A stretch of DNA of 64,000 nucleotides from an uncultured Planctomycetales bacterium (GTDB lineage: Bacteria > Omnitrophota > Gorgyraeia > Zapsychrales > JAHFFX01): assembly GCA_964464475.1 (NCBI GenBank), contig CAYXGG010000001.1:87174-151173 (forward strand), read 5' to 3'. A program made the translations under genes and the position numbers. Shown piece after piece: positions 1 through 64,000 of the stretch (position 1 is the first letter of the stretch; the number at the start of each line of letters is the position of its first letter). A model generated the notes under the pieces. That model searched no databases. It had not been told where the DNA came from and saw nothing but the letters and a program-made list of their open reading frames with translations.

Positions 1-247
1 CCGGCGCTATTGAAAAATCTACAGAGTATTCTCACTCTGTACACGTCCTTTTTAGTAGTGTGTCTGCCATTCTTTACTTAACCGCGTTTGGCGTGCAAGA
101 TTGGATTCATTCCTTGGGGATTATTTTGATTATTGTGGTATTCGCGGTCATGATTCCGTGTTGTGCCAGTGGTATCGCCTTTCCACTCTTTTGCGCGCAT
201 CGCAATTGTCACCATGGTCCTCAGGGTGAAGAAATTTCTTGAAATTT

Positions 248-2356
248 ATGGTTCAGAAATCGACCAAGCCGTTATTGAAAATAGGTTCCCGATCTAGCTT
301 GCTCGCCAAAGTGCAAGTACGCGAAGTCTTGGCGTTATTGCGGCAGCAAAAAGTTGCCGTAAATCCGTGTTTTTTTTGGTTTAGTACCTCCGGGGATCGC
401 GATCGTCAAACGCTGCTTTCTCAGGAATTTGCCGGAGATTTCTTTACGGACGCTTTAGATCAAGCGTTGCTGGCTGGGACGATTGATGTGGCGATTCATA
501 GCGCTAAAGATTTGCCTGAGGATTTACCTCCGGGCTTGGCGATATTCGCGTTAACTGCTTCCGAAGATGAATCAGATGCGCTTGTTGCTGCCCAGCGTCT
601 AAAAGATTTACCGGTGGGAGCGCGTATCGGAACCAGTAGCGGGCTACGCCAGCAGGCCGTTCTCGGGATTAATTCCAAAGTGCGGTTAATTCCGGTTCGA
701 GGGACAGTGGACGAACGCTTGACTCTTTTGGATCAAGGGAAACTGGATGGTTTGATTGTGGCGACGTGCGCTTTGAAAAGATTGGGTCTAAATAAGCGAA
801 TAAAAGAAATAATGCCGTGGGAGACCATGCCTCTCCAAGGGCAGCTGGCGGTCGTAGGGCGAAGCAATGATGTGAAGCTTAGGAAGCTTCTTGCCAGTAT
901 CGACGTTCGTCAGCGTTATGGAAAAGTCTATTTAGTGGGTGCGGGACCGGGAGCTCCAGATTTAATGACGTTACGCGGGATTGAGGCGTTAAAGCGGGCT
1001 GATTGCGTTTTTTATGATTATTTGGTAGATCCTCGTTTGCTGGCTTACGCGTCGTCGAAGGCGGAGAAGGTTTATGTAGGTAAGAGAAAAGGAAAACATT
1101 CCATGCCGCAGGCTAAGCTTTCGCGGCTGCTTTTGGATCGGGCTCGTTCTGGTAAGGTGGTCGTACGCCTTAAAGGGGGGGATCCTTTAGTTTTTGGTCG
1201 CGGTGCAGAGGAAATGAATTATCTTCATTCCTATAAAGTCGACTGTGAGGTGATTCCAGGAATTAGCTCAGCAACAGGGATTCCCTCAAGTCTGAGTTTG
1301 CCTTTAACAGCCCGTCGGGTGGCGTCTTCAGTAGCATTCTTAAGTGGTCATGGTGAAGCGGAACCTGAGCGATCAGCTAAGGCACTGCGTATTCCGCAGG
1401 CGGATACGTTGATTTTCTTTATGGGGTTGACTAAACTTGATGCTATTGTTAAGCAGCTTATCCGTCAAGGTTGGAACAAGCAGACGCCGGTGCTGATTAT
1501 TTCCAAAGGGACCACCCGTGATCAACGATTGATTCAGGGCACGCTGGCGGATATTGTCGATAGAGTTGATCAAATCAGGTTGCCGCCGCCGGCCTTAATC
1601 ATGGTGGGAGAAGTTTTGAAATTGTCGCAAGATTTTAGAACTCAATTTGGCAGCCAACCGTTTTTCTCTAAGCCTAAAGCACCATTAACCAGTAAAAGCC
1701 TATTGTATTTAGGTACACGTCCTGAAAAGTATCGAGTTTTGGGTCGCATGATTCCTTTTCCGATGATTGCCATTAAGCGCGTTCAACCCTCAGCGGAGGA
1801 GATGAGTCGTGTTTTGGCGCAATTTAGTTTTTATTCGCTCGTTATTTTTACCAGCGCTCATAGTGTTAATTTTTTCATCAAACTTTTGCGGGAATACAGC
1901 GTTGATTTGAAATATCTAAGGTCTAAAAGCATTGCTGTCGTCGGTCAGGACACGGCAGAAGCGTTGCGCCAATATTTTCTGACGCCACAGTTCGTTGCTA
2001 CTCAGGAAACAAGCGAAGGGCTTTGGCAAGTTCTTCATGAACAGTATTCTGTTAAAGGTAAGAATATTCTTTTCCCGCGTTCGAATTTATCCAATCCATT
2101 TTTGAAAGCGCACTTACAACAGGCTGGGGCTCACGTTACCGAACTAACCGTATACCAGAATATTAAGCCGCCCAAGCGGCCCTTACCTGCTTTGAACAAG
2201 GTGTCATCGGTTTTTTTCTCCAGTCCTTCAACGGTGATTAATTTTCTTAAGGACTATCAGCAGATTCCTCAAGGTTGGCAAATTTATGCCAAAGGAGAGC
2301 GAACCAGGGATTATTTGCGGGAACGGGGATATGTCGCGGCTATGGTGCAACTGTGA
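248..2356 (+). CDS. Tri-domain heme/siroheme enzyme: porphobilinogen deaminase N-terminal domains (HemC-like, about residues 1-225), then uroporphyrinogen-III C-methyltransferase (CobA/SUMT), then uroporphyrinogen-III synthase (HemD)
   Basis: The N-terminus (LKIGSRSSLLAKVQ...IDVAIHSAKDLP) matches HemC domains 1-2. The middle (VYLVGAGPGAPDLMTLRG...LKGGDPLVFGRGAEE) is the SUMT signature. The C-terminus (VIFTSAHSV...FFSSPSTV) matches HemD motifs. The ORF opens at TTG 239; the first ATG is at 248. Confidence 0.8.
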   Translation: MVQKSTKPLLKIGSRSSLLAKVQVREVLALLRQQKVAVNPCFFWFSTSGDRDRQTLLSQEFAGDFFTDALDQALLAGTIDVAIHSAKDLPEDLPPGLAIFALTASEDESDALVAAQRLKDLPVGARIGTSSGLRQQAVLGINSKVRLIPVRGTVDERLTLLDQGKLDGLIVATCALKRLGLNKRIKEIMPWETMPLQGQLAVVGRSNDVKLRKLLASIDVRQRYGKVYLVGAGPGAPDLMTLRGIEALKRADCVFYDYLVDPRLLAYASSKAEKVYVGKRKGKHSMPQAKLSRLLLDRARSGKVVVRLKGGDPLVFGRGAEEMNYLHSYKVDCEVIPGISSATGIPSSLSLPLTARRVASSVAFLSGHGEAEPERSAKALRIPQADTLIFFMGLTKLDAIVKQLIRQGWNKQTPVLIISKGTTRDQRLIQGTLADIVDRVDQIRLPPPALIMVGEVLKLSQDFRTQFGSQPFFSKPKAPLTSKSLLYLGTRPEKYRVLGRMIPFPMIAIKRVQPSAEEMSRVLAQFSFYSLVIFTSAHSVNFFIKLLREYSVDLKYLRSKSIAVVGQDTAEALRQYFLTPQFVATQETSEGLWQVLHEQYSVKGKNILFPRSNLSNPFLKAHLQQAGAHVTELTVYQNIKPPKRPLPALNKVSSVFFSSPSTVINFLKDYQQIPQGWQIYAKGERTRDYLRERGYVAAMVQL

Positions 2357-2380
2357 AACAGATAAATATGTGAGGAAATC

Positions 2381-3349
2381 ATGACTCGTTTTCGTCGATT
2401 AAGAGGGACGGCACCGTTAAGAGCGCTAGTTAGAGAAACTCGTTTATCTCCAGAAGATTTGCTTCAACCATTTTTTGTGCGCGAGGGCAAAAATAAACAG
2501 GAAGCGATCCTCTCCATGCCGGGAATTTATCGTTATAGCCTTGACCGCCTTCTAAAACCTGTTGAACAGTATTATGTTTCTGGGGGGCGAGCTATCGTTT
2601 TGTTTGGCATTCCGGACCACAAGGACCCTCGAGGGACCAGAGCGTACGCGGACAATAATATTGTCGCTAAGGCGATTGGGGCGATTAAAAAAAGGTTACC
2701 GGAGCTCGTGATTATCACCGATGTGTGTTTATGTGCGTATACGTCGCATGGTCATTGTGGCGTGGTTGTCGGCAATCAAATAGATAATGACGCGACGTTG
2801 GATTTGTTGGCCAAGATGGCCGTAACTTTGGCTCAGGCGGGTGCTGATGTGATCGCTCCTTCCGATATGATGGATCATCGAGTGGCCAGTATTCGATGTG
2901 CTTTAGACAAGAAAGGTTTTATTAATATTCCTATTTTGTCTTACGCTGTGAAGTACGCTTCCGCGTTTTATGGACCATTTCGTTCGGCCGTAGACTCCAC
3001 GCCACAATTCGGCGATCGAAGAACTTATCAAATGGATCCGGCCAACGCGCGGGAAGCGCTCAAGGAGGCGCGACAGGATATTTTGGAGGGCGCGGATTTG
3101 ATTATGGTTAAGCCGGCCTTAGCGTATGTGGATATCATTTCAAAATTGAGAAAAGAAACAACTGTCCCGATTGTGGGTTATAGTGTGAGCGGTGAGTATT
3201 CGATGATTAAAGCGGCGGCTCGTTCGGGGTGGCTCAACGAGAGAGAGGTTGCTCTGGAAAGCTTGTTGTGTATCAAACGTGCGGGAGCGGATTTGATTAT
3301 TTCCTATTATGCTCAGGAGGCGAATCGATGGCTATCCGAAAATCGCTAG
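2381..3349 (+). CDS. hemB: Porphobilinogen synthase (delta-aminolevulinate dehydratase)
   Basis: N-terminal FRRLRGTAPLRALVRETRLSPEDLLQPFFV matches HemB. The cysteine cluster DVCLCAYTSHGHCG is the zinc site. A ribosome-binding site GAGGAAATC lies upstream. Confidence 0.9.
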   Translation: MTRFRRLRGTAPLRALVRETRLSPEDLLQPFFVREGKNKQEAILSMPGIYRYSLDRLLKPVEQYYVSGGRAIVLFGIPDHKDPRGTRAYADNNIVAKAIGAIKKRLPELVIITDVCLCAYTSHGHCGVVVGNQIDNDATLDLLAKMAVTLAQAGADVIAPSDMMDHRVASIRCALDKKGFINIPILSYAVKYASAFYGPFRSAVDSTPQFGDRRTYQMDPANAREALKEARQDILEGADLIMVKPALAYVDIISKLRKETTVPIVGYSVSGEYSMIKAAARSGWLNEREVALESLLCIKRAGADLIISYYAQEANRWLSENR

Positions 3350-4620
3350 CGGCTTTTAATCAAGCCCGTCAAGTGATGGTGGGCGGGGTCAATAGCCCGG
3401 TGCGTTCTTTTATTTCAGTCGGGGGCAATCCGCTGGTGATTGATCATGGCCGTGGGGCCAGCATTGTCGACATTGATGGTCATCGCTATACCGACTATTG
3501 TTTATCTTGGGGAGCGGCCATTTTGGGGCATGCGAATAAAGAAGTCTTGCGAGCGGCTCAGCAGTCAGCGTTAAAAGGATTTAGTTTTGGAACTACGACC
3601 CGCCCAGAAATTGAAATAGCGCAGTTTTTGGTGAAACAGGTGCCTTCTTTAGAGTTGGTTCGATTTGTTAACTCGGGAACTGAGGCGACGATGAGCGCCA
3701 TTCGTGTGGCGCGGGGATACACAAAAAAGCGATTGGTCGTTAAGTTTGATGGGTGTTATCACGGGCATGCGGATGATCTGTTGATCCAGGCTGGGTCAGG
3801 GGTGGCTAAATTACAGGAGTCTTCGAGCCTCGGCGTTCCTCGAGCGCATGTTCAAAATACCATCAGTCTGCCTTTTAATAACACCAAACAATTAACCGAT
3901 ACATTGCATCAATATCGAGAAGATATTGCCTGTGTTATTCTGGAGCCGGTGGCTGGAAATATGGGTGTCGTCGCAGCGCAAAAGGATTTTTTAAAAGTGC
4001 TGCGCTATTTAACTGCGAAATTCAATATTGTGCTTATTTTTGACGAGATTATGTGCGGATTTCGGAGTTGTTTGGGTTGTGTTCAGCAAGAGGTAGGCAT
4101 TATTCCCGATATGACTTGTTTGGGAAAGATAATTGGAGGCGGGTTTCCCGTTGGGGCCTATGGTGGACGAAAAGATATTATGCAGTGTTTAGCCCCGTTA
4201 GGGGGTGTTTATCAGGCCGGAACTTTTGCCGGGAATCCAGTGGTGATGCGCGCGGGGCTAGCCGCACTCAAGCAACTGACTCGTTCAATGTATGCGGAGC
4301 TCAATCAGAAGTCTGAGAAATTTGTTGTGCAGATGAATTCTTTTTTTAGACAGCATCGAATTCCGGCTCATTTTTCAGGATATAAGTCCATGCTTAGTTT
4401 GCGGTTTCGGTCGATGGAGGTTAATGATTATGCCAACGCCCAACAAGCCTCTTCCGGTGAGATTTATGCCAGGTTGTTTAATGTTTTATTGCGTTCGGGG
4501 ATCTACTGGCCACCTGCTGACTTAGAGGCCTTTTTCATTTCCGCTGTTCATACGCAACATGATTTAGAGCGCTTACAAAATATTTTGAAGGATTTCTTTA
4601 TTGCCAAGGGAAAAAACTGA
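3328..4620 (+). CDS. hemL: Glutamate-1-semialdehyde 2,1-aminomutase
   Basis: VMVGGVNSPVRSF, the GGGFPVGAYGG lysine-PLP region and the class-III aminotransferase fold are present. I placed the start at internal ATG 3328; this overlaps the hemB stop by 22 nt. The upstream part of the tracked ORF is an out-of-frame extension. Confidence 0.9.
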   Translation: MAIRKSLAAFNQARQVMVGGVNSPVRSFISVGGNPLVIDHGRGASIVDIDGHRYTDYCLSWGAAILGHANKEVLRAAQQSALKGFSFGTTTRPEIEIAQFLVKQVPSLELVRFVNSGTEATMSAIRVARGYTKKRLVVKFDGCYHGHADDLLIQAGSGVAKLQESSSLGVPRAHVQNTISLPFNNTKQLTDTLHQYREDIACVILEPVAGNMGVVAAQKDFLKVLRYLTAKFNIVLIFDEIMCGFRSCLGCVQQEVGIIPDMTCLGKIIGGGFPVGAYGGRKDIMQCLAPLGGVYQAGTFAGNPVVMRAGLAALKQLTRSMYAELNQKSEKFVVQMNSFFRQHRIPAHFSGYKSMLSLRFRSMEVNDYANAQQASSGEIYARLFNVLLRSGIYWPPADLEAFFISAVHTQHDLERLQNILKDFFIAKGKN

Positions 4621-4705
4621 TCATATTGCAAATATTGGGATTAATTCGCCATTAATTAAATGAGAGTGTTAGAATAGGCGCATTATTTTAAGGAAGGAGC
4701 TAAAT

Positions 4706-5095
4706 ATGCAAAAATTTAAATTATTATCGTTGGCTTTGGTGGTCGCTTTCTCAGTATTTTGTTCAGGGTGTATCCCTTTGCTGGTGGGTGCGGCAGCCGG
4801 AGCCGGTGGGATTATTTGGGTCAAAGGTAAGTTAAAACAAGAGATCCTAGAACCTTTAGATGTTGTCCACGCGGCTGCGGTCAAAGGTTTGCAGAAAATG
4901 GAGCTTCCGGTGATCGTGGATAATAAAGATCAATTAACCGCTAAATTGGAATCTGAGTTTGCGGATCGTGCACGTGTTTGGATTGATTTAGAAGCCTTGA
5001 CGGATAAATCGACCCGAATTGAAATCCGTGTCGGGACTTTGGGAGATGAACAGCGTTCCCGTGAGATTTTAAATAGCATTGAACAGTATCTATAA
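4706..5095 (+). CDS. Small lipoprotein of unknown function
   Basis: Signal peptide with lipobox FCSGC, preceded by ribosome-binding site AAGGAAGGAG. No recognisable catalytic motif. Confidence 0.5.
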   Translation: MQKFKLLSLALVVAFSVFCSGCIPLLVGAAAGAGGIIWVKGKLKQEILEPLDVVHAAAVKGLQKMELPVIVDNKDQLTAKLESEFADRARVWIDLEALTDKSTRIEIRVGTLGDEQRSREILNSIEQYL

Positions 5096-5114
5096 TTGTC
5101 GAGAGAGGGTCATT

Positions 5115-5468
5115 ATGTCAGTTGAAGAATTTTCTACCCGACCATGGGGGAATTATAAGAAATTATTTCAAGAACCCGGAGTCTGGGTCAAACGCGTGGA
5201 AGTGAATGCCGGAGCGCGGTTAAGTTTGCAAAAACACCAGAAGCGTTCCGAAAAATGGATTTTTGTTTATGGGCGAGGTGTCGCCATTGTGGATGGTAAA
5301 GAAATTCCCGTGGAAGCCGGGAGTGTGGTTGATATTCCTTTAGGTGCCGTGCACCGGATTGGGAACACAGGGCAGGATTTGTTGATTTTTATTGAAGTCG
5401 CTACGGGAAGCTATTTAGCGGAGGATGATATTGTACGGCTGCAAGATGATTATGAACGTAAGAGTTAG
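5115..5468 (+). CDS. Cupin-domain protein (mannose-6-phosphate isomerase type II C-terminal-like)
   Basis: RPWGNY...GARLSLQKHQKRSEKWIFVYGRGVAIVDGKEIPVEAGSVVDIPLGAVHRIGNTG is the phosphomannose-isomerase cupin pattern. Start at ATG 5115, after ribosome-binding site GAGAGAGGG. Confidence 0.6.
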   Translation: MSVEEFSTRPWGNYKKLFQEPGVWVKRVEVNAGARLSLQKHQKRSEKWIFVYGRGVAIVDGKEIPVEAGSVVDIPLGAVHRIGNTGQDLLIFIEVATGSYLAEDDIVRLQDDYERKS

Positions 5469-5490
5469 TTGATGTCGTTGGCTCACTTTG

Positions 5491-5527
5491 AAAAAGCCCT
5501 CAATAAAATATTTATTGAGGGCTTTTT
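5491..5527. terminator. Bidirectional intrinsic terminator between the cupin gene and rpoN
   Basis: AAAAAGCCCTCAATAAA-ATAT-TTATTGAGGGCTTTTT forms a perfect 14-bp stem flanked by A/T runs on both sides. Confidence 0.7.
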
Positions 5528-6893
5528 ATTCTTTACGTAAATGTGATGGCAGTATGTTTAATTGCTGACGGTATTTGCTGATGGTTCGGCGGGCGATCGG
5601 CATCCCCTTTTGAGTAAAGCAATCTTGAATTTCCTGATCAGAAAGGGGGGAATGTTTATTTTCAGCGTCTATAAGATCTTTGATTTCTTCTTTAATGCCG
5701 CGACTAGATACTGTTTCGTTATTCCCATCAGATAACGCTTGAGAAAAGAAATATTTTAAAGCAACCGTCCCCAAAGGAGATTCAACGAATTTCCCTTGGA
5801 TAGCTCGACTGATGGTGGATTCATTGCGGTTGATGGCCTCAGCTACATCTTTTAGTGTCATTGGAATAATCGCTGTAGCAGTTCCTTCAAAGAAATCTTT
5901 TTGTTTCTCCAAGATGTATAGCGCGATTTGCTGAATAGTGTTCCCGCGTTGATCAACGCTTTTGATGAAGTTTATCGCGTCTTTAATTTTTTCCTTAATG
6001 AACTCACGTTCATCAGATTTGAGATTCTTATTTTCTAGCATTCTTTGATAAGTCATGTTTACTCTTAATTGGGGAATGCCATCTCGGCAGACGGAGACGC
6101 TGTAGCCTTGAAGGGGGTCCTTTTTGATAATCACGTCTGGTTTGATGTAGATGTTTGCGCTGAGGGGTCGAAAGTTTCTGGCGGGTTTAGGTTCTAAATT
6201 AGCAATCTTTTGGGCAGCTTCCTTGACCGAATCAATATTGACGCCCAGTTTGCGGGCAATATCTGAGAATTTTTTGCGACAAAGTTCATCAAAGCACTCT
6301 GTAATAATACGAGTCGCCAGGTCATGGTGTCCGCTAAAGCGAACCCGAACTTGAATCAATAAGCTTTCTTTGAGGTCTCGAGCGGCAATCCCGATAGGTT
6401 CAAAATGTTGAATAACCTCGAGCACATGCTTAACCAGATTTAGTTGTTCCGGGCAAAGCGACTCTGCGATTTCCTCGCAGGAAATGTTTAAGAAGCCGTC
6501 TTCGTTTAGATTCCCAATGATGGCTTCTCCAATTTTGAGTTGCAGAGGATCATTGAGCTCAAATTTTAGTTGTTCCAAAAGATTTTCTTCCAGGGAAAGT
6601 TTCTTGGTTAAGGGCTTTTCTTCCCATTTTTCATCATCGCTGAGGTATTCTTGTTTTTGTAGTTTAAGTTTTTCCGATTGACGCAGGGCGAATGCTTTTA
6701 ACTCAGCATCATTAATTTCAGGGCTCGGGAGAGGCGAGTTTTCTTCTATTTCCAAGAGGGGATTGTTTTGAAGTTCATGATCAATGGCTTGTGCTAATTC
6801 AGTCAGCGGTAGCTGCAAAACAGCTACTGATTGCTGAAGTAAAGGCGCCATGATTCCTTTTTGGATTTGTTTTGGAGATAAGTTAACTTTCAC
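5526..6893 (-). CDS. rpoN: RNA polymerase sigma-54 factor
   Basis: Region I is glutamine/leucine-rich (MAPLLQQSVAVLQLPLTELAQAI...NPLLE). The C-terminal RpoN box ARRTISKYR and the helix-turn-helix are present. Confidence 0.9.
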   Translation of the reverse strand: MKVNLSPKQIQKGIMAPLLQQSVAVLQLPLTELAQAIDHELQNNPLLEIEENSPLPSPEINDAELKAFALRQSEKLKLQKQEYLSDDEKWEEKPLTKKLSLEENLLEQLKFELNDPLQLKIGEAIIGNLNEDGFLNISCEEIAESLCPEQLNLVKHVLEVIQHFEPIGIAARDLKESLLIQVRVRFSGHHDLATRIITECFDELCRKKFSDIARKLGVNIDSVKEAAQKIANLEPKPARNFRPLSANIYIKPDVIIKKDPLQGYSVSVCRDGIPQLRVNMTYQRMLENKNLKSDEREFIKEKIKDAINFIKSVDQRGNTIQQIALYILEKQKDFFEGTATAIIPMTLKDVAEAINRNESTISRAIQGKFVESPLGTVALKYFFSQALSDGNNETVSSRGIKEEIKDLIDAENKHSPLSDQEIQDCFTQKGMPIARRTISKYRQQLNILPSHLRKE

Positions 6894-7024
6894 AGCAAAA
6901 AGTATACCATGAATAATTTTTGTTTGCCAAATTCAGGGTGAAATGCTGATGAAAATCGTTTAATGTTAATTTTATTGGACACGTCTTAAGTCGTTGGGTA
7001 ATATAAATTTACTCTATGTCCGGA

Positions 7025-7052
7025 TTTGTCTATGACAGTCATGTTGATTTTG
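7025..7052 (+). promoter_or_regulatory. Conserved upstream motif (candidate enhancer / PrsR-binding site), copy 1
   Basis: TTTGTCTATGACAGTCATGTTGATTTTG contains the nested palindromes TGTC-N3-GACA and ATGAC-A-GTCAT. Twenty of its first 21 nt recur at 56044. It lies about 150 bp upstream of the sigma-54 promoter at 7176. Confidence 0.5.
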
Positions 7053-7175
7053 GGCAACATAGGATTTCAATTTTAGTGTTGTGAAAATAATGATTGTTGA
7101 TAATATTGATCGTAAGTTATTTGAAATTATATATTTGCAGCTTTAAGGCAAGAAATTGTCTGGGATTGTCTAGGA

Positions 7176-7191
7176 TGGCATATATTTTGCT
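7176..7191 (+). promoter_or_regulatory. Sigma-54 (-24/-12) promoter for the EPS operon
   Basis: TGGCAT-ATATT-TTGCT matches the consensus TGGCAC-N5-TTGCW with exact GG/GC spacing. It sits 99 bp upstream of the first EPS-operon gene, and rpoN is divergently transcribed. Confidence 0.65.
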
Positions 7192-7289
7192 ATAACATAC
7201 CCGAATCCGATTGGCCCTGGTAATTATGGTGGGCTTAGGCTATACTTGAGCCATTGTGACAGCTCGGTAAAATTTTAGTGGGGTAAATT

Positions 7290-7511
7290 ATGGTAGAAGA
7301 ATTGCTGAACTTGGGGGAACCTGAGAACAAAAAACGTCTGACTATTACTGAAGTGGCTGAAATGGTCGGGATTAGTCCCAAAACTTTAGCCCGCTGGGAG
7401 AAGGTTGGCAAAATTAAGAAACCTAAAAGAGATTGGCGCGGCTGGAGGGTCTACGAAGAAGCCGACGTGCTCAGAATAAAAGAATTTCATGACACAGTTT
7501 TCGAAGTTTAA
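7290..7511 (+). CDS. Small MerR/excisionase-type helix-turn-helix DNA-binding protein
   Basis: LTITEVAEMVGISPKTLARWEKVGKI is a MerR-family helix-turn-helix. It is the first ORF after the sigma-54 promoter. Confidence 0.5.
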   Translation: MVEELLNLGEPENKKRLTITEVAEMVGISPKTLARWEKVGKIKKPKRDWRGWRVYEEADVLRIKEFHDTVFEV

Positions 7512-7536
7512 TTTTAAGATTAAGGAGAGACAACTC

Positions 7537-8358
7537 ATGCGAATCATTAGGATAATTAATCAATTAGTTCTAGGGGTTATGTGTTTTTCCAGCTTAGTTT
7601 GGGCTGAAAATCAAGGAAATTTTGTCGGTGGCGAAAGTGCCCAAGCTAAGGAAAAATGGCGTCCTCGGTCAGAACGAGTGAAAGAGCCAGAGCAAAAAGT
7701 GATCAGTGAGAGTAAAGAGCTAACAGCTGAAGAAATATTGATGCAGGTAGGCACAATGGCTGTTGCTGATGAGAAAGCCTACACATTGGGCATTGATGAT
7801 GTCTTGGAAATTCTGGTTCAGCGCCATCCCGAAGTCTCCGGTCAGTATGTCATTAATGGTGAAGGCAAGATTCAGTACGAATTTGTGGGAGATTTAAGTA
7901 TCGCGGGCTTAACCAAAGAGAAAGTTCGAGATTTAGTGGTTGAGCAATTATCAAAATATATTGTTTCACCCGATGTCACCGTAAAGATTATCGGTTATAA
8001 TAGCAAAGTGGTTTACGTGATCGGCGAAGTCGGTCGTCCAGGAAAGATTTTTATGCGGGGTGATACCATCACCGTTCGTGAAGCCTTGTTGGGCGCAGGA
8101 TTGCCGCTATTGTCTGCCGCAACGAAAAAAACTCGATTGATTACTCCTTCTGCGGATGGAAAACCCGCTCAGAAATTTATTAATGTTGAAGCTCTGCTTT
8201 ATGAAGGTGATTTAAGAGAAAACCTGGTGATGAATCCCGGTGACACGCTTTATATTCCCGCAACTGTTTTGGCAAAAGCTATGCGAGCCATCCAACCCGT
8301 CACACAACCACTGGGAGAAGCAGCGGGTACGACGCGATCGGTTTACCCCGGACTTTAA
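7537..8358 (+). CDS. Polysaccharide export protein (Wza/EpsE-like, Poly_export + SLBB domains)
   Basis: Signal peptide. PDVTVKIIGYNSKVVYVIGEVGRPGKI and GDTLYIP are Wza-family motifs. ATG 7537 follows ribosome-binding site AAGGAGAGA. Confidence 0.8.
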   Translation: MRIIRIINQLVLGVMCFSSLVWAENQGNFVGGESAQAKEKWRPRSERVKEPEQKVISESKELTAEEILMQVGTMAVADEKAYTLGIDDVLEILVQRHPEVSGQYVINGEGKIQYEFVGDLSIAGLTKEKVRDLVVEQLSKYIVSPDVTVKIIGYNSKVVYVIGEVGRPGKIFMRGDTITVREALLGAGLPLLSAATKKTRLITPSADGKPAQKFINVEALLYEGDLRENLVMNPGDTLYIPATVLAKAMRAIQPVTQPLGEAAGTTRSVYPGL

Positions 8359-8399
8359 TTTGAATCAATAGCTAACCAAAAAATAAGGAATTATTCGAT

Positions 8400-9692
8400 A
8401 TGGAAGAATTAAGTCAACAGGCCATTTCTCCGTTAAGTTATTTAAAAATATTTTTCAGGAGAAAAGAGTTACTTGTTGTCCCAATTTATGCGGGATTGAT
8501 CTTGGGTATTTGCGCTGGTTTAATACTGCCCAAGAAATACAAGTCGGCTACCATTATTTTGGTTGAAGAGGGAAAAACGGACAATCCCTTATTCGATAAG
8601 CTTGCCGTATCCACGAGTGTCAATCAAAGAATGAGAGCTATTCAGGAATCAATGTTGAGTTGGAATAGCTTGCTCAAGATGGTGAAAGTTTTGAACCTGG
8701 ATAAGGACGTTAAGAATCAGAGGGACTTGGAATTGTTAATTGAAGAGATTCGGGAAAAATTGTCAATAAAAATTAGAGGGCAGAATATTATTAACTTATC
8801 TTATGAAGGCGATGACCCGCGCACAACCCAAGCGGTCGTCAGGACAATTACAGAGATTTTTATTGAGCGAAATATTGGTATCCAAAATCAAGAAACTTCT
8901 GACGCCATTACTTTTATTGAGGCTCAGTTAAAAGTATATAAGAGTAAAATTAAATCTTCCGAAATTGCTCAACTACAGGATCAGCTTGACTCTCTTTTGG
9001 TGGATTCAACTGATTTGCATCCTCGAGTGAAAGAATTACGAGATAAAATTGATTTAAAGAGAAAAGAATTAGAGAAAGAAAAATTGGAATATACGACGGA
9101 TATAGGGTTTAAAGAAGAACCCAATAATCCTGTCATCGAAGAGATCAAAAAAGCCCTCGATAATTTGGAAACCAATACCGTTTCGTTGAATCCTGCCGCG
9201 AGTAAAGAGGGCGGAAAAGACATGTATAAAGTCATGCTGTTAGACAAAATGGAAAATGTCATGGCTCGCGATGCCGATGTGAATACTGCTATTTATAACA
9301 TGTTGTTGCAGCGATTGGAGACGGCAAAAATTACTCAGCGTTTGCAGGCATCCAAAGAGGGTACTAAATACACTATTCTTGACCCGCCTAGAATTCCGGT
9401 TGAACCATTTCAGCCTAACCGGCTGTTGGTTGCTTTTATGGGGCTCTTTTTAGGTGTTGTCGTTGGCGTGGGACTAGTCCTGATCTCGGAATTTTTGGAT
9501 AAATCATTTTTAGACGTTCAAGAAGCCAAGGAGTATTTGGGGACACCTTTACTTGGTGCCATTTCCAAAATTAATACGGTTGAGAGTATTCGTCAGGAAC
9601 GTGAATCTTCGGGATGGTTTGCCAGCTTGACCATTCTTACCGGAATTATTCTGGTTGTGATTACGGTGGTTGTTTCCAAACTCATTCATTAA
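8400..9692 (+). CDS. Polysaccharide chain-length determinant (Wzz/GumC/EpsF-like polysaccharide co-polymerase)
   Basis: Two transmembrane segments (N- and C-terminal) flank a coiled-coil periplasmic domain. The N-terminus (LSYLKIFFRRKELLVVPI) is typical of the family. Confidence 0.75.
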   Translation: MEELSQQAISPLSYLKIFFRRKELLVVPIYAGLILGICAGLILPKKYKSATIILVEEGKTDNPLFDKLAVSTSVNQRMRAIQESMLSWNSLLKMVKVLNLDKDVKNQRDLELLIEEIREKLSIKIRGQNIINLSYEGDDPRTTQAVVRTITEIFIERNIGIQNQETSDAITFIEAQLKVYKSKIKSSEIAQLQDQLDSLLVDSTDLHPRVKELRDKIDLKRKELEKEKLEYTTDIGFKEEPNNPVIEEIKKALDNLETNTVSLNPAASKEGGKDMYKVMLLDKMENVMARDADVNTAIYNMLLQRLETAKITQRLQASKEGTKYTILDPPRIPVEPFQPNRLLVAFMGLFLGVVVGVGLVLISEFLDKSFLDVQEAKEYLGTPLLGAISKINTVESIRQERESSGWFASLTILTGIILVVITVVVSKLIH

Positions 9693-9710
9693 GGCTTACG
9701 GAGAATCGGA

Positions 9711-10604
9711 ATGTATTTGCAATATTATGGTTTTCAGGAACCGCCCTTTAATATAACGCCGAATTCGCGATTCTTTTTCGCGAGTACCAAGCATACGGAA
9801 GCATTGAATACGATGGTGTACGCTATTTCGGAGCGTAAAGGGTTTGTGGTTATTTCCGGGGATATTGGCTCTGGCAAGACAACGGTTTGCCGTACGCTCG
9901 TCAATCAGCTTGATTCTCGAACTCAGGTCGCGCTGATCACCAATACTTTGCTTAGCGGTCGGGATTTATTGACGGCTATTCTCGATGATTTGGAAATTGA
10001 TTATCGACCAGGTTCAAAAGCTAAATTATTGTCACAGCTTAACGATTATCTTATTCAACAGCTAAAAGATGATAATAATGTGGTGCTCATTATTGATGAA
10101 GCTCAGAATTTAACGCCGTCTTGTTTAGAAGAAGTACGATTGCTTTCTAATTTGGAGACGGAAAACGAAAAATTGATTCAAATTATTTTTCTCGGTCAGC
10201 CAGAGTTGAAAAAGAAATTGGCATTGGCGAGGTTAGAGCAGTTAAGGCAACGAATCGCGGTATATTATCACTTAAGTCCGTTAACGATTGAAGAAACCTT
10301 TGACTATATTTTGCATCGTTTAAAGGTGGCTAGTGGTTCAGATCGGAAGTTTTTTACTGACGGAGCGTTGGATCTTATTTACAAATTTTCTAGGGGTGTT
10401 CCCCGCTTAGTTAATCAGATTTGTGACAGTTCTTTGTTGAGTGGTTATGTCGCTGAAGCTACGATAATCGATGAGAAGATTCTACATGAAGTCATCGCGG
10501 AATCTCCTATGACGCTAATTGCTGGAGAGGTCCGAGTGTCTTCCTCTAAAGAGTCTACACCCCCAGCTGCGGAAGATTTAACTAAGCTGTATTTTAAAGG
10601 CTAG
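9711..10604 (+). CDS. AAA ATPase of the ExeA/GspA family (PEP-CTERM-locus secretion-ATPase-like)
   Basis: QEPPFNITPNSRFFF...Walker A GDIGSGKTT...Walker B VLIIDEAQNL. Only the ATPase domain is present; there is no transmembrane or peptidoglycan-binding domain. Confidence 0.75.
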   Translation: MYLQYYGFQEPPFNITPNSRFFFASTKHTEALNTMVYAISERKGFVVISGDIGSGKTTVCRTLVNQLDSRTQVALITNTLLSGRDLLTAILDDLEIDYRPGSKAKLLSQLNDYLIQQLKDDNNVVLIIDEAQNLTPSCLEEVRLLSNLETENEKLIQIIFLGQPELKKKLALARLEQLRQRIAVYYHLSPLTIEETFDYILHRLKVASGSDRKFFTDGALDLIYKFSRGVPRLVNQICDSSLLSGYVAEATIIDEKILHEVIAESPMTLIAGEVRVSSSKESTPPAAEDLTKLYFKG

Positions 10605-10611
10605 AATTTTA

Positions 10612-11376
10612 ATGAGTAAACTGATTAAGGCACAAGATTATTCCACTCGTCCCAACAAGGTTAATACTCCTCAATCACAACCTCGTGAGACGGCGCAGGA
10701 GTCGTTATCGGCTCAGGATCCCAAAACAGTTAATAGTCCGGTCCTGGATCCTGCCGCGTTAGTGATGACCGAATCAGTAGTTAGTCATGCCGCTGATGCG
10801 GTGCCTCAAGGAAATTATTTAGAAGTTGAGGAAAGTCATAAAGTTAAGAGCTTGAACAAAACGGTGATGTTTTTATTTTTCTTAATAGCATTTTTAGCTA
10901 TTTCGTTCGCGTTGATTACTTACCGTATGATGGACGAAGTGACCAAAAGTCGTGAAGCCAACCAGAAGATTGCGCAGTCTGTTGCTTTACTGGAAAATCG
11001 TCATAAAGAATTTCAACAGCGTATTCAGTTATTGTTGACTCAATCTGCTCAAGAATTTGCTGGTCTAAGAGCTCAAACTGAAGATGTGAGCAAAACTGTT
11101 CAGGCCCAGGGAAATAAACTCGTGGATATTTCTTCGGGGCAGGAATCTTTATTGTCTGACATTGTTGAGAATAAACAGCATTTGGCCAATCGGGACTTAA
11201 CGATGCAAGAATTGACTACGCAGCAAGGTGATCTAGCTGGTCGCCTGAAGGTTCTGGAGAAAGCGGCAAATGAACTGCAGAGCAGACTGAGTGAAATTAA
11301 GAGCAACCCTGTATTGACTGATCCCGCGGAGGTCTTAAGAGACGCCGATCAGCTGTTAAATAGCCCTTCGCAATAA
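10612..11376 (+). CDS. Bitopic membrane protein with a long coiled coil (possible ExeB/GspB-like partner)
   Basis: Single transmembrane segment (MFLFFLIAFLAISFALITY) followed by a heptad-rich, glutamine/leucine-rich segment. No catalytic motifs. Confidence 0.4.
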   Translation: MSKLIKAQDYSTRPNKVNTPQSQPRETAQESLSAQDPKTVNSPVLDPAALVMTESVVSHAADAVPQGNYLEVEESHKVKSLNKTVMFLFFLIAFLAISFALITYRMMDEVTKSREANQKIAQSVALLENRHKEFQQRIQLLLTQSAQEFAGLRAQTEDVSKTVQAQGNKLVDISSGQESLLSDIVENKQHLANRDLTMQELTTQQGDLAGRLKVLEKAANELQSRLSEIKSNPVLTDPAEVLRDADQLLNSPSQ

Positions 11377-11406
11377 GATTTTTATTAAGAAAGGATTTCA
11401 ATAGTC

Positions 11407-12192
11407 ATGGGAAAGATAACAAGTGCTTTAAAAAAGGCGGCAGAAGACAGGATTTCACGAATTGATAAAATCGCCAAGATTAAGGAAGACAGTAAGCTGA
11501 TTGTCAAGAAAGTCGGCGATTCTAAAGTCGATAGCCGGATTGTCTCTTATTTTGATCCGAAAGCGTTGATCACTGAGCAATATAAAGTGCTTCGCACCAA
11601 CTTCCTTTCCTTGAATAAAGGACGTCCACCCAAAACATTAATGATAACGAGTTCGTTGCATTCTGAAGGAAAGACTCTGACGGCTTTGAATTTGGCTATT
11701 TGTTTGGCCCAATCTGTTCATAAGCCAAAGGTATTGTTGATTGATGCCGATATGCGTCGTGGAAGAATTTGTAAATATCTTGGGGTGCATCATGAAAAAG
11801 GATTGAGTGATGTATTAAGCGGAAAGATCGCATTAGAAGATGCGTTATTTCATCTTGATTTGGAAAATTTAACGTTGATGGCTTGTGGTGCGGTGCCTCA
11901 TAATCCGGCGGAACTTTTGTCTTCGGATCAAATGCGAGCTTTGCTACAGGAATTGCGGGGCAGATATGATTATGTATTGATTGACGCGCCGCCAGTCGTT
12001 GCCGTGACCGACGCCGGTATCATAAGCGCGATGGTGGAGGGTGTTTTGATGATTATTCAAGCGGGGCGGACTCAACGTGGGATCGTTGATCGGTCGTTAG
12101 AATTGCTGCAGCAAGCGCATGCCAACGTGGTCGGGCATGTTCTTACCAATATCGAGTATCACTTACCAGAGTACATTTACCGGTATTTGTGA
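11407..12192 (+). CDS. BY-kinase (CpsD/CapB/EpsG-type protein tyrosine kinase/ATPase)
   Basis: Walker A SSLHSEGKT, Walker A' LLIDADMRRG, Walker B VLIDAPP, and a C-terminal tyrosine cluster EYHLPEYIYRYL. Confidence 0.8.
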   Translation: MGKITSALKKAAEDRISRIDKIAKIKEDSKLIVKKVGDSKVDSRIVSYFDPKALITEQYKVLRTNFLSLNKGRPPKTLMITSSLHSEGKTLTALNLAICLAQSVHKPKVLLIDADMRRGRICKYLGVHHEKGLSDVLSGKIALEDALFHLDLENLTLMACGAVPHNPAELLSSDQMRALLQELRGRYDYVLIDAPPVVAVTDAGIISAMVEGVLMIIQAGRTQRGIVDRSLELLQQAHANVVGHVLTNIEYHLPEYIYRYL

Positions 12193-12247
12193 TTCTTTAA
12201 CAATAGAGAAAAGTAATAATTAGTTTTTAGAGAAAGGAAAGTTTATT

Positions 12248-13195
12248 ATGGCAAAGTTTTTGATTACAGGTGGTGCTGGTTTTATTGGCTCGAATATTGC
12301 CGAGTTCTTAATCAAAAAAGGACATTACGTTAGAGTTTTGGATAATTTTTGTTCCGGGAAAATGACCAATTTGGCATTTGCCAAAGGATTAGGTAAGAGC
12401 CGTTTTGAATTAATTAGAGGGGACTTGCGCGATAAAAAAGATTGTGATCGCGCGACGAAAGGCATTACGTATATTTCTCATCAAGCCGCACTCCGGTCTG
12501 TCCCTAAATCAATGTCCGATCCGGAAAGTTATAATGACGTCAATATTAACGGCACGCTATATCTATTGCAGGCTGCGTCAAAAAATAAAGTAAAGCGCCT
12601 GGTCATGGCATCCTCTAGTTCGGTTTATGGTGATACGGATCAATTCCCTCAGGAAGAATCACAATATCCGTTACTCATTTCCCCTTACGCTTTAAGCAAA
12701 TTGACTAATGAATACTATTGTCGAATTTTCTCTAAATTCTTTGGGGTCGAAACGGTGTGCTTGCGGTATTTTAATGTCTTTGGCCCTAAACAAGCTTTGG
12801 ACGATGAATATGCTGTGGTTATTCCGAAATTCATTCATTGCATATTGAATGATCAACCGCCACCCATTTTTGGTAACGGTAAGCAGTCCCGGGATTTCAC
12901 CTATATTGATAATGTGGTTCAGGCCAATTATCTTTCGGCAATCACCCCAGGTATTCAACATGAGGTTTTTAATGTTGCCAACGGTAGAGATAACACGGTC
13001 TTAAACTTGGTTGAGGTACTGAATAAGATTATTGGTAAGAAAATTAAGCCTAAGCTTTTGCCGATTCGCAAGGGCGATGTTTTTAAAACACAGGCCGATA
13101 TTAGCAAAATAAAAAAGAGACTCAAGTTTAACCCAAGTGTTAGTTTTGAGGAAGGTTTAAGGAAGACCGTCGCTTATTTTAGAGAAATTTTGTAA
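12248..13195 (+). CDS. NAD-dependent nucleotide-sugar epimerase (UDP-hexose 4-epimerase family)
   Basis: Rossmann motif ITGGAGFIGSN, catalytic YALSK, and an extended SDR fold. Confidence 0.85.
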   Translation: MAKFLITGGAGFIGSNIAEFLIKKGHYVRVLDNFCSGKMTNLAFAKGLGKSRFELIRGDLRDKKDCDRATKGITYISHQAALRSVPKSMSDPESYNDVNINGTLYLLQAASKNKVKRLVMASSSSVYGDTDQFPQEESQYPLLISPYALSKLTNEYYCRIFSKFFGVETVCLRYFNVFGPKQALDDEYAVVIPKFIHCILNDQPPPIFGNGKQSRDFTYIDNVVQANYLSAITPGIQHEVFNVANGRDNTVLNLVEVLNKIIGKKIKPKLLPIRKGDVFKTQADISKIKKRLKFNPSVSFEEGLRKTVAYFREIL

Positions 13196-13209
13196 GCGTA
13201 AAGAATAAA

Positions 13210-13995
13210 ATGATTAAGAACATTAAAGAAATCATACAGTATCGTGATTTGCTGTGGATGCTGATTATTAGGGATATTCGCATAAGGTACAAACAGGCGG
13301 CTATGGGATTCTTATGGGCGATTTTTATGCCCATCGTGGCCATTTCCGCAGGGATCATTATAAAAAAGGCTATGGCGGTTGTGTCCGGGCAGTACTTTGA
13401 TGAGAAAGTCATCGTATCGATTACTTTTAAAGTACTGCCTTGGACCTTTTTTGTCAGTTCAATCAGGTTTGCGGTGCAGAGTTTGGTAGGTAATGGAGTG
13501 CTGCTTACTAAAATTTATTTCCCGAGGGCCGTCTTACCCTTTGCTTCGACGGCAGCTTGTTTTTTCGATCTATGCATGGCCTCGCTGGTCATTCCGGTAC
13601 TTATCCTAATTTTTAAAATAGAGGTATCCTTGGTATTTTTGTGGCTACCGCTAATACTCTTGTTTGTCGTTCTTTTTACTTTGGGGGTCGGTTTAATTCT
13701 TTCTGCGACGAACCTCTTCTATCGTGATGTAAAGTATATTGTCGAAATCATTTTGATGTTCGGGATTTTCTTTACGCCGGTTTTTTATGAAGCACATTCT
13801 ATGGGGAATTTGAAGAACCTGATTTTATTAAATCCGATAGGTGCATTATTGGACTCAATTTATCATGTTACAGGCCTACTACAGGCTCCAGATTTACTGT
13901 GGTTGATGTATGGAGGGGCTACTTCATTGATCGTTTTCTTTTTTGGTTTTTATGTTTTTAGCCGGTTAGAACCTAATTTTGCTGAGAATGTTTGA
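13210..13995 (+). CDS. ABC-2 type polysaccharide exporter permease (Wzm/KpsM-like), pair 1
   Basis: Six predicted transmembrane helices with an ABC-2 signature (RDIRIRYKQAAMGFLWAIFMP), immediately upstream of a Wzt-like ATPase. Confidence 0.8.
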   Translation: MIKNIKEIIQYRDLLWMLIIRDIRIRYKQAAMGFLWAIFMPIVAISAGIIIKKAMAVVSGQYFDEKVIVSITFKVLPWTFFVSSIRFAVQSLVGNGVLLTKIYFPRAVLPFASTAACFFDLCMASLVIPVLILIFKIEVSLVFLWLPLILLFVVLFTLGVGLILSATNLFYRDVKYIVEIILMFGIFFTPVFYEAHSMGNLKNLILLNPIGALLDSIYHVTGLLQAPDLLWLMYGGATSLIVFFFGFYVFSRLEPNFAENV

Positions 13996-14070
13996 TCGTG
14001 GTTTTAGTTTAGCTAAATAAAAGACAGCAAAACTAATTACCAAATAAGTTTGTGGAAAGGCAAAGTCATT

Positions 14071-15321
14071 ATGAGTGAAGCTGTCATTCAGTTCAAAAAT
14101 GTTTGGAAAAAATTTCAAAAGGGAGAAAAGTTTAACTCTATCCGCGACGCGTTTCCTGCTTTCTTAAACAATCTGGTCAAAAAGAGTAACGGACAAACTG
14201 AGTTAAGAAGTAAGGAATTTTGGGCTTTAAAGAATGTTGATTTTGAGATCAAAAGGGGTGAGGTGGTTGGGGTCTTAGGGCCTAACGGAGCCGGAAAAAG
14301 TACAATCTTGAAGCTGTTATCTCGGATCATGTTCCCGAATCAAGGGAAAATCAATATTAAAGGAAGATTAGCCGCATTAATTGAAGTCTCTGCCGGCTTT
14401 CATCCTGATTTGACGGGACGGGAAAATGTTTATTTGAATGGGACTGTCTTAGGGATGAAAACCCGTGAAATTGATAAGAAATTTGAAGAAATAGTGGACT
14501 TTTCGGGAGTGGAAGAATTCATCGATACACCGGTTAAACGCTATTCTTCGGGTATGTATTCCCGATTGGGTTTTGCTGTTGCCGCTTACATGGATCCTGA
14601 GATCTTATTAGTTGATGAGGTTCTTTCAGTGGGAGACAGTTCTTTTCAAGCGAAGTGTGCGGAGAAAATGCGCGAGCTGTTAAACGGGGGCGCAACCATC
14701 CTCTTGGTTTCGCACAACTTACCATTAATTCAAAGTATGTGTAAGCGCGGTATATTGCTATTAAAAGGAGAAGTCGTTAAGGACGGCCCGATTGCGGAAG
14801 TTTTGCCCTATTATGAAACCGTGATTATTAAAAGTCGAGAACGGCAACTTCTGGAAAAACATCAGGAGAATGTTGAGTTAGGGTTAGCTACTGTTAAAGA
14901 AACTGACATGACTATTGAGGAAGTTCGATTGTTGGATCACCTTGGAAACAAGAAAGACATTTTTACTCTGGGTGAGCAAATTCAAATGGAAATTAATATC
15001 TCTTCCAAAAATGTAATCGAACAGCCATTGTTTAAAGTCGAAATATTGCGTTCAGATGGAGTGGTGTGTTGTGCTGCGAATTCTAAAGATGCTCAATTTC
15101 ATGTGCAGTCTGTTCATAAATCATTAAAGATAAAATTAGATTGGGCAAATTTATTTCTGGCACCGGACATTTATCTGATGAAGGTTTCTGTTTGTGATAA
15201 GGAACTCATCCATACCCATGCGACGCGTTGTCAGGACGTTTTGAAATTTCAAGTAGATCGAGAACGGTTAATTACCAATGCGGTCATGATCCCTGATGTC
15301 AAATGGAGCACAATGAGTTAA
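14071..15321 (+). CDS. ABC transporter ATP-binding protein (Wzt/TagH-like) with a C-terminal substrate-binding extension, pair 1
   Basis: Walker A GPNGAGKST, ABC signature YSSGMYSRL, Walker B LLVDEVLSVGD, and an extra C-terminal domain of about 170 aa. Start at ATG 14071. Confidence 0.85.
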   Translation: MSEAVIQFKNVWKKFQKGEKFNSIRDAFPAFLNNLVKKSNGQTELRSKEFWALKNVDFEIKRGEVVGVLGPNGAGKSTILKLLSRIMFPNQGKINIKGRLAALIEVSAGFHPDLTGRENVYLNGTVLGMKTREIDKKFEEIVDFSGVEEFIDTPVKRYSSGMYSRLGFAVAAYMDPEILLVDEVLSVGDSSFQAKCAEKMRELLNGGATILLVSHNLPLIQSMCKRGILLLKGEVVKDGPIAEVLPYYETVIIKSRERQLLEKHQENVELGLATVKETDMTIEEVRLLDHLGNKKDIFTLGEQIQMEINISSKNVIEQPLFKVEILRSDGVVCCAANSKDAQFHVQSVHKSLKIKLDWANLFLAPDIYLMKVSVCDKELIHTHATRCQDVLKFQVDRERLITNAVMIPDVKWSTMS

Positions 15322-15343
15322 TAGTAATTTTAATTCTATCTTT

Positions 15344-15376
15344 AACCGATCCAATCTATTGAGATCGGTTTTTTTG
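15344..15376 (+). terminator. Intrinsic terminator after the first Wzt gene
   Basis: AACCGATC-caatctattga-GATCGGTT followed by TTTTTT. Confidence 0.55.
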
Positions 15377-15387
15377 TAATAAGACTC

Positions 15388-17313
15388 ATGATTGACCCAA
15401 ATAAAAAAATTATAGTGCTGTTTCGCAATGATGATCCCGGCGCGCTAAGCAATCCTGAAAAGGAGAAGCGAATTTTGGGGCTCTTTGCTCAATATAACGT
15501 ACCACAGGTATTGGCGGTTATCCCCAATAATATCGAAAATCCCCATTCTTGGTTGCATGGGAAGACCCATTGGCTAGATGAAAATCCTGAACTTATCAAG
15601 TTGCTTCAGGATCACCAGTCGAGGGGTTTAGTGGAGGTGGCTCAACATGGGTTTACCCATCAGACTAACCGATTCCGCCCAAGTATTCGGGAAGAACTAA
15701 CGAACACTAAGTTTTATGCCGGCATTGATCGAAAGTGGTCAGATTATCAACCAGCGCATCCTGAAGGTTATAGTGAGTTTAGCGGTCTTTCTGAGGAAGA
15801 ACAGCGCCAGAGGATTCAATCCGGCCAGGATTATTTAACTAAACACTTTGGTAAGTTGCAGTCCTTTATCTTTCCCTGGAACACGTTTGATTCAACGTCA
15901 TTGAAGATTCTAGAAGAAATGAATTTTAAATATGTGCCAGGAGAGGAAGATGAGTTAAGTTACCCGGGACTTTGCGTGATTGGCGCGTGCAATTGGGACT
16001 GGCATATTGATGATTTTAAAAAATTGTTAAAGAAATTGGAAAGTCTTTCGGGGCGATATTTAGTTCAATTTGGATACCACTCTTGGGAAATAAATGATGA
16101 GATGATTGCCAAGATCGAAGACCTTTTAAAGTATGTTACTAATAATAGCCATTACGGATGCATCTTGCCAAATCAACTGCCGTCGCTGAAGGTTGACTTC
16201 TCAGAAGTCGCCCAGCTAAGGAGAAAATGGATCGATTGTAATTTGAGCTTAAATTTATTTCTCAAAGATCAATTTGAAATTCCAAAATATTACATCTTGT
16301 CGCCTTCCTGGTATAAGTTGCGCATTCTTAAATGCCAGCTATTTAGTTTTATATTCAAGAAATTAGGTCTGGCTCGATGGTATTTAGGGATGTTAGTCGG
16401 ATTTCTGTTTTTCTTGATATGGTCGATGTTAAGAGTTAAGGCCAATGAGTTTAACTTTATAGATGTTTTTCCGGGGGTCATTCTTATGCTTGGAGTACGC
16501 TTTGCGTACTGGTTAAGCGCCCGAACGCATCAGAAGTTATCGTTGAAAATGGTTATAAAATCAGTTTTAAAAAGATTTTTTTCTGAATCAGCTGGCGTAG
16601 ATATCCCTTCAGTGGAGGCTGTTCAGCCAAACCAAGAAAAGAATAGTGAGTTGAAAATTGGAGTAGGCAAGGTCAACTTTGGGGACTTTAACCGAGTAAC
16701 TCCTATTGGGCTTTATTTTGGGGCTGAAAGGGGAACGCCGATAGACCGTTTGTATATTGAGAAATTTTTGAAAGCTCATTCAGCATGCGTTCGAGGAACG
16801 GTTTTAGAATTAGAAGACAATCAGTATACGCGTATTTTTGGAGGCGCTAATGTTACTCAGAGTGATGTATTGAACCTTGATCCCGGAAATCCGCGGGCCA
16901 ACATCATCGGGGACCTGATTAAAGATAGAAATTTGCTGGGTGAAGGTAAGTACGATTGCATCATTATGACCCAAGCTCTTTTTATGATGTATGAATTGCA
17001 GGCAGCAGTTGCTAACCTGTACCGGAGTTTGAAGCCGGGTGGTGATTTGTTGATTACGGTCCCGGGGATCGCCCAGTGGTTAGATAATGAAGGGGCCAGT
17101 TGGGATGATCTGTGGCGATTTACCAGGGCTTCAGTCAGAAAATTATTGGCGGAGAAATTTCCGGAACAAAATATTTCGGTCACGAGTTACGGAAATATTT
17201 ATGTCGCGGTTTCGCTTTTGCATGGTTTGGCATTGGAAGAATTGGATCCTAAGAAATGTGAATTTCAAGACAATAATTATGAGGTCATCCTTGGGGCTCG
17301 CGCTCAAAAATAA
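15388..17313 (+). CDS. Fusion protein: N-terminal deacetylase-like domain, transmembrane segments, C-terminal class-I SAM-dependent methyltransferase domain
   Basis: N-terminal RNDDPG...HGFTHQ resembles predicted polysaccharide deacetylases. The central region is hydrophobic. The C-terminal CIIMTQALFMMYELQAAVANLYRSLKPGGDLLITVPG matches the methyltransferase fold. Confidence 0.5.
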   Translation: MIDPNKKIIVLFRNDDPGALSNPEKEKRILGLFAQYNVPQVLAVIPNNIENPHSWLHGKTHWLDENPELIKLLQDHQSRGLVEVAQHGFTHQTNRFRPSIREELTNTKFYAGIDRKWSDYQPAHPEGYSEFSGLSEEEQRQRIQSGQDYLTKHFGKLQSFIFPWNTFDSTSLKILEEMNFKYVPGEEDELSYPGLCVIGACNWDWHIDDFKKLLKKLESLSGRYLVQFGYHSWEINDEMIAKIEDLLKYVTNNSHYGCILPNQLPSLKVDFSEVAQLRRKWIDCNLSLNLFLKDQFEIPKYYILSPSWYKLRILKCQLFSFIFKKLGLARWYLGMLVGFLFFLIWSMLRVKANEFNFIDVFPGVILMLGVRFAYWLSARTHQKLSLKMVIKSVLKRFFSESAGVDIPSVEAVQPNQEKNSELKIGVGKVNFGDFNRVTPIGLYFGAERGTPIDRLYIEKFLKAHSACVRGTVLELEDNQYTRIFGGANVTQSDVLNLDPGNPRANIIGDLIKDRNLLGEGKYDCIIMTQALFMMYELQAAVANLYRSLKPGGDLLITVPGIAQWLDNEGASWDDLWRFTRASVRKLLAEKFPEQNISVTSYGNIYVAVSLLHGLALEELDPKKCEFQDNNYEVILGARAQK

Positions 17314-19564
17314 TACAGGTGCTTCTGAAAATAAAACAACGACAGTGTCAGGCCGTTTGGTCTGGGTATTGTCATTGTGCCTGATTGTGTCGGTATTCAT
17401 CATGGTTTTCATTCGATCTCAGGAAAACTTGAGTAACGAGGACACGATCTATCATTTACGAATGGGTAAGATCATTTTGGAAGAAGGGTTGCCCAAATTG
17501 GATATGTTGTCTTTTTCGGCCGCCCATAAGCCTTGGCCTAGCCATGAATGGCTTTGGCAACTTTTTATTTTTCGCTTAACTGAATTCGCGGGGATCAATA
17601 GCATTGTTTGGTTACAGTCGTTACTGCTGATCGTGGGGCTTGGCTTACTATTTTTCTGGGGATATCGGAAGGATCTGGTATTTCTAGTTGCCATCGGGTT
17701 ATTGGCGGTTACTTTAGTAAGATCGGATAGATGTTTGATCAGGGTTGACATGGTCAGTTTGTTTTTATCCGTCCTTTTTATGGTATTAATGGACAAAGGA
17801 TTGAATAAACGTTGGGTATTAGTCTTGCTTTTTCTTTTGCAGGTAATTTGGGTTAATATTCATGGTTTCTTTATCTTTGGGCCTTTGGTGGCCATCCTTT
17901 TCTTCATAGCAGAATTTATTAAACGCCATTGCCCTTTACCCTGGGAGTGGAAGCGAGCCTCAAGTGTTTCTCCAGAGGAGTACACTAATCTTAAGATACT
18001 GCCTTGGCTACTCATGGGAGGTTGTTTGATAAATCCTGAGTTTCTCCAGGGAGCTATTTATCCTTTAAAAATATTGTTTGCCGCGAAAAGTGATTCGGCT
18101 CATTTATATACATTTATTAGTGAACTGCAGAGACCTTTTGACCTCGCCGCCATAAGGAATATCCACGTCCAAACAGGATACAAAATAGTCTTTTTGCTGT
18201 CGGGATTAAGTTTTCTTGTGAATTATCGCAAAATCGATTTGAAGGTTCTATTCGTCTGGTTAGCCTTTTTATTATTTTCTTCAAGCGCTTATCGAACTTT
18301 GATTTTTTGGGGGCCGCCTGCCTATTGGGTCATGATGGCTAACTTATCCAAGATTGATTTTAGTCATTTCTATCATAGAAATGATTCTTTCAGTAAATGT
18401 ATTCGAATTGCCTGCTTGGGTATTTTGGTTTATTTGTTAACTGCCGTAAGTCAGCAGATCGTGATGAAGATCAAAAATAATAAGACTTTTGACCCTGTTA
18501 GCCAAACTTATGTGAGTGCTTATGGGAGATTCTGGGAAAGCCGGTCAATTAAGAAAATTTTGGATTTTATAGTGTCTAACAATTTGCAGGGTAATTTTGT
18601 TAATTCATTGGAGTCAGGGCTCCATCTTTCCTATCGGGCGTATCCGCATATTAAGACTTTTTTCGATGGCCGTGTCGAAATATACGACCGGGAAGTTTTT
18701 GATCAGTATGTGCGTATTAGACATGAGGGGGACTGGGAACTGTTTAATCAGCTGGCCCAGAAACATGATGTGTCGGGATTTTTGTTAACGCACTTAGAAG
18801 AGGGTTTCCCCGCAAATGATTTTCTTAAGAAGATGATCCATTCAGATTTATGGAAACTGGTTTATTTAGATTATGATGGCGTTGTCTTCCTTAAGAATTC
18901 GACCCTGAATCAAGCAGTCATACAAAAGAACCTTATTGATTTGGATCGCTGGGAAACTGGCCCCACCACAGTGAGTTATACCTATCCAGATCCGGCTATT
19001 GCGCAAGTGTATCTAAAACGTGCTGTGCTTTTAGAAGCATTAGGCTTCCCTCAGAAGGCTCGAACCGAAATGGAGCAGGCTTTAATTATTTCTCCGAGCG
19101 ATTCAGATTTGCTCTTGCGAGCTGCAAAGCTGGATGGCATTGTTGGAAACTATTCAGCGCAAGTCGAGAAATCTTTAGTGTTACTTAATCAATCGCCGCG
19201 AAGTATCAAGTTAATGTTATTGGGGCTCATTGCGTATTTGAATAACGGACAATGGGATGAGGCCAATGAAATAAGTCTCAGGATGTTGAAGCAACAGCCT
19301 CAAGATCCGCGCTGTCACCTGGGGAGAGGACTAGTATTTCTTGCTCAGGGATTGGAACAAAACGTATGGGAAGCCCTGGATAAGGCGTTAGATTTGGGAT
19401 TAGACGTTGCCCTGCTGACAGATTTGGTGGAGAGTGCAGACCGGTGGAATAAAGTAGAAATTTTGAAAAGAGTGGCTTCCAGAATTCTCGAAAGAAATAA
19501 TTTAGCTAACGATATAAGGAAAAAGCTAGTGACTTTAACCAACGTAGGTTCAACAGAAAAATAG
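17279..19564 (+). CDS. Polytopic membrane protein (about 10 transmembrane helices) with C-terminal TPR repeats
   Basis: The first ~430 aa are hydrophobic and the C-terminal ~300 aa are TPR-like. Start chosen at ATG 17279; the tracked ORF begins earlier inside the previous gene. It overlaps the previous stop by 35 nt. Confidence 0.5.
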   Translation: MRSSLGLALKNNTGASENKTTTVSGRLVWVLSLCLIVSVFIMVFIRSQENLSNEDTIYHLRMGKIILEEGLPKLDMLSFSAAHKPWPSHEWLWQLFIFRLTEFAGINSIVWLQSLLLIVGLGLLFFWGYRKDLVFLVAIGLLAVTLVRSDRCLIRVDMVSLFLSVLFMVLMDKGLNKRWVLVLLFLLQVIWVNIHGFFIFGPLVAILFFIAEFIKRHCPLPWEWKRASSVSPEEYTNLKILPWLLMGGCLINPEFLQGAIYPLKILFAAKSDSAHLYTFISELQRPFDLAAIRNIHVQTGYKIVFLLSGLSFLVNYRKIDLKVLFVWLAFLLFSSSAYRTLIFWGPPAYWVMMANLSKIDFSHFYHRNDSFSKCIRIACLGILVYLLTAVSQQIVMKIKNNKTFDPVSQTYVSAYGRFWESRSIKKILDFIVSNNLQGNFVNSLESGLHLSYRAYPHIKTFFDGRVEIYDREVFDQYVRIRHEGDWELFNQLAQKHDVSGFLLTHLEEGFPANDFLKKMIHSDLWKLVYLDYDGVVFLKNSTLNQAVIQKNLIDLDRWETGPTTVSYTYPDPAIAQVYLKRAVLLEALGFPQKARTEMEQALIISPSDSDLLLRAAKLDGIVGNYSAQVEKSLVLLNQSPRSIKLMLLGLIAYLNNGQWDEANEISLRMLKQQPQDPRCHLGRGLVFLAQGLEQNVWEALDKALDLGLDVALLTDLVESADRWNKVEILKRVASRILERNNLANDIRKKLVTLTNVGSTEK

Positions 19565-19599
19565 ATTTAAAGTTAAACGCCATCAATAAGGAACCACCA

Positions 19600-20445
19600 A
19601 TGATTTCAGAAGTAGTCACTTATGTACCGGATAATTGCTTAAAGAAAGGTTATTTGGCCTTACTTAAAGAGATTGTTCAGGAGATTGTTAGAAATCGTTG
19701 GCTAACCTTACAGCTTTTTAAAAGAGATTTCTTTGCGTCGTACAAACAGTCGATCGTAGGCATCGTTTGGATTTTTGTTATGCCGTTATTTAATGTGGGG
19801 GCTTTCGTTTTATTAAACCAATCAGGTGTTTTTAATGTCGGAGAGGTTCCTGTTCCTTATCCTTTGTATGCCATTTTAAGTATGTCTTTGTGGCAAATTT
19901 TTGCCGGGGGTTTGATGGCCTGCAGTAGTTCATTAACTAACGCCGGAGACATGTTGACGCGGATTAACTTTAGTCGCAAATCATTGGTTTTTGCCGCCAT
20001 CGGACGTCCTATTGTTTCGTTGCTGATCCAATTTGGTTTAGTCTTTGTCCTATGTTTTTATTATCGGATCACGCCTCATTTAAACGCGATCTACCTTCCT
20101 TTTGTCTTTGTGGCCATTCTTTGTTTAACCGTTAGTTTGGGGATGATCCTGGCGATTCTCAACTCTTTGGTGAAAGATACAGGAAATCTTCTTTATATAT
20201 TATTGATGCTGCTGATGTATTTAACTCCGGTCCTTTATGCGAAACCCTTAAAAGGTCTTCTCGCTGTCATGACTCAATATAACCCAATGTATTATTTGCT
20301 TTCTGCCGGCAGAGATTTGTTTTTATGGGGGGAAATAAAAGAGCTGAATGCTTTTGTATGGGTTGTTTTGGGATCGATTTTACTATTCCTATTTTCTTTG
20401 GTTTTCTTTCATCTCAGTGAATCACGTTTAGCGGAGCGTATATAA
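19600..20445 (+). CDS. ABC-2 type polysaccharide exporter permease (Wzm-like), pair 2
   Basis: Six transmembrane helices with an ABC-2 motif (RDFFASYKQSIVGIVWIFVMP); paralog of the protein at 13210-13995. Confidence 0.75.
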   Translation: MISEVVTYVPDNCLKKGYLALLKEIVQEIVRNRWLTLQLFKRDFFASYKQSIVGIVWIFVMPLFNVGAFVLLNQSGVFNVGEVPVPYPLYAILSMSLWQIFAGGLMACSSSLTNAGDMLTRINFSRKSLVFAAIGRPIVSLLIQFGLVFVLCFYYRITPHLNAIYLPFVFVAILCLTVSLGMILAILNSLVKDTGNLLYILLMLLMYLTPVLYAKPLKGLLAVMTQYNPMYYLLSAGRDLFLWGEIKELNAFVWVVLGSILLFLFSLVFFHLSESRLAERI

Positions 20446-20448
20446 GCT

Positions 20449-21675
20449 ATGAATTCGAACATCGCTATCAGCGTTGAAGGGGTCTCCAAGAAATTTTGTC
20501 GTTCTTTGAAGCGATCCATGGCTTATGGGTTAACCGACATAGGGAGGAATCTTTTGGGATGTTCTTCTCTCCCAGCTAAGGAACGAAAAGAAGAATTTTG
20601 GGCGGTAGATAACGTTTCTTTTCAAATCCAACGAGGAGAATCTTTTGGCTTGATTGGACCAAATGGTTCAGGCAAGACCACTTTATTAAAGATGCTTAAC
20701 GGAATTTTCTGGCCGGATCGTGGTCGCATTGAAATGAGGGGGCGGGTAGGGGCTTTGATTGCCGTAGGCGCGGGTTTCCATCCGATGTTGACGGGACGAG
20801 AAAATGTTTATATTAATGGCGCCATCCTGGGGATGAACAAAAGAGAGATTGACCAAAAATTTGACGCCATCGTGGATTTCGCAGACATTGGAGAATTTAT
20901 CGATGCCCCCGTTAAACACTATTCGAGTGGTATGTTTGTGCGTTTAGGATTTGCCGTGGCGGTTCACGGTAATCCGGAAGTGTTGTTGATTGATGAAGTC
21001 TTGGCGGTAGGAGATAAAGATTTTCAAATGAAGTGTTATCGTAAGATTAACGAAATCCGAACGCAGGGAACAACCGTTATTCTTGTCGCGCATAATGAGT
21101 ACACTATTAGAGAATACACTAACCGCTGCGCGTATTTAAATCATGGTAAAGAGCGGTTTATTGGGTCAAGCGAAGAAGGCATATCGTTGTATATGCGCGA
21201 TATTTTAGAACTTAAGTCAAAGCAAGAAAAGAAGTCAAATACACCTGGCTTTGTTCGTTCTTCTCAATCGCAGCTATTGCCGGTTAAGTTCCTGGATGCG
21301 CAAGGTCGTCAGATTGATTTCCTTGAATCGGGGCAAGAATTAAACATTTTATTTGAATGCGTGCTTGATAAAGAAGTCCAGAATCCGGTTTTTGGCGTTA
21401 ATTTTTATGACAATGCGGGTTTTATGTACTGTGTTAACAGCAGTTATGAAGGGTTTAGTATCCCGGATGCTATCAATGGGCATGTGCGTATAAAAATTCA
21501 AATCCCCCATTTGCATTTACCGATGAATAATTATTTAGTCTCTACCATTATCGCTGAAGGAAATCCTGATAATTTGCTTGATTGGCACGACCGGGAATAT
21601 CGATTTGTGGTGGGACGGGCAGAAAATGCTCGTGGTTCAATAAAGCTTCCAACGCTTTGGAGTGTTGAAAAATGA
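20449..21675 (+). CDS. ABC transporter ATP-binding protein (Wzt-like) with a C-terminal extension, pair 2
   Basis: Walker A GPNGSGKTT, signature YSSGMFVRL, Walker B LLIDEVLAVGD, and a C-terminal ~160-aa domain. Confidence 0.85.
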   Translation: MNSNIAISVEGVSKKFCRSLKRSMAYGLTDIGRNLLGCSSLPAKERKEEFWAVDNVSFQIQRGESFGLIGPNGSGKTTLLKMLNGIFWPDRGRIEMRGRVGALIAVGAGFHPMLTGRENVYINGAILGMNKREIDQKFDAIVDFADIGEFIDAPVKHYSSGMFVRLGFAVAVHGNPEVLLIDEVLAVGDKDFQMKCYRKINEIRTQGTTVILVAHNEYTIREYTNRCAYLNHGKERFIGSSEEGISLYMRDILELKSKQEKKSNTPGFVRSSQSQLLPVKFLDAQGRQIDFLESGQELNILFECVLDKEVQNPVFGVNFYDNAGFMYCVNSSYEGFSIPDAINGHVRIKIQIPHLHLPMNNYLVSTIIAEGNPDNLLDWHDREYRFVVGRAENARGSIKLPTLWSVEK

Positions 21676-22850
21676 ATTCTACTAATAAAAAGCGATTGGC
21701 TGTTGTGCCTACAGATCCGATTGAACTGTATTTGAATTCCGGCTATGGGGCAAAATGGCTCAAAGAATACTTCAACCCGTTGAAATTTTTTGATGAAGTC
21801 TATGTGCTCTCGCCGAATGAGAAGGACAATCCTGATTTGCTGGGTATGCAAGCGATCAGAACCACCAGCACACAGTTCGCACGGCGTCTCAAGGAACTGC
21901 GCATTGATGTGGTCCGGGCCTACGGGGCCTTTTGGCCGTGTGAGTTGGCTTGCACCAATAAGGTAAACAACGTCCCCGTCGTAGTATCAGTTCATGACAC
22001 GAATCCAGAATTATTATGGGATTCAATTGCCAAAGCGGACGCGGTGTATGCGATGACTCATGAGGTCAGGCGATTAGTTTTGGATAAACATAAGAATCCG
22101 GATCGCGTTTGGGTGCTGCCAAATCGGATTCATTTCGATTATATGCGTCCGTATTCTAAAGAAGAGATTGGTTCAGAATTAGACAGTAAATATCCATTTA
22201 AATATAAATTGATTCATGTCGGCCGCAGGAGCAAACAAAAGAATTTAGACAATATTATTAAGTCTTTGAAGGTTTTAGGAAAGGATTATTGTTTGTTAGC
22301 TGTGGGTAAAGGGGATGCTCAGGAATATATCAGCCTTGCCCGTGACTGGGGTGTTCTGGATCAATGTTTCTTTATCGAAGCCATTTCTAATGAGGAATTG
22401 GCTAAATACTATTCTTGGGCGGATTGCGTTTGTATGCCCAGTCGATGGGAAGGCTTTGGCATGGTCATTTCCGAAGCTTTAGCCGCTGAGGGTGTTTTGT
22501 TGACTTCAGATTTACCACCGATGACGGAATTTGTGCAGCATGGGTTTAATGGTTTGCTTTTAAAAGATTTGGAAAATCATCAGGCGTTGGCCGAATTGGT
22601 TAGACAAGCCTGCACGGATGTTGGTCTACGGAAAATTCTAAAATCTAACGCTCGCAAGAGCGTGGAATGCTTTGAACAAAGCAAAGTGGATACTTTAGAG
22701 GCGAGTTATTATCAAAAAGTTTTAGATTTAAAAGAACAAGGGGCTTTTCGTCAGTCCTGGAAACAGAAAGTTTTCTACTCATCAATTGGGAAGAAAGTCC
22801 GCCCGATGATTCCCATGAGCATCAGAAAAAGATTTCTAGGAACGGTGTAA
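21672..22850 (+). CDS. Glycosyltransferase family 4 (GT-B, group 1)
   Basis: EX7E region CMPSRWEGFGMVISEAL. Confidence 0.7.
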   Translation: MNSTNKKRLAVVPTDPIELYLNSGYGAKWLKEYFNPLKFFDEVYVLSPNEKDNPDLLGMQAIRTTSTQFARRLKELRIDVVRAYGAFWPCELACTNKVNNVPVVVSVHDTNPELLWDSIAKADAVYAMTHEVRRLVLDKHKNPDRVWVLPNRIHFDYMRPYSKEEIGSELDSKYPFKYKLIHVGRRSKQKNLDNIIKSLKVLGKDYCLLAVGKGDAQEYISLARDWGVLDQCFFIEAISNEELAKYYSWADCVCMPSRWEGFGMVISEALAAEGVLLTSDLPPMTEFVQHGFNGLLLKDLENHQALAELVRQACTDVGLRKILKSNARKSVECFEQSKVDTLEASYYQKVLDLKEQGAFRQSWKQKVFYSSIGKKVRPMIPMSIRKRFLGTV

Positions 22851-22873
22851 TTCTTAAACGCAGTGAGGAAAAA

Positions 22874-25186
22874 ATGCTATCCAAATTATTAAATCCCTTA
22901 AGAAAAAAATTTAAACAACCCATTATTGACGGGATCTATCGGTTTTTAATGCGCAGTTCAAAATATCTCTGGGGACGGAAGCCTTTTGATATTGAAGAAT
23001 TAAAGTTACTCACCGAAGCCTTGGCTTCTCAGAATCTTTTCGGCGTGGACGGTAAGATGGTGCCTGCCTTTGAAAAAGAATTCGCCCATCTTTATGGTGT
23101 TCCTTATGCCGTCGCTTCGACTTCGGGAACGGCCGCGATCCATACCGCGCTAGGCGCGCTTGATTTAAACCCTGGGGACGAGGTGATTACCGCGCCGATT
23201 ACGGACTTAGGTACGGTGATTCCGATTCTTTCGTTAAATGCTATCCCGGTTTTCGCGGACATCGACGCTAGCTATAACATGGATCCCCGTGATGTGGAGC
23301 GAAAAATAACCGACCGTACGCGTGCTATTGTCGTCGTGCACCTTTTTGGAAACCCTTGTGATATGGACGCGATGGTGGCGATCGCTAGGAAACATAAAAT
23401 TCCGCTTATCGAAGATTGTTCGCAATCTCATGTGACCTCCTATAAGGGTAGGTACGTTGGGACGATCGGCGATATTGGCTGTTTCAGTTTTCAACAATCA
23501 AAACATATGACGACGGGGGATGGAGGGATGACCATCACCTCCAACGCAGCCTATTATGAACGGATGAAGCTTTATGTGGATAAAGGGTTCATGCGCAAAG
23601 GGTGGGGCGCTCGCGCTTACGGGTTTCATGCGCCCAATTATCGCATGAACGAATTGACCGCAGCGGTTGGGCGGGCCCAAATTAAGAAGGTAAAAGCTGT
23701 CGTTCAGAAACGCCATGAAATGGGAAGTCTTTTAACGTCATTATTGAGTAATGTTCCTGGTTTAACAACGGCACCCGTAACTGACGGAGGGTATCATTCG
23801 TACTGGTTGTATCCTTTGCTCACAGAAGGAATCGATATTGAATTATTTGCCAAGGAAATGATTAAGTCTCATTTTTGGAGCGCTCCGGGATATACAGGTA
23901 AACCCATTTATTTGTGCAGTGAGTCATTGACGGCTAAGAAAACTTACGGCAATTCGCAGTTCCCTTTTAATTCTACTTTTGCCAGTAAGAAATACGAGTA
24001 TGTTGAGGGTCTTTGTCCAAAAGCGGAAATGACCTTGAAACAGTTAGTTACCATGCCTTGGGATGAGAGCTGGGATGAACTAAGGGTGCGGAAAGCTGCC
24101 GAGGTGATTAAGTCTACCTTGGCGCGCGTGAGGAGCGGTGAAGAGAGTTCTTTGAAAGCTGTCGCTCAAACTAAGGCGCCTGTGAATGCGAAGCAAACCG
24201 AGCATTCTGTTTCCCCGCAAGCTACTCTCAATATTGGCATTATTGGTTGTGGCCAGATGGGGCGTTGGCATTTAGACGCTTATAAAAAGAACCTGCAGGT
24301 TAAATGCGTGGCTTTTGTCGACACAGACTTAAAGAAAGCTGAAGAGTTCGCGCAAGAAGTCGGCGGCAAAGCGTATGATAGCACCTCAAAAATGTTGGCT
24401 CAGGAGAAATTGGATGGGGTCAGTGTTTGTACGATCCCTTCAACCCATGAGCGTATTGTTTTGGATTTGTTGAGTGCAGGTGTAAATGTGTTGTGTGAGA
24501 AACCTTTAGCCATTTCGGTAAGAGAGGCTGCTGCGATGATGGCCAAGGCCAAAGAAAAAGAGCGGCTATGTTTGACGGCGTTTAAGTTTCGGTTCTTTGA
24601 AGAAGTCACCCGGGCTAAAGAAATCATTGATTCCGGGGCCCTGGGGAAAATTTATAACTTTCGTCTGATGTTCGGCGGGCAGATCAATATGGAAGGGACG
24701 TGGTTTGCCAACAAGTCATTGTCTGGGGGCGGTATTATCATGGATAACGGACCGCACGCCTTTGATTTGATTCATTATTTGTTGGGATCTTTGCATAAAG
24801 TCAACGCACATGCCAGTACGTTTCAAAATATCCAAGTTGAAGATACGGCGCAAGTTTCTGTGACTTTATCGAATGGTACCGTCGGCACTGTGGACGTAAG
24901 CTGGAATACCGTTCTTCCTGCTGCCAATTATTTGGAGATTTATGGAGAAAATGGTTGTTTGTTTTTGGACTTCGGGGGAATTACCTATAAATATAAAACT
25001 TGGGATAGTTTTAAGCGAGTCGCCAACTTAGGAGATATTAAACAAGCTTTTCAAAGACAAATTAATCATTTTGTCGAGGCGATTCCAAATCAAAAAACAA
25101 CCGTGATTACAAACCAAGATGGCTTGCTAGCTCAAGAATGGATTGAACAGGCCTATCAATCGCTTGCAGGAGTTGTTGAAAAATGA
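22874..25186 (+). CDS. Bifunctional DegT/DnrJ/EryC1-type PLP sugar aminotransferase (N-terminal) fused to a Gfo/Idh/MocA NAD-dependent oxidoreductase (C-terminal); WbpE-WbpB-like
   Basis: The N-terminal ~420 aa show the DegT pattern (GDEVITAPITDLGTV...SFQQSKHMTTGDGG with the PLP lysine). The C-terminal ~330 aa show the Gfo/Idh/MocA pattern (IGIIGCGQMGRWH...EKPLAISVREA). Confidence 0.8.
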   Translation: MLSKLLNPLRKKFKQPIIDGIYRFLMRSSKYLWGRKPFDIEELKLLTEALASQNLFGVDGKMVPAFEKEFAHLYGVPYAVASTSGTAAIHTALGALDLNPGDEVITAPITDLGTVIPILSLNAIPVFADIDASYNMDPRDVERKITDRTRAIVVVHLFGNPCDMDAMVAIARKHKIPLIEDCSQSHVTSYKGRYVGTIGDIGCFSFQQSKHMTTGDGGMTITSNAAYYERMKLYVDKGFMRKGWGARAYGFHAPNYRMNELTAAVGRAQIKKVKAVVQKRHEMGSLLTSLLSNVPGLTTAPVTDGGYHSYWLYPLLTEGIDIELFAKEMIKSHFWSAPGYTGKPIYLCSESLTAKKTYGNSQFPFNSTFASKKYEYVEGLCPKAEMTLKQLVTMPWDESWDELRVRKAAEVIKSTLARVRSGEESSLKAVAQTKAPVNAKQTEHSVSPQATLNIGIIGCGQMGRWHLDAYKKNLQVKCVAFVDTDLKKAEEFAQEVGGKAYDSTSKMLAQEKLDGVSVCTIPSTHERIVLDLLSAGVNVLCEKPLAISVREAAAMMAKAKEKERLCLTAFKFRFFEEVTRAKEIIDSGALGKIYNFRLMFGGQINMEGTWFANKSLSGGGIIMDNGPHAFDLIHYLLGSLHKVNAHASTFQNIQVEDTAQVSVTLSNGTVGTVDVSWNTVLPAANYLEIYGENGCLFLDFGGITYKYKTWDSFKRVANLGDIKQAFQRQINHFVEAIPNQKTTVITNQDGLLAQEWIEQAYQSLAGVVEK

Positions 25187-26517
25187 CAGTGGCTGCGCTG
25201 GACAAACAACGAGTGAATTTCTTTGTCTTGGGGTTAAATATGGCAGTTGCGCTTCTGTCGCTGGCTGGGTGCTTCTATTTGCAATATTATCATCCGGCAA
25301 GCTACGCCCAACTCGTTTTGGAAGATTGTTGGGGAGAGTATGGAACGTTTTGTGCCTATTTATTGGCAGCCTTATTGCTGTTGTTGGTGATGATAAAAAA
25401 GCCGTCATTCTTTAAATTTGGCTACATTGGCTTGGCTATCGTTCTTTTTGTGATCGGCATGGAGGAAATCAGCTGGGGACAGAGAATATTAAATTTCTCA
25501 ACCCCGGAAGTCATGAAAAAACTTAATTATCAGTCCGAAGTTTCAGTTCATAATATTTTGGATAATTATTTCGATATTCAATCGTTGTTTATTTATGCGA
25601 TTAGTTTCTGGGTAATGTTAGTGCCTTGGTTGCTTAAGAAATTTGCTAGCTTAAGATACTGGTTCGAGAAGCTTGGACTTCCGGTTTTTCCTCCGGAGAC
25701 GACTCCCTTATTTCTTGTTTCTTTAGGTCTTACGATCACTGCACCGTTTATCAGTAATGATGAAATAAAAGAGTTGTTGTTGGCTTTTGCCTTTTTGTTC
25801 ATGTCCGTCATTATTTTTGGGCGTGTGTTTTCTTCAGACAAAGTGAAAAGTGTTGATGTATTGCGCCATTTGATGGTTGTCTTGATTTTGGGTGTTGTCC
25901 TGACGGGCGCCATGGTGCGTTTTTGGGGGTCAAAATGGAAGGATGAAGGGCGATTTAAGGGACAACTACATTGGATGGCGGCGATTGAATATGGGAAAAA
26001 GAATTTGCCACGTCAACAGCAACAATTGTTTGAATATATCTTGGCAGAACCACATTTTCATCGTCCAGAGACGTTGATACAATTTGGCCTTGCTTTAGCT
26101 AAACACAAAAACCCGAAAGCACAGGCAATCTTGGAGATGGCTTTGAGGCAAGAAGTGATCAAACAACAAAAAGATCCAGGGAATCCAAAATATAGTCGCA
26201 ATCTTGGTTTAATTTACTACTTGATGGGACGGGGGGATGCTTCAGTTCAGGAATTAAATTTAGCGTTAAAGAAGGGATTAGCTCATTTAGCAGAAAGCGG
26301 TCGCTCGGGGGATTTTGATCAGATCTTTTCGGTTTTTGAAACTAATATTATCCGACGTGATTATGCCGCAGCTCGAAAGAATATTGACGAAGCAACGAAA
26401 AGCGTATCGCTCAGTGAACAAGCTATTAAAGTTGAGCTTTGGGAAGAGCGCTTGGAGTCAATTGAAAAGCTTTCTTACGAACAGTTTTTGCAATTATTGC
26501 AATTTATGTATTTGTAA
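25183..26517 (+). CDS. Membrane protein (about 6 N-terminal transmembrane helices) with a C-terminal soluble helical domain; unknown function
   Basis: Hydrophobicity pattern only; no catalytic motifs. Confidence 0.4.
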   Translation: MTVAALDKQRVNFFVLGLNMAVALLSLAGCFYLQYYHPASYAQLVLEDCWGEYGTFCAYLLAALLLLLVMIKKPSFFKFGYIGLAIVLFVIGMEEISWGQRILNFSTPEVMKKLNYQSEVSVHNILDNYFDIQSLFIYAISFWVMLVPWLLKKFASLRYWFEKLGLPVFPPETTPLFLVSLGLTITAPFISNDEIKELLLAFAFLFMSVIIFGRVFSSDKVKSVDVLRHLMVVLILGVVLTGAMVRFWGSKWKDEGRFKGQLHWMAAIEYGKKNLPRQQQQLFEYILAEPHFHRPETLIQFGLALAKHKNPKAQAILEMALRQEVIKQQKDPGNPKYSRNLGLIYYLMGRGDASVQELNLALKKGLAHLAESGRSGDFDQIFSVFETNIIRRDYAAARKNIDEATKSVSLSEQAIKVELWEERLESIEKLSYEQFLQLLQFMYL

Positions 26518-26542
26518 AATCATAAATAAATGAGGTCATGCG

Positions 26543-27544
26543 ATGAATAATATGAATCCTGCTAAAACGTCTTCAGAAAAAGGGGCCTTGCAAAATCTAA
26601 TTGATAAAGTTTTCCAACTGAAGAATCAGAAGCGAAATTCTTTGGCCCTGGCTATTGATTGGGTCAAGCGCAATCGCGTTGAGGGGAGCGGGATCCTAGT
26701 TCACCACCTTTCCGGTGACGTGACACCCGAAGTCACGGGATATTTAATTGCTTCGTTATATAACGCCGGGGAGAAAGAATTAGCTATTGATTTGGCGCGA
26801 TGGGAGGCCTCCATTCAATTGCCTAACGGCGCCTTTACCGCGCCGGGTTCTCGCGTCGCTTATACGTTTGATACCGCCCAAGTAATCAGAGGGTTTCTGA
26901 CGGTAGCGCCAGATTTACCTGAGATCAAAGAAAATTTAGCGTCCGCTTGTAGATTTGTTGCTGGCCAAATCGATGAGCAGGGAGAAGTTCATACGCCGGA
27001 TGACAGCATTTGGGCACTTCCGGATGGTAGTAAGTTATCACCATATTGTAATTTGTATTGCTTGGCTCCATTAAAGTCCGGGGGTGAATTACTTAATGAA
27101 TCAAGTTTCGTACAAGCGGCGAATCGCGCGCTCGCGTACTACAAAAGTAAGCCGGATATAACTGAGTTCAAACCACAATTAGGGACTTTGTCACATATTT
27201 TCGGTTATATGATGGAAGCTTTAGCTGAGATGGGAGAACATGATTTGGCCAAAAAGGGATTAGAGCAAGCTTGGAAATTACAGCGGGAAGACGGGTATGT
27301 GCCGGCGTACCCTGGTGCCACTTGGATGTGTTCAACGGGATTGGCCCAGCTGGGAATTGCCAGTTGGATGATTGGTTGGAAAGAGCCAGCGTTAAAAGCT
27401 TTAAGTTATTTGGAAAAAATTCAAAATAAAAGTGGAGGGTTTTTCGGTGGCTATGGGCCAGGAGCGCAATACTTTGCTAAGGAAGAGATCTGCTGGGCCA
27501 ATAAGTTTTTTATAGATTTAAATTTGTTAATTAGAGGAACATAA
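26543..27544 (+). CDS. Hypothetical protein (possible alpha/alpha-toroid, prenyltransferase/terpene-cyclase-like fold)
   Basis: Ribosome-binding site TGAGGT and a clean ORF. Weak aromatic-rich repeats only. Confidence 0.35.
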   Translation: MNNMNPAKTSSEKGALQNLIDKVFQLKNQKRNSLALAIDWVKRNRVEGSGILVHHLSGDVTPEVTGYLIASLYNAGEKELAIDLARWEASIQLPNGAFTAPGSRVAYTFDTAQVIRGFLTVAPDLPEIKENLASACRFVAGQIDEQGEVHTPDDSIWALPDGSKLSPYCNLYCLAPLKSGGELLNESSFVQAANRALAYYKSKPDITEFKPQLGTLSHIFGYMMEALAEMGEHDLAKKGLEQAWKLQREDGYVPAYPGATWMCSTGLAQLGIASWMIGWKEPALKALSYLEKIQNKSGGFFGGYGPGAQYFAKEEICWANKFFIDLNLLIRGT

Positions 27545-27545
27545 A

Positions 27546-28295
27546 TTGCAACCTTGGAATTTAAAACCGGAAGAGTGGTCAAAAATATTAGGCGACGAGA
27601 CAGCGCCGGCCCAAGCGGCTAAAGGTGTCCTGTCGGGTCAGCACCTTCCTTGGGTAAATAATTTAATTGAATTGGCTGCGGGTTCCGAATCCACTTTAGA
27701 TTTAGGCAGTGGCCGTGGAGAAAATTCAGCGATATTGGCCTGTCACGGCAAGAAGACCACGCTATTGGATTGGGCGCAGGATAATATTAGTTTTAGCCGA
27801 CAGCTTTATTCATTGATTGGCAAGACGGGTGAATTTGTTCAAGCAGACATGACCAAGCCCTTACCTTTTCCCGATAACTCGTTTGATCTGGTATTCAGCT
27901 GTGGCGTTTTTGAATATTTCAAAGATGATCAAATTTCGGCCATCTTAAAAGAAGCTTTTCGCGTCGCAAAGAAAAGGGTTGTCATCCTGATCCCTAACGC
28001 GTTGTCTATTCCTTATCGGGTTGGTATGGGTTATTTAAAATTAAGAAAACAATGGCATTGGGGTGGAGAAAAACCATTTGCTACCTTAAAACCTTTTTTT
28101 AGGAAGTGTGCGGCGAGGAATATTCAAGAATTTAGTGTAGGGACAAAACACTCATTAGCTTTTCTTTCTATGCGTGGGGGAGCGCTCGCGCAGAATTTCT
28201 TGATTAAGTCTTTAAAACTCACTGATCATTCTCGGCCTGCAAAGTTGCGCCAAGGATATTTGCTGATTACAGCAGGAGACAAAATTAATGAGTAA
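27546..28295 (+). CDS. Class I SAM-dependent methyltransferase
   Basis: Motif I LDLGSGRGENSAILA, then DLVFSCGVFEYF. TTG start. Confidence 0.6.
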   Translation: MQPWNLKPEEWSKILGDETAPAQAAKGVLSGQHLPWVNNLIELAAGSESTLDLGSGRGENSAILACHGKKTTLLDWAQDNISFSRQLYSLIGKTGEFVQADMTKPLPFPDNSFDLVFSCGVFEYFKDDQISAILKEAFRVAKKRVVILIPNALSIPYRVGMGYLKLRKQWHWGGEKPFATLKPFFRKCAARNIQEFSVGTKHSLAFLSMRGGALAQNFLIKSLKLTDHSRPAKLRQGYLLITAGDKINE

Positions 28296-29418
28296 AAAAA
28301 TAACATTATTAGTGGTTTTTGGAACGAGGCCGGAAGTTATTAAACTTGCCCCATTGGTCAAAGAGATCAGGAGATATCCGAGCCAATTTAATTGCTTGGT
28401 TTGTTTCACGGGTCAACACCGACAGATGGTGGAGCCACTCTTGAAGCTTTTCGGCATTAAAGTTGATGTGCATTTAAAGCTGATGAAAAAGAATCAGACC
28501 TTAGAGCATATCACCAACGTTGTTTTGAAAGAAATTGGGAATTGTATTAAGGAAAAGGGAGTTGATTGTGTGGTTGTTCAGGGCGATACCACGACTGCAA
28601 TGGCGGCCGCCTTGGCTGGATTTTATCAAAAAATTAAAGTCGCACATGTGGAAGCAGGATTGCGCACAGGTAATAAGTATCATCCTTTTCCGGAGGAGAT
28701 TAATCGTAAAATTATTGATTCCTTTGCAGATATGTATTTTGCGCATACTAAATTAGCTAAGGAAAATTTACTTGCAGAAGGTATCTCCGCAACGAAGATC
28801 GAAGTCACAGGCAATACAGTTATTGATACGCTATTGGAGACATCCAGTAAAGCATATAATTTTTCCAAAACACCTTTAATGACTGCAGTCTCAGATCCTA
28901 GAAAATTAATTTTAATGACTGCTCATCGCCGTGAAAATTTTGGGAATCCGATCAAAGATATCTGTGCAGCCGTTAAGCATTTGGCTTGTCGACATGAAAA
29001 GAACTTGAAATTTATTTATCCGGTTCATTTAAATCCTAATATTAAGAAGCCTGTTTATGAAATTCTCGGGAATATCCCGAATGTTTATTTGGTTGATCCT
29101 CTGGAGTATTTACCGATGGTTCATCTGATTAAACAATCGTATTTAGTCTTAACGGATTCTGGAGGCCTTCAAGAGGAGGCTCCAAGCTTGGGGAAGCCTG
29201 TTTTAGTTTTGCGAGAAACGACAGAGCGTCCGGAAGGGGTGACCGCAGGTTGCGTGGAGGTTGTTGGGACAAGAAAAGCCCAAATTATTGCTAAAGTTGA
29301 ATCGTTATTATCTAATAAACATAAGTACCTTAAGATGTCCCGATCCGTAAATCCATATGGTGATGGTCAGGCAAGTATGCGAATTGTTAAAAGGTTTAAA
29401 AGAGAGCTTGTTAAGTGA
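28288..29418 (+). CDS. wecB: UDP-N-acetylglucosamine 2-epimerase (non-hydrolysing)
   Basis: VVFGTRPEVIKLAPL...HVEAGLRT...DSGGLQEEAPSLGKPVLVLRETTERPEG. Confidence 0.85.
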   Translation: MSKKITLLVVFGTRPEVIKLAPLVKEIRRYPSQFNCLVCFTGQHRQMVEPLLKLFGIKVDVHLKLMKKNQTLEHITNVVLKEIGNCIKEKGVDCVVVQGDTTTAMAAALAGFYQKIKVAHVEAGLRTGNKYHPFPEEINRKIIDSFADMYFAHTKLAKENLLAEGISATKIEVTGNTVIDTLLETSSKAYNFSKTPLMTAVSDPRKLILMTAHRRENFGNPIKDICAAVKHLACRHEKNLKFIYPVHLNPNIKKPVYEILGNIPNVYLVDPLEYLPMVHLIKQSYLVLTDSGGLQEEAPSLGKPVLVLRETTERPEGVTAGCVEVVGTRKAQIIAKVESLLSNKHKYLKMSRSVNPYGDGQASMRIVKRFKRELVK

Positions 29419-29422
29419 TCAT

Positions 29423-32400
29423 ATGAATAGTTCCGCAGCTACTCCCCTACTAACGATTATTGTTCTGGTTAAGAATAATATTAGTATTTTGAATTCTATT
29501 CGCTCTCAATTAGCGTTTCTCCCCGATGGAAATTTTGAAATTTTAGTTTTGGGATTATATCGAGTCAATAATATTGTCCTTCCGGAAGAATTCAAAAATG
29601 ATTTTAGAATTCGTGTTCTTAATCCGAAGCAATTAGTCAAAAATTATGTTCATGCCCTGAATTACGCCCTAGCCGAAGTCAAGGGCGAGTATCTCACGTG
29701 GGTTAGGGATGATTATGATTTCGAGCCAGGAGCCATTAAGTTAATGCTCGAGTCCGTAATGGCTTCTGGAAAAAGTTTCGTTTATGCGAATTATCGACAG
29801 ATGGATCCTGGGCGCAATTATTCCATTCCCATGCGCTTAGGTAAGCGCCCCAGCGTTTATGAGTGGAATTTTATCGGGCATTGTTTTTTGTTAAAGACCC
29901 GACTTCTCCAAATGACCGGTGGTTTTAATTTAAAATTTGATTGTGCTGCCGAGTATCAATGGTGGCGAAAAATTTTTCATTCTTCCCAGGTGGGTTACTT
30001 GGATATTTTTTTGCTTACCTGTTTAAGGTTGAGGCACTGGGTCAGCTTGGAAGAGCGTTTTAAAATGCCCGTTTTAGGTACTCTGGTGGCGCTTAGTTTT
30101 CGGCCGTTGCGTTGGGCGAGGATGTTACGGGTATTTGAGTTCCTATCCGAAGAAATTGCCGCGGCCAACCTGGATGAAGGACGCGTAGTATTATTTATGA
30201 AGGAGTTGTTTCTTATTATTCGGCGATTCTCGTTATTGACGTGGGGGATTTGCAAATTTTTTTGGAAAATAATTCTATTTAAGAACTCGCGGACTAGAAA
30301 GAAGGAGGCTCTAGACATAGCGCTAAGAACTAATTTCATTATAGGTGAAGAGCAACGGAAGAAGATTTTGTGTATTGTCCCAGAAATTGTACTGGGCGGG
30401 TCTGAAAAAGTCTTGCGTGATATTGTGGAGGGATTGCAGGGTGATCAAGTCGATTTTTATCTTTTCTCCTCAGAAAAAGATGATAACGAGTGGTGTCGAA
30501 GTTTTAGGAAGCTATTTAAAGGAGAGGTATTGCTGCGAAAAGACGAGATGTTCTCGGAAAGACTATATCATCAGTTTCTTAAAGCTACGATACAGAAGAT
30601 TGACCCGGGTATTGTCTTATTTACAAATTCGGAGATCACGTATCGTTTGTTGCCGCAATTAAAGAAATTATTTAGCGAAATTCGATTTATGGATATCGTT
30701 CATATCGAAGATTTTGTCGCTTCAACGAAAGAGTACATTCCATTAGCTCCTTTTATCAAACGCAGAATATGTATTAGTCATAAATTACGAGAGCGCTTAA
30801 TTGAAAAATATCGCGAAGCCGATTTGCCCAGAGAATTGGAGCAGCGGTTGATCACGATTCACAACGGCAATGACATGGTTCTATTTTCGCGGGATAAAAA
30901 CTCTCGGACTGATGTTTTTCGAAGGCAACATAATATTCCTTTGGATGCCCAGGTGATTAGTTTTGTTGGTCGTCTATCTGAAGAGAAAAGGCCGGAATTG
31001 TTTGTTGATATTATGGCCAACCTTTGCCAGGTTATGGGAAATTTTCCGCTTGCGTTTATTATGGCCGGGGATGGCGATGAGGAGCAAAATGTAAGAGAGA
31101 AAATCAAAACAAAGGGATTAAACGATAAATTTTTCATGGTTGGTACTTTGAAGAAGCTTGAGGTTAAAAGTTTGCTGGCCGAATCAACGATGTTAATTTT
31201 GACATCTCGCGTGGAGGGAATCCCTTTAGTGATGGTGGAAGCTATGGCCATGCAGCTACCGGTTATTGTCCCTCGAGTAGGTGCTGTTGAGGAAGTGATC
31301 CAACATAAAGAGAACGGGTTTGTCGTGTCCTCCGATCCAGACGCGATGAATCAAGAGGTTGTTGAGATCGCGAAGAAATTATTAACGCAAGCCCACTGGC
31401 GAGAGGACATAGGTCATAAAGCTAGGATTTCGGTGCAACACGAGTTTTCATTAGAAAAGATGGTGGATCGATATCGTGATGAACTTTTAGGAGAGGCCTC
31501 AACTCGCCTGGGCCCCTTAGCTCAATTGAAAGAAGCGACAAATGTTATTGATTCACCAGAAATCAGCATAGTTTTGCCTACTTACAATGGATTGTCAAAA
31601 GGTTTGAAAAGGTCTATCGATAGTTGCTTGGCCCAAACGTTTACAAACTTTGAGTTGATTATCGTGGATGATTGTTCTGATGAAGAAATTTATGAGTTAG
31701 TTAGATCCTATGGTGACAACCGAGTGCGCTATCTAAGGAACTTTAGAAACTTGCGTCTACCACGTTCATTAAATGTAGGTTTCTCTTACGCGCGAGGAAA
31801 ATACCTAACTTGGACTTCAGACGATAACTTTTATGATCCGCAAGCTTTGAAAAAAATGTTGGATTATTTGCGGGAGACATCCGGAGAATTTGTGTACGCG
31901 GACTATTTTGAATTCCGCAATGAAAAACTCGATCAGGCCACGAGGATCTATCTAGCCGATCCAAGCAAACTTAAAGAAATAAATTGCGTTATGGGGTGCT
32001 TTCTTTACTCGCGGAAAGTGATGGATTTAGTGGGGGTGTATGACCCCGAAATGGAGATTATCGAAGATTATGACTATTGGACCCGCGTTGCGGAAAAGTT
32101 TACGCTACTTCATTTAAAAGAACCTTTGTATTATTATCAGTACCATGAAAAATCTTTAACAACTCAGAAAGAATTGGAGGCAAGAATCTCATTCTTTTTG
32201 TTTCGTACTAAGAATGGAGAATATAAGCCTAAAGACTGGATATGGATTTTCCGATATCTTGCTTTGGAGAAGAAAACCGGTATCACTAAGCGCGTATTGC
32301 TTCCTTTTGTTTATGTTGATTCAATTTATTCTCGAGGGCCCAAATTGGTTAGCGAAGTGAATGATTATATTGCGTCCAAAGGCGCATTTAAGAAAGTTGT

Positions 32401-32428
32401 TGCTCGTTTAAAAAATATTATGCAATGA
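29423..32428 (+). CDS. Triple-domain glycosyltransferase (GT2-like, then GT4, then GT2)
   Basis: N-terminal LLTIIVLVKNN is GT-A-like. The central EGIPLVMVEAMAMQLPVIVPRVGA is a GT4 EX7E. The C-terminal ISIVLPTYNG...ELIIVDDCSDE is GT2. Confidence 0.7.
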   Translation: MNSSAATPLLTIIVLVKNNISILNSIRSQLAFLPDGNFEILVLGLYRVNNIVLPEEFKNDFRIRVLNPKQLVKNYVHALNYALAEVKGEYLTWVRDDYDFEPGAIKLMLESVMASGKSFVYANYRQMDPGRNYSIPMRLGKRPSVYEWNFIGHCFLLKTRLLQMTGGFNLKFDCAAEYQWWRKIFHSSQVGYLDIFLLTCLRLRHWVSLEERFKMPVLGTLVALSFRPLRWARMLRVFEFLSEEIAAANLDEGRVVLFMKELFLIIRRFSLLTWGICKFFWKIILFKNSRTRKKEALDIALRTNFIIGEEQRKKILCIVPEIVLGGSEKVLRDIVEGLQGDQVDFYLFSSEKDDNEWCRSFRKLFKGEVLLRKDEMFSERLYHQFLKATIQKIDPGIVLFTNSEITYRLLPQLKKLFSEIRFMDIVHIEDFVASTKEYIPLAPFIKRRICISHKLRERLIEKYREADLPRELEQRLITIHNGNDMVLFSRDKNSRTDVFRRQHNIPLDAQVISFVGRLSEEKRPELFVDIMANLCQVMGNFPLAFIMAGDGDEEQNVREKIKTKGLNDKFFMVGTLKKLEVKSLLAESTMLILTSRVEGIPLVMVEAMAMQLPVIVPRVGAVEEVIQHKENGFVVSSDPDAMNQEVVEIAKKLLTQAHWREDIGHKARISVQHEFSLEKMVDRYRDELLGEASTRLGPLAQLKEATNVIDSPEISIVLPTYNGLSKGLKRSIDSCLAQTFTNFELIIVDDCSDEEIYELVRSYGDNRVRYLRNFRNLRLPRSLNVGFSYARGKYLTWTSDDNFYDPQALKKMLDYLRETSGEFVYADYFEFRNEKLDQATRIYLADPSKLKEINCVMGCFLYSRKVMDLVGVYDPEMEIIEDYDYWTRVAEKFTLLHLKEPLYYYQYHEKSLTTQKELEARISFFLFRTKNGEYKPKDWIWIFRYLALEKKTGITKRVLLPFVYVDSIYSRGPKLVSEVNDYIASKGAFKKVVARLKNIMQ

Positions 32429-32438
32429 GGTGTGGTCA

Positions 32439-33650
32439 ATGATAAGTGAAAGCAAAGGAAAGCATTTTGTTTTGTTGAGGAATTTCCCCCCAACGGCCGA
32501 CTGGGGAGGGACAGAGGTCGTTTTGTTAGATTGGTTGGCTCGAGTAGACTATACCAGGTGCCGCGTGACGGTATTGGTGCCGGAAGGCTCGGCTAAAATA
32601 TTTGTCAGTAAGTTGGGGGATAAAAATTTACCAGTCAATTTTGTCGAAAGTGATTTTGGCCGTTATGTCAGAGGACGCAAACAGTTCCAAAAGATGGCTG
32701 AGATACTTAAGGGCCTGAAGCCTAATGGGATTATTTTTGTCATGGGTTGGTATGAGGACTTTAACCTGATGCATGTTTTGGCGGCTACTTTTGTTTGCCC
32801 GGGACGTGTTTATATGCATGAAAATGTGGGACCGCTGCCTCGATACCCCGTGACCCCCAAGAAGTATTTTGGCTTGATCCCTTCTTTGAATTTATGGTGG
32901 CGGAAAATGCAATTTGCTGAGTACTCAAAAGCCTATCTCACGAGAAAAGTAATTACCGTTAGTGAAGACGTTAAGAAGATTTTTGTACGTACGTGGGCGT
33001 ACCCGAGCTTTAAGGTTCGGGTTTCCTACCATGGGATAGATACGCAAAAATACAAGCCGTCTATTGAAGTCAGGAATCGTTTGAGAGCTAATATGGGCGT
33101 GGCTCAAGAGGATATTATTATCGTGGCTACAGCGAGGTTATTCCATTTTAAGTGTTTAGATCGTCTCATTAATGCGTTTGATGAAGTTGCCAGTGATTTT
33201 CCAAAGGCGAAGTTGATGCTGGCGGGGATAGGGCCGTTAGAGCAAGAGCTGAAAGCATTAGCCCAGCAAAAGAAAAGTGCAGCCCGAATTAGCTTTCTGG
33301 GTTTTGTTCATAATGTTAAAGAATTATTACAAATGAGCGATATTTATGTCCTTTGTTCTGACAATGAAGGCTTGAGTCTTGCGTTAATGGAAGCAATGTC
33401 CAGCGGGTTGATTTGTGTTTCTACTAAATGTCCTGGATCCCCCGAGGCGATTTCAGATGGCAGGAGTGGGTTTTTAGTGGATAAGAGCACTCAGGGTGTT
33501 TGGGACGGATTAAAGAAAGTTCTGAGTCTATCTGACGAAAATCGACAGGAGATGTCCCGTTTGGCTAGAGAGACCGCCGCAGAAAAATTTGATGTTGAGA
33601 AAAATAGCCGGAGAGTGTTGGCCATATTTGGGGTCCCGTATCAAAGCTAA
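32439..33650 (+). CDS. Glycosyltransferase family 4 (PEP-CTERM-locus sugar transferase-like), tandem paralog A
   Basis: EGLSLALMEAMSSGLICVST. Its N-terminus parallels that of the next gene. Confidence 0.7.
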   Translation: MISESKGKHFVLLRNFPPTADWGGTEVVLLDWLARVDYTRCRVTVLVPEGSAKIFVSKLGDKNLPVNFVESDFGRYVRGRKQFQKMAEILKGLKPNGIIFVMGWYEDFNLMHVLAATFVCPGRVYMHENVGPLPRYPVTPKKYFGLIPSLNLWWRKMQFAEYSKAYLTRKVITVSEDVKKIFVRTWAYPSFKVRVSYHGIDTQKYKPSIEVRNRLRANMGVAQEDIIIVATARLFHFKCLDRLINAFDEVASDFPKAKLMLAGIGPLEQELKALAQQKKSAARISFLGFVHNVKELLQMSDIYVLCSDNEGLSLALMEAMSSGLICVSTKCPGSPEAISDGRSGFLVDKSTQGVWDGLKKVLSLSDENRQEMSRLARETAAEKFDVEKNSRRVLAIFGVPYQS

Positions 33651-33652
33651 TT

Positions 33653-34858
33653 ATGTCTCAGGCAGATCAGAAATTTCATTTTGTGCTTTTGCGCAGACCG
33701 CCGGAATTTCCGACCTGGGGTGGTTTAGAAAAATTAATGCTGGAATGGTTAGAGCGTGTTGACTATAACCATTGCCGAGTGACTTTGGTCATTTCTCCAG
33801 GATGGAAAGAATTTGTTACCGCAAAATTTGTTGAAAAGAAATTGCCGGTTAACGTTGAAGAATTTCCGTTTGTTTATAAAGGTAATCCTTGGAAGAAGTT
33901 TTTTTCTCTTTGGGCGTACTTGGGAAGATTAAGCCCCTCGGTTCTGGTTTATATGCAGGGGTCTTTTGTCTGTTTTAGCTTTGCTTATGTGTTGGCTGGT
34001 TACTTAAGAACCGGTGGAAAAATTTTTATGCATGAGAATTTGGTTCCCGCTCCGCCTTTGCCAAAACCAAGTAATCGGTATTTCGGTTTATGCTCGAGGT
34101 TGAACCTCTGGTGGTATAAGGAGAAATTTTTTTATCCATTAAGGGCGGTCATTTCTCAAAAAGTATTCACGGTAAGTCAAGAAATGCGCGATACCTTGTT
34201 ATCTCAATGGAATTACCCGGCAAACAAAGTGTTTGTGAGCTATCACGGGATTGATCGCGCTAAGTTTGCTCCGGATCCGATTGTTAGGGATAAGATGCGT
34301 CAAAAGCATCACTTGGACCAAAACACGCCCGTCATTATTTCTACTGCAAGGTTCTTTAAGGTTAAAGCATTGCCACGATTGTTGGAGGCTTTTGAATTAT
34401 TGAGTCGAGATAATTCGATGATTAGGCTTTTTCTTTTGGGTACAGGTCCGTTAGAAGACGACTTGAAAAAACAGGCCAATTCTTTGGCTTGTAAGGATCA
34501 GATTCTATTTTTGGGGCACCAGGACAACGTGGGTGATTATTTGAAAATGAGCGATATCTTTGTCTTGTCGAGTGATTTTGAGGGACTTAGCTTGGCTTTT
34601 CTGGAGGCAATGGCGTCCGGCTTGATTTGTGTGTCAACGGATTGTAATGGGGCCAAAGAGGTTATTCAAGATAAGATCAATGCTTTTATCGTTGAAAAAA
34701 GTGTTGAAGGCGTTCGACAAGGACTTAGTCAAGCGGTGAGTTTAACTCAACAACAAAGAGCAGCGATGTCACGTAATGCTATCGATTTTGTGGGGCGGAA
34801 TTTTGATGTCACGCAAAACGTGCCGAGGGTTTTGCAAGAGATGCGGGTGCCTTGTTAG
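33653..34858 (+). CDS. Glycosyltransferase family 4, tandem paralog B
   Basis: EGLSLAFLEAMASGLICVST; the N-terminal FVLLRRPPEFPTWGGLEK parallels paralog A. Confidence 0.7.
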   Translation: MSQADQKFHFVLLRRPPEFPTWGGLEKLMLEWLERVDYNHCRVTLVISPGWKEFVTAKFVEKKLPVNVEEFPFVYKGNPWKKFFSLWAYLGRLSPSVLVYMQGSFVCFSFAYVLAGYLRTGGKIFMHENLVPAPPLPKPSNRYFGLCSRLNLWWYKEKFFYPLRAVISQKVFTVSQEMRDTLLSQWNYPANKVFVSYHGIDRAKFAPDPIVRDKMRQKHHLDQNTPVIISTARFFKVKALPRLLEAFELLSRDNSMIRLFLLGTGPLEDDLKKQANSLACKDQILFLGHQDNVGDYLKMSDIFVLSSDFEGLSLAFLEAMASGLICVSTDCNGAKEVIQDKINAFIVEKSVEGVRQGLSQAVSLTQQQRAAMSRNAIDFVGRNFDVTQNVPRVLQEMRVPC

Positions 34859-34906
34859 GTATCCGCTGTTGTTTTAAAACTTAGAATGAAGTATACGTAA
34901 ATCAAT

Positions 34907-36100
34907 ATGAATATTTTCTTGGTTTGTCCGAACTTTCATCGACATCTGGGAGGGACGGAAACATTTGTCTATGAATATGCTAGAACTCTTGCGCTGAAAG
35001 GGCATAAGGTTTTCGTTGTTTGTGTTGATGAAGGAGATTTTCATAGACAATTTATTCCGGGTGTCGAGATGTGCAATATTTCATTGAAGTTAATGAAGGG
35101 GTTAGGTTGGTTCGAGAAATTTTTTCCAGTATCAGAGTTGATGCTATCGTTTTCTGCGTTTCAAGAAGTAAGAAAGAAAGAGAAGTTTGTTAAAGTTGAT
35201 GTTGTTGAGGTCATGGACTATTTTAGGTCCGGTATTTTCTTTGCATTAAACAAAAGATTCCCTTTAGTGTTGCGGATGCATGGATGGATGTTTAATTGGC
35301 AGGGGAAGAAGCTGACTGCGTTAGGCAACCTCAGTTTGTTTCAGTGGTGGCAGAAGATAATGGCTCAAAAGGTAATTTCATCCGCGGATGAAGTGATTTC
35401 TGTTTCACGCGATTTTGCGGAGTATGCTTCTTTGGCTTGGAGTTTTCAGGGGAAAGAAGTAACGGTTGTTCATAATGCCGTTAATCAATTAATTTATTCA
35501 CCTCTTCAAGGCATAAAGAAAGAAAAGTCCGTCCTCTTTGTGGGAAAGATTTCTAAAATTAAAGGCGTGGCTGTTTTAGCTAAAGCGATTCCAGAAATTC
35601 TGAAGGACTTCCCGGACGTTAAGTTTTATTTCGCAGGGCGAGATGTTTATTGGCCGGATGAACAGATGACAGGTCAGGAATTCTTAAAAAAAGTTGTTCC
35701 CAATCGAAATCTTGTTTTTCTTGGTGAATTGACTCAAGATAAATTGGTGCCGTACTATCAGAAAATGGAGGTCTGTGTTTTTCCTTCCATGTACGAGCCA
35801 TTTGGGTTGGTCGCTATTGAGGCTATGGCCTGTCAGTGTGCTATCGTGGCTTCTAATACGGGAGGCATAAAAGAGATCGTAGAATCTGATAAGGATGGGC
35901 TTCTGGTACCTCCTGATGAACCTGTTCTTTTGGCGAGGGCCTTGATTAAAATGTTGCAAGACGAGAATTTTCGAGCTAAGTGTGTCACCAGCGCTTTATC
36001 AAAAGTTTCTAGATGTTTTACGCTTGACCGATTGGTGGAGCAGTCACTAGTCGTCTATGAGCAGGCTATGAGGAAGAACGGTGGAGACAAAAGAGAATAA
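34907..36100 (+). CDS. Glycosyltransferase family 4
   Basis: EPFGLVAIEAMACQCAIVASNTGG. Confidence 0.7.
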   Translation: MNIFLVCPNFHRHLGGTETFVYEYARTLALKGHKVFVVCVDEGDFHRQFIPGVEMCNISLKLMKGLGWFEKFFPVSELMLSFSAFQEVRKKEKFVKVDVVEVMDYFRSGIFFALNKRFPLVLRMHGWMFNWQGKKLTALGNLSLFQWWQKIMAQKVISSADEVISVSRDFAEYASLAWSFQGKEVTVVHNAVNQLIYSPLQGIKKEKSVLFVGKISKIKGVAVLAKAIPEILKDFPDVKFYFAGRDVYWPDEQMTGQEFLKKVVPNRNLVFLGELTQDKLVPYYQKMEVCVFPSMYEPFGLVAIEAMACQCAIVASNTGGIKEIVESDKDGLLVPPDEPVLLARALIKMLQDENFRAKCVTSALSKVSRCFTLDRLVEQSLVVYEQAMRKNGGDKRE

Positions 36101-36101
36101 T

Positions 36102-37052
36102 ATGCCTAAAGTCAGCGTAATAGTCTCAGTTTATAATAAAGAGAACTACATCCAAGAAACGATTGATAGCGCACTGAACCAAACCTTTAAGGATTTTGAG
36201 GTTATCGCGGTTGACGACGGATCAACGGATAAATCTCGAGAAATTTTGGAGTCCTATGGGGACAAAATTATTCGTGTTTATCAAAGAAATGGATGTCCGC
36301 CAGCCACAATGAACGCAGGGGCCAAGGTCGCGAGGGGGAAATATCTTGCGATATTGGATGGGGATGATGTTTGGTTGCCACGGTTTTTAGAAAAGCAGGT
36401 AGCCGTTTTGGAGGCTCGCAATGATCTGGCTTTTGTTTGTTCAGCGGTAGACTTTATAGATCACAAGGGCGACTATTTAAGGTCTTCTGTCGCAGGGGCC
36501 AAACGAGAAAAAAGTTTTCTGAGTCTTTTGTCAGATAATTTTGTTTGGCATTCTTCGGTTTTGTTGCGTAAATCTTTTTTTGATGCGGCCGGAGGATATG
36601 ATACGCGTCTTTTTTCTCCTTATGATTTTGATCTTTGGCTGCGTTTAACAAAACAACATCCTTTTGAATATAATCCCGAGATATTAGTAAAATACCGCCA
36701 ACATGCGGGAGGAATAAGTAAGAAATTACAGGAAAATCTTGATGAGCATATCATCATCTATAACAAGCCGGAGATTGTTTCAGGGCTGAACTTGTTTCAA
36801 AAATCTAAGTTTAAATCTTTGGTCTACTATCGTTATGCAATGCTTTTTGCCAGAGCAAAGCAATATTTATCTGCGGCAAATTGTTATGGGAGCGCCATTG
36901 CTACTTGTCCACTTGTTGGGGTTTATTTTTACACGCACGAAACGCAAAGGATGCGTCATAGCTTACCTTATCGATTGCTTAAACCGTATTTTATGCCCTG
37001 TTATTATCTTTTAAAGTTATTAAATCAACGAATAAAGAAAATCAAGGAGTGA
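36102..37052 (+). CDS. Glycosyltransferase family 2
   Basis: MPKVSVIVSVYNKE...VIAVDDGSTD...DGDD. Start chosen by analogy with the two following GT2 genes. Confidence 0.7.
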   Translation: MPKVSVIVSVYNKENYIQETIDSALNQTFKDFEVIAVDDGSTDKSREILESYGDKIIRVYQRNGCPPATMNAGAKVARGKYLAILDGDDVWLPRFLEKQVAVLEARNDLAFVCSAVDFIDHKGDYLRSSVAGAKREKSFLSLLSDNFVWHSSVLLRKSFFDAAGGYDTRLFSPYDFDLWLRLTKQHPFEYNPEILVKYRQHAGGISKKLQENLDEHIIIYNKPEIVSGLNLFQKSKFKSLVYYRYAMLFARAKQYLSAANCYGSAIATCPLVGVYFYTHETQRMRHSLPYRLLKPYFMPCYYLLKLLNQRIKKIKE

Positions 37053-37055
37053 AAA

Positions 37056-37955
37056 TTGCCAAAGGTTAGTATTTTGATACCTTGTTATAATGTCGCAAAA
37101 TATTTGCCTGAATCCATGGATAGCGTTTTGCGTCAAACATTCCAAGATTACGAAGTAATTATTATTGATGATGGCTCAAGGGACAATATCGGTGAAATTG
37201 TGAAGCAATATATCGCCGATTATCCGCAAGTATGCATACGGTATTTGCATCAAGAGAATTCAGGGCTTTCGATGGCAAGAAATTTAGGCGTCAAACACGC
37301 TATGGGTGATTATTTGGCACTTTTAGATGCTGATGATAAGTGGACACCGGAACACCTAAGAAAGTCTGTGTCTGTTTTGGATGAATTTCCTGAAGTAGGT
37401 TTGGTCCACGCTAATATATCTCGATTCACTAGCTCTGGCCAAGATCTGGGTGTTCCGCAACGACGAGAAGAATTCCTGTCAGGAGAAATCTTTGAACATA
37501 TCTTCTTGAGGCGCGCGGATATTTCTTGCCCAACGGTAGTTTTTCGAAAAAGTTGTATTGAGTCGGTCGGGCCATTCGATGCAAACTTGGCAAGGTTAGG
37601 ATGCGAGGATAGAGAGCTTTGGTTAAGAATTGCTCAGAAATTCAAGTTTAAATATATTCCTGAGGTCTTGGCGTACTATCGTGTCAGTCCGGACAGTATG
37701 AGTCGAAATGTTGAGAAAATGTTTGCTGCCAGAATTTATGTAGTTAATAAATTTTTTCCGGAGAATTTTCATCACCCACTGCGTGATCAAGCTTTGGCTA
37801 AGATTCATAGAGATTTAGGGGATGAATTGCTCGTCGCTCAGCAGTATCCTGTGGCGAGGCAAGAGTACCGTAAGTCGTTAGCATATCGTCCTTTTCAGTT
37901 CTGGACTTGGCTTAACTTGCTGAAGACTTTATTGATAATAAAAAAACATGCCTAA
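37056..37955 (+). CDS. Glycosyltransferase family 2
   Basis: MPKVSILIPCYNV...VIIIDDGSRD...DADD. TTG start after ribosome-binding site AAGGAG. Confidence 0.7.
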   Translation: MPKVSILIPCYNVAKYLPESMDSVLRQTFQDYEVIIIDDGSRDNIGEIVKQYIADYPQVCIRYLHQENSGLSMARNLGVKHAMGDYLALLDADDKWTPEHLRKSVSVLDEFPEVGLVHANISRFTSSGQDLGVPQRREEFLSGEIFEHIFLRRADISCPTVVFRKSCIESVGPFDANLARLGCEDRELWLRIAQKFKFKYIPEVLAYYRVSPDSMSRNVEKMFAARIYVVNKFFPENFHHPLRDQALAKIHRDLGDELLVAQQYPVARQEYRKSLAYRPFQFWTWLNLLKTLLIIKKHA

Positions 37956-38889
37956 TGTAAGCGTCATCATAATTAGTAAAAACCGTCAAACCCTATTGCA
38001 GGAGGCCATTGGCAGTGTTTTATTGCAGACGTATCAAGATATTGAACTTATTGTCGTTGACGATGATTCGGCTGATAATACGGCCCAGATTGTTCAAGAC
38101 ATTAAATCGTCGGTGAAGATACCCATAAAATATGTAAGAATTTCTAATAGAAACGCTCGGCATGGTTTAGGATATTTGCGTAATGCCGCTATCAAATTAG
38201 CTGACGGTGAGTATATAGCTTGTTTGGATGACGACGATATCTGGTATCCACAAAAACTGCAGAAGCAATTGGAATTCTTTTCCGAGCGCCCGGAGCGTCA
38301 GTTGATTTTCTCCAACGCACTCGTTAAAGATTCTGTGTTGGGTAAGGTATCCAAATACGTGACCGAAGAATGGGCGGAGCGCCTCAAGAAAAGTTTTTAT
38401 TATAGTCTAATGGAAAAGAATTTTATCCCGTTTAGCTCAGTAATGTTCCGTCATGAAGGATTGAAAGACACTGGATTTTTTAATGAGTCAGTTGTCTATT
38501 TGGACGATTATGAATTTGTTTTAAGAATGGCGAGTATGTTTAGGATTGATTTTCTCGATGAGGTTTTGATGGATTACCGAATTCAGAACGATAATTTTAG
38601 TCATAAGAAAATTGTTAGATATTCGGCCTCCAAATTGTTTTGGGATAATTATATTCTTCCTGAGAAATTTCAGTCTGCCTTAGGTAGAAAAATTGTACGT
38701 TCGCAAAGAGCTAAGGAGAATTATTGTTTGGCCTACGCGTATCTACAGAATGGGGATTCAAGAATGGGTAAGGAATATTTATTAAATTCGATCAGGCATT
38801 GGCCTTTGTACAGTTGGCAGCAATATTACTATTTCTTGATTGCTTTGCTTCCGGAAAAAATAGTTGGTTGTTTAAGACAATATGAATGA
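37948..38889 (+). CDS. Glycosyltransferase family 2
   Basis: MPNVSVIIISKN...LIVVDDDSAD...DDDD. Confidence 0.7.
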   Translation: MPNVSVIIISKNRQTLLQEAIGSVLLQTYQDIELIVVDDDSADNTAQIVQDIKSSVKIPIKYVRISNRNARHGLGYLRNAAIKLADGEYIACLDDDDIWYPQKLQKQLEFFSERPERQLIFSNALVKDSVLGKVSKYVTEEWAERLKKSFYYSLMEKNFIPFSSVMFRHEGLKDTGFFNESVVYLDDYEFVLRMASMFRIDFLDEVLMDYRIQNDNFSHKKIVRYSASKLFWDNYILPEKFQSALGRKIVRSQRAKENYCLAYAYLQNGDSRMGKEYLLNSIRHWPLYSWQQYYYFLIALLPEKIVGCLRQYE

Positions 38890-38910
38890 TCTTGAAGGGA
38901 GATCTGAAAT

Positions 38911-39444
38911 ATGTTTGCTGATTTTCGAGTGGATGTCAGTCGCTATTTGAGAGGCAAAGGGAAGAAAGAATTGATTTATTTGATTTTTGAACAGGGGATT
39001 TGGGCGATCGCCGTTTATCGATTCGGACGCTGGGTCCGGGAGGTCAAAATTCCTATCGTTTCACGAATTCTAAAATTAATTGCCTTTTTGTTATTTAAAA
39101 ATATAGAAATACTTACGGGTATTTCTTTACCTGCAAGTGCTCGGATTGGAAAAGGTTTTTATGTCGGACATTTTGGTGGGATCATTTTGCACAGTGATGC
39201 GGTATTAGGTGAACATTGTTCGATAGGTCCAGGCGTTCTGATTGGGACCAGAGGAATGGGGAATTTAGGGGTTCCGATTCTGGGGGACAACGTTTATGTG
39301 GGTGTTGGAGCTAAATTGCTTGGGGGGATAAAGATCGGGAATAATGTTCGTATCGGCGCGAATGCCGTGGTCCTTAAAGACGTTCCAGATGATGCGACGG
39401 TCGTAGGCATTCCGGCCAGAGTCATCACTAAGAGGGAAAAATGA
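38911..39444 (+). CDS. Hexapeptide-repeat acyltransferase (serine O-acetyltransferase / WcaB / WbpD-like sugar acetyltransferase)
   Basis: Left-handed beta-helix repeats (IGPGVLIGTRG...VYVGVGAKLLGGIKIGNNVRIGANAVV), with an N-terminus like CysE. Confidence 0.7.
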   Translation: MFADFRVDVSRYLRGKGKKELIYLIFEQGIWAIAVYRFGRWVREVKIPIVSRILKLIAFLLFKNIEILTGISLPASARIGKGFYVGHFGGIILHSDAVLGEHCSIGPGVLIGTRGMGNLGVPILGDNVYVGVGAKLLGGIKIGNNVRIGANAVVLKDVPDDATVVGIPARVITKREK

Positions 39445-40847
39445 TTGGTTATTTAAAACAATTTGTTCCTCTTTCATTGTATTTATGCACTATTGCTTGC
39501 TGCCTTCTGGCCCTAACCGGAAGGCCGAAATTTGCTCTGCTTTGCGTTACTTTTTTGCTTCCTTTGCGCAATATAGTTGATAAGTTTGCTATGTATCCAG
39601 GGGGGAGCGACCTAGTTGATCTGCTCATTCTTTCTTCTATATTCGGAAGTTTTCTTTCTTCCATGATGAATAGAAACAAATTATTTTCCCCATCTTCCTT
39701 AACGGCTATTATTTTGGGAACCATCTTTTATATGTATCTTTCGGTTTGGAAGGGTTACGTGACTTTGGATTATTTCACACCCTTAGATTTTAGTGATGAT
39801 CGAGTCCAGGATTGGAAAAATTTTGTGTTGTTGCCCATTTTGTATTTCTGCGTCATTAATATTTGTAAGAAAAGAGAAGATATCTGGCAAATGTTAAAAG
39901 TCATGGCCCTCTCGGTTGCAGTTAGCGCTTACTATACGGCCAATCAAGTGACTTGGTATAGTATGGTTTCGAGAAAGAAAATTAATGGTACTTTTGTTTT
40001 TCTCGGTCCGAATGAGGTGGCCGCTTTCTTAAATGTCATGGCTTTGGTTGCGATTGCTTTCTTTTTTGTAGTTAAGGGTAAGAAAATTAAATTATTTCTG
40101 GCCGGGCTCATCACGGTAAAGATTTTCTGTATTTTGTTCCTTTTCTCTCGTGCCGCTTACATGGGGTTAGTGGCCGGATGCACGCTTTTATTCGCTTTCA
40201 AAAAACCATGGTTGTTGGTGCCGTTATTTATAGTAGCCGTTTTTTGGGAATCTATTCTCCCGCATGATGTTATTGTCCGTATTACAGAGACGACCGATGA
40301 ATATGGACAGCTTGAAGAATCGGCAGAACATCGCGTGCTTATTTGGCAAGATAGCATTGATTTGTGGCAGCAGGATCCTGTTTTTGGCATAGGTTTTGGT
40401 GCCTTTAGGAAAATGGGATTGATCCTTGGGGACACACACAATATTTATTTAAAAATTCTTTCAGAACAGGGCTTAGTGGGAATACTTTTCTTTGCTTTAT
40501 TGATTTTTGGATTAATAAGAGAAGGGCTTCGTTTAGTTAAAATGAGTAAAGAAGAGCTTGCTCAGGGACTTGGGTATGGACTGGCTTTTGGGGTCGTAGT
40601 CATCTTAGTAAATAATTTCTTTGGTGATCGCTGGACTTATCTTGAAATGGCTGCGTATTACTGGATTATTGCGGGATTGACTACCTCAATGATCAATATT
40701 TTAAAGAATAATAGTACTTCAGAAATTTCAACGCCTCCTTCGCGTAAAAAGAAGATAAAGAGAAGCAAAACTAGCCTGCCAACTTATATCGACCCCGAGA
40801 GAACACTGCCTAGGACAAATTCTAATTCTCGGCCGAACACGCGTTAA
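39441..40847 (+). CDS. O-antigen ligase / Wzy_C-domain polymerase-like membrane protein (exosortase-system-associated type)
   Basis: About 10 transmembrane helices and a periplasmic loop with HRVLIWQDSIDLWQQDPVFGIGFGAF (Wzy_C motif). Basic C-terminal tail. Confidence 0.65.
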   Translation: MIGYLKQFVPLSLYLCTIACCLLALTGRPKFALLCVTFLLPLRNIVDKFAMYPGGSDLVDLLILSSIFGSFLSSMMNRNKLFSPSSLTAIILGTIFYMYLSVWKGYVTLDYFTPLDFSDDRVQDWKNFVLLPILYFCVINICKKREDIWQMLKVMALSVAVSAYYTANQVTWYSMVSRKKINGTFVFLGPNEVAAFLNVMALVAIAFFFVVKGKKIKLFLAGLITVKIFCILFLFSRAAYMGLVAGCTLLFAFKKPWLLVPLFIVAVFWESILPHDVIVRITETTDEYGQLEESAEHRVLIWQDSIDLWQQDPVFGIGFGAFRKMGLILGDTHNIYLKILSEQGLVGILFFALLIFGLIREGLRLVKMSKEELAQGLGYGLAFGVVVILVNNFFGDRWTYLEMAAYYWIIAGLTTSMINILKNNSTSEISTPPSRKKKIKRSKTSLPTYIDPERTLPRTNSNSRPNTR

Positions 40848-40868
40848 TCCCAATTAAAATTTCTAAAA

Positions 40869-42002
40869 ATGAAAAGGCATTTGGTGTTATTGACGGATTG
40901 CTTAGAGGATGTTGAGGCTGGCGCCGAGCGGCAGATCTTTGAACTGGCGAATAGAATCCATAAGGATCAATATCGGGTGACGGTTGTGAGTTTAGGTTTA
41001 CCACCCAAAGAAAGGGTTAAAGTTCTTTTAGCCAAGGGAGGTGTTCAATTCTTGCATTGGCCGGTAAAAAGAATTTATGGATGGTCAGGGTTAATTCAGG
41101 GGATGCGGTTTCGTGCTTTCTTGGTAAAGGAAAAGGTTGATATCTTGCAGACGTATCATTTTGGGTCTGATATCTGGGGTGCTTTGTGGGGCTCGCTGGC
41201 AGGAGTTAAAAACATTATTTCTAATCGACGCGATATGGGGTTTTGGCGCAAGACATCGCATATCGTCACGTATAAATTATTGAATGGTAACGTTAAGAAA
41301 ATTGTGACTGTGACGGCCTCGGTGAAGCAGTTGGTTCAAGAGACCGAAGGTGTTGCTGAACAGAAGGTGGATGTCATTTATAACGGCGTTGAGTTAACTT
41401 TTACGGAAAGATCAAATACCGATATCATTGTCGAGCGAGCTCAGTTGGGCATTGGGCCTAAGGATTTGGTCGTTGTCCACGTGGCTAATATTCGCCCCGT
41501 TAAAGGGCACAAATATCTCATCGCCGCCATGCAAGAAGTCGTCAAAAAGCACCCTAATCTTAAATTGCTTTTGATCGGCGATGATACCCAAGATGGAGAG
41601 ATGCAAGAATTAGTTGCTCAGAAGAATTTAGAACAACATATTTTGTTCTTGGGTAAACGTCAGGATGCAAGAATGTTGGTTGATTTGGCAGATATTTGCG
41701 TTTTGCCTTCCTTAAGTGAAGGGATGTCCAATGCCATTCTCGAATATATGGCTGCGGGAAAGCCGGTCATTGCCAGTGCCGTGGGAGGAAATCCTGAATT
41801 AATAACTCCAGAGGTTAACGGTTTATTAGTGCCAGCCAAAGATTCCTCAGCGTTAGCTGCGGCCTTACAAAAATTGATTGAATCGCCAGAATCTCGCGCT
41901 CGCATGGGGCAGTCAGGTCTGGCGAAAGTTCAATCTGAGTTTACGATGGCAACGATGATCCATAAATACGAAAGACTTTACGATGCCTGCTTCGGGTCCT
42001 AA
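40869..42002 (+). CDS. Glycosyltransferase family 4
   Basis: EGMSNAILEYMAAGKPVIASAVGG. Confidence 0.7.
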   Translation: MKRHLVLLTDCLEDVEAGAERQIFELANRIHKDQYRVTVVSLGLPPKERVKVLLAKGGVQFLHWPVKRIYGWSGLIQGMRFRAFLVKEKVDILQTYHFGSDIWGALWGSLAGVKNIISNRRDMGFWRKTSHIVTYKLLNGNVKKIVTVTASVKQLVQETEGVAEQKVDVIYNGVELTFTERSNTDIIVERAQLGIGPKDLVVVHVANIRPVKGHKYLIAAMQEVVKKHPNLKLLLIGDDTQDGEMQELVAQKNLEQHILFLGKRQDARMLVDLADICVLPSLSEGMSNAILEYMAAGKPVIASAVGGNPELITPEVNGLLVPAKDSSALAAALQKLIESPESRARMGQSGLAKVQSEFTMATMIHKYERLYDACFGS

Positions 42003-43104
42003 GAAAGTTTTACATTTTATTAGCAGTAGCGGTTTATTTGGAGCGGAGCAGGTACTATTAACGCTTTGTCGAGGAGCTGACCGTAGTCAATATGAATTGA
42101 TAGTCGCGGCCTTAGAAGATCAACGTTCGCCGAATACGGCTATCCTGCAAGCCGCAGAAGCATTAGGCATTGCGACCTTTAAATTATCAAGCCGAGGTCG
42201 CTTTGACTTGGCTGCGGTGAAGGCTTTGTTGGAATTATTGCGATCACAACAAATTGATTTGATTCACTCGCATAATTATAAGTCCAATATGATTGCTTGG
42301 TTGGCGTCATTGAGGCAAAAAGTCGCTTTGTTATCCACGGCACATGGCTATACAGGTGTCTCGACTGCCGTCAAGATGTATGAAGCCTGTGACCGGTGGA
42401 TTTTACGGAACTTTTTTGACCGGGTTGTGGTCGTTGCTGATTCCATATTATTTAATTGGGTTTCTCAGAAGAAAGTAACCATTTGCAACGGAATTGATAT
42501 TCAGCGTTATAAGCTAATTAAAGAAGAAGGGAACTCTTGGCGTAAAAAATGGGGTATTGCGCCAGACGATTTGGTGATTGGATCGGTCGGGCGATTAAGT
42601 CTTGAAAAAAATTATGTTTTGTTATTGAAGGCGGTTCTTCGAGTTTTAAAGGCTAACTCAAAAGTGAAAGTTTTGTTGGTGGGGGATGGACCTCAAAGGC
42701 AGGAATTAAGTCAATTTATTAATGAACATGGTTTGCAAAAGCGGGTTATTTTGGCTGGTTTGCAACCTAATACTGCGCCACTTTATCAAGTCATGGATAT
42801 TTTTGTCCTGTGTTCAACCACCGAGGGAGTTCCTATGGTCTTAGCTGAAGCGATGGCCGCTGGGGTTCCGATTATTGCGACCAAAGTCGGAGGAGTCTCG
42901 AAAATGTTGGAAGAAGGAAAAAATGGTTGCTTGGTTGATTCTCAGGATGAATTGGGATTAACGGAAGCATTAGAGGAATTGCTAGCCAAGCCGGAGAAAC
43001 GCGCGCAGCTAATAATCAACGCGCAATTGACGGTAGAAAATAATTATTCAGCATCTCGGATGTGTAAACAATATCAACAGCTCTATGAGGAAATATTGCG
43101 ATGA
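41983..43104 (+). CDS. Glycosyltransferase family 4
   Basis: EGVPMVLAEAMAAGVPIIATKVGG. Confidence 0.7.
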   Translation: MPASGPKKVLHFISSSGLFGAEQVLLTLCRGADRSQYELIVAALEDQRSPNTAILQAAEALGIATFKLSSRGRFDLAAVKALLELLRSQQIDLIHSHNYKSNMIAWLASLRQKVALLSTAHGYTGVSTAVKMYEACDRWILRNFFDRVVVVADSILFNWVSQKKVTICNGIDIQRYKLIKEEGNSWRKKWGIAPDDLVIGSVGRLSLEKNYVLLLKAVLRVLKANSKVKVLLVGDGPQRQELSQFINEHGLQKRVILAGLQPNTAPLYQVMDIFVLCSTTEGVPMVLAEAMAAGVPIIATKVGGVSKMLEEGKNGCLVDSQDELGLTEALEELLAKPEKRAQLIINAQLTVENNYSASRMCKQYQQLYEEILR

Positions 43105-44303
43105 TGCGTGTGCTTTTTTTAGCGCCCCGTTTACCGATACCGGCAGACACCGGGGGTAAAATTCGGACGCTCAATATACTTAAACAGATGACGAAGTGGG
43201 CTCAGGTGCATTTGGCATGTTTTTCTTTTGATGCCGCTGACAAAGAGCATGTTCCTTCTTTAGCTAGGTTAGGAGTAGAGGTTACTTTAGTCCCTTTGGG
43301 TGAATCATCTTTCTTGCAGAAAGTGTTAGGGGTGGTCATCGCTCCTTTGCCATTTTCGATTGGAAAATACAATTCGGCCCAAATGGTTGAAGCGCTTAAA
43401 GCGCTGAGAGTTCATCAGGGTTTCGACGCGGTGCATATCGATCATTTACATATGGCACATTATCGCTCTTTGTTTGACGGATTACCGACGGTGATGGATG
43501 AACACAATGTGGAGTACATGATTTTAAATCGTTGTGCTAAGGTTGAGAAAAAGTTGGCGAAGAAAATTATTTATGAACAACAAGCCGGCAAAATGAAAGC
43601 TTTTGAGAAAAAACAAGCGTCAGCGTTTAGTCGGGTCCTGGCGGTATCTCAGGATGATCGAAAGATTTTGCTTGAGTTAAACGATGCTCAAGTTCCGGTG
43701 GAAGTGATCCCTAATGGAGTGGATACGGATTTCTTTCAGTCAGAGCCGCAACGATATGCCTCTGAGAAGGCTATTGTTTTTACGGGTTCCTTGGATTGGC
43801 TGCCTAATGAAGATGCGGTAGTGTGGTTTGGTAACGAAATTTTACCTCTTATTTGGCAGCAAATGCCTGAAGTGAAGTTTTATGTAGTAGGAAAATCTCC
43901 TTCGCCACAAATTCTGGCTCTACAGCATAAGGATGCTCGGGTGATCGTTACCGGGCGGGTGGATGACGTTCGACCGGTCATGGATAAGGCTCAGGTTTTT
44001 GTTTGTCCTATTCGGGTTGGGGGAGGGACGCGTTTAAAGATCCTTGAAGCCATGTCGATGAAGAAAGCGGTTGTTTCGACGACCATTGGGGCCGAAGGTA
44101 TTGCTCATACCAATGGCAAGAATATTATTCTGGCGGATGATGTTTCGTCCTTTGCCGAGGCGACGCTAAAATTGTTGCGAGATCCGGCGGCCTGCGTGAA
44201 GCTTGGGGCCGCCGGTCGTGAACTAGTCACCGGTCAATATGATTGGAATTTTGTCGGACGAACGTTAAGCGTGATTTATCATGAACTCATCGCGGGTCGT
44301 TAG
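43101..44303 (+). CDS. Glycosyltransferase family 4 (PEP-CTERM/exosortase-associated sugar transferase Stp1-like)
   Basis: The N-terminus (RVLFLAPRLPIPADTGGKIRTLNILK) matches the Stp1-type start; GT-B fold. Confidence 0.7.
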   Translation: MMRVLFLAPRLPIPADTGGKIRTLNILKQMTKWAQVHLACFSFDAADKEHVPSLARLGVEVTLVPLGESSFLQKVLGVVIAPLPFSIGKYNSAQMVEALKALRVHQGFDAVHIDHLHMAHYRSLFDGLPTVMDEHNVEYMILNRCAKVEKKLAKKIIYEQQAGKMKAFEKKQASAFSRVLAVSQDDRKILLELNDAQVPVEVIPNGVDTDFFQSEPQRYASEKAIVFTGSLDWLPNEDAVVWFGNEILPLIWQQMPEVKFYVVGKSPSPQILALQHKDARVIVTGRVDDVRPVMDKAQVFVCPIRVGGGTRLKILEAMSMKKAVVSTTIGAEGIAHTNGKNIILADDVSSFAEATLKLLRDPAACVKLGAAGRELVTGQYDWNFVGRTLSVIYHELIAGR

Positions 44304-45861
44304 ATGCTTGGTCTTTTTATTAGGAATGGTCGTCGGGGCAGGTTGCGCGGCGATAGGAGTATATAAATTATATAAAATTTACAAACATAGAAAAGTAACC
44401 TCCCAGTCCTATCGGGATGCCTCACAGTCGGTTGCTGAACATTGTGCCGAGTATCAATTAAATTTAGAAGTCGACGCGCGAAAACCCCTCCATAAGATTA
44501 GTCCACTGCTGTATGGCTCTAACCTAACTCCCAAAACGGAATACGAGAAAGACGTTATTGATTTAAGTAAAGAATTAGGAATTACGAATTTTCGTTTCCC
44601 TGGCGGCGAATCCAATGGTTATCGTTGGCAAACCGGTGATTTTGATTTTGACGATCGTTTAGATGACGCGCCGCTGTCAGATTTAGAACATGTAATTGAA
44701 TTTGTTAAGATGGGTGGCCAATCTTTAGTTATCCAAGTCAATCTAGAATCGGGGACGCCTCAGGAAGCTGCGGAATGGGTGAGGCGCATGAATAAGGTTA
44801 GCGGCTTTAGAGTTGACTATTGGGAAATCGGCAATGAGCCCTATGGGGATTGGGATCGGGCTTTCCGTTCTCCAGAAGAATATGCGGCCAACATTAGAGA
44901 TTATGCCAGGGCCATGAAAGCTGTTGATCCTACCATCAAGATTGGTGCCAGTTTAGGGGGACCCAATTATCCAGTTTTTGATCGAACCGTCATTAAAGAA
45001 GCTGGAGATTTCTTTGATTTTATTTCTTATCATTGGTATCCCAATCATACGAATAAAAACACGCCCTACTTAAATCGTTTGCATCCCTTGCCGGAAGAAG
45101 TGATGGCTAATGGGTTGGCGATTGAGCCTTTGGTAAAAAGATTCCGGCGTTTAATTGCGCGGTATGCTCCGCAGCGTGTGGACAAGATTGACATCGGTAT
45201 CCTGGAGTGGGATGGTTCTTGGGATGGCGCTGCTTCGGACCTGAATTTTGAATATAAAGGTGAAATGTGGGCGCTATCTAACGCAATCTTTTTTGCTGAT
45301 GCGTTAGGTCTGATGGCGACCCAGCAAGTGGTGTTGGCCAATCAATATTCTTATCAAGAAGTCATGCATGGCCTTATTCGCGGATGGGATCGGAAGGCCG
45401 GATGGGGTGGTAGTCGTTGGGATGGTCAGACGATCCGTCCTAAAGGCTTGGCTTTTCAATTGTTGGCTCGCTCATTTGGAAATGAGTTGCTCAGAAGTCA
45501 TTTGAGTGGCTCGCCAGCCTACAATAAAGAAACCGATTGGCGGGCAGATTCTTTTGTCGGGAAGGTTCCCTACGTGACGGCTTATGCCAGTCAATATTCG
45601 CACAACAAGAAGGTCGCAGTGCTGATTGTTAATAAGCATAGCTCCTGTGAGTTTGCCGTTAATTTAGAGGTCCAGGGGGGTAAGCTGGGGAACCTAGCAA
45701 GCTGGCAAAAGATTACCGGGCCAACGTTATCCGCTCAGAACGATGGGGCTCCCGGGACAGTTATGATCGCGCCGGGAGATGTTGCTGAACAAAAAATTCC
45801 CTCTCAGTTGAAAATTGCTCCACGATCCATAAATTTATTTGAGCTAAATTTAGAAAAATGA
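44281..45861 (+). CDS. Membrane-anchored glycoside hydrolase (clan GH-A TIM barrel; PslG/GH39-GH5-like EPS glycanase)
   Basis: N-terminal transmembrane anchor. WEIGNEPYGDW carries the catalytic acid (NEP). The (beta/alpha)8 pattern is about 480 aa. Confidence 0.6.
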   Translation: MNSSRVVRCLVFLLGMVVGAGCAAIGVYKLYKIYKHRKVTSQSYRDASQSVAEHCAEYQLNLEVDARKPLHKISPLLYGSNLTPKTEYEKDVIDLSKELGITNFRFPGGESNGYRWQTGDFDFDDRLDDAPLSDLEHVIEFVKMGGQSLVIQVNLESGTPQEAAEWVRRMNKVSGFRVDYWEIGNEPYGDWDRAFRSPEEYAANIRDYARAMKAVDPTIKIGASLGGPNYPVFDRTVIKEAGDFFDFISYHWYPNHTNKNTPYLNRLHPLPEEVMANGLAIEPLVKRFRRLIARYAPQRVDKIDIGILEWDGSWDGAASDLNFEYKGEMWALSNAIFFADALGLMATQQVVLANQYSYQEVMHGLIRGWDRKAGWGGSRWDGQTIRPKGLAFQLLARSFGNELLRSHLSGSPAYNKETDWRADSFVGKVPYVTAYASQYSHNKKVAVLIVNKHSSCEFAVNLEVQGGKLGNLASWQKITGPTLSAQNDGAPGTVMIAPGDVAEQKIPSQLKIAPRSINLFELNLEK

Positions 45862-46505
45862 GTATAATGGGACCCTCGTTAAAGAAAGTTTTTGTTAGTG
45901 GTTTGCTAACCGGAATGATGATGGTCGCTCTTGGGGCGTCGGGTGGGGTGATGCTGTATCGTTCTTTTACTCATGGCGATGGATTAGGATACCTAAAGTA
46001 TTACTATAAAAAGTTCAAAGCATCAACGGCGCCGATAGGAAAGAAAACGGAATTTTTATTAGATTTTGAAGATTCAAAAGATAGTGTGTTCTTTAAATCC
46101 AGTGACGGCGGTATCATCCAGGTGATAGATTTGCCGGAGGGTAAAGGAAAGGCGCTCAGTTTCCAATCGGATCGAGCTGTCGGTTTCCCGGGCATTGTTT
46201 GGCAAGAGTATTCAGCTGCTGAGTGTTTCAACTGGAGGTCAAAGAGGAGTCTGGAATTTGATGTGTTTAATAGCGGCGATCATCAGATCGCTTTGCACGT
46301 AAAAGTCAAGAATGGATTAGATCGTGACGTTAGATCAGAGGATCAAGTTTTTTACCTTAGACCGCAGGCCTGGGAGCATATTTCACTGTCATTGCTGAGT
46401 GGTCCGGGTGCAAAAGAATTCAATTGTGTTTCGTATCTTAAGATTTTTGTGGAACGCCCTCCGCAGGCGGTGAATATACTGGTAGATAATTTTTCTTTGA
46501 ATTAA
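45858..46505 (+). CDS. Membrane-anchored beta-sandwich protein (possible carbohydrate-binding module); unknown function
   Basis: N-terminal transmembrane segment then a ~170-aa beta-rich domain. Start overlaps the preceding stop by 4 nt. Confidence 0.4.
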   Translation: MSIMGPSLKKVFVSGLLTGMMMVALGASGGVMLYRSFTHGDGLGYLKYYYKKFKASTAPIGKKTEFLLDFEDSKDSVFFKSSDGGIIQVIDLPEGKGKALSFQSDRAVGFPGIVWQEYSAAECFNWRSKRSLEFDVFNSGDHQIALHVKVKNGLDRDVRSEDQVFYLRPQAWEHISLSLLSGPGAKEFNCVSYLKIFVERPPQAVNILVDNFSLN

Positions 46506-46525
46506 TAGTTGATTATTTCTAGATT

Positions 46526-47287
46526 ATGGGTTCTAATCATTCAGTCGTATTGATGTATCATGCCGTGATTCGGGACAAATACCAAATTCCTCCCGATCGC
46601 GAAGATGGCGCTGAGCTTTATGATTTAGCGGTAGAAGCTTTTGCGGACCATTTAAGGCAAATTAAAGCAGAAGGAATTTCGGTCATCAAAGCCGAAGATT
46701 TGAAGAAGGAGGAGGGGGTCATCATCACGTTTGATGATGGCGAAATGAATAATTATACTGAGGCTTTCCCGCTACTAAAGCAATTTGGGTTCCCCGGTTA
46801 TTTTTTCATCACTGCCGATCGCATAGGTAAGTCAGGTTACATGGACTGGCCCCAGCTTAAAGAATTATGCCAGGCTGGAATGGTGATTGGTTCCCATGGT
46901 CTCACCCACCGTGTCCTTACTTCATTAAATCCATCCGAGCTTCATCAAGAGCTCTTTGAGTCAAAACGCATTTTAGAGGCCCATTTGGGGCAAATGGTTG
47001 ATTCTTTTTCGGTGCCTAGGGGTTTTGTTTCTCTATTAGTAGCTGAGCAAGCCAGGCAGGCCGGTTATAGGCATATTTTCATTTCTGGAAGCGGTCCCAA
47101 GAATTGGGGAAATCTGATAGCGCGAACGGCCGTAAAGTCAAATTGGACTCAGCAAAGATTTTCTTTGGCTTTAATTGGTAAGGTACCTTTGCAAGAACAG
47201 ATTTTTGAAGGGGTTAAAGCTGCTAGTAAACGCTTTCTGGGGCAAGCTGGATATAATTCGTTAAGATCAAAATTGTTGGGTAAATAA
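46526..47287 (+). CDS. Polysaccharide deacetylase (NodB homology, PEP-CTERM-locus type)
   Basis: TFDDG, HGLTHR and the HSVLMYHAV motifs. Confidence 0.75.
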   Translation: MGSNHSVVLMYHAVIRDKYQIPPDREDGAELYDLAVEAFADHLRQIKAEGISVIKAEDLKKEEGVIITFDDGEMNNYTEAFPLLKQFGFPGYFFITADRIGKSGYMDWPQLKELCQAGMVIGSHGLTHRVLTSLNPSELHQELFESKRILEAHLGQMVDSFSVPRGFVSLLVAEQARQAGYRHIFISGSGPKNWGNLIARTAVKSNWTQQRFSLALIGKVPLQEQIFEGVKAASKRFLGQAGYNSLRSKLLGK

Positions 47288-47369
47288 AAGGAATAATTAA
47301 TTCTCTAACTAATTGCAGTAAATAAACTTATAATTCTGTTAGAGTTTTTAGTTATTTTCTGCTGGGGAT

Positions 47370-47397
47370 TTGACAACTGGAGGAGGGGTGCTATACT
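47370..47397 (+). promoter_or_regulatory. Sigma-70 promoter driving the riboswitch leader
   Basis: TTGACA-N16-TATACT. Confidence 0.5.
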
Positions 47398-47439
47398 TTC
47401 GGCTGAAAGAAGTTCTCGATCTTTAAATAGCTGACTGAT

Positions 47440-47580
47440 ACTAGTAAACCATTCGGAAGAGTGGGACACAAAGCTAACCATGCTTTCTAGAGGTTCTTAA
47501 GGAAGCAGGTGCTCCAGTCCGTAGATGGCTGGAGTAGGGCCTAACCCCGTGTTGTGGATGTTGCCGGGCAGGTTGCCAGT
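47440..47580 (+). promoter_or_regulatory. Candidate c-di-GMP-I (GEMM) riboswitch aptamer
   Basis: GUAAACCAUUCGGAAGAGUGGGACACAAAGC reproduces the GEMM junction elements. These are the G-CAAA junction, a P2 hairpin CCAUUC-GGAA-GAGUGG with a GNRA loop, and GAC-ACAAAGC. It is followed by a CUCCAG...CUGGAGUAGG hairpin and a CCUAACC receptor-like element. From memory it closely resembles V. cholerae Vc2 (CAAACCAUUCGAAAGAGUGGGACGCAAAGCC). Confidence 0.45.
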
Positions 47581-47641
47581 TGCCAAAGCAGAGATAAGAT
47601 CGGTTAAATTAGCCGTTGTTAAGCTTTTAACTGATAATTGA

Positions 47642-47690
47642 CCTATTCTCAAAGGCGTGTCCATGTTCCGAGAGTAGGTTTTTTTATTTT
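47642..47690 (+). terminator. Intrinsic terminator (riboswitch expression platform)
   Basis: CCTATTCTC-19 nt-GAGAGTAGG followed by TTTTTTTATTTT, 54 bp before the ATG of the beta-helix gene. Confidence 0.55.
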
Positions 47691-47743
47691 ATGAGAAAAA
47701 ATTTCATCTATTCATTATCCAGGTTTCAGAAAGGGGTGCAACG

Positions 47744-50575
47744 ATGAGAAAAAACACAATAACAGTTCTTTTTCTGATGGGCTTTTGTTGGGGAGTGTCA
47801 GTTCCCTTAACGGAAGCGGCAACCTATTTTGTTCGACCAGATGGGGGTAACGCCACTCAGTGTACTGGTTTGAATGATGCCGCGTATCCAGGCAGCGGTA
47901 CCGCTCAAGCCTGTGCTTTAAATCACCCCTTTTGGGTGCTAGCTCCCAAGGGAAATAACCCATCCAAAATGCGAGGAGGGGATACCTTAATTATTGATGG
48001 TTCAAACAAAGCTCAATACATGATGGGTTGGGGAGCCCCCAATATTAACGATACGAGCATTTGTTATTCTGCATGGCCATGGGATTGTACGATGCGTCCG
48101 ATCCCTTCAGGTCCTGATCCGGCTCATCCTACCAGGATTTTGGGTAAGGGATGGGACACGGGTTGCGCCAATCCTCCTCAATTATGGGGTAAAGAAAAAG
48201 CATGGCATATTCTGACCTTGGCTGGAAGTAATAACGTAGAGGTCCAATGCTTGGAAATTACTGACCATGACCAGTGTCAATACTTGGGGCCTAATGGTTG
48301 TAATAACAGTAATGCCCCTTTTGGAAACTATGCGGTGATGGGTATTTTTGCCCAAGATAGTAATAATGTATTACTGAAGAATTTAAATATTCATGGTCTG
48401 CACACGGGTATAAAAGCAGGAAGAATTAAAGATTGGACCGTGGACAACACTAAAATCGTAGGGAACTCTTTTGTTGGCTGGAATGGTGATTTAGGCGGTG
48501 GAGTTAGTTCATCAAATTCAGGAACAATCACTTTTAATAAGAGTGTGATTGCTTATAGCGGTTGCGGTGAAACTTATCCGGGCAATCAACCGTATAACTG
48601 CTATAGCCAGGATCAAGGTGGCTATGGTGACGGTTTCGGAACAGAGAAAACGGGCGGAAACTGGATATTTAACAATGTGGATTTTAGCCATAATGTTTCC
48701 GATGGTTTAGATCTTCTTTATCATGATGGCAATGGTTCAATAACCATTAAACGGTCTCGATTTGAGGGCAATGCAGGAAACCAAGTTAAAACGGCGGGAA
48801 GTGCTGTAATAGAGAATTCGCTGTTGGTTGGAAATTGTGGTTACTTTAAAGATAAAGCATTCACTTATTCGGTCGGTGGTTTTAACCATTGTCGTGCCGC
48901 AGGCTCGACCTTAGCCGCTTTATTTTTCACCGGGAGCAAAGTCAGCTTGATGAATTCAACTCTTACCGGAAATGGTGACTCATTGATTATTTCTTCAGGA
49001 TCTACCTGTAATGGGACAGAATCCTTTACCTCAAGAAATAATATTATACTCGGTGGCACGGAATTCAACGATGGGGCCGACCTTAGCTCGTTGTATTATG
49101 CAACTGGAGCTATGGGAAATGGTGATGGGCCATGTGGAGCTGTTCAATTTGTGGACGCAGGTTCTGTATATTGGAACATAAAGAACCAAGTCAATGTTTG
49201 TGCCCAAAGACCGGGTTCTAAATGTGCTGATCCAAAATTTATTGGTCCAGTTGTTAAATATTTTTCTGGTGATGCTTATAATTTAGCTTTGAACGCAGAT
49301 AGTCCTGCGCGTAGTTTTGCCCAGGAATTAACTGGTATGTCGACGTTGGATTATAATAATTTTGACCGTGGATCAGATTGGGATTCGGGTGCTCTGGAAT
49401 ATGGCTCTGTATCTACCGTTGCGGCCGCCAGTATCTGTGGGAATAAATTAGTCGAGTATCCTGAGCAGTGTGATGACGGTAATTTAGTCAACGGTGATGG
49501 ATGTAATGCCTCATGCATCATTGAATCGCCTTCTGTCCCAGTGTGTGGTAATAAGGTTAAAGAAGGATCTGAACAATGTGATGACGGTAATCTAACGAAT
49601 GGCGATGGATGTAATAATGTTTGTCAAATCGAAGTGGCATCGCCGGTTTGTGGAAACGGTAAATTAGAGAGTTCAGAGCAGTGTGATGACGGCAACGTTT
49701 TAAATAATGATGGATGTAGCAGCGTTTGCCAGGTAGAGATTCTATCTGTTTGCGGTAACGCGAAGCTTGAGAGTGGTGAGCAATGCGATGATGGTAATAA
49801 GGTAAGTGGTGATGGGTGCTCTAGTTCTTGTGTAAGAGAGTTACCCATTTGCGGAAATGCTAAGTTGGAAGGTTCAGAGCAGTGTGACGATGGTAACTTA
49901 ATTAGCGGAGATGGGTGCTCTAGTTCTTGTGTGAAAGAGCTGCCGGTCTGTGGTAACGCGAAGCTCGAGAGTGGTGAGCAGTGCGATGATGGAAATAACA
50001 CCAATAATGATGGTTGCTCAAGCTCTTGTTTAAAAGAGAGTTTACCAGTCTGCGGAAATGGCATTAAAGAAGGAACCGAGGTTTGTGACGACGGCAACCT
50101 AGTGAGTAATGATGGCTGTAATAGCATTTGCAAAGCGGAATGGTGTGGTAACGGTATTAAAGAAGGACCGGAGCAATGCGATGATGGCAACTGGATTAAT
50201 CGGGATGGTTGCAGCGCATTGTGTATTTTGGAAAGTGTTAAACCAGTTTGCGGAAATGGAAAAAAAGAAGGAACCGAAGCTTGTGACGATGGAAATTTGG
50301 TGAGTAATGATGGGTGCTCAAGTAGCTGTAGTATTGAGCAAACACCTATCCCTGTGTGCGGAAATGAAAAGATAGAATCCCCTGAAACGTGCGATGATGG
50401 TAATAGAACTAGTGGGGATGGATGTAGCAGCAGTTGCCAAAAAGAGGTGGTAACGACCAGGCCGGTTTGTGGTAACGGTAAGTTGGAAGGTTCAGAACAG
50501 TGCGATGATGGTAACCGAGTCAGCGGTGACGGATGTAACCGCTATTGCAAAAAGGAGAGAATAAGAACCAGGTAA
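47744..50575 (+). CDS. Secreted 943-aa protein: N-terminal right-handed parallel beta-helix (pectate-lyase-like) domain plus 13 tandem cysteine-rich repeats
   Basis: Signal peptide (MRKNTITVLFLMGFCWGVSVPLTEA). Asparagine/glycine-rich beta-helix rungs with NNV repeats. About 565 aa of CGNxKxExxEQCDDGNxxxGDGCxxxC repeats (Myxococcus cysteine-rich repeat type). No PEP-CTERM tail. Confidence 0.8.
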   Translation: MRKNTITVLFLMGFCWGVSVPLTEAATYFVRPDGGNATQCTGLNDAAYPGSGTAQACALNHPFWVLAPKGNNPSKMRGGDTLIIDGSNKAQYMMGWGAPNINDTSICYSAWPWDCTMRPIPSGPDPAHPTRILGKGWDTGCANPPQLWGKEKAWHILTLAGSNNVEVQCLEITDHDQCQYLGPNGCNNSNAPFGNYAVMGIFAQDSNNVLLKNLNIHGLHTGIKAGRIKDWTVDNTKIVGNSFVGWNGDLGGGVSSSNSGTITFNKSVIAYSGCGETYPGNQPYNCYSQDQGGYGDGFGTEKTGGNWIFNNVDFSHNVSDGLDLLYHDGNGSITIKRSRFEGNAGNQVKTAGSAVIENSLLVGNCGYFKDKAFTYSVGGFNHCRAAGSTLAALFFTGSKVSLMNSTLTGNGDSLIISSGSTCNGTESFTSRNNIILGGTEFNDGADLSSLYYATGAMGNGDGPCGAVQFVDAGSVYWNIKNQVNVCAQRPGSKCADPKFIGPVVKYFSGDAYNLALNADSPARSFAQELTGMSTLDYNNFDRGSDWDSGALEYGSVSTVAAASICGNKLVEYPEQCDDGNLVNGDGCNASCIIESPSVPVCGNKVKEGSEQCDDGNLTNGDGCNNVCQIEVASPVCGNGKLESSEQCDDGNVLNNDGCSSVCQVEILSVCGNAKLESGEQCDDGNKVSGDGCSSSCVRELPICGNAKLEGSEQCDDGNLISGDGCSSSCVKELPVCGNAKLESGEQCDDGNNTNNDGCSSSCLKESLPVCGNGIKEGTEVCDDGNLVSNDGCNSICKAEWCGNGIKEGPEQCDDGNWINRDGCSALCILESVKPVCGNGKKEGTEACDDGNLVSNDGCSSSCSIEQTPIPVCGNEKIESPETCDDGNRTSGDGCSSSCQKEVVTTRPVCGNGKLEGSEQCDDGNRVSGDGCNRYCKKERIRTR
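49438..50565 (+). repeat. Thirteen imperfect tandem DNA repeats (about 114-120 bp) encoding the cysteine-rich modules
   Basis: Near-identical units recur, e.g. ggtaacgcgaagctYgagagtggtgagcaRtgcgatgatgg at about 49747 and 49955, and gatgggtgctctagttcttgtgt at 49811 and 49911. Confidence 0.85.
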
Positions 50576-50589
50576 TACTCCTTACCCCG

Positions 50590-50634
50590 CGCCCGGGAGA
50601 AGCTCCCCCCAGCTTCTTCCGGGCGATTTTTTTT
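50590..50634 (+). terminator. Intrinsic terminator after the beta-helix gene
   Basis: CGCCCGGGAGAAGCT-CCCCCC-AGCTTCTTCCGGGCG then ATTTTTTTTT. Confidence 0.8.
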
Positions 50635-50658
50635 AGGTTGAATGGCTGTATTATGGCT

Positions 50659-50686
50659 TGACAATACTTAATTCGGCTTTGATAAT
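50659..50686 (+). promoter_or_regulatory. Candidate sigma-70 promoter for the pilin-like/exosortase operon
   Basis: TTGACA-N16-GATAAT. It lies only about 12 nt before ATG 50699, so the transcript would be nearly leaderless. Confidence 0.3.
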
Positions 50687-50698
50687 TAAAAATTAATT

Positions 50699-51109
50699 AT
50701 GGTCGGTCCAAATTGCAAATTTAGTACTCATCCTTTTAAAAGAACTGGTTTTTCGCTTGTTGAATTATTAATTTCCGCGTTTGTTCTAAGCGTTGGAATC
50801 GCGGGAACGCTTATGTTCTTTACTTCCGCTTTGATTTCAGCAGATTTTGCTTTAGAGACTACTTTGGCTACATCTCATGCCGAGTTGATATTTGAAGAAA
50901 TGCGCTCCAAGGAAGCAATCCAAGAAATTACTTTTGTTGATTGGAATGAGTGGTTAAAAAAGCAGGATGTTAGCTTATTGCCCGAAGAGGCGGTTGAAAT
51001 TTCATATCTTGATCCAGCGAAAAGTCCTTTCCCCGTCAGCATGAAGGTTTCCTGGAGAGGGCGAGCCAGAATTCAAACCCAGGAATTTTATACTACTTTT
51101 ATTAAATGA
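50699..51109 (+). CDS. Prepilin-type N-terminal cleavage/methylation domain protein (minor pilin/pseudopilin-like)
   Basis: KRTGFSLVELLISAFVLSVGIAGTLMFF matches the G-F-[ST]-L-[IV]-E class-III signal peptide. Confidence 0.65.
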   Translation: MVGPNCKFSTHPFKRTGFSLVELLISAFVLSVGIAGTLMFFTSALISADFALETTLATSHAELIFEEMRSKEAIQEITFVDWNEWLKKQDVSLLPEEAVEISYLDPAKSPFPVSMKVSWRGRARIQTQEFYTTFIK

Positions 51110-51591
51110 ATTTTATTCGTCAGAAGCGAGCTTATACATTAATTGAAGTGTTAGTTAGTATCGCTATTTTTTCATTCATTCTGATGGCGCTTTATCAAAT
51201 GTTTGCTGTTGGTAATCGCTCCTGGGCTAACTATAACGAAAAGGTCGCTTTGCAGCGGGAGATTCGTTGGTCCATGTACGCCGTAGTCAAAGAGTTAAGA
51301 GAAGCCAAAAACATTTTTGTTACGGATGATTCTGAGAAAGTAAAAATTGCTTTTAAGAAAGACAATTTAGGAAGCTTTGCTTTCGTTTTTATGAAAACTG
51401 GGCAACAGAGAAATAAATTATTTTTCGAGCGACCTAATCAAAAGCGGGTTCTCTCTAGCAGTGTAACAAATCTTAAAGTAGATCAAATCAGTAAACACCT
51501 GATAGAAATTGAAATTACGGGAATGAAGCAGCCGTTGTTTTCCAAATTGATTACTTTTAAGCTAAAGCAACGGATTCTTCTTAGGAACTAA
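51106..51591 (+). CDS. Prepilin-type N-terminal domain protein (pseudopilin-like, variant Ala at the cleavage site)
   Basis: QKRAYTLIEVLVSIAIFSFILMAL. Start overlaps the previous stop (ATGA). Confidence 0.6.
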   Translation: MNFIRQKRAYTLIEVLVSIAIFSFILMALYQMFAVGNRSWANYNEKVALQREIRWSMYAVVKELREAKNIFVTDDSEKVKIAFKKDNLGSFAFVFMKTGQQRNKLFFERPNQKRVLSSSVTNLKVDQISKHLIEIEITGMKQPLFSKLITFKLKQRILLRN

Positions 51592-51596
51592 ATTTC

Positions 51597-52751
51597 ATGA
51601 TTTGCTCTCAAATGAAAAGAAGTCGATTGCGTAACGAACGAGGGTCTATATTAATTTTTGCTTATTTTTTGTTGGCTTTTCTCGTGACGTTATCGGCGGG
51701 TTTTGCTTTAACCAATTTTGGAGAATTAAATGATAGTCGGCGCTATTTGAATTCGGTAAAGGCGTTTTGGCTTGCGGAAGCGGCACTTAATGAGTATTTG
51801 CAAGAGCCAGAAATATTAGACGGTTTTCGTCAGAAGACATTGGAATATCCTGGGGGGCAGGTTGTTTTGCAAAAAGATGATTCTCAGCCCATGCTGCGAA
51901 TTCTTACGGCAAAAGCTAATGTGAGTGGCAGCGAACGTGAAATTACGATGGAATTCCCAGCACATGCACCGGAAGTTTTTAATAATACTATTTCTGCTCG
52001 CGGGGACATAGACTTAAGTGGCAGTAAGATTTCAGCCACTTTTACCGGTAAAACAAAAGTAAGCGGAAAGTTAAGAAAATCATATAAATTCGGTAGTGCA
52101 ATTTTTGAAGATTTAAGTGAGAACGTTGATAAGAATTTGGTGACGATGTTTTACCCGGACGCTAATAATAATGGTGTTGTTGATGAATTCGATGATTTTG
52201 TGGCTATTAATCGTAATATTATCGAGAATTATTCTTCTGATGAGGTGGTTTATTTGCGAGGCAATGATACATTTACGGTGGTCCCCGATGCTAAGCTGGC
52301 GGGTAAGAAAATTTTATATGCCGAGGGTACTAAGAGTGGAAAGGGAAGTGTCGTGATTCAGTTTACCGGAGAACTTAATCCAGAAGAAAATCTTACGGTG
52401 ATTTCCACCGGAACGGTAAGCTTTAATCAGTTGGGAGGGCAGACCGACTCGCAGTTAAATATTATTGCCTGGGAAGGGTATCGAGAGATGGCCACGTTGC
52501 CAGGAGAGCATAAGGGCATTACCTACACGCATGGGAGTGCCGTTATCGATCGAATTCATGAAGAATCTGTTTCGCATGGAATTTTGGTCGCTCACAGTGG
52601 CGTTTCGGTGAAAGAAATTTGGGCGAATAAGCTTTTTCAATACGCTGATCCTCGAGTCAAAGGGCTAATCCCTCCTGGTTTTGAAGGTATGATTGGCGGG
52701 AAGCTTTCGGCTGGATACTTGTCGGAGCCGAGTGTCTGGAGGGAAAAATAA
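51597..52751 (+). CDS. PilX-N-like minor pilin/pseudopilin-associated protein
   Basis: NERGSILIFAYFLLAFLVTLSAGFA resembles the PilX_N domain, with a ~330-aa beta-rich C-terminal part. Confidence 0.5.
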   Translation: MICSQMKRSRLRNERGSILIFAYFLLAFLVTLSAGFALTNFGELNDSRRYLNSVKAFWLAEAALNEYLQEPEILDGFRQKTLEYPGGQVVLQKDDSQPMLRILTAKANVSGSEREITMEFPAHAPEVFNNTISARGDIDLSGSKISATFTGKTKVSGKLRKSYKFGSAIFEDLSENVDKNLVTMFYPDANNNGVVDEFDDFVAINRNIIENYSSDEVVYLRGNDTFTVVPDAKLAGKKILYAEGTKSGKGSVVIQFTGELNPEENLTVISTGTVSFNQLGGQTDSQLNIIAWEGYREMATLPGEHKGITYTHGSAVIDRIHEESVSHGILVAHSGVSVKEIWANKLFQYADPRVKGLIPPGFEGMIGGKLSAGYLSEPSVWREK

Positions 52752-52752
52752 T

Positions 52753-53295
52753 ATGATCCGAAATCCCTGGGTGTGGGGCGCGGCATTTCTTCTTGTATTT
52801 TTAGGCTTTGGTTCTTTAAATCGATGGGTTAGCCATAAGATGCAGCGGAATTTGGGGTCTGCTGTGATTGCGAATTCAGAATTGAAAGAATCTAAAAAAC
52901 AAGATGGATTTATGCAGCTTCCTTTAGATTTTGCAAGCTGGAACATTTTGCCTGGAAAAAAGGCGGATGACCCCGCTAAATTCGGAATTATTGTCTCAAA
53001 AGATGCCTCGCATAATAACGTGGCTCAATGGGAGCAGGGTGCCAAGAAATCTATGCAAGGGGTCAGATCAATCTCTACGGTCGGTGAAGTCAAAGACAAA
53101 GATAAGGTTAAGATATCTTTGTCTTTGGAAGAATATCAGCAAAAGGTTAATCTTATTAATTTGGAGATTGAATCCGTTGAGTTAGAATTAGAGAGTATGC
53201 CCAGCGATCCGGAATTGCTTTCTAAATTGCAAGGTTTGACGATAATGAAGGCGACGCTAGAGTCATTAAAAAACAAAATTATTTCAAAGTTGTGA
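52753..53295 (+). CDS. Small bitopic membrane protein with a C-terminal coiled coil
   Basis: One transmembrane segment (WVWGAAFLLVFLGFGSL) and a heptad-repeat tail. Start at ATG 52753; the tracked ORF has an upstream out-of-frame-neighbour extension. Confidence 0.45.
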   Translation: MIRNPWVWGAAFLLVFLGFGSLNRWVSHKMQRNLGSAVIANSELKESKKQDGFMQLPLDFASWNILPGKKADDPAKFGIIVSKDASHNNVAQWEQGAKKSMQGVRSISTVGEVKDKDKVKISLSLEEYQQKVNLINLEIESVELELESMPSDPELLSKLQGLTIMKATLESLKNKIISKL

Positions 53296-53296
53296 T

Positions 53297-54481
53297 ATGG
53301 AATTATTAATGGTTGTGTATTTCTGGTTTTTTCTATTTGCCATTGTTTTTTGCTATTTTGGTTATCCATCGATTCTGGCTTTGGTGAGCCGCTGGCGGGG
53401 TTGCGCTGTTGCCGTAAGCCCTAGTGAGGCGGCCCGGGTATCGGTTATTATTGCGGTTTGCAATGAAGAGGATGTTCTTGAACGTAAGTTGAATAATATT
53501 TTTTCTTTAGAGTTCCCTTCTCAATTTGAAATTTTGATTGGTTCGGATGGTTCTACAGATCAAACAGAAAGAATTCTTAAAGATTATAAAGACGAGAGAT
53601 TGAGGCCTTATGTTTATTCTGAACGTAGGGGGAAAATAGCAGTCATTGCTGATTTGGTGACGCAAGCCAAAGGGGATATCGTTGTTTTTACTGATGCTAG
53701 ACAGCAATTTGCGAAAAATGCGATAGTGGAACTAGTTAAAAATTTTGGGGATCCAAAGGTGGGCTGTGTTAGTGGAGAGTTGGTGTTTCATAGCAGTCAG
53801 GGAACTACAGGCAAAGGTATTCAATTGTATTGGGATTATGAGAAATGGTTGCGGCGCATGGAGAGTCAGATCCACTCTATGTTGGGAGCGACGGGTGCCA
53901 TTTATGCGATCAGAAAAGAGTTGTTTGTGAAGCCGCCGCCTGATGTTGTTCTCGATGATATGTACATTCCTTTAAAGATTGTAGCCGGTGGCTATCGCGC
54001 TATTTTTGAAGAAAATGCTCGTGCCTATGATCACGTTGCGGAAGATGGGGGAGAGGAGTATTCTCGAAAAACTAGAACGCTTTACGGTAACTTTCAAATA
54101 TTCACTTTATTCTCTGAATTGTTTGATCTTCGGAAAAGTCCGGTGGCCTTGCAGTTGTTGTTTCATAAGTTTCTAAGAGTCGTGGTGCCGTTCTTAATGA
54201 TTGCGTTTTTTGCAACTAATATTTTTTTGATTCCTCATGGTTGGTTCTTTTTCTCGGTTATGCTAGGGCAAATTTTATTTTATGGATTAGCGCTTTTAGG
54301 ATGGTGGTCTAGAAAAAATAGTTCTTTTCTGGATAAGTATATTAATAAACTTTCTGCTATCCCTTATGTTTTTTGTTTGTTAAATTATTCTGCTTTTATT
54401 GGTTTCGTTCGATTTGTTAAAAGGGATCAGGCCGTTGCCTGGCAAAAGGCGCGTTCGGCTAGGGAAGCCGCCAATTGCTAA
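53297..54481 (+). CDS. Membrane glycosyltransferase family 2 (cellulose/chitin-synthase-like, exosortase-associated)
   Basis: VSVIIAVCNEEDVLERKL...ILIGSDGSTDQT...FTDARQ, with N- and C-terminal transmembrane helices. Confidence 0.7.
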   Translation: MELLMVVYFWFFLFAIVFCYFGYPSILALVSRWRGCAVAVSPSEAARVSVIIAVCNEEDVLERKLNNIFSLEFPSQFEILIGSDGSTDQTERILKDYKDERLRPYVYSERRGKIAVIADLVTQAKGDIVVFTDARQQFAKNAIVELVKNFGDPKVGCVSGELVFHSSQGTTGKGIQLYWDYEKWLRRMESQIHSMLGATGAIYAIRKELFVKPPPDVVLDDMYIPLKIVAGGYRAIFEENARAYDHVAEDGGEEYSRKTRTLYGNFQIFTLFSELFDLRKSPVALQLLFHKFLRVVVPFLMIAFFATNIFLIPHGWFFFSVMLGQILFYGLALLGWWSRKNSSFLDKYINKLSAIPYVFCLLNYSAFIGFVRFVKRDQAVAWQKARSAREAANC

Positions 54482-54487
54482 TTCGTT

Positions 54488-55306
54488 ATGCCAATTATTA
54501 GAAAATATGCCGCAGAGTTGTTGGTCGGTGGGCTTTTTTTGTTAGCCTATTTTCCTATTTTATTATGGATGTTTAGTCGTTGGTTTGCGAGAGACTCTTA
54601 CTATAGTCACGGGATATTGGTTCCTTTTGTGGCCGCTTTTTTAATCTGGCAAAATCGGGATGAATTAACTAAAATTCAGAGAGTTCCAGATTATCGTGGG
54701 CTGATATTGATTTTTATCGGTCTATTTGTTTTAGTGGTTAGTTCGACGTTAAGAATATACTTTTCAGCGGCGTTTAGTATGCCCATAGTTTTAGTTGGGC
54801 TGGTGATGCTTTTTGGGGGAAATAGTTTATTGAAGGCTCTTTCGTTCCCGCTGGCGTTCACATTATTCATGATCCCATTGCCAGAGGTCGTTATTACCAA
54901 TATTAGTTTTAATATGAAAATATTTGCGGCGCAAATTGCCACGCATGTTTTAAATAATAATCTAAGAATGCCAGCGGTACGCGAGGGGAGTCTTATTAAA
55001 ATGCGCAGTGCCTATGTCATGGTGGATGATGTGTGTAGTGGTTTAAGATCGCTTATTTCATTGACTGCTTTGGGTAGTGTTTTTGCTTACTGGTTAAAGG
55101 GCGCTTGGTGGAAGAGGTTGCTTCTATTTGCTTCAACGATCCCCATTGCCATTATTACCAATGTCGTTCGGATTATCTTTCTTTCCGCAGTGAGTGAGAT
55201 TTGGGGGCCACAATACGCTTCTGGATTTTTGCATGATCTTTCGGGGTTTTTGGTTTTTGGATTGGCCTTCTTATTATTATTTGCAGTTTCAAAGCTAATA
55301 GAATAA
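54488..55306 (+). CDS. Exosortase (EpsH/XrtA family transpeptidase)
   Basis: Eight transmembrane helices. The conserved Cys lies in MVDDVCSGLRSLISL and the Arg in ITNVVRIIFL. The N-terminus MPIIRKYAAELLVGGLFLLAYFPILLWMFSRW is typical. Confidence 0.85.
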   Translation: MPIIRKYAAELLVGGLFLLAYFPILLWMFSRWFARDSYYSHGILVPFVAAFLIWQNRDELTKIQRVPDYRGLILIFIGLFVLVVSSTLRIYFSAAFSMPIVLVGLVMLFGGNSLLKALSFPLAFTLFMIPLPEVVITNISFNMKIFAAQIATHVLNNNLRMPAVREGSLIKMRSAYVMVDDVCSGLRSLISLTALGSVFAYWLKGAWWKRLLLFASTIPIAIITNVVRIIFLSAVSEIWGPQYASGFLHDLSGFLVFGLAFLLLFAVSKLIE

Positions 55307-55307
55307 A

Positions 55308-55949
55308 ATGTTGATAAAAAAATCAGCTTATGTAGTAATTTTGGTTTCATTTTTGGGGGTCGGGTTCATTTCTTGGTTGTTGTATTTTAAAGATCAGAAC
55401 CAACAAGATACGGTTAATATTCAAGTTTTCCCGAAGGCTATAGCTGACTGGAGCGGGGTAGATCAAGTTATTAGCGAAGAAGACTATGCTATTTTGGAAA
55501 CCAGAAATGTTCTGGCTCGAAGATACACTCAGGCTGGTACGGGTCGACAAATAGATTTACTTATTGTTTATTCAGAGCATAATCGTAAAGTGTCTCATCC
55601 TCCCGAGATTTGTTTTACGGGTGGTGGGTTGTCTATTCTGGAAAGTAAGCGCGCAGTCTTAAATCTAGATAAGAACGGCCGAGGGTTAGAAGCGGTGCGG
55701 CTGCTTATGGATTTGAAGGGAACGCCGCTGTATTCCTTCTATTGGTTTAAAGTCGGTAATTCTGTAACCTCTAACTACTGGAGGCAACAATTTTTGATTG
55801 CTTTAAAGATTTTTTCTGGGCAACCGCATAGTAGCGCCTTGATAAGGTTGACATTAGAAATAAAACTGGATGACAAAATCGAAGCCGTTGCTACTGCGGA
55901 GAAGTTCGCCGATCTTGTTTTTCCTGCCGTAAAGCAGTATCTGCCGTAA
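55308..55949 (+). CDS. EpsI-family exosortase-associated protein
   Basis: N-terminal transmembrane segment then the EpsI domain, immediately after the exosortase gene (1-nt gap). Confidence 0.75.
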   Translation: MLIKKSAYVVILVSFLGVGFISWLLYFKDQNQQDTVNIQVFPKAIADWSGVDQVISEEDYAILETRNVLARRYTQAGTGRQIDLLIVYSEHNRKVSHPPEICFTGGGLSILESKRAVLNLDKNGRGLEAVRLLMDLKGTPLYSFYWFKVGNSVTSNYWRQQFLIALKIFSGQPHSSALIRLTLEIKLDDKIEAVATAEKFADLVFPAVKQYLP

Positions 55950-56043
55950 TTCTTCGCGCTGCAGAGTGCTAATTGACTAGGTTTAGGAATTTGCTGCTTT
56001 TTTTAAACATGTGTTGTGTCGGATAAACACTGGTAATGGGGTG

Positions 56044-56072
56044 TTTGTCTAGGACAGTCATGTATTTGATTG
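56044..56072 (+). promoter_or_regulatory. Conserved upstream motif (candidate enhancer / PrsR-binding site), copy 2
   Basis: TTTGTCTAGGACAGTCATGTATTTGATTG matches copy 1 at 7025 (20 of the first 21 nt identical). It lies about 127 bp upstream of the sigma-54 promoter at 56173. Confidence 0.5.
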
Positions 56073-56172
56073 TTTTGCATCTTGGGGGCTAATATTGTGC
56101 CGCAAGTATAATGATTCCAATTGTTTGTGAAATAAAAATAAAATTGCCCTAAATTTAAATAAGATTATATTT

Positions 56173-56188
56173 TGGCACAAAATTTGCT
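56173..56188 (+). promoter_or_regulatory. Sigma-54 (-24/-12) promoter
   Basis: TGGCAC-AAAAT-TTGCT matches the consensus perfectly, 47 bp upstream of ATG 56235. Confidence 0.7.
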
Positions 56189-56234
56189 CATGTACAGGTA
56201 ACCGTACGCAACCAGGTTAACACAAAGGATAAAA

Positions 56235-57059
56235 ATGAGTCGATATACTAAATTAATATTTTTGAGCATATTAGCAATTTTGACCGTGGTAAGTACTGTT
56301 TTTGCTATACCGGTTAAATCTGATGACGCTAGGGAAGTCATAGAAGAGGCAAGGATTTCTCAAATTCCGGCTCAGTTGCCAACAGATTCGAAGTCTAGAG
56401 CTCCGGAGCCCACGTCCATGGCGCTTTTTGGGAGTGGTATATTGGGGATGGTTGTCAGTTTCTTTCGTCGTACCTATATTTTGATAAAGAGAGCATTTGA
56501 TGTTTTTGCTGCGATCCTAGGTTTGCTGTTCTTGGCGCCGCTTTTTGTTATTGCCGCTTTCTTGATAAAATTTACTTCAAAAGGGCCAATTATTTATAAG
56601 CAAGTTAGAGTTGGAAAAAACGGTAAGCTTTTTGAAATTTATAAATTTCGTTCAATGCGTACGGATGCTGAAAAAGATAGTGGCCCTGTTTGGGCTAAAG
56701 CCAACGATAATCGTCTCATCCCGCCGGGAAAATTTTTAAGAAAAACCCGAATTGATGAATTACCTCAATTTATTAATGTTCTAAAAGGTGATATGAGCTT
56801 GATCGGGCCTCGTCCGGAGCGACCTGTTTTTGTTGAGAAATTTAAAGAAGTTATTCCTGACTACGAGAAGCGTCTGGCCGTCAAACCTGGGATTACGGGA
56901 TTAGCTCAAGTGTGGCATAAATATGATGAAACGATTGAGGATGTTAAAAAGAAAATTCGTTATGATTTGGTTTATATTAAAAAAGTCAATTTGTGGACTG
57001 ATTTAGGAATATTTTTTAGAACATTTCGAGTTGTTATTACTGGTCAAGGCGCTCAATAA
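56235..57059 (+). CDS. Bacterial sugar transferase (polyprenyl-phosphate phosphoglycosyl transferase, small WbaP/PglC type) with an in-frame N-terminal signal peptide plus PEP-CTERM-like motif
   Basis: Residues 1-79 form a signal peptide and ...SRAPEPTSMALFGSGILGMVVSFFRR (PEP, a transmembrane helix, then RR). This runs without a stop into IKRAFDVFAAILGLLFLAPLF...GPIIYKQVRVGKNGKLFEIYKFRSMR...GPRPERP, the sugar-transferase core. A TTG at 56481 would give a typical MIKRAFD start but has no ribosome-binding site. Confidence 0.7.
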   Translation: MSRYTKLIFLSILAILTVVSTVFAIPVKSDDAREVIEEARISQIPAQLPTDSKSRAPEPTSMALFGSGILGMVVSFFRRTYILIKRAFDVFAAILGLLFLAPLFVIAAFLIKFTSKGPIIYKQVRVGKNGKLFEIYKFRSMRTDAEKDSGPVWAKANDNRLIPPGKFLRKTRIDELPQFINVLKGDMSLIGPRPERPVFVEKFKEVIPDYEKRLAVKPGITGLAQVWHKYDETIEDVKKKIRYDLVYIKKVNLWTDLGIFFRTFRVVITGQGAQ

Positions 57060-57146
57060 ATTTGTATTGTACGCGTATTTCAGGAGATGTAGTAAATTTT
57101 AGAAAACGAAAAAAGTAAACAAGAAAGTATTAAGGAGAAAATTCAA

Positions 57147-57428
57147 ATGAAAAGTACATTTTCAAAGTTAAAAATTTTATCTTTGTTAGGATTTATGCCT
57201 GCAATTTATGGTTGTGGGGCTGGTGGTGGGGCTTTAGGGGCTCTTTTTGGTGCAGTGGGTGGAGGTGTTGCTTCAGCTTTTGGTGGAGGTGGTTCTTTAG
57301 CGTTAGACAGTGGGGGTGGCAGTGGTGGTATTGGTGTTGCGACATTTCATAATCCAGAACCCACATCAATGGCATTATTAGGAACAGGGATGGCTGCCAT
57401 GGCGCTTTATCGAAAGTTTAAGAAATAG
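57147..57428 (+). CDS. Small glycine-rich PEP-CTERM protein (exosortase substrate)
   Basis: Signal peptide (possible lipobox IYGC), about 45 aa of glycine-rich low-complexity sequence, then C-terminal PEPTSMALLGTGMAAMALYRKFKK. Ribosome-binding site TAAGGAG. Confidence 0.8.
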   Translation: MKSTFSKLKILSLLGFMPAIYGCGAGGGALGALFGAVGGGVASAFGGGGSLALDSGGGSGGIGVATFHNPEPTSMALLGTGMAAMALYRKFKK

Positions 57429-57460
57429 TGATTTGATTGCTGTTGAGCTTATTGTTTAAA

Positions 57461-57497
57461 GAGGCGGCGGGTGAGATATTCACCTGTCGCCTTTTTT
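57461..57497 (+). terminator. Intrinsic terminator after the PEP-CTERM gene
   Basis: GGCGGCGGGTGA-GATAT-TCACCTGTCGCC (12-bp stem with two G-U wobbles) followed by TTTTTTTT. Confidence 0.8.
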
Positions 57498-57524
57498 TTG
57501 AATAGGCAAATTAATCTGAACTGG

Positions 57525-57552
57525 AATTGACAGCCACATGTCAAATGATAGA
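57525..57552 (+). promoter_or_regulatory. Candidate sigma-70 promoter with an overlapping inverted repeat
   Basis: TTGACA-N16-TAGAAT. The inverted repeat TGACA-gccaca-TGTCA overlaps the -35 region. Confidence 0.4.
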
Positions 57553-57609
57553 ATTAATCACAAGTCGTTGATAAATAAATAATTTATAAACTATTATAGA
57601 TAAAGAATC

Positions 57610-58479
57610 ATGCCTTCTCGAAGTAGTAAACACGTCATATCCTTACTGAAAACTGCTATTGTTGCGATAGTCGAGCATCCAATAATTTTGTTTCCTTTTT
57701 TGATTTTGGTATTTATTCAATTGTTGCTTCTAGAGGTTTTATTTTTTTCTCCGCGCTATCCTTTGTCAATATTTTTCTCCCCATTGATTCGCACTTTATA
57801 TGGAGAAGCTTTTTTACATTACCCAAACAACTTTATATTAATACCTAAACTTTTTCAATATGTGCAAATGGGGACGTACATTTTCTTTGCTAGTTATTTA
57901 ATTGGGGTATGTGTTGAAATTATTTACCTTATTAATGCCGAAAAGAAATTTACCCTAAGAGCTGTTTTTCGTAGCGTCTTGTCTAGATACGTACATTTAT
58001 TGATGGCGGCAGTAGTCATGTACGTAACGTTTTATTTATTCTTTAGTTCTTATGATGTTTTGTTGCAGCGAGCGAGAATGATTAGATCTGAAGCAGGGGT
58101 TTTCTTCTTAATAAAGGAAATAATTGTTGTTGCCACGCCTTATGTCAACCTTTTTGTAGGAGCCTTGGCGACCGCCCTATATGCATTTGTGGTTCCTTTT
58201 ATCGTGATTGACAGGAAAAAAGTATTTGTAGCAATATGGGAGAATTTTCGTTTATTAAGTAAATCATTTTGGATGGTTTTAGTCACGGTTATTCTGGCAA
58301 CAATGCTGTATTTGCCCATTTTATTTTTTCGGAATAACGTCGGCCTGTGGGCCGATGATTACTTTCCAAGTCTAAGGGTTTGGATTATTGTAATCAGTAT
58401 TATCGTTCAAGCCTTTATTGATTGCGTTATCTATTCGAGTCTAACAAGTTATTTTCTTTTTCTGAAAGAGCAGAAATGA
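57610..58479 (+). CDS. Polytopic membrane protein, unknown function
   Basis: About 8 transmembrane helices; no motifs. Confidence 0.45.
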   Translation: MPSRSSKHVISLLKTAIVAIVEHPIILFPFLILVFIQLLLLEVLFFSPRYPLSIFFSPLIRTLYGEAFLHYPNNFILIPKLFQYVQMGTYIFFASYLIGVCVEIIYLINAEKKFTLRAVFRSVLSRYVHLLMAAVVMYVTFYLFFSSYDVLLQRARMIRSEAGVFFLIKEIIVVATPYVNLFVGALATALYAFVVPFIVIDRKKVFVAIWENFRLLSKSFWMVLVTVILATMLYLPILFFRNNVGLWADDYFPSLRVWIIVISIIVQAFIDCVIYSSLTSYFLFLKEQK

Positions 58480-59384
58480 AGAAGTGCATTGTTTTTATGG
58501 TTCTTGTTTTGGGCGGGATGTTTCTTTTATTTACTGTTTTGGGTCAAGATGGTGATTATGGCGCAGAACAAGAAATGTGGATAGCTAACAAGAAATTTAA
58601 ATTAATTACTCTGGATCCGGCTAATACTCCAGATCAGGAATTTATTAGATTAGAAAAGGTTTATCGAAAAGTAATTAATCGGTACCCGAACTCGTATTTA
58701 ATTAATCAGGCGTATCTTAATATTGGAAGAATGTATGTCTATAAACGAGATTATCGACTAGCTAGAGAGAAGTATCAGGAGATAATAAGAAATTTTCCTC
58801 AAAATCGGATCCTGACATCTGAGGCTTGGATCGCGATGGGGCAGAGTTTTGAGCTGGAGGAGAACTCGCAGGAGGCATTGAGAATTTATAAAATGGTGAT
58901 TAACCAGTTTTCGGAGACTGACTCTGGGCTAATGGCTCCGCTGTATGTAATAAACTTTTTGAAGAAACTAAAGAAAGATGAGGATCTTGAGGAGTTTTTG
59001 ATTCAAGTTGAGCCGCATTATCGAAATTTAGCTAGTAAGCACAAGGGGTCAGCCTTAGAGATTAAATCATTACGTATGTTAACAAACGCTTATTTGCAGC
59101 AAGAGAAATGGGATGCCGCCGTATCTGTCTTGGGAGATATATTATTGCAGTCAATGGCTTCAAGCCAATTGACTCCACAAGAGGCAAATGTTCTTATAAG
59201 ATCAATAAACGCTATCTCAATTACTGAATTGAAGAATTATGATTTGCCGATTAAAATCTACGAAGAATTTATTGCCAGTTACCCTAACCACGGTCTTAGT
59301 CGCCTCATGAAGGAATTGATTAAAGCTTTGACTGCTTTGAAATCTCAGAAGGCGGAGTTTACTCCAAAGAGTTTTGTGCCATGA
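58476..59384 (+). CDS. Secreted TPR-repeat protein
   Basis: Signal peptide (MKKCIVFMVLVLGGMFLLFTVLG) and TPR-like helical repeats (YLNIGRMYVYKRDYRLAREKYQEIIRNFP). ATGA overlap with the previous gene. Confidence 0.55.
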   Translation: MKKCIVFMVLVLGGMFLLFTVLGQDGDYGAEQEMWIANKKFKLITLDPANTPDQEFIRLEKVYRKVINRYPNSYLINQAYLNIGRMYVYKRDYRLAREKYQEIIRNFPQNRILTSEAWIAMGQSFELEENSQEALRIYKMVINQFSETDSGLMAPLYVINFLKKLKKDEDLEEFLIQVEPHYRNLASKHKGSALEIKSLRMLTNAYLQQEKWDAAVSVLGDILLQSMASSQLTPQEANVLIRSINAISITELKNYDLPIKIYEEFIASYPNHGLSRLMKELIKALTALKSQKAEFTPKSFVP

Positions 59385-60700
59385 AAACTACTTCTGCTCA
59401 ACATTCTGAAGAGATGCTTTTGGGAAAGCCCAATGCTTTTCAAAAAGTCAGCGACATTTGTTCCGGTGTTAATTCGGTCAAAGACGAAAACGAGTTGCTG
59501 ACTCAGAATCTGGGTCAACTCTTAGAGCTATTCTCAGCCAGGAGGGGCTCGATATTTATTTTTAATGCCCGGCGAAAAGAGTTGGATCTTAAGGTATCTA
59601 AAGGAATGGCTACAGCTGAACAGAAACATTTGGTCAAGCGTATGGGGGAGGGAGTGGTTGGGAAAGTTGCAGAATTGAAGCAGCCAATTGTGGTTGATGA
59701 TATCTCTAAGGACGATCGGTTTCATAATTATCATGCTCGGGGAAGTTATCGTTCACCTTCTTTCATTTGTGCTCCTTTGTTGTTAAAAGATCAGTTGTTG
59801 GGAGTCATTAGTATCGCAGACAAAGTATCTGGACAGAGGTTTAGTAAAGATGAATTGCTTTTGCTCGACTTTTTGTCGAGTCAGATAGCCTTGAATTATA
59901 AACGGATAAAGTTATATAAGAAATTCAGAAATGTTATTAAAGAGGCGCAAAGTTTAAAGAACGCTTTGGGAAAAAAGTCCGATGAGGCTAATCAGCTCAG
60001 AAAACAGATCGTTGTTCAAGAAAAGTTTGCTTCTATTGGTAAATTGGCGGGTGGAATCGCGCATGAGTTTAATAATCCACTTGACGGGGTTATTCGATAC
60101 ACGAATCTTTCTTTAGAACATCTGAAGAATGATGATGTTGTTCGTGGGTATCTGTTGGAAATAAGGCAAGGATTGCATCGAATGGCCAATATTGTTAGGA
60201 ATTTATTGGCTTGTTCCCGAAATACTCAGGCAAGTATGCAAAAGGTTGATGTGAATCATCGAATTGAGCAGGTCGTGAATGGACTGCAGTCAGATTTTTT
60301 TATGAAGGGAATTAATTTGCGGAAGGATTTCTCTAAAGATATTCCGCTGGTCGTTGATTTAGGGTTAGACTTGATTTTCTCTAATTTACTAAGAAATGCT
60401 ATTGATGCGGTAAAATCAGGCGGTACTATAAAAATATCTACAAGGTTTGCTCAAGAAGTTCTTACTATCCGAGTTGAGGATAATGGATGCGGGATTCCCT
60501 CCGAAATGATGGAGCAGATATTTGAACCATTCTTCACCACTAAGGATATCGAGAAGGGGTGCGGTTTGGGTTTAACAATTGTAGATGAGATTGTCAAAAG
60601 TTATGGCGGGCGTATCCATTTGGAGAGTGCGCCGGATAAAGGAACGGCTTTTACGATCACATTACCAGCGAAGGTATCTACTTATGCAAAAAAACACTAA
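59381..60700 (+). CDS. Cytoplasmic GAF-domain sensor histidine kinase (PrsK-like position)
   Basis: GAF domain (GVVGKVAELKQPIVVDDISKDDRF). HisKA with the phospho-accepting His in GGIAHEFNNPL. HATPase_c N/G boxes (LRNAIDA, DNGCGIP, GCGLGL). No transmembrane segments. Confidence 0.8.
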   Translation: MKTTSAQHSEEMLLGKPNAFQKVSDICSGVNSVKDENELLTQNLGQLLELFSARRGSIFIFNARRKELDLKVSKGMATAEQKHLVKRMGEGVVGKVAELKQPIVVDDISKDDRFHNYHARGSYRSPSFICAPLLLKDQLLGVISIADKVSGQRFSKDELLLLDFLSSQIALNYKRIKLYKKFRNVIKEAQSLKNALGKKSDEANQLRKQIVVQEKFASIGKLAGGIAHEFNNPLDGVIRYTNLSLEHLKNDDVVRGYLLEIRQGLHRMANIVRNLLACSRNTQASMQKVDVNHRIEQVVNGLQSDFFMKGINLRKDFSKDIPLVVDLGLDLIFSNLLRNAIDAVKSGGTIKISTRFAQEVLTIRVEDNGCGIPSEMMEQIFEPFFTTKDIEKGCGLGLTIVDEIVKSYGGRIHLESAPDKGTAFTITLPAKVSTYAKKH

Positions 60701-62096
60701 CAATCATCTTCATATTTTGATTGTCGATGATGAGCCTTTGATACGTCAATCATTGTTTGAAAGTCTGAGGATTGAAGGTTTTCAAGCCACGATGTCGAGT
60801 AATGGCGAAGATGCCTTGGAAAAGTTAAGAAATAACAAAGTAGATATTCTATTAACTGATTTAAAGTTGCCCAAAATGTCCGGTATTCAATTGTTAGAGA
60901 AAGTTAAAAAAGACTACCCGCAAATTGAGGTGATTTTGATTACGGGATTTGGAACGATCGAGACGGCTGTTGAAGCGATGCGTAAAGGCGCTTACGACTA
61001 TATTACTAAGCCAATAAATGACCAAGAGGTGCGTTTGATTTTGCAGAAAATTGTGGAAAAGAAACAGATTCTGCAAGAAAACCAAGATTTAAAGAAAATT
61101 ATTGATAGAACGACGCCTAATTCATTTTGTAGTTTAGTCGGTCGCAGCGAGAAAATGCAGAAAGTTTATCAGATCATTGAATCAGTGGCGAGCACAAATG
61201 CGACTATATTAATTAATGGGGAGAGTGGCACGGGTAAAGGAATGACGGCTAACGCTATTCATCAAAGCGATCGACTCCGCGGCGATAAGCCATTTGTAGA
61301 GGTTAGTTGTGGGGCTTTATCGGAAACTTTGTTGGAAAGTGAGCTGTTTGGTCATGTGAAAGGGGCGTTTACGGGTGCAATTAAGGATAAGGAGGGGCGT
61401 TTTGAATTTGCCAAAGGGGGTACCATCTTTCTCGATGAAATTGACGCCTTTTCGCCTAATTTGCAGGTTAAGTTATTGAGGGTTCTTCAAGATGGGGTTT
61501 TTGAAAGAGTGGGGGATAATAAAACGCGCCACGCGGATGTGCGAATTATTGTGGCTACTAACCAAAATCTAAATGAATTGGTCGCGAAGGGGAAGTTTCG
61601 AGAGGATTTGTATTATCGCATTAATGTCATTGCCATTCCTTTGCCACCCTTAAGAGAGCGTCGGGATGATATTGAGTTTTTAGCCAAATTCTTTATTGAG
61701 AAATACAGTAAAATTAATCGTAAGTCTGTGTCTGGGCTTTCATTGGAAGCTTTGGATCTTTTTAAGGGGTACCATTGGCCTGGAAATGTTCGAGAGCTCG
61801 AAAATGCTATTGAGGGTGCTGTTATTATGGCCAAAAAAGAAATAATTCAAAAAGAGGATATTCCATCTGTTAATCGGATGTTGGAGGGGTATGGCGCTCG
61901 CTCGGCGATGGTTGGTTCGAGTTCAGATTTGGATCAATCTCTGAAGAAAAATTTAGAAACACCTGAGAAAGAACTTATTCTTGCAGTGTTAGAAGAATGT
62001 CGCTGGAATAGAAATAAGGCTGCTGAAAGGTTAGGAATTAATCGGACCACGTTGTATAACAAAATGAAGAAGTACAATATATCTTTTGATAAATAA
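60684..62096 (+). CDS. Sigma-54-dependent response regulator (NtrC family; PEP-CTERM-box regulator PrsR-like)
   Basis: Receiver domain (ILIVDDEP...D in DLKLPKMSG). AAA+ Walker A GESGTGKG, the GAFTGA motif and the ESELFGH arginine-finger region. C-terminal Fis-type helix-turn-helix (RWNRNKAAERLGINRTTLYNKMKK). Start at internal ATG 60684; the upstream part of the tracked ORF is an out-of-frame extension into the kinase gene. Confidence 0.85.
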   Translation: MQKNTNNHLHILIVDDEPLIRQSLFESLRIEGFQATMSSNGEDALEKLRNNKVDILLTDLKLPKMSGIQLLEKVKKDYPQIEVILITGFGTIETAVEAMRKGAYDYITKPINDQEVRLILQKIVEKKQILQENQDLKKIIDRTTPNSFCSLVGRSEKMQKVYQIIESVASTNATILINGESGTGKGMTANAIHQSDRLRGDKPFVEVSCGALSETLLESELFGHVKGAFTGAIKDKEGRFEFAKGGTIFLDEIDAFSPNLQVKLLRVLQDGVFERVGDNKTRHADVRIIVATNQNLNELVAKGKFREDLYYRINVIAIPLPPLRERRDDIEFLAKFFIEKYSKINRKSVSGLSLEALDLFKGYHWPGNVRELENAIEGAVIMAKKEIIQKEDIPSVNRMLEGYGARSAMVGSSSDLDQSLKKNLETPEKELILAVLEECRWNRNKAAERLGINRTTLYNKMKKYNISFDK

Positions 62097-62117
62097 TAAT
62101 TTGCAAACATTTTTCTT

Positions 62118-63197
62118 ATGATGCCCGAAGATTTCAAAAATATGGCAACTGAGTTAATTGTTAAGGATCGGTGGGCCGGATTGCTGGCTCATTTTACCGA
62201 GGCTTTAAGAATTAATTTATTCTTAATGGATTGTGAAGGGAGGATCGTTTTACCGTCCTCTAAGGGCCGTTTTGGCAGCTCTTTGCTGGCAAATTCGGCT
62301 TTCGCTGGTGATTTGGTCTCAAATCCCGGAAATTTTCTAAAGAAATTCGTAAGCAGTAGCGGACATTACCTAGAAAATAAAATGCCTGCTGGCTTTTATT
62401 CCTATGCAATTCCGATTATTGGGAAGGATAGTGAGATTCTAGCGTATTTGATTGTTGGCCCCGTAATTATTGGACAGAGATTGGACAAACAAGATTATCG
62501 TAGTGCTGCGCGCAATATGGGTCTTGATGAGGAAGAATTTCTGGAAGTAGTTGATGAAGTAAAAGTTTTGTCTCATCTGTCGCTAAAAGCAACCCTGGAT
62601 CTTTTGGCTGAAGTGCTTGAATATGGCGTTCAAATGAATTCTCAAAAACAAGAGTTGGAGCATCTAAAGCTAAATATGGGTCTGCTTTCTGTTAAAGCTT
62701 CTCAAGAGCTCAAAGATATATATTCTTCTATATATTTTGATGAGTTGCTAGTGTCGCTTTTAGATGCGGCATTAAGTATGTCTAAAGCTGATACCGGTTC
62801 AGTCATGCTTGTTGATAAAGAAGGAAAAGGCTTGAGTATTAAAGCTTCTAGGGGGGTTTCTAAGAGTTATACGGAGAGTTCAATCATTCCATTGGGGCAA
62901 GGCTTGGCAGGTTGGGTAGTTCAACATAAAAAACCTCTTGTAATCTCTGGTGAAACTGAAAATAACCGAATTAAGCATCTTCTGAAAAGGCCAGAAATTA
63001 GGCAATCGTTGGTAATTCCGTTAGCTGTACAAAATACCATTTTGGGAGTTCTAAATTTGAGTACGTATTCAAAGGAGATCAGTATTTCTTCAGAACAAAC
63101 TTTTCAAGCAGTTTCCCACCTAGTTAGTTTAACCGCATCCGCATTGCTTAATATTCAGCAGAAAATTGAGACAGCGCCGCCTAATCAAATTGCTTAG
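62118..63197 (+). CDS. Sensor protein with an N-terminal PocR-like ligand-binding region and a C-terminal GAF domain; no output domain
   Basis: The C-terminal ~150 aa show a GAF pattern (DTGSVMLVDKEGKGLSIKASRG...LGQGLAGWVV...LVIPL). The N-terminal assignment is weak. Confidence 0.45.
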   Translation: MMPEDFKNMATELIVKDRWAGLLAHFTEALRINLFLMDCEGRIVLPSSKGRFGSSLLANSAFAGDLVSNPGNFLKKFVSSSGHYLENKMPAGFYSYAIPIIGKDSEILAYLIVGPVIIGQRLDKQDYRSAARNMGLDEEEFLEVVDEVKVLSHLSLKATLDLLAEVLEYGVQMNSQKQELEHLKLNMGLLSVKASQELKDIYSSIYFDELLVSLLDAALSMSKADTGSVMLVDKEGKGLSIKASRGVSKSYTESSIIPLGQGLAGWVVQHKKPLVISGETENNRIKHLLKRPEIRQSLVIPLAVQNTILGVLNLSTYSKEISISSEQTFQAVSHLVSLTASALLNIQQKIETAPPNQIA

Positions 63198-63330
63198 GAA
63201 TTGCGTATGGCTCTAATCACAAGTCTTTTTTGGGGATATTAATTAGCGCCCATCTTTACTTCCCATAATATATGTTATGTTAACTATGTGATTAGGAGAG
63301 GAGGTTTTTCCTTGGCATCCTTGGTAGTTG

Positions 63331-63774
63331 TTAGTCGCTAATTAACTTAAAGTTATTGATATCTGGGGTCTTCTGGGTTGGGGTCATACTTTCGATAGAG
63401 TTTGGTTCAATTTCAATGAGGACAAATTTAGGGTCTGAAGGGCTGGAAAAGTATTGCCTAAGCATGGGAATGTTGTTCCAGACCAGCTCCTTGTTTTCTA
63501 AGTTTTCGCTAATCCTTCCTATCCCGGTTATCCTGCAGTAGGACATTTTCCGGTCAATGTAGCAAAGTTCAATTTTGGGGTTTATTTTGACTTGCTGAAT
63601 GGTCCTGGAATGGCTTAAAATTGCCAATAATAATGTACCATCATCAGCCAAATGCGGCATCATGGGTCTCACTCGGGGTTGATCATTTTCTACTGTTGCT
63701 AGGCAGCCGAATCCAGCGTCCTTTATGAGGTCAATAATCCAGTTTCTTTTTAAGGCCAATTGGGGGTCTTCCAT
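63331..63774 (-). CDS. Pyridoxamine 5'-phosphate oxidase-like FMN-binding split-barrel protein
   Basis: GFGCLATVENDQPRVRPMMP...LLLAILSHSRTIQQVKINPKIELCY fits the PNPOx-like fold. Confidence 0.55.
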   Translation of the reverse strand: MEDPQLALKRNWIIDLIKDAGFGCLATVENDQPRVRPMMPHLADDGTLLLAILSHSRTIQQVKINPKIELCYIDRKMSYCRITGIGRISENLENKELVWNNIPMLRQYFSSPSDPKFVLIEIEPNSIESMTPTQKTPDINNFKLISD

Positions 63775-63803
63775 GATCTATTCTCTCCTGTTTGGTTTAA
63801 ATA

Positions 63804-64000
63804 CTAATGCTGTATATTGAATTTTGAAGTATTTAAAGCTTGATGGTTGTTTAGTTTAACTAACTCAGCCGCAATTGAAATGGCTATTTCTTCTGGTGTT
63901 TGGGCTCCAATATCGAGTCCCATGGGAGCCCTAATTTTGTTGATTTTTTTTTCAGATAGCTTAAGTTCTCTTAATTTTCTGATGAATTTTATTTTCTTGA
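63804..64000 (-). CDS. XdhC/CoxI-family protein, C-terminal fragment (gene runs off the window end)
   Basis: The minus-strand translation ...KINKIRAPMGLDIGAQTPEEIAISIAAELVKLNN matches the XdhC Rossmann C-terminus (PIGLDIGAETPEEIA). Stop codon at 63804-63806. Confidence 0.5.
   Translation of the reverse strand, partial: KKIKFIRKLRELKLSEKKINKIRAPMGLDIGAQTPEEIAISIAAELVKLNNHQALNTSKFNIQH

Follow-up and report, generated by a model that had tools for sequence, protein, structure and literature searches.

Which proteins control the sigma-54 promoters of this exopolysaccharide locus, and which of them reads the conserved motif that lies upstream? In the window, by which we mean the whole 64-kb stretch of DNA that was analysed, only two sites match TGGCAY-N5-TTGCW with zero mismatches:

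7176-7191, plus strand, sigma-54 promoter 1, TGGCAT-ATATT-TTGCT (TGGCAT-N5-TTGCT)
56173-56188, plus strand, sigma-54 promoter 2, TGGCAC-AAAAT-TTGCT (TGGCAC-N5-TTGCT)

An earlier note on this DNA had named both, the first with exact spacing and the second at 56173, and we recovered both without a mismatch and with their GG and GC dinucleotides 10 nt apart. For promoter 1, the predicted transcription start at about 7202 would leave a leader of about 88 nt, and the following genes lie downstream:

7290-7511, plus strand, BldC-like gene, first of the operon, encoding a 73-aa stand-alone MerR-type winged helix
7489-10604, plus strand, PEP-CTERM-type polysaccharide export protein, chain-length determinant and system ATPase (synteny), the first structural genes of a long exopolysaccharide operon

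Promoter 2 follows the exosortase genes and is predicted to drive the genes for the priming sugar transferase and a small PEP-CTERM protein:

54488-55306, plus strand, exosortase EpsH, directly upstream of site 2
55308-55949, plus strand, EpsI, directly upstream of site 2
56235-57059, plus strand, priming sugar transferase, downstream of promoter 2
57147-57428, plus strand, glycine-rich PEP-CTERM protein of 93 aa, downstream of promoter 2
57461-57500, terminator-like hairpin after the PEP-CTERM gene

The comparison set consists of about 110 related loci, nearly all from Candidatus Omnitrophota, the phylum to which the window is assigned through its nearest relatives. The sigma-54 promoter before the BldC-like gene is kept in 72 of 79 loci, the polysaccharide export gene comes next after this gene in 76 loci, and across the interval from enhancer to gene the promoter is the only strongly conserved block. 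Equivalents of promoter 2 are found ahead of the orthologous genes in six loci (L085, L087, L094, L100, L104, L105), and small PEP-CTERM genes with upstream sigma-54 promoters in three (L084, L089, L091).

Upstream of the TGG of promoter 1, the motif TTTGTCTAnGACAGTCATGT starts at a distance of 151 bp (7025-7044), and its second copy starts 129 bp upstream of the TGG of promoter 2 (56044-56063); no other copy exists in the window even at three mismatches. Shuffled sequences give an expectation of 0.02 copies and reached two copies in 0 of 100 cases, so the recurrence about 49 kb away is real and non-random, although the two copies are identical at 19 of 20 positions (19/21) and not at 20 of 21 as had been counted. 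Instead of the 20-28 nt originally given for the motif, the conserved element measures about 55 bp and reads TTTCC-N5-TGTCC-N5-TGTC-N3-GACA-N3-ATGTTyAwTCTTTTAAACAT. In 1.2 Mb of scanned sequence, about 53 of 83 loci contain it, each time as a single copy ahead of the BldC-like gene; promoter, element and spacing are retained together in 41 of these 83 when the strict palindrome is required and in about 53 with a weight matrix. In the 41 strict loci the distances between palindrome and promoter fall into clusters of 129-133, 138-141 and 144-153 bp, about one helical turn apart. Both the promoter and the upstream element that had been placed at the head of the exopolysaccharide operon are thus conserved, within an exosortase/PEP-CTERM exopolysaccharide locus, and the data support 7176-7191 and 56173-56188 as predicted sigma-54 promoters, each preceded by a conserved control element. 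Judged from these alignments, the motif is one half of a two-module region of about 55 bp that is conserved across Omnitrophota. As to the nested palindromes described in it, TGTC-N3-GACA is conserved, but ATGAC-a-GTCAT is peculiar to this genome and was dropped as a functional palindrome.

On the model of the earlier note, the entire element, including TGTC-N3-GACA and the promoter-proximal repeats, would be the enhancer of an NtrC-type (PrsR-like) regulator, and the BldC-like protein would be a passenger or act elsewhere. We consider this unlikely, although several observations agree with it: a near-identical 20-mer stands before both sigma-54 promoters of the window, the element keeps a fixed and phased distance of about 150 bp, regulator and rpoN are both encoded in the locus, and the proteobacterial PEP-CTERM box provides a precedent (PMC1569441). 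Besides, the two modules are invariably tightly coupled at these window-type enhancers, with gaps of 3 bp or 15 bp, and hence one protein complex could read both.

The first module is built from TGTCY repeats and takes the following form in the window:

7017-7037, plus strand, TGTCY module of site 1, with direct units TGTCC (7017-7021) and TGTCT (7027-7031) and an inverted GACA (7034-7037)
7008-7012, degenerate third unit of site 1, TTTAC here versus TTTCC in the consensus
7157-7175, plus strand, two promoter-proximal direct TGTCT units (starting at 7157 and 7167) that adjoin the -24 element
56044-56063, plus strand, second copy of the motif at site 2, with TGTC (56046-56049) and GACA (56053-56056), 15 bp past the dyad

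The module of site 1 contains the core of the motif described earlier. Its consensus is wwTGTCCyrG in 10-bp phase, often with one inverted unit, which gives TGTC-N3-GACA. The half-sites of this palindrome are 7 bp apart, an odd distance for two winged-helix monomers. What had been called a truncated copy abutting the -24 element is indeed repetitive, but consists of two direct 10-bp repeats, TGTCTGGGAT and TGTCTAGGAT (7157-7176). TTGTCTnGGA occurs just three times in the window, always at the sigma-54 promoters, and the register of the promoter-proximal units (-9/-10 and -19/-20 from TGG) recurs in nine loci of several lineages. Across the loci, 98 of 100 spacings between TGTCY units measure exactly 10 bp, and the units form arrays of two to five; arrays of at least three units number 27 in the real sequence and two in shuffled sequence.

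The units vary in position: some precede the enhancer, others abut the -24 element or follow the promoter, and still others accompany sigma-70-like promoters. Three to five GGACA units lie directly downstream of the sigma-54 promoter in distant loci, which is a poor position for an activator. In L060, L063, L074 and L075, GGACA units flank sigma-70-like promoters and the dyad is absent, while in L009, L011 and L012, TGTCC triplets adjoin the -35 element of sigma-70-like promoters of a different gene. These arrays, which persist where dyad and sigma-54 site are both lacking, speak against a single NtrC-type enhancer, and so do the exact 10-bp direct repeats, which are atypical for Fis-type HTH dimers. 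By count, the module is found in 55 of the 72 loci with a sigma-54 promoter and in six of only seven without. In the aligned loci the TGTCY repeats thus track the BldC-like gene whatever the type or position of the promoter, even where a sigma-54 promoter is missing. Seventeen of the 27 arrays lie at most 350 bp upstream of this gene, a region of about 2% of the scanned sequence, a proximity that is partly built into the sample because all 83 loci were collected through that gene.

The second module is a dyad of 20 bp, separated from the promoter by AT-rich DNA:

7041-7060, unstranded, dyad of site 1, ATGTTGATTTTGGGCAACAT (ATGTT-N10-AACAT), starting 135 bp upstream of the -24 TGG
56011-56030, unstranded, dyad of site 2, GTGTT-gtgtcggata-AACAC, a perfect inverted repeat 162 bp upstream of TGG
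7100-7140, unstranded, AT-rich spacer with a weak IHF-like site TAAGTTATTTGAAAT, between enhancer and promoter

The motif described earlier overlaps just the first four bases of the dyad. Between site 1 and site 2 the dyads differ and the TGTC motif is nearly identical, a pattern that the hypothesis of the earlier note predicts. The family consensus is ATGTTyAwTCTTTTAAACAT with the core TGTTnA-N6-TnAACA, and the dyad is present in 59 of the 72 loci with a sigma-54 promoter versus one of only seven without, counts in which some distant dyads score poorly. At type 1 promoters the distance between dyad and TGG is helically phased, at 116-118, 123-127 or 134-139 bp (about 117, 125 and 136), even in distant loci, and at type 2 promoters it is 153-162 bp. 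Both modules recur at the type 2 promoters, where the gap between them is fixed at 15 bp: in the orthologous promoters of L087, L094, L104 and L085 the dyad lies 153-158 bp upstream, and in the first three the first TGTC unit follows exactly 15 bp past it. L085, in contrast, has kept promoter and dyad but has no TGTC unit, a further difficulty for an enhancer in which the whole element belongs to one NtrC-type regulator.

Sigma-54 promoters of the NtrC/NifA type, such as glnAp2 and nifH, combine an upstream activating sequence with an IHF bend. The arrangement here is comparable, with a dyad-symmetric site 100-160 bp upstream, a spacing that depends on the face of the helix, an AT-rich, IHF-like region in between and a -24/-12 promoter. 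Being dyad-symmetric, located 80-200 bp upstream and co-occurring with the sigma-54 promoter, the dyad has the properties of an upstream activating sequence. It differs from these systems in that its sequence is new and that an extra repeat module is fused at fixed spacing to the candidate activator site and sometimes to the -24 element. As for the spacer, the IHF consensus is matched perfectly in 8.5% of loci versus 1.2% of shuffles, and these matches cluster 44-47 and 57-58 bp from TGG; this enrichment is modest, in AT-rich DNA, and the match in the window itself is weak, so that the case for 7100-7140 as a possible DNA-bending region is no more than suggestive.

A different class of explanation would place the function of the repeats in RNA, for instance as GGA-type protein-binding motifs in the leader, or would see them as remnants of mobile repeats with no regulatory role. 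The GGACA units of distant loci do lie in the transcribed leader, and one array of L084 is found just past an IS3-type transposase gene. However, the window-type units are located about 150 bp upstream of the promoter, in opposite strand sense and untranscribed, and the strict 10-bp phasing together with syntenic conservation in dozens of genomes favours recognition as DNA. An Rfam scan of the 64-kb window yielded no matches (the non-coding stretch 47375-47700 folds with z = -1.6). The dyad arms are symmetric at the consensus level, with no covariation beyond the consensus across the loci, which argues against a hairpin. Altogether we judge a role in RNA or a mobile origin to be highly improbable.

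We favour a two-module enhancer controlling the sigma-54 promoters of the locus, in which the dyad would serve as activator site and the TGTCY repeats as operators of the BldC-like protein, a reading to which we assign a probability of roughly 55%. Because the TGTCY repeats track the BldC-like gene and the dyad tracks the sigma-54 promoters, the motif of the earlier note is more likely a BldC-like operator. From this association we infer which protein would bind which module; it is an indirect one, since strong conservation within one phylum applies to the two proteins and the two modules alike. In the proposed sequence of events, the soluble GAF kinase would phosphorylate the NtrC-type regulator (60684-62096), whose dimers would use the dyad ATGTT-N10-AACAT as upstream activating sequence. 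Upon oligomerisation the activator would loop over the AT-rich, possibly IHF-bent spacer and open the sigma-54 closed complex at 7176-7191 and 56173-56188. TGTC-N3-GACA and the flanking TGTCY units, including the two at the -24 element, would constitute the operator of the 73-aa protein, which by analogy with BldC may bind head-to-tail on direct repeats. Positioned beside activator site and promoter, the protein would exert feedback on its own expression, and this feedback would most likely be negative.

The assignment of the repeats to the 73-aa protein draws on its likeness to BldC of Streptomyces. Homologs of the protein have 61-81 aa and an invariant recognition helix. A profile search of the PDB retrieved 6amk/6ama at E = 1e-5, and the AlphaFold2 model (pLDDT 80) contains a helix-turn-helix, a wing and a C-terminal helix. 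Foldseek matched this model to BldC with 42-44% identity over about 50 residues and also to the DNA-binding domains of CarH and RacA. The top NCBIfam match is NF033787 HTH_BldC with 31.1 bits, against a cutoff of 77. Like BldC, the protein is small (about 70 aa, within the range of 60-75 aa) and consists of a MerR-type winged helix standing alone, with no coiled coil and neither a dimerisation nor an effector domain. On DNA, BldC assembles head-to-tail along direct repeats of 9-10 bp (Schumacher et al. 2018, PMC5859096; PDB 6ama, 6amk). In silico, the putative targets of our protein are likewise direct repeats, which vary in number, recur every 9-10 bp and are concentrated at the promoter of its own gene. 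In contrast to BldC, the repeat unit is wwTGTCCyrG and not AATTnnnnC, the gene stands first in an exopolysaccharide operon of a Gram-negative-type phylum, and the repeats lie inside a sigma-54 enhancer. CarH shows a comparable mode of recognition: its operator is no palindrome but a tandem series of direct repeats, each of about 11 bp, which a MerR-type winged-helix domain recognises (Thermus CarH-DNA structure 5c8e, the Foldseek match). However, CarH is a large B12-dependent tetramer, whereas the protein here is a bare DNA-binding domain.

Direct repeats with a spacing of about 10-11 bp are recognised by winged-helix response regulators of the OmpR/PhoB type as well, and a third regulator of this kind, encoded elsewhere, could bind the TGTCY repeats while the BldC-like protein has other targets. 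In line with this, the repeats are found at promoters of other genes, Pho-box-like TTGTCAT arrays exist in the same genomes, and the sequence in view comprises the 64-kb window plus 10-kb flanks, so that other activators or repeat-binding regulators may be encoded outside the window. Nevertheless, the crowding of the arrays ahead of the BldC-like gene, their maintained position across three different promoter architectures, and the invariance of recognition helix and repeat unit alike make such a third regulator improbable, more so than the single NtrC-type enhancer discussed above.

For the activator side of the two-module enhancer, the candidates are encoded beside the exosortase locus:

57610-63197, plus strand, conserved regulatory module of a membrane protein of no assigned family, TPR protein, kinase, activator and PocR/GAF protein
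58422-59384, plus strand, TPR protein, beside the kinase
59381-60700, plus strand, soluble GAF histidine kinase
60684-62096, plus strand, NtrC-type activator
62118-63197, plus strand, PocR/GAF protein

L084, L085 and a third contig share the gene order of this module. The regulator that had been described as NtrC-type is such an activator, with a receiver domain, GAFTGA and a C-terminal HTH that is nearly invariant across 120 orthologs, as would suit a target that is itself conserved. Its score against TIGR02915 (PrsR) is 411.6 bits with a cutoff of 502.6, and the best model, an AtoC-like one, also stays below its cutoff. The kinase reaches 96.8 bits against TIGR02916 (PrsK; cutoff 300), its N-terminus being soluble with GAF domains, and the TPR protein matches generic TPR models only, with no PrsT model at E <= 0.001. 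With both scores under the curated cutoffs, membership of the pair in PrsR/PrsK was dropped. Of the PrsR-like regulon enhancer proposed in the earlier note, a conserved sigma-54 control element remains, but the idea is only partly supported because curated thresholds do not place the regulator pair with PrsK/PrsR.

The likeness to the PrsK/PrsR/PrsT regulon extends further, as sigma-54 promoters with a conserved upstream motif precede PEP-CTERM and exopolysaccharide genes alongside the exosortase, and beside that locus lie genes for an NtrC-type response regulator, a kinase and a TPR protein. In Aquincola, pepA is RpoN-dependent (PMC9850573). The PEP-CTERM box comprises a 17-nt motif 1 that ends in TTTACA and lies about 63 nt upstream of the sigma-54 site; it was seen in Proteobacteria only, and further motifs were predicted elsewhere (Haft et al. 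2006, PMC1569441). In its TGT-N12-ACA ends our dyad may resemble motif 1 in style, which we take as a lead only. Within 220 bp upstream of either sigma-54 promoter there is neither TTTACA nor TGTAAA, and the proteobacterial box was dropped for these promoters on account of the absent TTTACA. Further differences are the position of the element about 117-162 bp upstream, the kinase, soluble with a GAF domain where PrsK is transmembrane, and the reach of the promoters, which head an export operon and a priming transferase gene beyond single PEP-CTERM genes. A second repeat module and the BldC-like gene are added here as well.

Next to promoter 1 and its upstream element lies rpoN, which is transcribed in the opposite direction as had been noted:

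5526-6893, minus strand, rpoN (sigma-54), TIGR02395 with 401 bits versus a cutoff of 277
6894-6930, minus strand, rpoN promoter, with -35 TTGGCA (6930-6925), 18 nt, extended -10 TGgTATACT and 7 nt to the start codon
6909-6894, minus strand, sigma-54 consensus TGGTATACTTTTTGCT, exactly overlapping the rpoN promoter

In 50 loci rpoN is adjacent and divergent. The 16-mer of the sigma-54 consensus is nearly invariant in about 30 loci and located 0-4 nt from the start codon; with this position and the conserved N-terminus, a productive divergent sigma-54 promoter sharing the enhancer was rejected. Most rpoN orthologs have no internal Met. The -35 element, the spacer of 17-18 nt and the extended -10 element instead fit a sigma-70 promoter, from which rpoN would be transcribed as a leaderless mRNA. 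A literature search on rpoN autoregulation gave nothing useful.

In this context, we tentatively propose a wider scheme, in which a BldC-like filament-former on enhancer-fused TGTCY repeats would act as a feedback switch and sigma-54 would also limit its own synthesis. No description of such a sigma-54/BldC-like exopolysaccharide control system in Omnitrophota was found in the literature searched. If the scheme is true, it would represent a feedback switch that works at the enhancer, a type not yet described for sigma-54 promoters, with the repeats in some lineages fused to the -24 element or placed within the early transcribed region, and the sigma-54 site overlapping the leaderless rpoN promoter would let sigma-54 restrain its own synthesis from the same control region. 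It would also be a natural case of a BldC-type repeat binder wired to a sigma-54 enhancer. Short, defined elements such as these lend themselves to work with purified proteins or to transfer into a heterologous host, with no need to culture the organism. The two-module element carries the idea of a PEP-CTERM regulatory box beyond the Proteobacteria to a phylum without cultured members, with another motif, another type of kinase and an added small regulator, and it leads to concrete predictions on how these mostly ultra-small, possibly host-dependent bacteria switch on the production of envelope polysaccharides.

In the 64-kb window, only TGGCATATATTTTGCT (7176-7191) and TGGCACAAAATTTGCT (56173-56188) match the consensus TGGCAY-N5-TTGCW perfectly, which bears out both sigma-54 promoters claimed in the earlier note. 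Upstream of each lies the motif TTTGTCTAnGACAGTCATGT (7025-7044 and 56044-56063), its start 151 bp and 129 bp from the TGG, respectively; no third copy appeared in the window with three mismatches tolerated (chance expectation 0.02 copies). The copies are identical at 19 of 20 positions; the 20 of 21 stated earlier does not hold. What had been described as a truncated copy is indeed repeat sequence abutting the -24 element of the first promoter, but it consists of two direct 10-bp units, TGTCTGGGAT and TGTCTAGGAT. TTGTCTnGGA occurs three times in the window, every time at these two promoters. The surrounding features are as follows.

5526-6893, minus strand: rpoN
6894-6930, minus strand: predicted rpoN promoter (A-tract, -35 TTGGCA, 18 nt, extended -10 TGgTATACT, 7 nt to the start codon)
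7290-7511: 73-aa MerR/BldC-like HTH protein, first gene past promoter 1
7489-10604: PEP-CTERM-type export, chain-length and ATPase genes, with a long glycosyltransferase run behind
54488-55306: exosortase
55308-55949: EpsI, immediately ahead of site 2
56235-57059: priming sugar transferase, the gene served by promoter 2
57147-57428: 93-aa glycine-rich PEP-CTERM protein, followed by a terminator-like hairpin
57610-63197: membrane protein, TPR protein, soluble GAF kinase, NtrC-type activator and PocR/GAF protein

The closest relatives of all proteins tested are encoded in metagenome-assembled Candidatus Omnitrophota genomes, and the gene order of the 57610-63197 module is kept in the comparison loci L084 and L085 and in one further contig. 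The 93-aa protein, which ends in ...NPEPTSMALLGTGMAAMALYRKFKK, had escaped the 100-aa ORF list; a PEP-CTERM-like segment, APEPTSMALFGSGILGMVVSFFRR, also lies near the N-terminus of the sugar transferase and of its orthologs in L087 and L105. AATTATGGT is present twice in the leader of 88 nt predicted for promoter 1: the copy at 7222-7230 opens a 7-codon upstream ORF, and that at 7286-7294 holds the start codon of the HTH gene. A sigma-70-like promoter, TTGACA-16-TAGAAT (57528-57556), precedes the membrane protein/TPR/kinase/activator operon; its -35 sits within the palindrome TTGACA-gccaca-TGTCAA (GACA-N6-TGTC), possibly a further operator. Elsewhere, about 320 non-coding nt (47375-47700) with a G+C content above the surroundings and a T-run at the end lie upstream of a 943-aa DUF4215-repeat protein; this stretch has no Rfam match and an unexceptional folding energy (z = -1.6). 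A single 705-aa ORF (239-2356), followed by hemB and hemL, fuses hydroxymethylbilane synthase, uroporphyrinogen-III methyltransferase and uroporphyrinogen-III synthase domains.

For comparison we gathered 80 genome loci via the small HTH protein, plus two metagenome loci, and 27 metagenome loci via the membrane protein preceding the kinase, so that all loci were chosen through these two anchor proteins; the DNA inspected comprised the window plus flanks of up to 10 kb. An export gene follows the HTH gene in 76 loci, and 50 have rpoN in divergent orientation to the HTH gene. In 41 loci a TGG-N8-TTGC promoter is preceded, at 129-153 bp, by a strict TGTC-N3-GACA, with a distance mode of 149-150 bp and minor groups at 138-141 and 129-133 bp, in steps of about one helical turn, and a weight matrix detects the element in about 53 loci, essentially once per locus (1.2 Mb). 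The conserved block spans about 55 bp, TTTCC-N5-TGTCC-nGGT-n-TGTC-N3-GACA-N3-ATGTTyAwTCTTTTAAACAT. The motif originally reported is therefore only the middle part of a longer conserved element. Between element and promoter the loci share only an AT-rich stretch, in which IHF-like matches are modestly enriched and positionally clustered. Since enhancer-dependent promoters are classically laid out in this way, the general reading as sigma-54 promoter plus enhancer is very likely correct. In L024 the entire arrangement is duplicated about 6 kb apart (3770-3940 and 9751-9920) with identical motif sequence, one copy adjoining rpoN and the other preceding the BldC-like gene.

At the sequence level, the control region is composed of two separable modules. 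The first is the dyad ATGTT-N10-AACAT, symmetrical as TGTTnA-N6-TnAACA in the consensus, which is present in 59 of 72 loci with a sigma-54 promoter versus one of seven without. Its start keeps constant distances to the TGG (116-118, 123-127 or 134-139 bp), distant loci included. Its arms do not covary, which fits a protein site better than a hairpin.

The second module consists of TGTCY units (wwTGTCCyrG) and occurs in 55 of the 72 loci with a sigma-54 promoter versus six of the seven without. Neighbouring units are exactly 10 bp apart in 98 of 100 pairs, and arrays of at least three units number 27, against two in shuffled sequence; 17 of the 27 are no more than 350 bp from the HTH gene. Unit position differs by lineage: window-type loci have the units distal to the dyad, and nine loci have them at -9/-10 and -19/-20 relative to the -24 element; in L068-L082 they come directly after the sigma-54 promoter, and in L060, L063, L074 and L075, which lack the sigma-54 promoter and the dyad with it, they flank sigma-70-like extended -10 promoters. 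Three 10-bp-spaced TGTCC units abut a sigma-70-like -35 (TTGCAT/TTGCCA ... TAATAT) in L009 (2746-2790), L011 (52-95) and L012 (5939-5980), ahead of an unrelated gene for a secreted protein of 187-189 aa, which lies a few kb upstream of rpoN. Use of the repeat module is thus not confined to sigma-54 promoters. In G+C-rich relatives from Planctomycetota/Brocadiia-labelled MAGs (L055, L066, L067, L072), TGTCC/GGACA inverted and direct repeats lie just upstream of the HTH gene, within a region 60-230 bp upstream of it. A sigma-54 promoter is present in L055, L066 and L067, with the repeats about 88 bp past the -24 and TGTCG-N11-AACA conserved at a fixed 222-224 bp upstream; no sigma-54 promoter was detected in L072. 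Pho-box-like TTGTCAT arrays with 10-11-bp spacing (L077 at 8183, 12413 and 16705; L079 at 12433) are distinct in type from the TGTCCyrG units by the HTH gene.

A second promoter type precedes the orthologous sugar transferase (L085, L087, L094, L100, L104, L105) or small glycine-rich PEP-CTERM genes (L084, L089, L091). In L087, L094, L104 and at window site 2, where the dyad is a perfect GTGTT-N10-AACAC (56011-56030), the dyad lies 154-162 bp upstream and is followed after exactly 15 bp by TGTC units; in L085 the dyad, at 153 bp, is accompanied by no TGTC unit. Both modules are therefore found at both promoter types, in reversed order and with fixed internal spacing.

Two proteins are candidates for reading these modules. 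Besides a receiver domain and GAFTGA, the activator carries a C-terminal HTH more than 90% invariant among 120 orthologs. The small HTH protein has a nearly invariant recognition helix and wing, TITEV..G.S.KTLARWEK.GK..KPKRDWRGWRVY; it matches BldC in a PDB profile search (E = 1e-5), and Foldseek with its AlphaFold2 model (mean pLDDT 80) returned BldC-DNA complexes at 42-44% identity as well as the CarH and RacA DNA-binding domains. BldC binds head-to-tail to 9-10-bp direct repeats of variable number (PMC5859096). We give a probability of roughly 55% to a partition in which the activator reads the dyad and the BldC-like protein the TGTCY units. The earlier proposal that one NtrC-type, PrsR-like regulator reads the whole element seems rather unlikely, and it is improbable that a third, unseen regulator is at work; readings of the repeats at the RNA level, or as non-functional sequence, are very improbable. 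Under the partition, the GAF kinase would phosphorylate the activator, whose dimers would bind the dyad, loop the DNA across the AT-rich spacer and open the sigma-54 closed complexes of both promoters, 7176-7191 and 56173-56188. The BldC-like protein, as first product, would then coat the TGTCY units, both those adjacent to the activator site and those at the promoter, feeding back on expression. That units adjoin the -24 element or lie early in the transcribed region suggests repression by this protein, and their presence at the -35 of sigma-70 promoters suggests that it can activate too.

Feedback may also reach rpoN itself. TGGTATACTT(C/T)TTGC(A/T), 0-4 nt ahead of the rpoN start codon, hardly varies across about 30 loci (e.g. 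L002 4630-4670), as the 16-mer TGGTATACTTyTTGCw. It is preceded by an A-tract, a -35 TTGnnn and a spacer of 17-18 nt, and therefore reads as an extended -10 TGgTATACT plus 7 nt; the rpoN mRNA would then be leaderless, without a Shine-Dalgarno sequence. Since the 16-mer is also an exact full sigma-54 -24/-12 consensus, sigma-54 holoenzyme may compete with sigma-70 here and occlude the sigma-70 promoter of its own gene.

The PEP-CTERM box associated with PrsK/R/T is a 17-nt motif with a TTTACA end that precedes a sigma-54 site by about 63 nt; it was found in Proteobacteria only, with further motifs predicted elsewhere (Haft et al., PMC1569441). The window system operates alike, yet the activator scores under the PrsR cutoff and the kinase under the PrsK cutoff, so that the PrsR-like regulon suggested in the earlier note is not upheld; in addition, the window system has a second module and a BldC-like gene. 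No prior description of this system, which can be tested without culturing the organism, turned up in literature searches.

Follow-up and report, generated by a model that had tools for sequence, protein, structure and literature searches.

The leader of a gene for a secreted protein of 943 amino acids, located within the stretch of 64,000 nucleotides analysed here (hereafter, the window), almost certainly carries a homologue of the GEMM-I (c-di-GMP-I family) riboswitch aptamer. The leader probably represents an orthologous but derived GEMM-I riboswitch acting by transcription termination, and it can form the native helices of the aptamer and contains a promoter, an intrinsic terminator, a structured insertion of a kind that recurs among related aptamers and three base changes that are unique to this copy.

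The intergenic leader spans 456 bp (47288-47743; all the features described in this work lie on the + strand). A sigma-70-type promoter is located at 47370-47397, where a -35 box TTGACA (47370-47375) and a -10 box TATACT (47392-47397) flank a 16-nt spacer with a TG; 11 of the 12 positions match the consensus, in addition to the TG extension. This TTGACA-N16-TATACT promoter had already been pointed out in an initial annotation of the sequence, and it is conserved in 13 orthologous leaders, which retain TTGACA together with an extended -10 box of the TGnTAnAnT type. Transcription would start at about position 47404. At the other end of the leader, the ribosome-binding site AAAGGGG (47730-47736) precedes the ATG at 47744 that opens the intact ORF of the 943-aa protein (47744-50575). 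The homologues of its N-terminal domain bear a right-handed beta-helix annotation, and the protein also has 11 DUF4215/cysteine-rich repeats. Pfam makes no beta-helix call on the window's own protein, the label being taken from the homologues, and the N-terminal domain had no match in a sequence search of the PDB. The homologues of the protein carry the name Candidatus Omnitrophica. Pseudopilin genes share the operon context with the 943-aa gene, inside an exosortase (PEP-CTERM) exopolysaccharide locus.

The aptamer matches the Rfam c-di-GMP-I model (RF01051) from end to end (model positions 1-87) with 32.6 bits and an E-value of 1.2e-4 in a search of 481 nt, or roughly 0.02 when scaled to the whole window. 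This score falls 2.4 bits short of the RF01051 gathering score of 35 bits because 101 nt replace the 33-nt second hairpin of the model, and a default gathering-threshold Rfam scan of the whole window gave no riboswitch match. A clade covariance model (R1), built from 12 orthologous aptamers, matches 47433-47597 with 35.3 bits (E ~1e-7 for 551 kb searched). The c-di-GMP-II model (RF01786) had no hit between 47280 and 47760, even at E up to 10. The class-I (GEMM-I) assignment of the initial annotation, which had suggested searching with both Rfam models, holds on the strength of the RF01051 match, the clade model and the orthologous leaders. Membership in the c-di-GMP-I-GGC variant family (RF03167) was also considered and rejected, since the diagnostic G is absent at the A47 position (Vc2 numbering), which is A47470 in the window and an A in the orthologues. 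The loci L097, L100, L098, L099 and L095 score best against RF03167, with 56-62 bits (cut-off 59); when L100 is aligned to this model, an A stands against the consensus G at the A47 position, and the higher RF03167 scores of the orthologues reflect other common features, not the variant pocket.

Descent from a common riboswitch is documented by the orthologous position of the aptamer in related genomes. There are 23 orthologous aptamers in 22 leaders, upstream of the homologous gene and accompanied by the same promoter and terminator; loci L001-L013 matched the query by the first DUF4215 repeat only and were of no use for leader comparison. One relative (L014) is syntenic with the window over at least 11 genes and has a c-di-GMP-I aptamer of 72.2 bits at the same place. 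Another (L100) carries an aptamer that is near-identical to that of the window, lacks the insertion and can be aligned to it base by base. When the GEMM-I structure is laid on 12 orthologues, 99.5% of cells are paired and 7 pairs show double changes, which 0 of 500 shuffles reach; covariation among the orthologues is seen for P2 as well as for the U-A/C-G pair. The structure was supplied by hand and checked by pair counts, and a helix GGUAA/UUGCC proposed by RNAalifold on the orthologues was discarded as wrong with respect to the known GEMM-I structure. MAFFT misaligned the insertions of the insertion-bearing aptamers, and regex-anchored core columns were used for column comparison. A chance resemblance, in which hairpins and a terminator without riboswitch ancestry happen to look like an aptamer, could appeal to the score below the Rfam gathering threshold, but the synteny with the 72-bit canonical aptamer, the base-by-base alignment to L100 and the 23 orthologous aptamers make it scarcely conceivable.

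The whole GEMM-I-type aptamer extends from about 47431 to 47591, that is, ~160 nt versus the usual ~90 nt, and all of its native helix pairs are canonical. The RF01051 model leaves out P1, and the P1/J1/2 geometry was modelled on Gs1761, with a J1/2 of 6 nt and a top P1 pair that uses the C after the ligand-pairing C (PMC6274999). P1, whose 5′ strand occupies 47431-47437, would be made of 2 bp (P1a, U47436-G47437 with C47584-A47585) and 3 bp (P1b, CUG 47431-47433 with CAG 47589-47591) around an internal loop AC/AAG, plus a distal 7-bp extension, P1x, in which CGAUCUU (47417-47423) pairs with AAGAUCG (47596-47602). P1 is likewise in two parts in L014 and L100, with a lower part of 5 bp versus 3 bp in the window. 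P1x forms under the native constraint and also in the unconstrained minimum free energy (MFE) fold of transcripts with 3′ ends at 47605-47615, and CGAUCUU/AGGGUCG of L100 can pair by using G-U pairs; support for this helix is modest, with an estimated p of ~0.04 for a chance 7-mer complement in these flanks.

The junction J1/2 has the sequence AUACUA (47438-47443), where C47441, U47442 and A47443 occupy the positions of A18, 19 and G20 of Vc2. It is followed by the 5′ half of the aptamer, GUAAACCAUUCGGAAGAGUGGGACACAAAGC (47444-47474), which was read from the sequence and was found to hold the conserved core strands and the GNRA-capped P2 that the initial annotation had recognized in it. In keeping with the family, P2 lies inside a 2-bp helix with AAA and GAC as internal-loop strands: the pairs G47444-C47469 and U47445-A47468 (47444-47469) enclose AAA, the P2 hairpin CCAUUC-GGAA-GAGUGG (47449-47454/47459-47464) with its GNRA tetraloop GGAA (47455-47458), and GAC (47465-47467). 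A47470, at the A47 position, and then A47471 stand 3′ of the two-pair helix. P3 begins with the 5′ strand of its lower stem, AGCU, and the bulged A47476 (47472-47476), AGCU pairing with AGUU (47578-47581). Its upper part (47536-47577) contains G47537 and G47538 paired with C47577 and C47576, GCC (47539-47541) paired with GGU (47571-47573), the bulge U47574-G47575, and an apical stem CCCG/CGGG (47546-47549/47565-47568). The 5′ strand of upper P3 includes the receptor-like CCUAAC (47540-47545), where the Rfam consensus has CUAA. We take CCUAAC/CCUAA of P3 to be the GNRA tetraloop receptor, and C44-G83 to be the cross-helix pair of the GEMM-I aptamer. P3 therefore displays the lower 4-bp stem, the bulged A, the upper stem and the CCUAAC of the family, from which it departs in its UG bulge and in the insertion. 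The 3′ strand of lower P3, J1/3 and the 3′ strand of P1 fill 47578-47591, with G47582 and C47583 (the C92 position) between AGUU and P1. The 3′ segment AGUUGCCAAA aligns to the Rfam consensus gGcUgCCgaa, and CCAGUUGCC is invariant or nearly so among orthologues. The initial annotation had described a CUCCAG hairpin and a CCUAACC element as lying downstream of the aptamer; both are in fact inside P3 and outside the expression platform, the aptamer closing only at 47578-47591. Plain MFE folding of the window never recovered the short core helices (the 2-bp helix and lower and upper P3), and in the canonical orthologues MFE partly misses them too, so that MFE cannot decide function or switch direction here; the gap between the native and the MFE fold is 4.7 kcal/mol in the window and 0.3-4.7 in the orthologues.

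The insertion, of 58 nt relative to L014 and L100 (47477-47534), follows the bulged A of P3. It folds as exactly two hairpins (-26.7 kcal/mol, z = -4.0), namely B1 (47477-47510) and the abutting B2 (CUCCAG...CUGGAG, extended to GCUCCAG...CUGGAGU at 47511-47535), in which U47535 corresponds to U/C/A of the orthologues; none of the predicted folds lacks either hairpin. Conserved catalytic or ligand-binding RNA cores accommodate structured insertions at helix bulges or junctions, and two hairpins inserted together create a four-way junction in which the parent helix can remain coaxially stacked. In the modelled structure, P3 of this copy is a four-way junction by virtue of the insertion, and its helices may stack coaxially. 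Two-hairpin (or larger) insertions occur at the identical P3 site in L046 and L022. The window and L046 differ by changes on both sides of at least 4 stem pairs of the insertion, and the B1 apical motif UUCUAG..GGUU..GGAAG is common to both. The insertions of L046, L029, L030 and L055 also fold as two hairpins (z = -4.3 to -5.4), and pairs of hairpins are inserted at two sites among the aptamers of the clade; the relatives with an insertion at the second site were, like the window, missed by standard annotation. A repeat or mobile element was rejected as the source of the insertion, since a search of the window and about 100 loci found no second copy. A limited literature search, which does not prove novelty, found no description of GEMM-I insertions of such kind.

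Ahead of the ribosome-binding site lies an intrinsic terminator (47641-47685), whose stem ACCUAUUCUC (47641-47650)/GAGAGUAGGU (47670-47679) is followed by a U-run (47680-47685). The stem is G+C-containing, has 10 bp with -16.3 kcal/mol and leaves six free Us after it; the loop of 19 nt, which holds GUGUCC (47657-47662), is the reason why a simple terminator scanner missed it. When truncated transcripts are folded, the terminator appears once its sequence has been transcribed, and orthologues conserve its 5′ strand CCUAUUCU, its 3′ strand ..AUAGG and its U-run in sequence. The earlier proposal that the leader ahead of a beta-helix-type gene brings its own promoter and an expression platform based on a terminator is therefore borne out for both elements, and every other sequence feature that it had listed in the leader was found in its place.

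The relatives of the window point to the direction of the switch. Among the folds of truncated transcripts, those of L014, L015, L018, L019, L020, L021, L033 and L095, as well as those of L098, L099, L097a and L046, show the terminator 5′ strand paired to the aptamer core, and the antiterminator of L014 covaries (ACGCAAAAC/GUUUUGCGU). Since the terminator 5′ strand of most orthologues is complementary to the aptamer core, the ligand should promote termination, as in an OFF switch. By sequence comparison, the OFF direction may be extended to the window copy. In the window and in L100, the MFE folds of truncated transcripts contain no antiterminator between aptamer core and terminator, and the CUUUGUG element is absent. 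The candidate antiterminator strand of the window is GGAGUAGG (47531-47538), which combines the B2 3′ strand with AGG of P3 and could form pairs with CCUAUUCU (47642-47649). The stretch GAGUAGG is common to this strand and to the terminator 3′ strand GAGAGUAGG, and a similar mimicry exists in L046, with GGGGUAGG in both strands. A second possible antiterminator pairing joins GGACAC (47464-47469) to the GUGUCC of the terminator loop. The antiterminator-constrained fold has -67.4 to -69.0 kcal/mol, the native aptamer -64.9 and the free MFE -76.9, and all predicted folds keep the candidate strand locked inside the stable hairpin B2. A switch between P1x and a hairpin AUCGGUUAA (47599-47607)/UUAACUGAU (47626-47634) was discarded, as neither state affects the terminator.

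The mechanism that we propose would begin with a transcript started by the conserved sigma-70 promoter, whose RNA would fold into a three-helix aptamer composed of P1 with its distal extension, a GGAA-capped P2 and a P3 with the receptor-like motif, the latter being remodelled by the two abutting hairpins; the terminator would follow 50 nt downstream of the aptamer. In most related leaders, the aptamer core ACACAAAGCUAUAGG is the complement of the terminator 5′ strand and loop. As long as ligand is absent, an antiterminator would form and the operon would be read through, and a ligand that locks the aptamer would let the terminator form and turn the operon off. In the window, the equivalent competitor would be the GGAGUAGG strand.

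The pocket of the window copy retains A47 (47470) and C92 (47583), with A at position 20 and C at position 18. With respect to the orthologues, three changes are observed, A18>C (47441), G20>A (47443) and A>U in the AG bulge of P3 (47574), in columns that do not vary among the other 20 orthologous aptamers of the comparison. All three positions are unpaired, and those of A18 and G20 contact the ligand; the RF01051 alignment sets model position 11 (consensus G) against A47443 with high posterior. The private changes of other loci, among the 21 aptamers compared, are compensatory stem changes, and the CUA junction was found in none of the relatives. The initial annotation had regarded binding specificity as uncertain, which is true to a greater extent than it supposed, although for another cause: the two deviating conserved positions that it invoked, GUAAA versus GCAAA and ACACAAAGC versus ACGCAAAGC, belong to a single base pair, both partners of which have changed (C-G to U-A), and the changes at A18, G20 and the bulge had been missed. 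The same U-A pair is present in 17 of the 21 orthologous aptamers compared, most of which score 80-106 bits with the clade model.

The roles of the A18/A12 and G20/A14 positions, and those of A47 and C92, have been described (PMC6140456; bioRxiv 10.1101/871194; PMC6274999). GEMM-Ib cGAMP riboswitches are defined by an A at the G20-equivalent position (PMC6140456; PMC6274999). The G20A mutant of Vc2 binds both c-di-GMP, through a protonated adenine, and cGAMP (PMC6140456), and the A12/A18 position contacts the ligand in a cGAMP-riboswitch simulation (PMC6274999). The window has the adenine of GEMM-Ib at the equivalent of Vc2 G20 and of A14 of Gs1761 (A47443), and it has the A11 equivalent of the J1/2 contacts (A47440), with C47441 in place of A12. 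The ligand of this copy would presumably be a cyclic dinucleotide; by analogy with the G20A mutant, A at this position would be expected to accept 3′,3′-cGAMP and possibly still c-di-GMP, while with A18>C and the bulge A>U on top of it, neither affinity nor specificity is predictable. A domain scan of 35 ORFs in the 64-kb window detected neither GGDEF nor CD-NTase.

These data bear on three readings of the pocket. The one put forward initially, an ordinary c-di-GMP-specific GEMM-I riboswitch with minor sequence deviations only, is unlikely: it draws on the canonical G20/A47/C92 pocket of the orthologues, on the covariance model, which places the family as c-di-GMP-I, and on the c-di-GMP binding of the Vc2 mutant (PMC6140456), but it has to accommodate A20 and a C at the ligand-contacting A18 position, and the deviations cited for it, as a compensatory pair, are irrelevant to specificity. 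Tentatively, the copy may instead have exchanged c-di-GMP for a different ligand, in the simplest case 3′,3′-cGAMP in a GEMM-Ib-like manner or, less likely, some other dinucleotide or a related nucleotide signal suited to the C18/A20/U-bulge pocket. Besides the GEMM-Ib adenine, this would agree with the chemistry of C, which has the ring-N acceptor and the exocyclic amino donor of A, such that C18 could read the guanine sugar edge, and with rare pocket variants of other riboswitch classes that are reported to sense new ligands. It is weakened by the replacement of A12/A18, a contact in the simulated cGAMP riboswitch, and by the fact that a single sequence is involved, without conserved sister copies.

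On the other hand, binding may have been abolished by the replacement of AAG with CUA in J1/2 together with the A>U change of the bulge, leaving a ligand-blind relic, which we consider possible, if rather doubtful. A dead aptamer of an ancestral OFF switch would give constitutive read-through or fixed attenuation, and promoter, terminator and scaffold would persist since little time has passed. Among the 21 aptamers compared, only that of the window has changes, three in number, at otherwise invariant unpaired positions; its lower P1 is shortened, its CUUUGUG antiterminator element is lost, and its CUA junction is in no relative. Against decay, no helix of the scaffold has been lost, the copy retains its GNRA loop and receptor-like motif as well as A47, C92 and, in the GAC/UG bulges, the C/G, and a strong terminator is kept before an intact 943-aa ORF, so that escape from termination is still needed. 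In addition, the match between the B2 3′ strand and the terminator 3′ strand suggests that the platform has been re-tuned rather than abandoned, and Vc2 G20A still binds c-di-GMP and cGAMP (PMC6140456). On balance, we lean towards a copy that is still a ligand-responsive switch.

Finding a GEMM-I riboswitch is ordinary in itself, as the class is among the best studied. Since both this aptamer and the second-site relatives are missed by standard annotation, c-di-GMP regulons in candidate phyla may be under-counted. The GEMM-I aptamer of this clade tolerates, and perhaps uses, hairpin pairs at two defined sites, which provide natural test cases of expansion. The G20>A change and two further changes, placed before an operon that relatives put under canonical c-di-GMP control, represent a natural specificity experiment, and this copy could illustrate either specificity switching or the decay of an OFF switch. 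If the OFF logic is true, c-di-GMP would repress the secreted beta-helix/cysteine-repeat protein together with the pseudopilin genes, providing a regulatory link to the exosortase (PEP-CTERM) exopolysaccharide locus in an uncultivated phylum. More speculatively, the window aptamer may be a naturally re-specified GEMM-I, whose C18/A20/U-bulge pocket has lost its preference for c-di-GMP and senses 3′,3′-cGAMP or another nucleotide second messenger, and the two-hairpin (four-way-junction) expansions at two sites of the clade's aptamers may form a working architectural subclass, not described before, that takes part in the choice between terminator and antiterminator.

Compared with known systems, the window aptamer has the three-helix architecture of the RF01051 types, V. 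cholerae Vc2 and C. difficile Cd1, and keeps the core AAAC-P2(GNRA)-GAC-pair-AAAGC ... CCAGUUGCC with the A47 and C92 positions. It differs from Vc2 and Cd1 in A20, in C18, in the U of the P3 AG bulge, in the 58-nt insertion and in its host, apparently Omnitrophota. The GEMM-Ib riboswitches (Geobacter Gs1761, Gm0970 and pilM; the bispecific C. beijerinckii Cbe 1-2) have the same fold and an A at the G20 equivalent, and like the window they keep the equivalents of C92 and A47. Unlike in GEMM-Ib, the A12 (A18) contact is a C in the window, and A20 is an isolated change rather than the mark of a conserved subclass, all sister aptamers having G20; moreover, the Geobacter pilM GEMM-Ib is an ON switch, whereas the window would follow an OFF logic. 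As for the GGC variant RF03167, several orthologues score near its cut-off, yet the window and the orthologues have A at the A47 position. In its expression platform the window resembles Cd1, with a complete terminator after a complete aptamer, and in most orthologues, as in Cd1, an antiterminator competes with the aptamer core, which is the logic of an OFF switch (PMC9262584).

The leader spans the 456 bp that separate a polysaccharide deacetylase gene (46526-47287) from a 943-aa ORF (47744-50575), and every element that the initial annotation had described is present in it: a near-consensus promoter with a TG extension (TTGACA-16-TATACT, 47370-47397, promoter scan), the aptamer 5' string GUAAACCAUUCGGAAGAGUGGGACACAAAGC (47444-47474), a GCUCCAG...CUGGAGU hairpin (47511-47535), CCUAAC (47540-47545) and a terminator with a 10-bp stem of -16.3 kcal/mol followed by a U-run (47641-47650 / 47670-47679), whose absence from the consensus terminator scan output is due solely to its 19-nt loop. 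Just past the deacetylase stop, an inverted repeat (CTCTAAC ... GTTAGAG, then TTTTT; 47303-47349) may be a weak terminator closing the upstream operon ahead of the riboswitch promoter.

Rfam's default scan gave no match anywhere in the window; a search of 47280-47760 under an E-value threshold aligned 47433-47587 to the whole c-di-GMP-I (GEMM-I) model RF01051 (32.6 bits, E 1.2e-4), below its gathering score of 35 bits, and gave no match to c-di-GMP-II (RF01786). In the RF01051 alignment, 101 nt of the window occupy the place of the model's 33-nt second hairpin. At the level of sequence comparison, it is the related loci that decisively point to c-di-GMP-I. The 943-aa protein has hundreds of homologues, several named Candidatus Omnitrophica, and one of them, 68% identical, comes from locus L014, which is syntenic throughout (glycosyltransferase, GH123-like, hypothetical, deacetylase, leader, beta-helix protein, two pseudopilins, two hypotheticals, GT2, exosortase EpsH, EpsI). 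The L014 leader contains a canonical c-di-GMP-I aptamer (72.2 bits, E 2.6e-14), flanked by the same promoter and terminator sequence as in the window. Further leaders came from a metagenome scan and look-ups of more homologues, and a regular expression together with a covariance model built from 12 leaders identified 23 orthologous aptamers in 22 leaders. In the 12 sequences that lack insertions, 99.5% of the textbook GEMM-I structure is paired and seven pairs are changed on both sides, a level of covariation that none of 500 shuffles reached. The clade covariance model matches the window copy (35.3 bits, E ~1e-7), and the aptamer of locus L100 is near-identical to it (UGAUAAAGGUAAACCACUCGGAAGAGUGGGACACAAAGCUAAAGGGCCUAAACCCGUG...), without the insertion and with a canonical pocket.

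The aptamers of L095, L097, L098, L099 and L100 score best with RF03167, the c-di-GMP-I-GGC variant (56-62 bits, cut-off 59), although their base at the diagnostic A47 position is A rather than G, and automatic annotation could mislabel them as that variant. Upstream of a single beta-helix gene, L097 also carries a tandem pair of complete GEMM-I aptamer-plus-terminator units (2100-2440), with aptamers at 2100-2193 and 2282-2378; in the first unit there is a C-G pair and GGC replaces GAC, and the terminator 5' strand (CCUAUAGCU) is perfectly complementary to the unit's own AGCUAUAGG.

Alignment with L014 and L100 shows a 58-nt insertion (47477-47534), and the CUCCAG hairpin, initially placed after the aptamer, is its second hairpin (B2). 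CCUAACC had been placed there too; CCUAAC, which we take to be a receptor-type motif, sits in the upper P3 stem, inside the aptamer. The aptamer does not close until AGUUGCC (47578-47584) and the P1 3' strand (up to 47591), and no part of 47476-47591 is expression platform. The predicted fold of the insertion consists of a pair of abutting hairpins and nothing more (-26.7 kcal/mol, z = -4.0), both present in every predicted fold of the window copy; the insertion has no second copy in the window or in ~100 loci. At the same site, L046 carries a 60-nt two-hairpin insertion whose stems differ in sequence (both bases replaced in at least four pairs, hand count) and which has the same apical motif, UUCUAG..GGUU..GGAAG; L022 carries a larger insertion there. 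A second site, between GAC and ACAAAG, holds two-hairpin insertions in L029, L030, L055 and L022. Insertions presumably come in pairs because paired hairpins at a bulge would form a four-way junction, leaving the parent helix coaxially stacked. Those at the second site (L029:1589-1733, L030:3-134, L055:1287-1417, L022:2416-2867) likewise fold as adjoining hairpin pairs (z = -4.3 to -5.4), and large insertions at both sites bring the L022 aptamer to ~450 nt. In an Rfam scan at E<=0.01, L029, L030 and L022 had no match and L055 only 31 bits, to RF03167.

All native helices of the window copy are canonical despite the insertion, the pocket changes and an altered P1. The putative P1 of the window would have two parts, of 2 bp and 3 bp, separated by an internal loop; L014 and L100 have this layout with 5 bp in the lower part, and in the window predicted folds add a distal 7-bp helix (47417-23 / 47596-602). 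Imposing the native fold costs 4.7 kcal/mol, compared with 0.3-4.7 in canonical orthologues.

Two deviations initially held to make specificity uncertain, GUAAA versus GCAAA and ACACAAAGC versus ACGCAAAGC, face each other in a single base pair (model positions 13 and 36). Like the window, 17 of the 21 compared aptamers have U-A at this pair, and the rest have C-G; the change is compensatory and has no bearing on specificity. Across 58 core columns compared in 21 aptamers, the window copy alone departs from three columns that never vary in the rest: A>C at the A18 position (Vc2 numbering; 47441), G>A at the G20 position (47443, model position 11 in the Rfam alignment) and A>U in the P3 'AG' bulge (47574). 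None of the three bases is paired; the few private changes of other loci are compensatory stem changes. A47 (47470) and C92 (47583) are intact. In the V. cholerae aptamer Vc2, G20 recognises one guanine through its Hoogsteen edge, the second guanine pairs with C92, and A47 is stacked between the two; Vc2 G20A binds both c-di-GMP and 3',3'-cGAMP, and natural A20 variants are GEMM-Ib cGAMP riboswitches, some bispecific (PMC6140456; PMC5888326). A18 (A12 in the Geobacter cGAMP riboswitch Gs1761) hydrogen-bonds the ligand (bioRxiv 10.1101/871194; PMC6274999). A strictly c-di-GMP-specific switch, as first proposed, is less likely because the window has A20 and C18. Within 47434-47445 the mutated junction also makes a palindrome, ACUAGU, and MFE folds of the window pair ACUG (47434-37) with UAGU (47442-45). 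This small modelled hairpin, absent in orthologues, would tie up the base at position A20 together with G47444 and U47445, the 5' side of the 2-bp helix.

Orthologues share the sequence of the terminator 5' strand, CCUAUUCU(UUGUG), a conservation that is unusual for a mere terminator; the strand is complementary to the aptamer core ACACAAAGCUAUAGG. When transcripts ending just before the terminator 3' strand were folded, an antiterminator made by this pairing (9-22 bp) was the MFE structure in L014, L015, L018, L019, L020, L021, L033, L095, L098, L099 and L097a, and in part in L046; in L014 its segments covary (ACGCAAAAC / GUUUUGCGU). Aptamer and terminator would be compatible and the antiterminator would exclude both, the same layout as in the C. 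difficile OFF switch Cd1 (PMC9262584), so the orthologue family is predicted to terminate transcription with c-di-GMP bound. The prediction is less clear for the window and L100: they have CAAAGGCGUGUCC in place of CUUUGUG, and the canonical antiterminator is not in the MFE of their equivalent transcripts. The best window candidate would pair GGAGUAGG (B2 3' strand plus AGG, 47531-47538) with CCUAUUCU, and also GGACAC (47464-69) with GUGUCC (47657-62); this state (-67 to -69 kcal/mol) is energetically comparable to the native aptamer (-65 kcal/mol) and needs B2 opened. The terminator 3' strand is copied by five to seven bases before AGG in both the window (GAGUAGG) and L046 (GGGGUAGG), a mimicry at a fixed position that is unlikely by chance (estimated at ~1/256 and 1/1024) and favours the window candidate. 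It also speaks against the main rival reading, that the window copy is a ligand-blind relic, as do the intact scaffold and a strong terminator kept before an intact ORF; the three private pocket changes do fit a relic, pocket mutation in an OFF switch being an easy route to constitutive expression, and we regard it as a real but rather doubtful possibility.

Between riboswitch terminator and start codon, four orthologous loci (L015:2840-3000, L017:1660-1890, L019:2820-2960, L025:2800-3000) hold a long hairpin element of ~60-70 nt (CCCC..AATGTTTCGTTTTGTAATGTCAAATAATTCAAAACGAAACAG..GGGG), present once or twice per leader and absent from the window; it may be another regulatory RNA or else a repeat of the REP type.

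The riboswitch lies inside a ~50-kb single-strand exopolysaccharide / PEP-CTERM-exosortase locus encoding Poly_export, a chain-length determinant, many glycosyltransferases, deacetylases, exosortase EpsH, EpsI and a sugar transferase, together with a histidine kinase and a sigma-54 response regulator. The downstream secreted protein combines a beta-helix-type N-terminal domain (a label from homologue annotation) with 11 cysteine-rich DUF4215 repeats, and pseudopilin-like genes come next; repression at high c-di-GMP would be coherent if its putative function is to remodel or degrade matrix polysaccharide. In L096 (1-264) and L097 (5207-5434), a paralogous second beta-helix gene directly downstream of the first has a leader without a riboswitch, conserved between the two loci and holding TTGACTATAATG and a long GC-rich hairpin (GCCGATAAGGCAATCG...CGATTGCCTTATCGGC). 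Throughout the window (1-64000), ORFs treated as genes are on the plus strand except rpoN (sigma-54; minus strand, 5526-6893), each 4-kb bin has a strongly positive GC skew (0.135 to 0.237; GC 37-47%), and a 705-aa ORF (239-2356) fuses porphobilinogen deaminase, tetrapyrrole methylase and HemD domains.

The riboswitch class is already known; what is new in the window copy is that it is below the Rfam threshold, insertion-expanded and changed in its pocket. The searchable literature, a part of the whole, yielded no description of GEMM-I insertions of this kind or of Omnitrophota GEMM-I. We commit to the window copy as a derived GEMM-I orthologue working via transcription termination, which probably continues to act as an OFF switch responding to a cyclic dinucleotide. 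Its pocket should tolerate 3',3'-cGAMP, and perhaps c-di-GMP; the A at position 20 is shared with the GEMM-Ib cGAMP riboswitches.

Follow-up and report, generated by a model that had tools for sequence, protein, structure and literature searches.

Organization of the Locus

The window, that is, the whole 64-kb stretch of DNA that was analysed, is occupied from 7.5 to 62 kb by a single exosortase-type EPS locus. Its polymer genes include a Wza-like gene, chain-length proteins, two Wzm/Wzt pairs, more than 12 GTs and Wzy, and it also carries two deacetylases, the EpsH exosortase, EpsI, a priming transferase and a PrsK/PrsR-like pair. The gene order deacetylase, beta-helix protein, two pseudopilins, unk384, GT2, EpsH, EpsI and transferase was found in 11 Omnitrophota loci and nowhere else, and the host of the EPS locus is an Omnitrophota bacterium. 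This conserved exosortase/EPS context supports the EPS-related role that an earlier, sequence-only reading had proposed for the beta-helix gene. The ORF reported in that reading is real and encodes 943 aa. The features of the gene and its flanks are as follows:

47370–47397, + strand: putative sigma-70-type promoter-like site (TTGACA, 16 nt, TG-TATACT; 11 of 12 consensus matches)
47433–47590, + strand: divergent GEMM-I (c-di-GMP-I-type) aptamer, recognized by RF01051, orthologue alignment and covariation
47478–47535, + strand: two-hairpin insertion of 58 nt inside the second helix domain of the aptamer
47642–47685, + strand: predicted intrinsic terminator of the leader (expression platform), arms CCUAUUCUC / GAGAGUAGG, then U7; RNAfold -13.3 kcal/mol
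47730–47736, + strand: Shine-Dalgarno-like AAAGGGG, read from the sequence, 7 nt 5' of the ATG
47744–50575, + strand: ORF of 943 aa, beta-helix and cysteine-rich repeats
47744–47818, + strand: Sec-type signal peptide, residues 1–25, predicted cleavage TEA/A
47819–49435, + strand: right-handed parallel beta-helix domain, residues 26–564, 16 Cys
49436–50548, + strand: 11 DUF4215/TIGR02232 repeats, cysteine-rich and acidic, residues 565–935
50549–50575, + strand: basic C-terminal tail KKERIRTR (net +4) and stop codon
50590–50634, + strand: strong intrinsic terminator 3' of the gene (15-bp stem, 10 GC pairs, T8)
50658–50686: promoter-like site preceding the pseudopilin-like gene at 50699

The junction between the signal peptide and the mature protein reads MRKNTITVLFLMGFCWGVSVPLTEA/ATYF. 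Residues 2–18 of the signal peptide form a helix in the AF2 model, and the orthologues keep an N-terminal hydrophobic segment. A lipoprotein was considered and rejected, as there is no lipobox and a Phe precedes the Cys in the signal peptide. No transmembrane segment was found in the protein. The sequence-only reading had the repeat array run to the very C-terminus without a PEP-CTERM tag. The array indeed extends to within 8 residues of the end, neither PF07589 nor TIGR02595 matched, and the tail is devoid of a hydrophobic segment. Basic tails are enriched among the Omnitrophota homologues, with at least three K/R in the last 12 residues in 22 of 46 proteins versus 2.8% expected.

The Cysteine-Rich Repeat Array

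The units of the array start at positions 49436, 49544, 49649, 49751, 49850, 49949, 50051, 50144, 50249, 50357 and 50468, and follow the motif CGNG-x5-E-x-CDDGN-x4-DGC-x3-C, the core and four cysteines of which are present in all 11. The PF13948 (DUF4215) model scored 244.7 bits against a cut-off of 27 (E=6e-74), and TIGR02232, the Myxococcus cysteine-rich repeat model to which the sequence-only reading had pointed, 403.3 bits against a cut-off of 20.8 (E=7e-124), both in 11 stretches. The array is thus far above chance and belongs to the DUF4215/TIGR02232 module. The sequence-only reading had counted 13 modules of about 38 aa with six cysteines each. Unit mapping and the stretches of each family model correct the number to 11, the measured period is 31–37 aa (93–111 nt), and the four cysteines per unit are those of that reading's own consensus.

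With 44 Cys, a net charge of -42 and a pI of 4.05, the array is strongly acidic, each unit contributing -3 to -5. The AF2 model of the array (pLDDT 81.5, pTM 0.26) comprises one small beta-hairpin per unit, and the units have no fixed mutual orientation. No relatives of the array were found in the PDB, by sequence search or by fold. The closest known systems are the "Myxococcus cysteine-rich (acidic) repeat" proteins, which share the motif with its four Cys and are likewise acidic, tandem and extracellular. The window protein departs from these in that its repeats are fused to a beta-helix of an uncharacterised family and are followed by a basic tail rather than by MYXO-CTERM, PEP-CTERM or another sorting tag. 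An antisense ORF at 49624–50190 (188 aa) was rejected as a by-product of the codon composition of the repeats, without independent support.

At the DNA level the units are not near-identical, as had been claimed: their 81-nt cores are 51–83% identical with a median of 62%, the maximum being reached by units 4 and 6 (49751/49949). The closely matching pairs described in the sequence-only reading can be located, but extend over little sequence: that at 49811/49910 comes down to an exact word of 23 nt, and no longer exact word is common to units of the array. Tandem Repeats Finder reported units 4–6 only (period 99, 69–71% matches), which indicates an array that is degenerate at the DNA level. 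At positions with the same amino acid, identical codons are used in 45.2% of cases versus 46.7–49.5% expected from codon usage alone, and no unit pair shows an excess of codon identity that survives multiple-test correction (units 4 and 6, nominal P=0.009, Bonferroni 0.51). The DNA resemblance of the units is therefore fully accounted for by conservation of the protein. Synonymous sites between units are saturated, and the units are consequently old. At the protein level, unit 8 matches the final unit of a protein from a different species with 100% identity, and unit 11 shares 93% identity with the final unit of a protein from another, so that both are closer to proteins of other species than to their own array. 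A strongly conserved peptide motif alone can give the impression of near-identical repeats when a sequence is read.

These results bear on the proposal that the window array is recently expanding or contracting, recombination-prone and variable between strains, tuning the stalk length like a contingency locus. For the window array its premise is wrong, given the saturated synonymous sites and the cross-species matches of units 8 and 11, and we regard it as very unlikely. Near-identical DNA units, the contingency-type feature, are absent here and present in the orthologue L012, in which two units have the same DNA sequence (100% identity) and a 104-nt exact word in common. At the level of the family, variation in copy number is well supported. 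Syntenic orthologues carry 11, 6, 5, 3, 3 or 0 units, and the closest orthologue occurs in a 5-unit and a 7-unit version on otherwise identical contigs, a difference that may be either an assembly artefact or a polymorphism. Identical units can collapse in short-read assemblies, so 11 may be a minimum. No strain-level relative of the window gene, at above 68% identity, was available for comparison in the collections searched, and the exact protein was not found in the contig index. Arrays in this family are dynamic, though that of the window displays no recent event.

The Beta-Helix Domain

In the AF2 model, residues 26–564 form a right-handed parallel beta-helix of high confidence (pLDDT 94.5, pTM 0.92), which bears out the pectate-lyase-like beta-helix of about 540 aa described in the sequence-only reading. 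A Foldseek search of the PDB revealed 26 matches at E<=1e-3, nearly all of them beta-helix proteins; the best are, with few exceptions, carbohydrate-active enzymes, namely polysaccharide lyases, glycosidases and epimerases. The best match is Pel9A (PDB 1ru4, E=1e-7), with modest TM-scores of 0.42/0.57, followed by GH136, AlgE4/6, AlgG, GH110, PL6/PL9 lyases and RbmB. Pel9A (PL9), RbmB, AlgE4/6, AlgG, PL6, GH110 and GH136 have the same right-handed parallel beta-helix fold. The window domain differs from Pel9A and the other beta-helix CAZymes in its sequence, which is only 8–14% identical and has no sequence-model membership, and in its richness in disulfides, with 16 Cys.

Family models, which the sequence-only reading had suggested for this domain, gave no match: nothing was found in Pfam/NCBIfam on residues 1–564. 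PF13229 (Beta_helix) had no match at E<=1 in the window protein, and is carried by about half of the listed homologues; NF041518 (the 58-residue choice-of-anchor Q model) had none at E<=10 on residues 1–564, and scores 40–51 bits against a cut-off of 25 in the homologues P0087, P0091 and P0093. Members of the family at 46–57% identity match NF041518 where the beta-helix ends. The NF041518/PF13229 proteins combine the same passenger with a T9SS CTD, dockerin, PKD/Ig, Thr-rich linkers or DUF4215; the window protein differs from them in that it matches neither model. A sequence search of the PDB yielded nothing for the single sequence and, with a profile, one 40-residue GH110 stretch (E=0.013). 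Sequence comparison with Pfam, NCBIfam and the PDB thus yielded no membership in a CAZy-type family.

The beta-helix family comprises 991 clusters at 50% identity. In an alignment of 86 sequences with 42–68% identity, residues D174, D249, D296, D320, D323, H217, H327, K349 and R384 are invariant; some of the invariant positions may have a structural role (Asn ladder, Gly turns, disulfides). The C-terminal module varies among the syntenic orthologues: a smaller number of units, Thr-rich linkers or different domains take its place.

A GEMM-I-Type Riboswitch in the Leader

The riboswitch in the leader, which the sequence-only reading had overlooked, is the most informative functional clue. A gathering-threshold Rfam scan of the window gave no match, and RF01051 scores 32.6 bits (E=1.3e-4) on the window aptamer, below the gathering score of 35; the sub-threshold score is explained by the 58-nt insertion. 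Directly 5' of the gene in seven of nine syntenic orthologues, RF01051 matches at gathering level with 44.8–72.2 bits, and the window aptamer aligns end to end with orthologous aptamers above gathering. A custom model found the aptamer 5' of the gene in 16 Omnitrophota loci, eight of which lie outside the training set. In the aptamer alignment, which was fitted to the model and therefore favours structure in the covariation test, covariation was 0.388 versus 0.178 in shuffles (0 of 500 reached the observed value) and at most 0.103 in slid controls; 97.2% of cells are paired, and seven pairs show compensatory changes.

The aptamer constitutes two hairpins and has a GGAA (GNRA) tetraloop in the window. 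Its architecture resembles that of known GEMM-I riboswitches (Vc2, Vc1-gbpA, Bc1), with the same two hairpins, GNRA tetraloop, A47, 3' GCC contacts and downstream intrinsic terminator, and as in these examples it lies 5' of a secreted matrix/colonisation-type gene. It differs from them in the 58-nt two-hairpin insertion, in A20 and in a score below Rfam gathering. L008, L011, L007, L015 and L003 have insertions of 42–82 nt at this site or close to it. The ligand of this class is contacted by G20, A47 and C92. When G20 and A47 are mapped from the 27-nt spacing reported for them (PMC4744006, PMC11218506), the A47 equivalent (47470) and the invariant 3' AGUUGCC are kept, and the G20 equivalent (47443) is A in the window versus G in the 15 other Omnitrophota copies. 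The window aptamer also has an A-to-U change in GGUAGCC, and the two substitutions together could weaken or retune it.

Adenine at position 20, which is found here, is the hallmark of GEMM-Ib and typical of natural cGAMP riboswitches, and Vc2 with A20 binds both c-di-GMP (53 nM) and cGAMP (120 nM) (PMC6140456). This base, unlike that of the 15 other copies, and the inserted two-hairpin domain suggest a retuned GEMM-I variant that might be bispecific or sense 3'3'-cGAMP instead of c-di-GMP, an assignment that we judge unlikely. If true, an EPS-matrix enzyme would in this lineage have passed from c-di-GMP control to that of another cyclic dinucleotide, and this would be the first such case beyond Geobacter/Clostridia-type GEMM-Ib, within an uncultured nanobacterial phylum.

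Downstream of the aptamer, each of the 14 orthologous leaders examined contains the terminator hairpin, the 5' arm of which, CCUAUUCU, is conserved in sequence. In the orthologue L001 an identical TTGACA/TG-TATACT stands about 40 nt 5' of the aptamer, and the architecture of promoter and terminator is kept. With its own predicted promoter, followed by the GEMM-I aptamer and conserved terminator of the leader and, after the ORF, by a second terminator, the gene forms a transcription unit of its own. The window also encodes RpoN and a sigma-54 activator, which prompted a search for a sigma-54 promoter; none was found 5' of the gene, and the window-wide number of sites, 24 versus 26.5 expected, is at chance level. 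Rfam also gave a TYMV_upPK match in the leader, which at E=0.45 was taken to be fortuitous.

The aptamer followed by a conserved terminator implies that the level of a second messenger would decide whether RNA polymerase enters the ORF. Full-leader MFE folds disagree between orthologues on the direction of the switch. A duplex analysis revealed a modest, position-conserved alternative pairing with z-scores of only -2 to -3, and this pairing weakly favours a ligand-OFF switch. An OFF switch would suit a matrix-remodelling or dispersal enzyme made at low c-di-GMP.

Proposed Function

Taken as a whole, the locus points with moderate confidence to an EPS-modifying enzyme that is exported, carried on an acidic disulfide stalk and controlled by a second messenger. 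The protein would be exported by the Sec pathway beyond the inner membrane and would cleave or modify a glycan, probably the EPS of the surrounding locus, with the disulfide-rich beta-helix of about 540 aa as its catalytic part. The 11 DUF4215 units would form a strongly acidic stalk knotted by disulfides, like beads on a string, that bears the enzyme and ends in a short basic tail. The stalk presumably serves as an exchangeable spacer or anchor and has no part in catalysis, since orthologues at the equivalent position of the locus swap their C-terminal module. Expression would be gated in cis by the leader of about 340 nt, in which the aptamer precedes the terminator. The genes for RbmB and AlgG lie within the clusters that make the polymers these enzymes act on, and the place of the window gene in the EPS locus resembles theirs. 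No UDP-sugar dehydrogenase was seen in the 64-kb window; a uronic-acid substrate for a lyase is therefore not evident.

It is unlikely that the protein is instead a non-catalytic surface adhesin or matrix scaffold, in which the beta-helix binds a glycan or surface and the DUF4215 stalk projects or cross-links it, the riboswitch coupling adhesin production to a biofilm signal. The beta-helix adhesin PfbA is also among the Foldseek matches (E=2e-4), which counts against an enzyme. Malectin, PPC, vWA and CARDB are among the many binding domains to which DUF4215 is fused, homologues bear "choice-of-anchor" surface protein names, and a diatom adhesive-trail protein has DUF4215 repeats (bioRxiv 10.1101/2023.03.06.531300). 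GEMM-I riboswitches precede adhesin and colonisation genes elsewhere, e.g., Vc1-gbpA (PMC4744006). The best structural matches, however, are enzymes, and the invariant Asp/His/Lys/Arg set is kept across phyla despite wholly different C-terminal modules and contexts, a pattern that suits an active site better than a binding face.

The downstream cassette (PilV-like, GspJ-like, possibly TadG-like, unk200) raises the improbable alternative that the beta-helix protein is a cargo or tip subunit of minor pseudopilins, exported or displayed by a T2SS/T4P-like fibre and not by the exosortase. The order beta-helix, Pil1, Pil2 and unk384 is kept in the 11 Omnitrophota loci, Pil1 and Pil2 have prepilin N-methylation motifs with weak PilV and GspJ matches, and unk384 has a faint TadE/G-like match (E=0.2). 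Type II secretion in Dickeya exports folded, disulfide-bonded pectate lyases. Against this, a terminator and a promoter stand between the genes, no secretin, ATPase or platform gene lies within the 64-kb window, and every pilin-family match is below the curated cut-offs. The adjacency is also not specific, because the entire block from deacetylase to priming transferase is conserved.

Within this family, DUF4215 acts like one of a set of exchangeable C-terminal modules for a stalk or anchor, and its copy number has shifted both across long spans of evolution and, in certain relatives, very recently. The natural variants of the aptamer, with large insertions and G20A, are offered to riboswitch biochemistry. 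Second-messenger signalling would be tied to matrix processing without a protein regulator. The Omnitrophota are uncultured, and little is known of how they build and remodel their surface; the locus would provide a compact and testable circuit, a cyclic-dinucleotide riboswitch and a single secreted beta-helix enzyme within an EPS cluster, that is conserved across the phylum.

The beta-helix protein and its repeat array

The ORF at 47744..50575 (+) is present and encodes a protein of 943 amino acids. The pectate-lyase-like N-terminal domain proposed by the sequence-only reading was not recovered by sequence models, as residues 1–564 found no match in Pfam, NCBIfam or PDB sequence searches. Structure prediction bore the proposal out. 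The AlphaFold2 model, computed from an alignment of 86 sequences (pLDDT 94.5, pTM 0.92), consists of a long series of short strands, and its 26 Foldseek matches in the PDB at E≤1e-3 are essentially all right-handed beta-helix proteins. These include the pectate lyase Pel9A (E=1.2e-7), GH136 lacto-N-biosidases, AlgE4/6 epimerases, PL6, PL9 and PL31 lyases, GH110, the Vibrio VPS lyase RbmB, phage depolymerases and the adhesin PfbA. A word-indexed search revealed at least 1,785 homologues of the domain, and an exhaustive search 991 clusters at 50% identity (557 at E≤1e-30).

The array that follows is genuine and can be assigned to a known family of repeats, since PF13948 (DUF4215; E=5.6e-74) and the suggested Myxococcus model, TIGR02232 ('cysteine-rich acidic repeat'; E=7.2e-124), each match 11 stretches of the protein. 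Pattern counting likewise gives 11 units, with a period of 31–37 residues and four cysteines each, in place of the thirteen modules of ~38 residues and six cysteines first described. The repeats lie near the C-terminus but do not reach it: the last unit ends 8 residues short of the stop, leaving the tail KKERIRTR. The absence of a PEP-CTERM tag was confirmed for this protein with Pfam and NCBIfam, and it has no hydrophobic segment beyond the signal peptide.

The array contains 44 cysteines and carries a net charge of -42 (pI 4.05), followed by the +4 tail. Its AlphaFold2 model (pLDDT 81.5, pTM 0.26) shows one tiny beta-hairpin per unit and no helices, with dips in confidence at the linkers; the stalk is thus predicted to be a beads-on-a-string arrangement. 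No relative of the array was found in the PDB, by sequence or by fold. DUF4215 arrays are abundant (more than 7,000 among the matches listed) and fused to many extracellular domains, and the function of the repeat is described as unknown (bioRxiv 10.1101/2023.03.06.531300). The CDDGN...DGC core might plausibly bind Ca2+, and the array might attach electrostatically to de-N-acetylated EPS; both ideas are conjecture.

In many homologues the C-terminus is formed not by DUF4215 but by another conserved Cys-rich module, ...C..LGF.GGTLGC...CQFNL.GCK (proteins P0012, P0014, P0015, P0026–P0029, P0033, P0034, P0037, P0039 and P0043). A short basic tail, often Trp- or Phe-rich, is very common in C-terminally extended Omnitrophota homologues, for example KKPNWMRFFTKK, KRGWYWWRKN and LWRKMLRWFSGG (C-termini of P0001–P0060; loci L004, L005, L007, L011, L015, L020 and L081). 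At least three K/R occur in the last 12 residues of 22 of 46 Omnitrophota homologues, against 2.8% expected, and of 3 of 22 others. The tail may be a so far undescribed signal for retention or sorting.

Age of the repeat units and copy number among orthologues

The units had been described as near-identical DNA. Their 81-nt cores share 51–83% identity (median 62%, all 11 units), units 4 and 6 being the best pair at 83%, and Tandem Repeats Finder picks up only units 4–6, with 69–71% matches. The pair reported at 49811/49911 does share an exact word, at 49811/49910, but this is 23 nt long, the longest between any two units. At positions with a shared residue, two units use the same codon in 45.2% of cases, compared with 46.7–49.5% predicted from the gene's own codon usage, and no unit pair shows an excess that is significant after correction. 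Synonymous sites between units are saturated, as they are between the window gene and its closest orthologue (codon identity 0.37 observed, 0.42 expected). At the protein level, unit 8 matches the terminal unit of homologue P0007 at 100% identity and unit 11 that of P0025 at 93%, and neither is matched as well by any other unit of the window's array. The units are therefore older than the species splits.

Recent expansion or contraction, with variable length, thus fails on the evidence cited for the window but holds within the family, where DUF4215 copy number is NEVERTHELESS dynamic. Orthologues at the syntenic position carry 11, 6, 5, 3, 3 or 0 units after the beta-helix; others have a Thr-rich linker or another domain there. 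The closest orthologue, P0002 (763 aa, 5 units), falls in a common 90% cluster with P0241 (835 aa). The two are identical outside the array, in which P0241 has an exact two-unit tandem insertion of 72 residues; their contigs share the same gene layout, with identical upstream coordinates and all downstream genes shifted by +216 nt. Either the population is polymorphic here or an assembly has collapsed repeat units. In the beta-helix gene of locus L012 (Omnitrophota nzgw301), the DNA of the adjacent units 2 and 3 shows 100% identity and shares a 104-nt exact word, a truly recent tandem duplication. No relative above 68% identity was found for direct strain comparison with the window protein. 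The original observation is partly confirmed and its interpretation partly supported.

A c-di-GMP-I-type riboswitch leader conserved in Omnitrophota

The 456-bp spacer upstream of the gene, which lies beyond the coordinates first described, contains, in order, a near-consensus promoter, an aptamer, a terminator hairpin and a Shine-Dalgarno-like site with the ATG.

Elements flanking the beta-helix ORF
47370–47397: near-consensus promoter
47433–47590: c-di-GMP-I-type (GEMM-I) aptamer, divergent copy (Rfam match 47433–47587, 32.6 bits against a gathering threshold of 35, E=1.3e-4)
47642–47685: terminator, hairpin plus U7
50590–50634: strong terminator after the ORF

Taken alone, the Rfam match would be doubtful. 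However, at seven of nine syntenic orthologous loci, c-di-GMP-I or c-di-GMP-I-GGC is found above gathering (44.8–72.2 bits) directly upstream of the gene, and the window aptamer aligns end to end with these. A custom covariance model trained on the eight sequences places the element ahead of the beta-helix gene at 16 loci of Omnitrophota, of which eight (25–85 bits) lay outside the training set; in other phyla it never adjoins a beta-helix gene. The two canonical hairpins display compensatory changes, with 97% of cells paired, and none of 500 shuffles reached the observed covariation score.

Six of the 16 aptamers, including that of the window (58 nt in two hairpins, 47478–47535), have 42–82 nt inserted into the second helix domain, at a shared or closely neighbouring point, which accounts for their under-scoring by Rfam.

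Other aptamers with the insertion
L008, 5002–5142
L011, 454–594
L007, 7702–7835
L015, 960–1082
L003, 7690–7860

The insertions of the window and of L008/L011 differ in sequence and both fold as two hairpins; the insertion looks like a recurrent accessory domain.

The same terminator is present in 14 of 14 leaders examined, with a sequence-conserved 5' arm (CCUAUUCU). In L001 the promoter is conserved, as is a second one ahead of the pseudopilin genes. This layout, together with the strong 3' terminator, indicates that the gene is its own riboswitch-gated transcription unit. Some Omnitrophota have two tandem beta-helix paralogues (L009, 4714–9817; L015, 975–8114; P0007/P0008 on one 21.8-kb contig), and where examined the riboswitch precedes the first gene only; P0242 (1691 aa) contains the domain twice in one protein. 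With the custom model, an Anaerolineae MAG (L028, 411–538) gives a GEMM-I-like match of 39.6 bits, 7.5 kb distant from the beta-helix gene of that locus and unrelated to it.

Ligand-contacting positions and direction of the switch

The ligand is contacted in Vc2 by G20, A47 and C92, and the 27-nt spacing of the first two recurs in Vc1 (G12/A39) and Bc1 (G11/A38) (PMC4744006, PMC11218506), which places G20 at model position 11 and A47 at position 38. Position 11 is A in the window (47443), against G in all 15 remaining Omnitrophota copies; the A47 equivalent and the 3' AGUUGCC are kept. In Vc2, the G20A mutation takes c-di-GMP affinity from the picomolar range of the wild type to 53 nM, and the mutant also binds cGAMP at 120 nM; A20 is the signature of the natural cGAMP-sensing, bispecific GEMM-Ib class (PMC6140456), which the window aptamer resembles in this base. 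Given the mutant data, the window aptamer may sense its ligand with lower affinity, may be retuned, or may have partly decayed.

In 10 of 14 leaders, the best alternative partner of the terminator 5' arm is the same aptamer site (nt 23–34), in a duplex of -11 to -12.4 kcal/mol versus -7.5 ± 1.8 for shuffled aptamers. MFE folding of the whole leader gives no consistent picture across orthologues. From the pairing site, ligand binding would favour termination, a modest signal for an OFF switch.

The surrounding exopolysaccharide locus

A single exosortase-type EPS locus, on the + strand, occupies the window from ~7.5 to 62 kb.

Genes of the EPS locus and its surroundings
5526–6893 (-): RpoN, upstream of the locus
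Export and assembly: Wza-like exporter, chain-length determinant, EpsE-like AAA protein, kinase-like ATPase
13210–15321 and 19600–21675 (+): two separate ABC exporter pairs of the Wzm/Wzt type; a Wzt C-terminal domain is present in both
Synthesis: sugar-nucleotide enzymes, more than 12 glycosyltransferases, Wzy, an acetyltransferase, two deacetylases
44281–45861 (+): membrane-anchored GH-like protein (526 aa), two genes upstream of the beta-helix gene
50699–53295 (+): four-gene set immediately 3' of the beta-helix gene
Further genes: exosortase EpsH, EpsI, priming sugar transferase, TPR proteins
Regulators: PrsK/PrsR-like kinase; sigma-54 activator at 60585–62096

Given two Wzm/Wzt pairs alongside Wzy and a Wza-like protein, the locus may encode more than one route of glycan export. 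The 44281–45861 protein has weak glycoside-hydrolase matches, one ArfA-like and under the cut-off (E=3e-23), the other to GH39 (E=0.005), and its L001 counterpart matches GH123, so that the locus may encode a second glycan-cleaving enzyme.

The closest orthologue lies in a fully syntenic locus of the Candidatus Omnitrophota MAG GCA_023247725.1. Among 81 fetched loci, the block from deacetylase to sugar transferase is kept in 11 from Omnitrophota and absent from ~60 of other phyla (Anaerolineae, Myxococcota and others), which encode the same beta-helix domain at 42–50% identity. In 11 exosortase loci of Omnitrophota, the four-gene set stands beside the beta-helix gene. Two of its products are prepilin-type N-methylation proteins with weak PilV-like and GspJ-like matches; the others are a protein of 384 aa whose hydrophobic N-terminus is pilin-like, with a faint TadE/G match (E=0.2), and an unknown of 200 aa. 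Within the window, no secretin, ATPase or platform gene was found.

The priming sugar transferase (56235–57059, +; Bac_transf, TIGR03025 above cut-off) has a PEP-CTERM-like motif near its N-terminus (residues 56–79); a pattern scan of the whole window found no ORF with a C-terminal tag of this type. A perfect sigma-54 -24/-12 element (TGGCACAAAATTTGCT; 56173–56188, +) lies 47 nt upstream of this gene, and a one-mismatch element (7176–7191, +) precedes the Wza-like gene (7489). Looser matches across the window occur at chance level.

The carbohydrate-active-like beta-helix, the DUF4215 array and the GEMM-I riboswitch are all of known kinds. An OFF switch, if true, would fit a matrix-remodelling or dispersal enzyme produced at low c-di-GMP. 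The value of the finding is not in a hypervariable repeat; it lies in the natural aptamer variants and in a conserved circuit of riboswitch, predicted enzyme and EPS locus in Omnitrophota.
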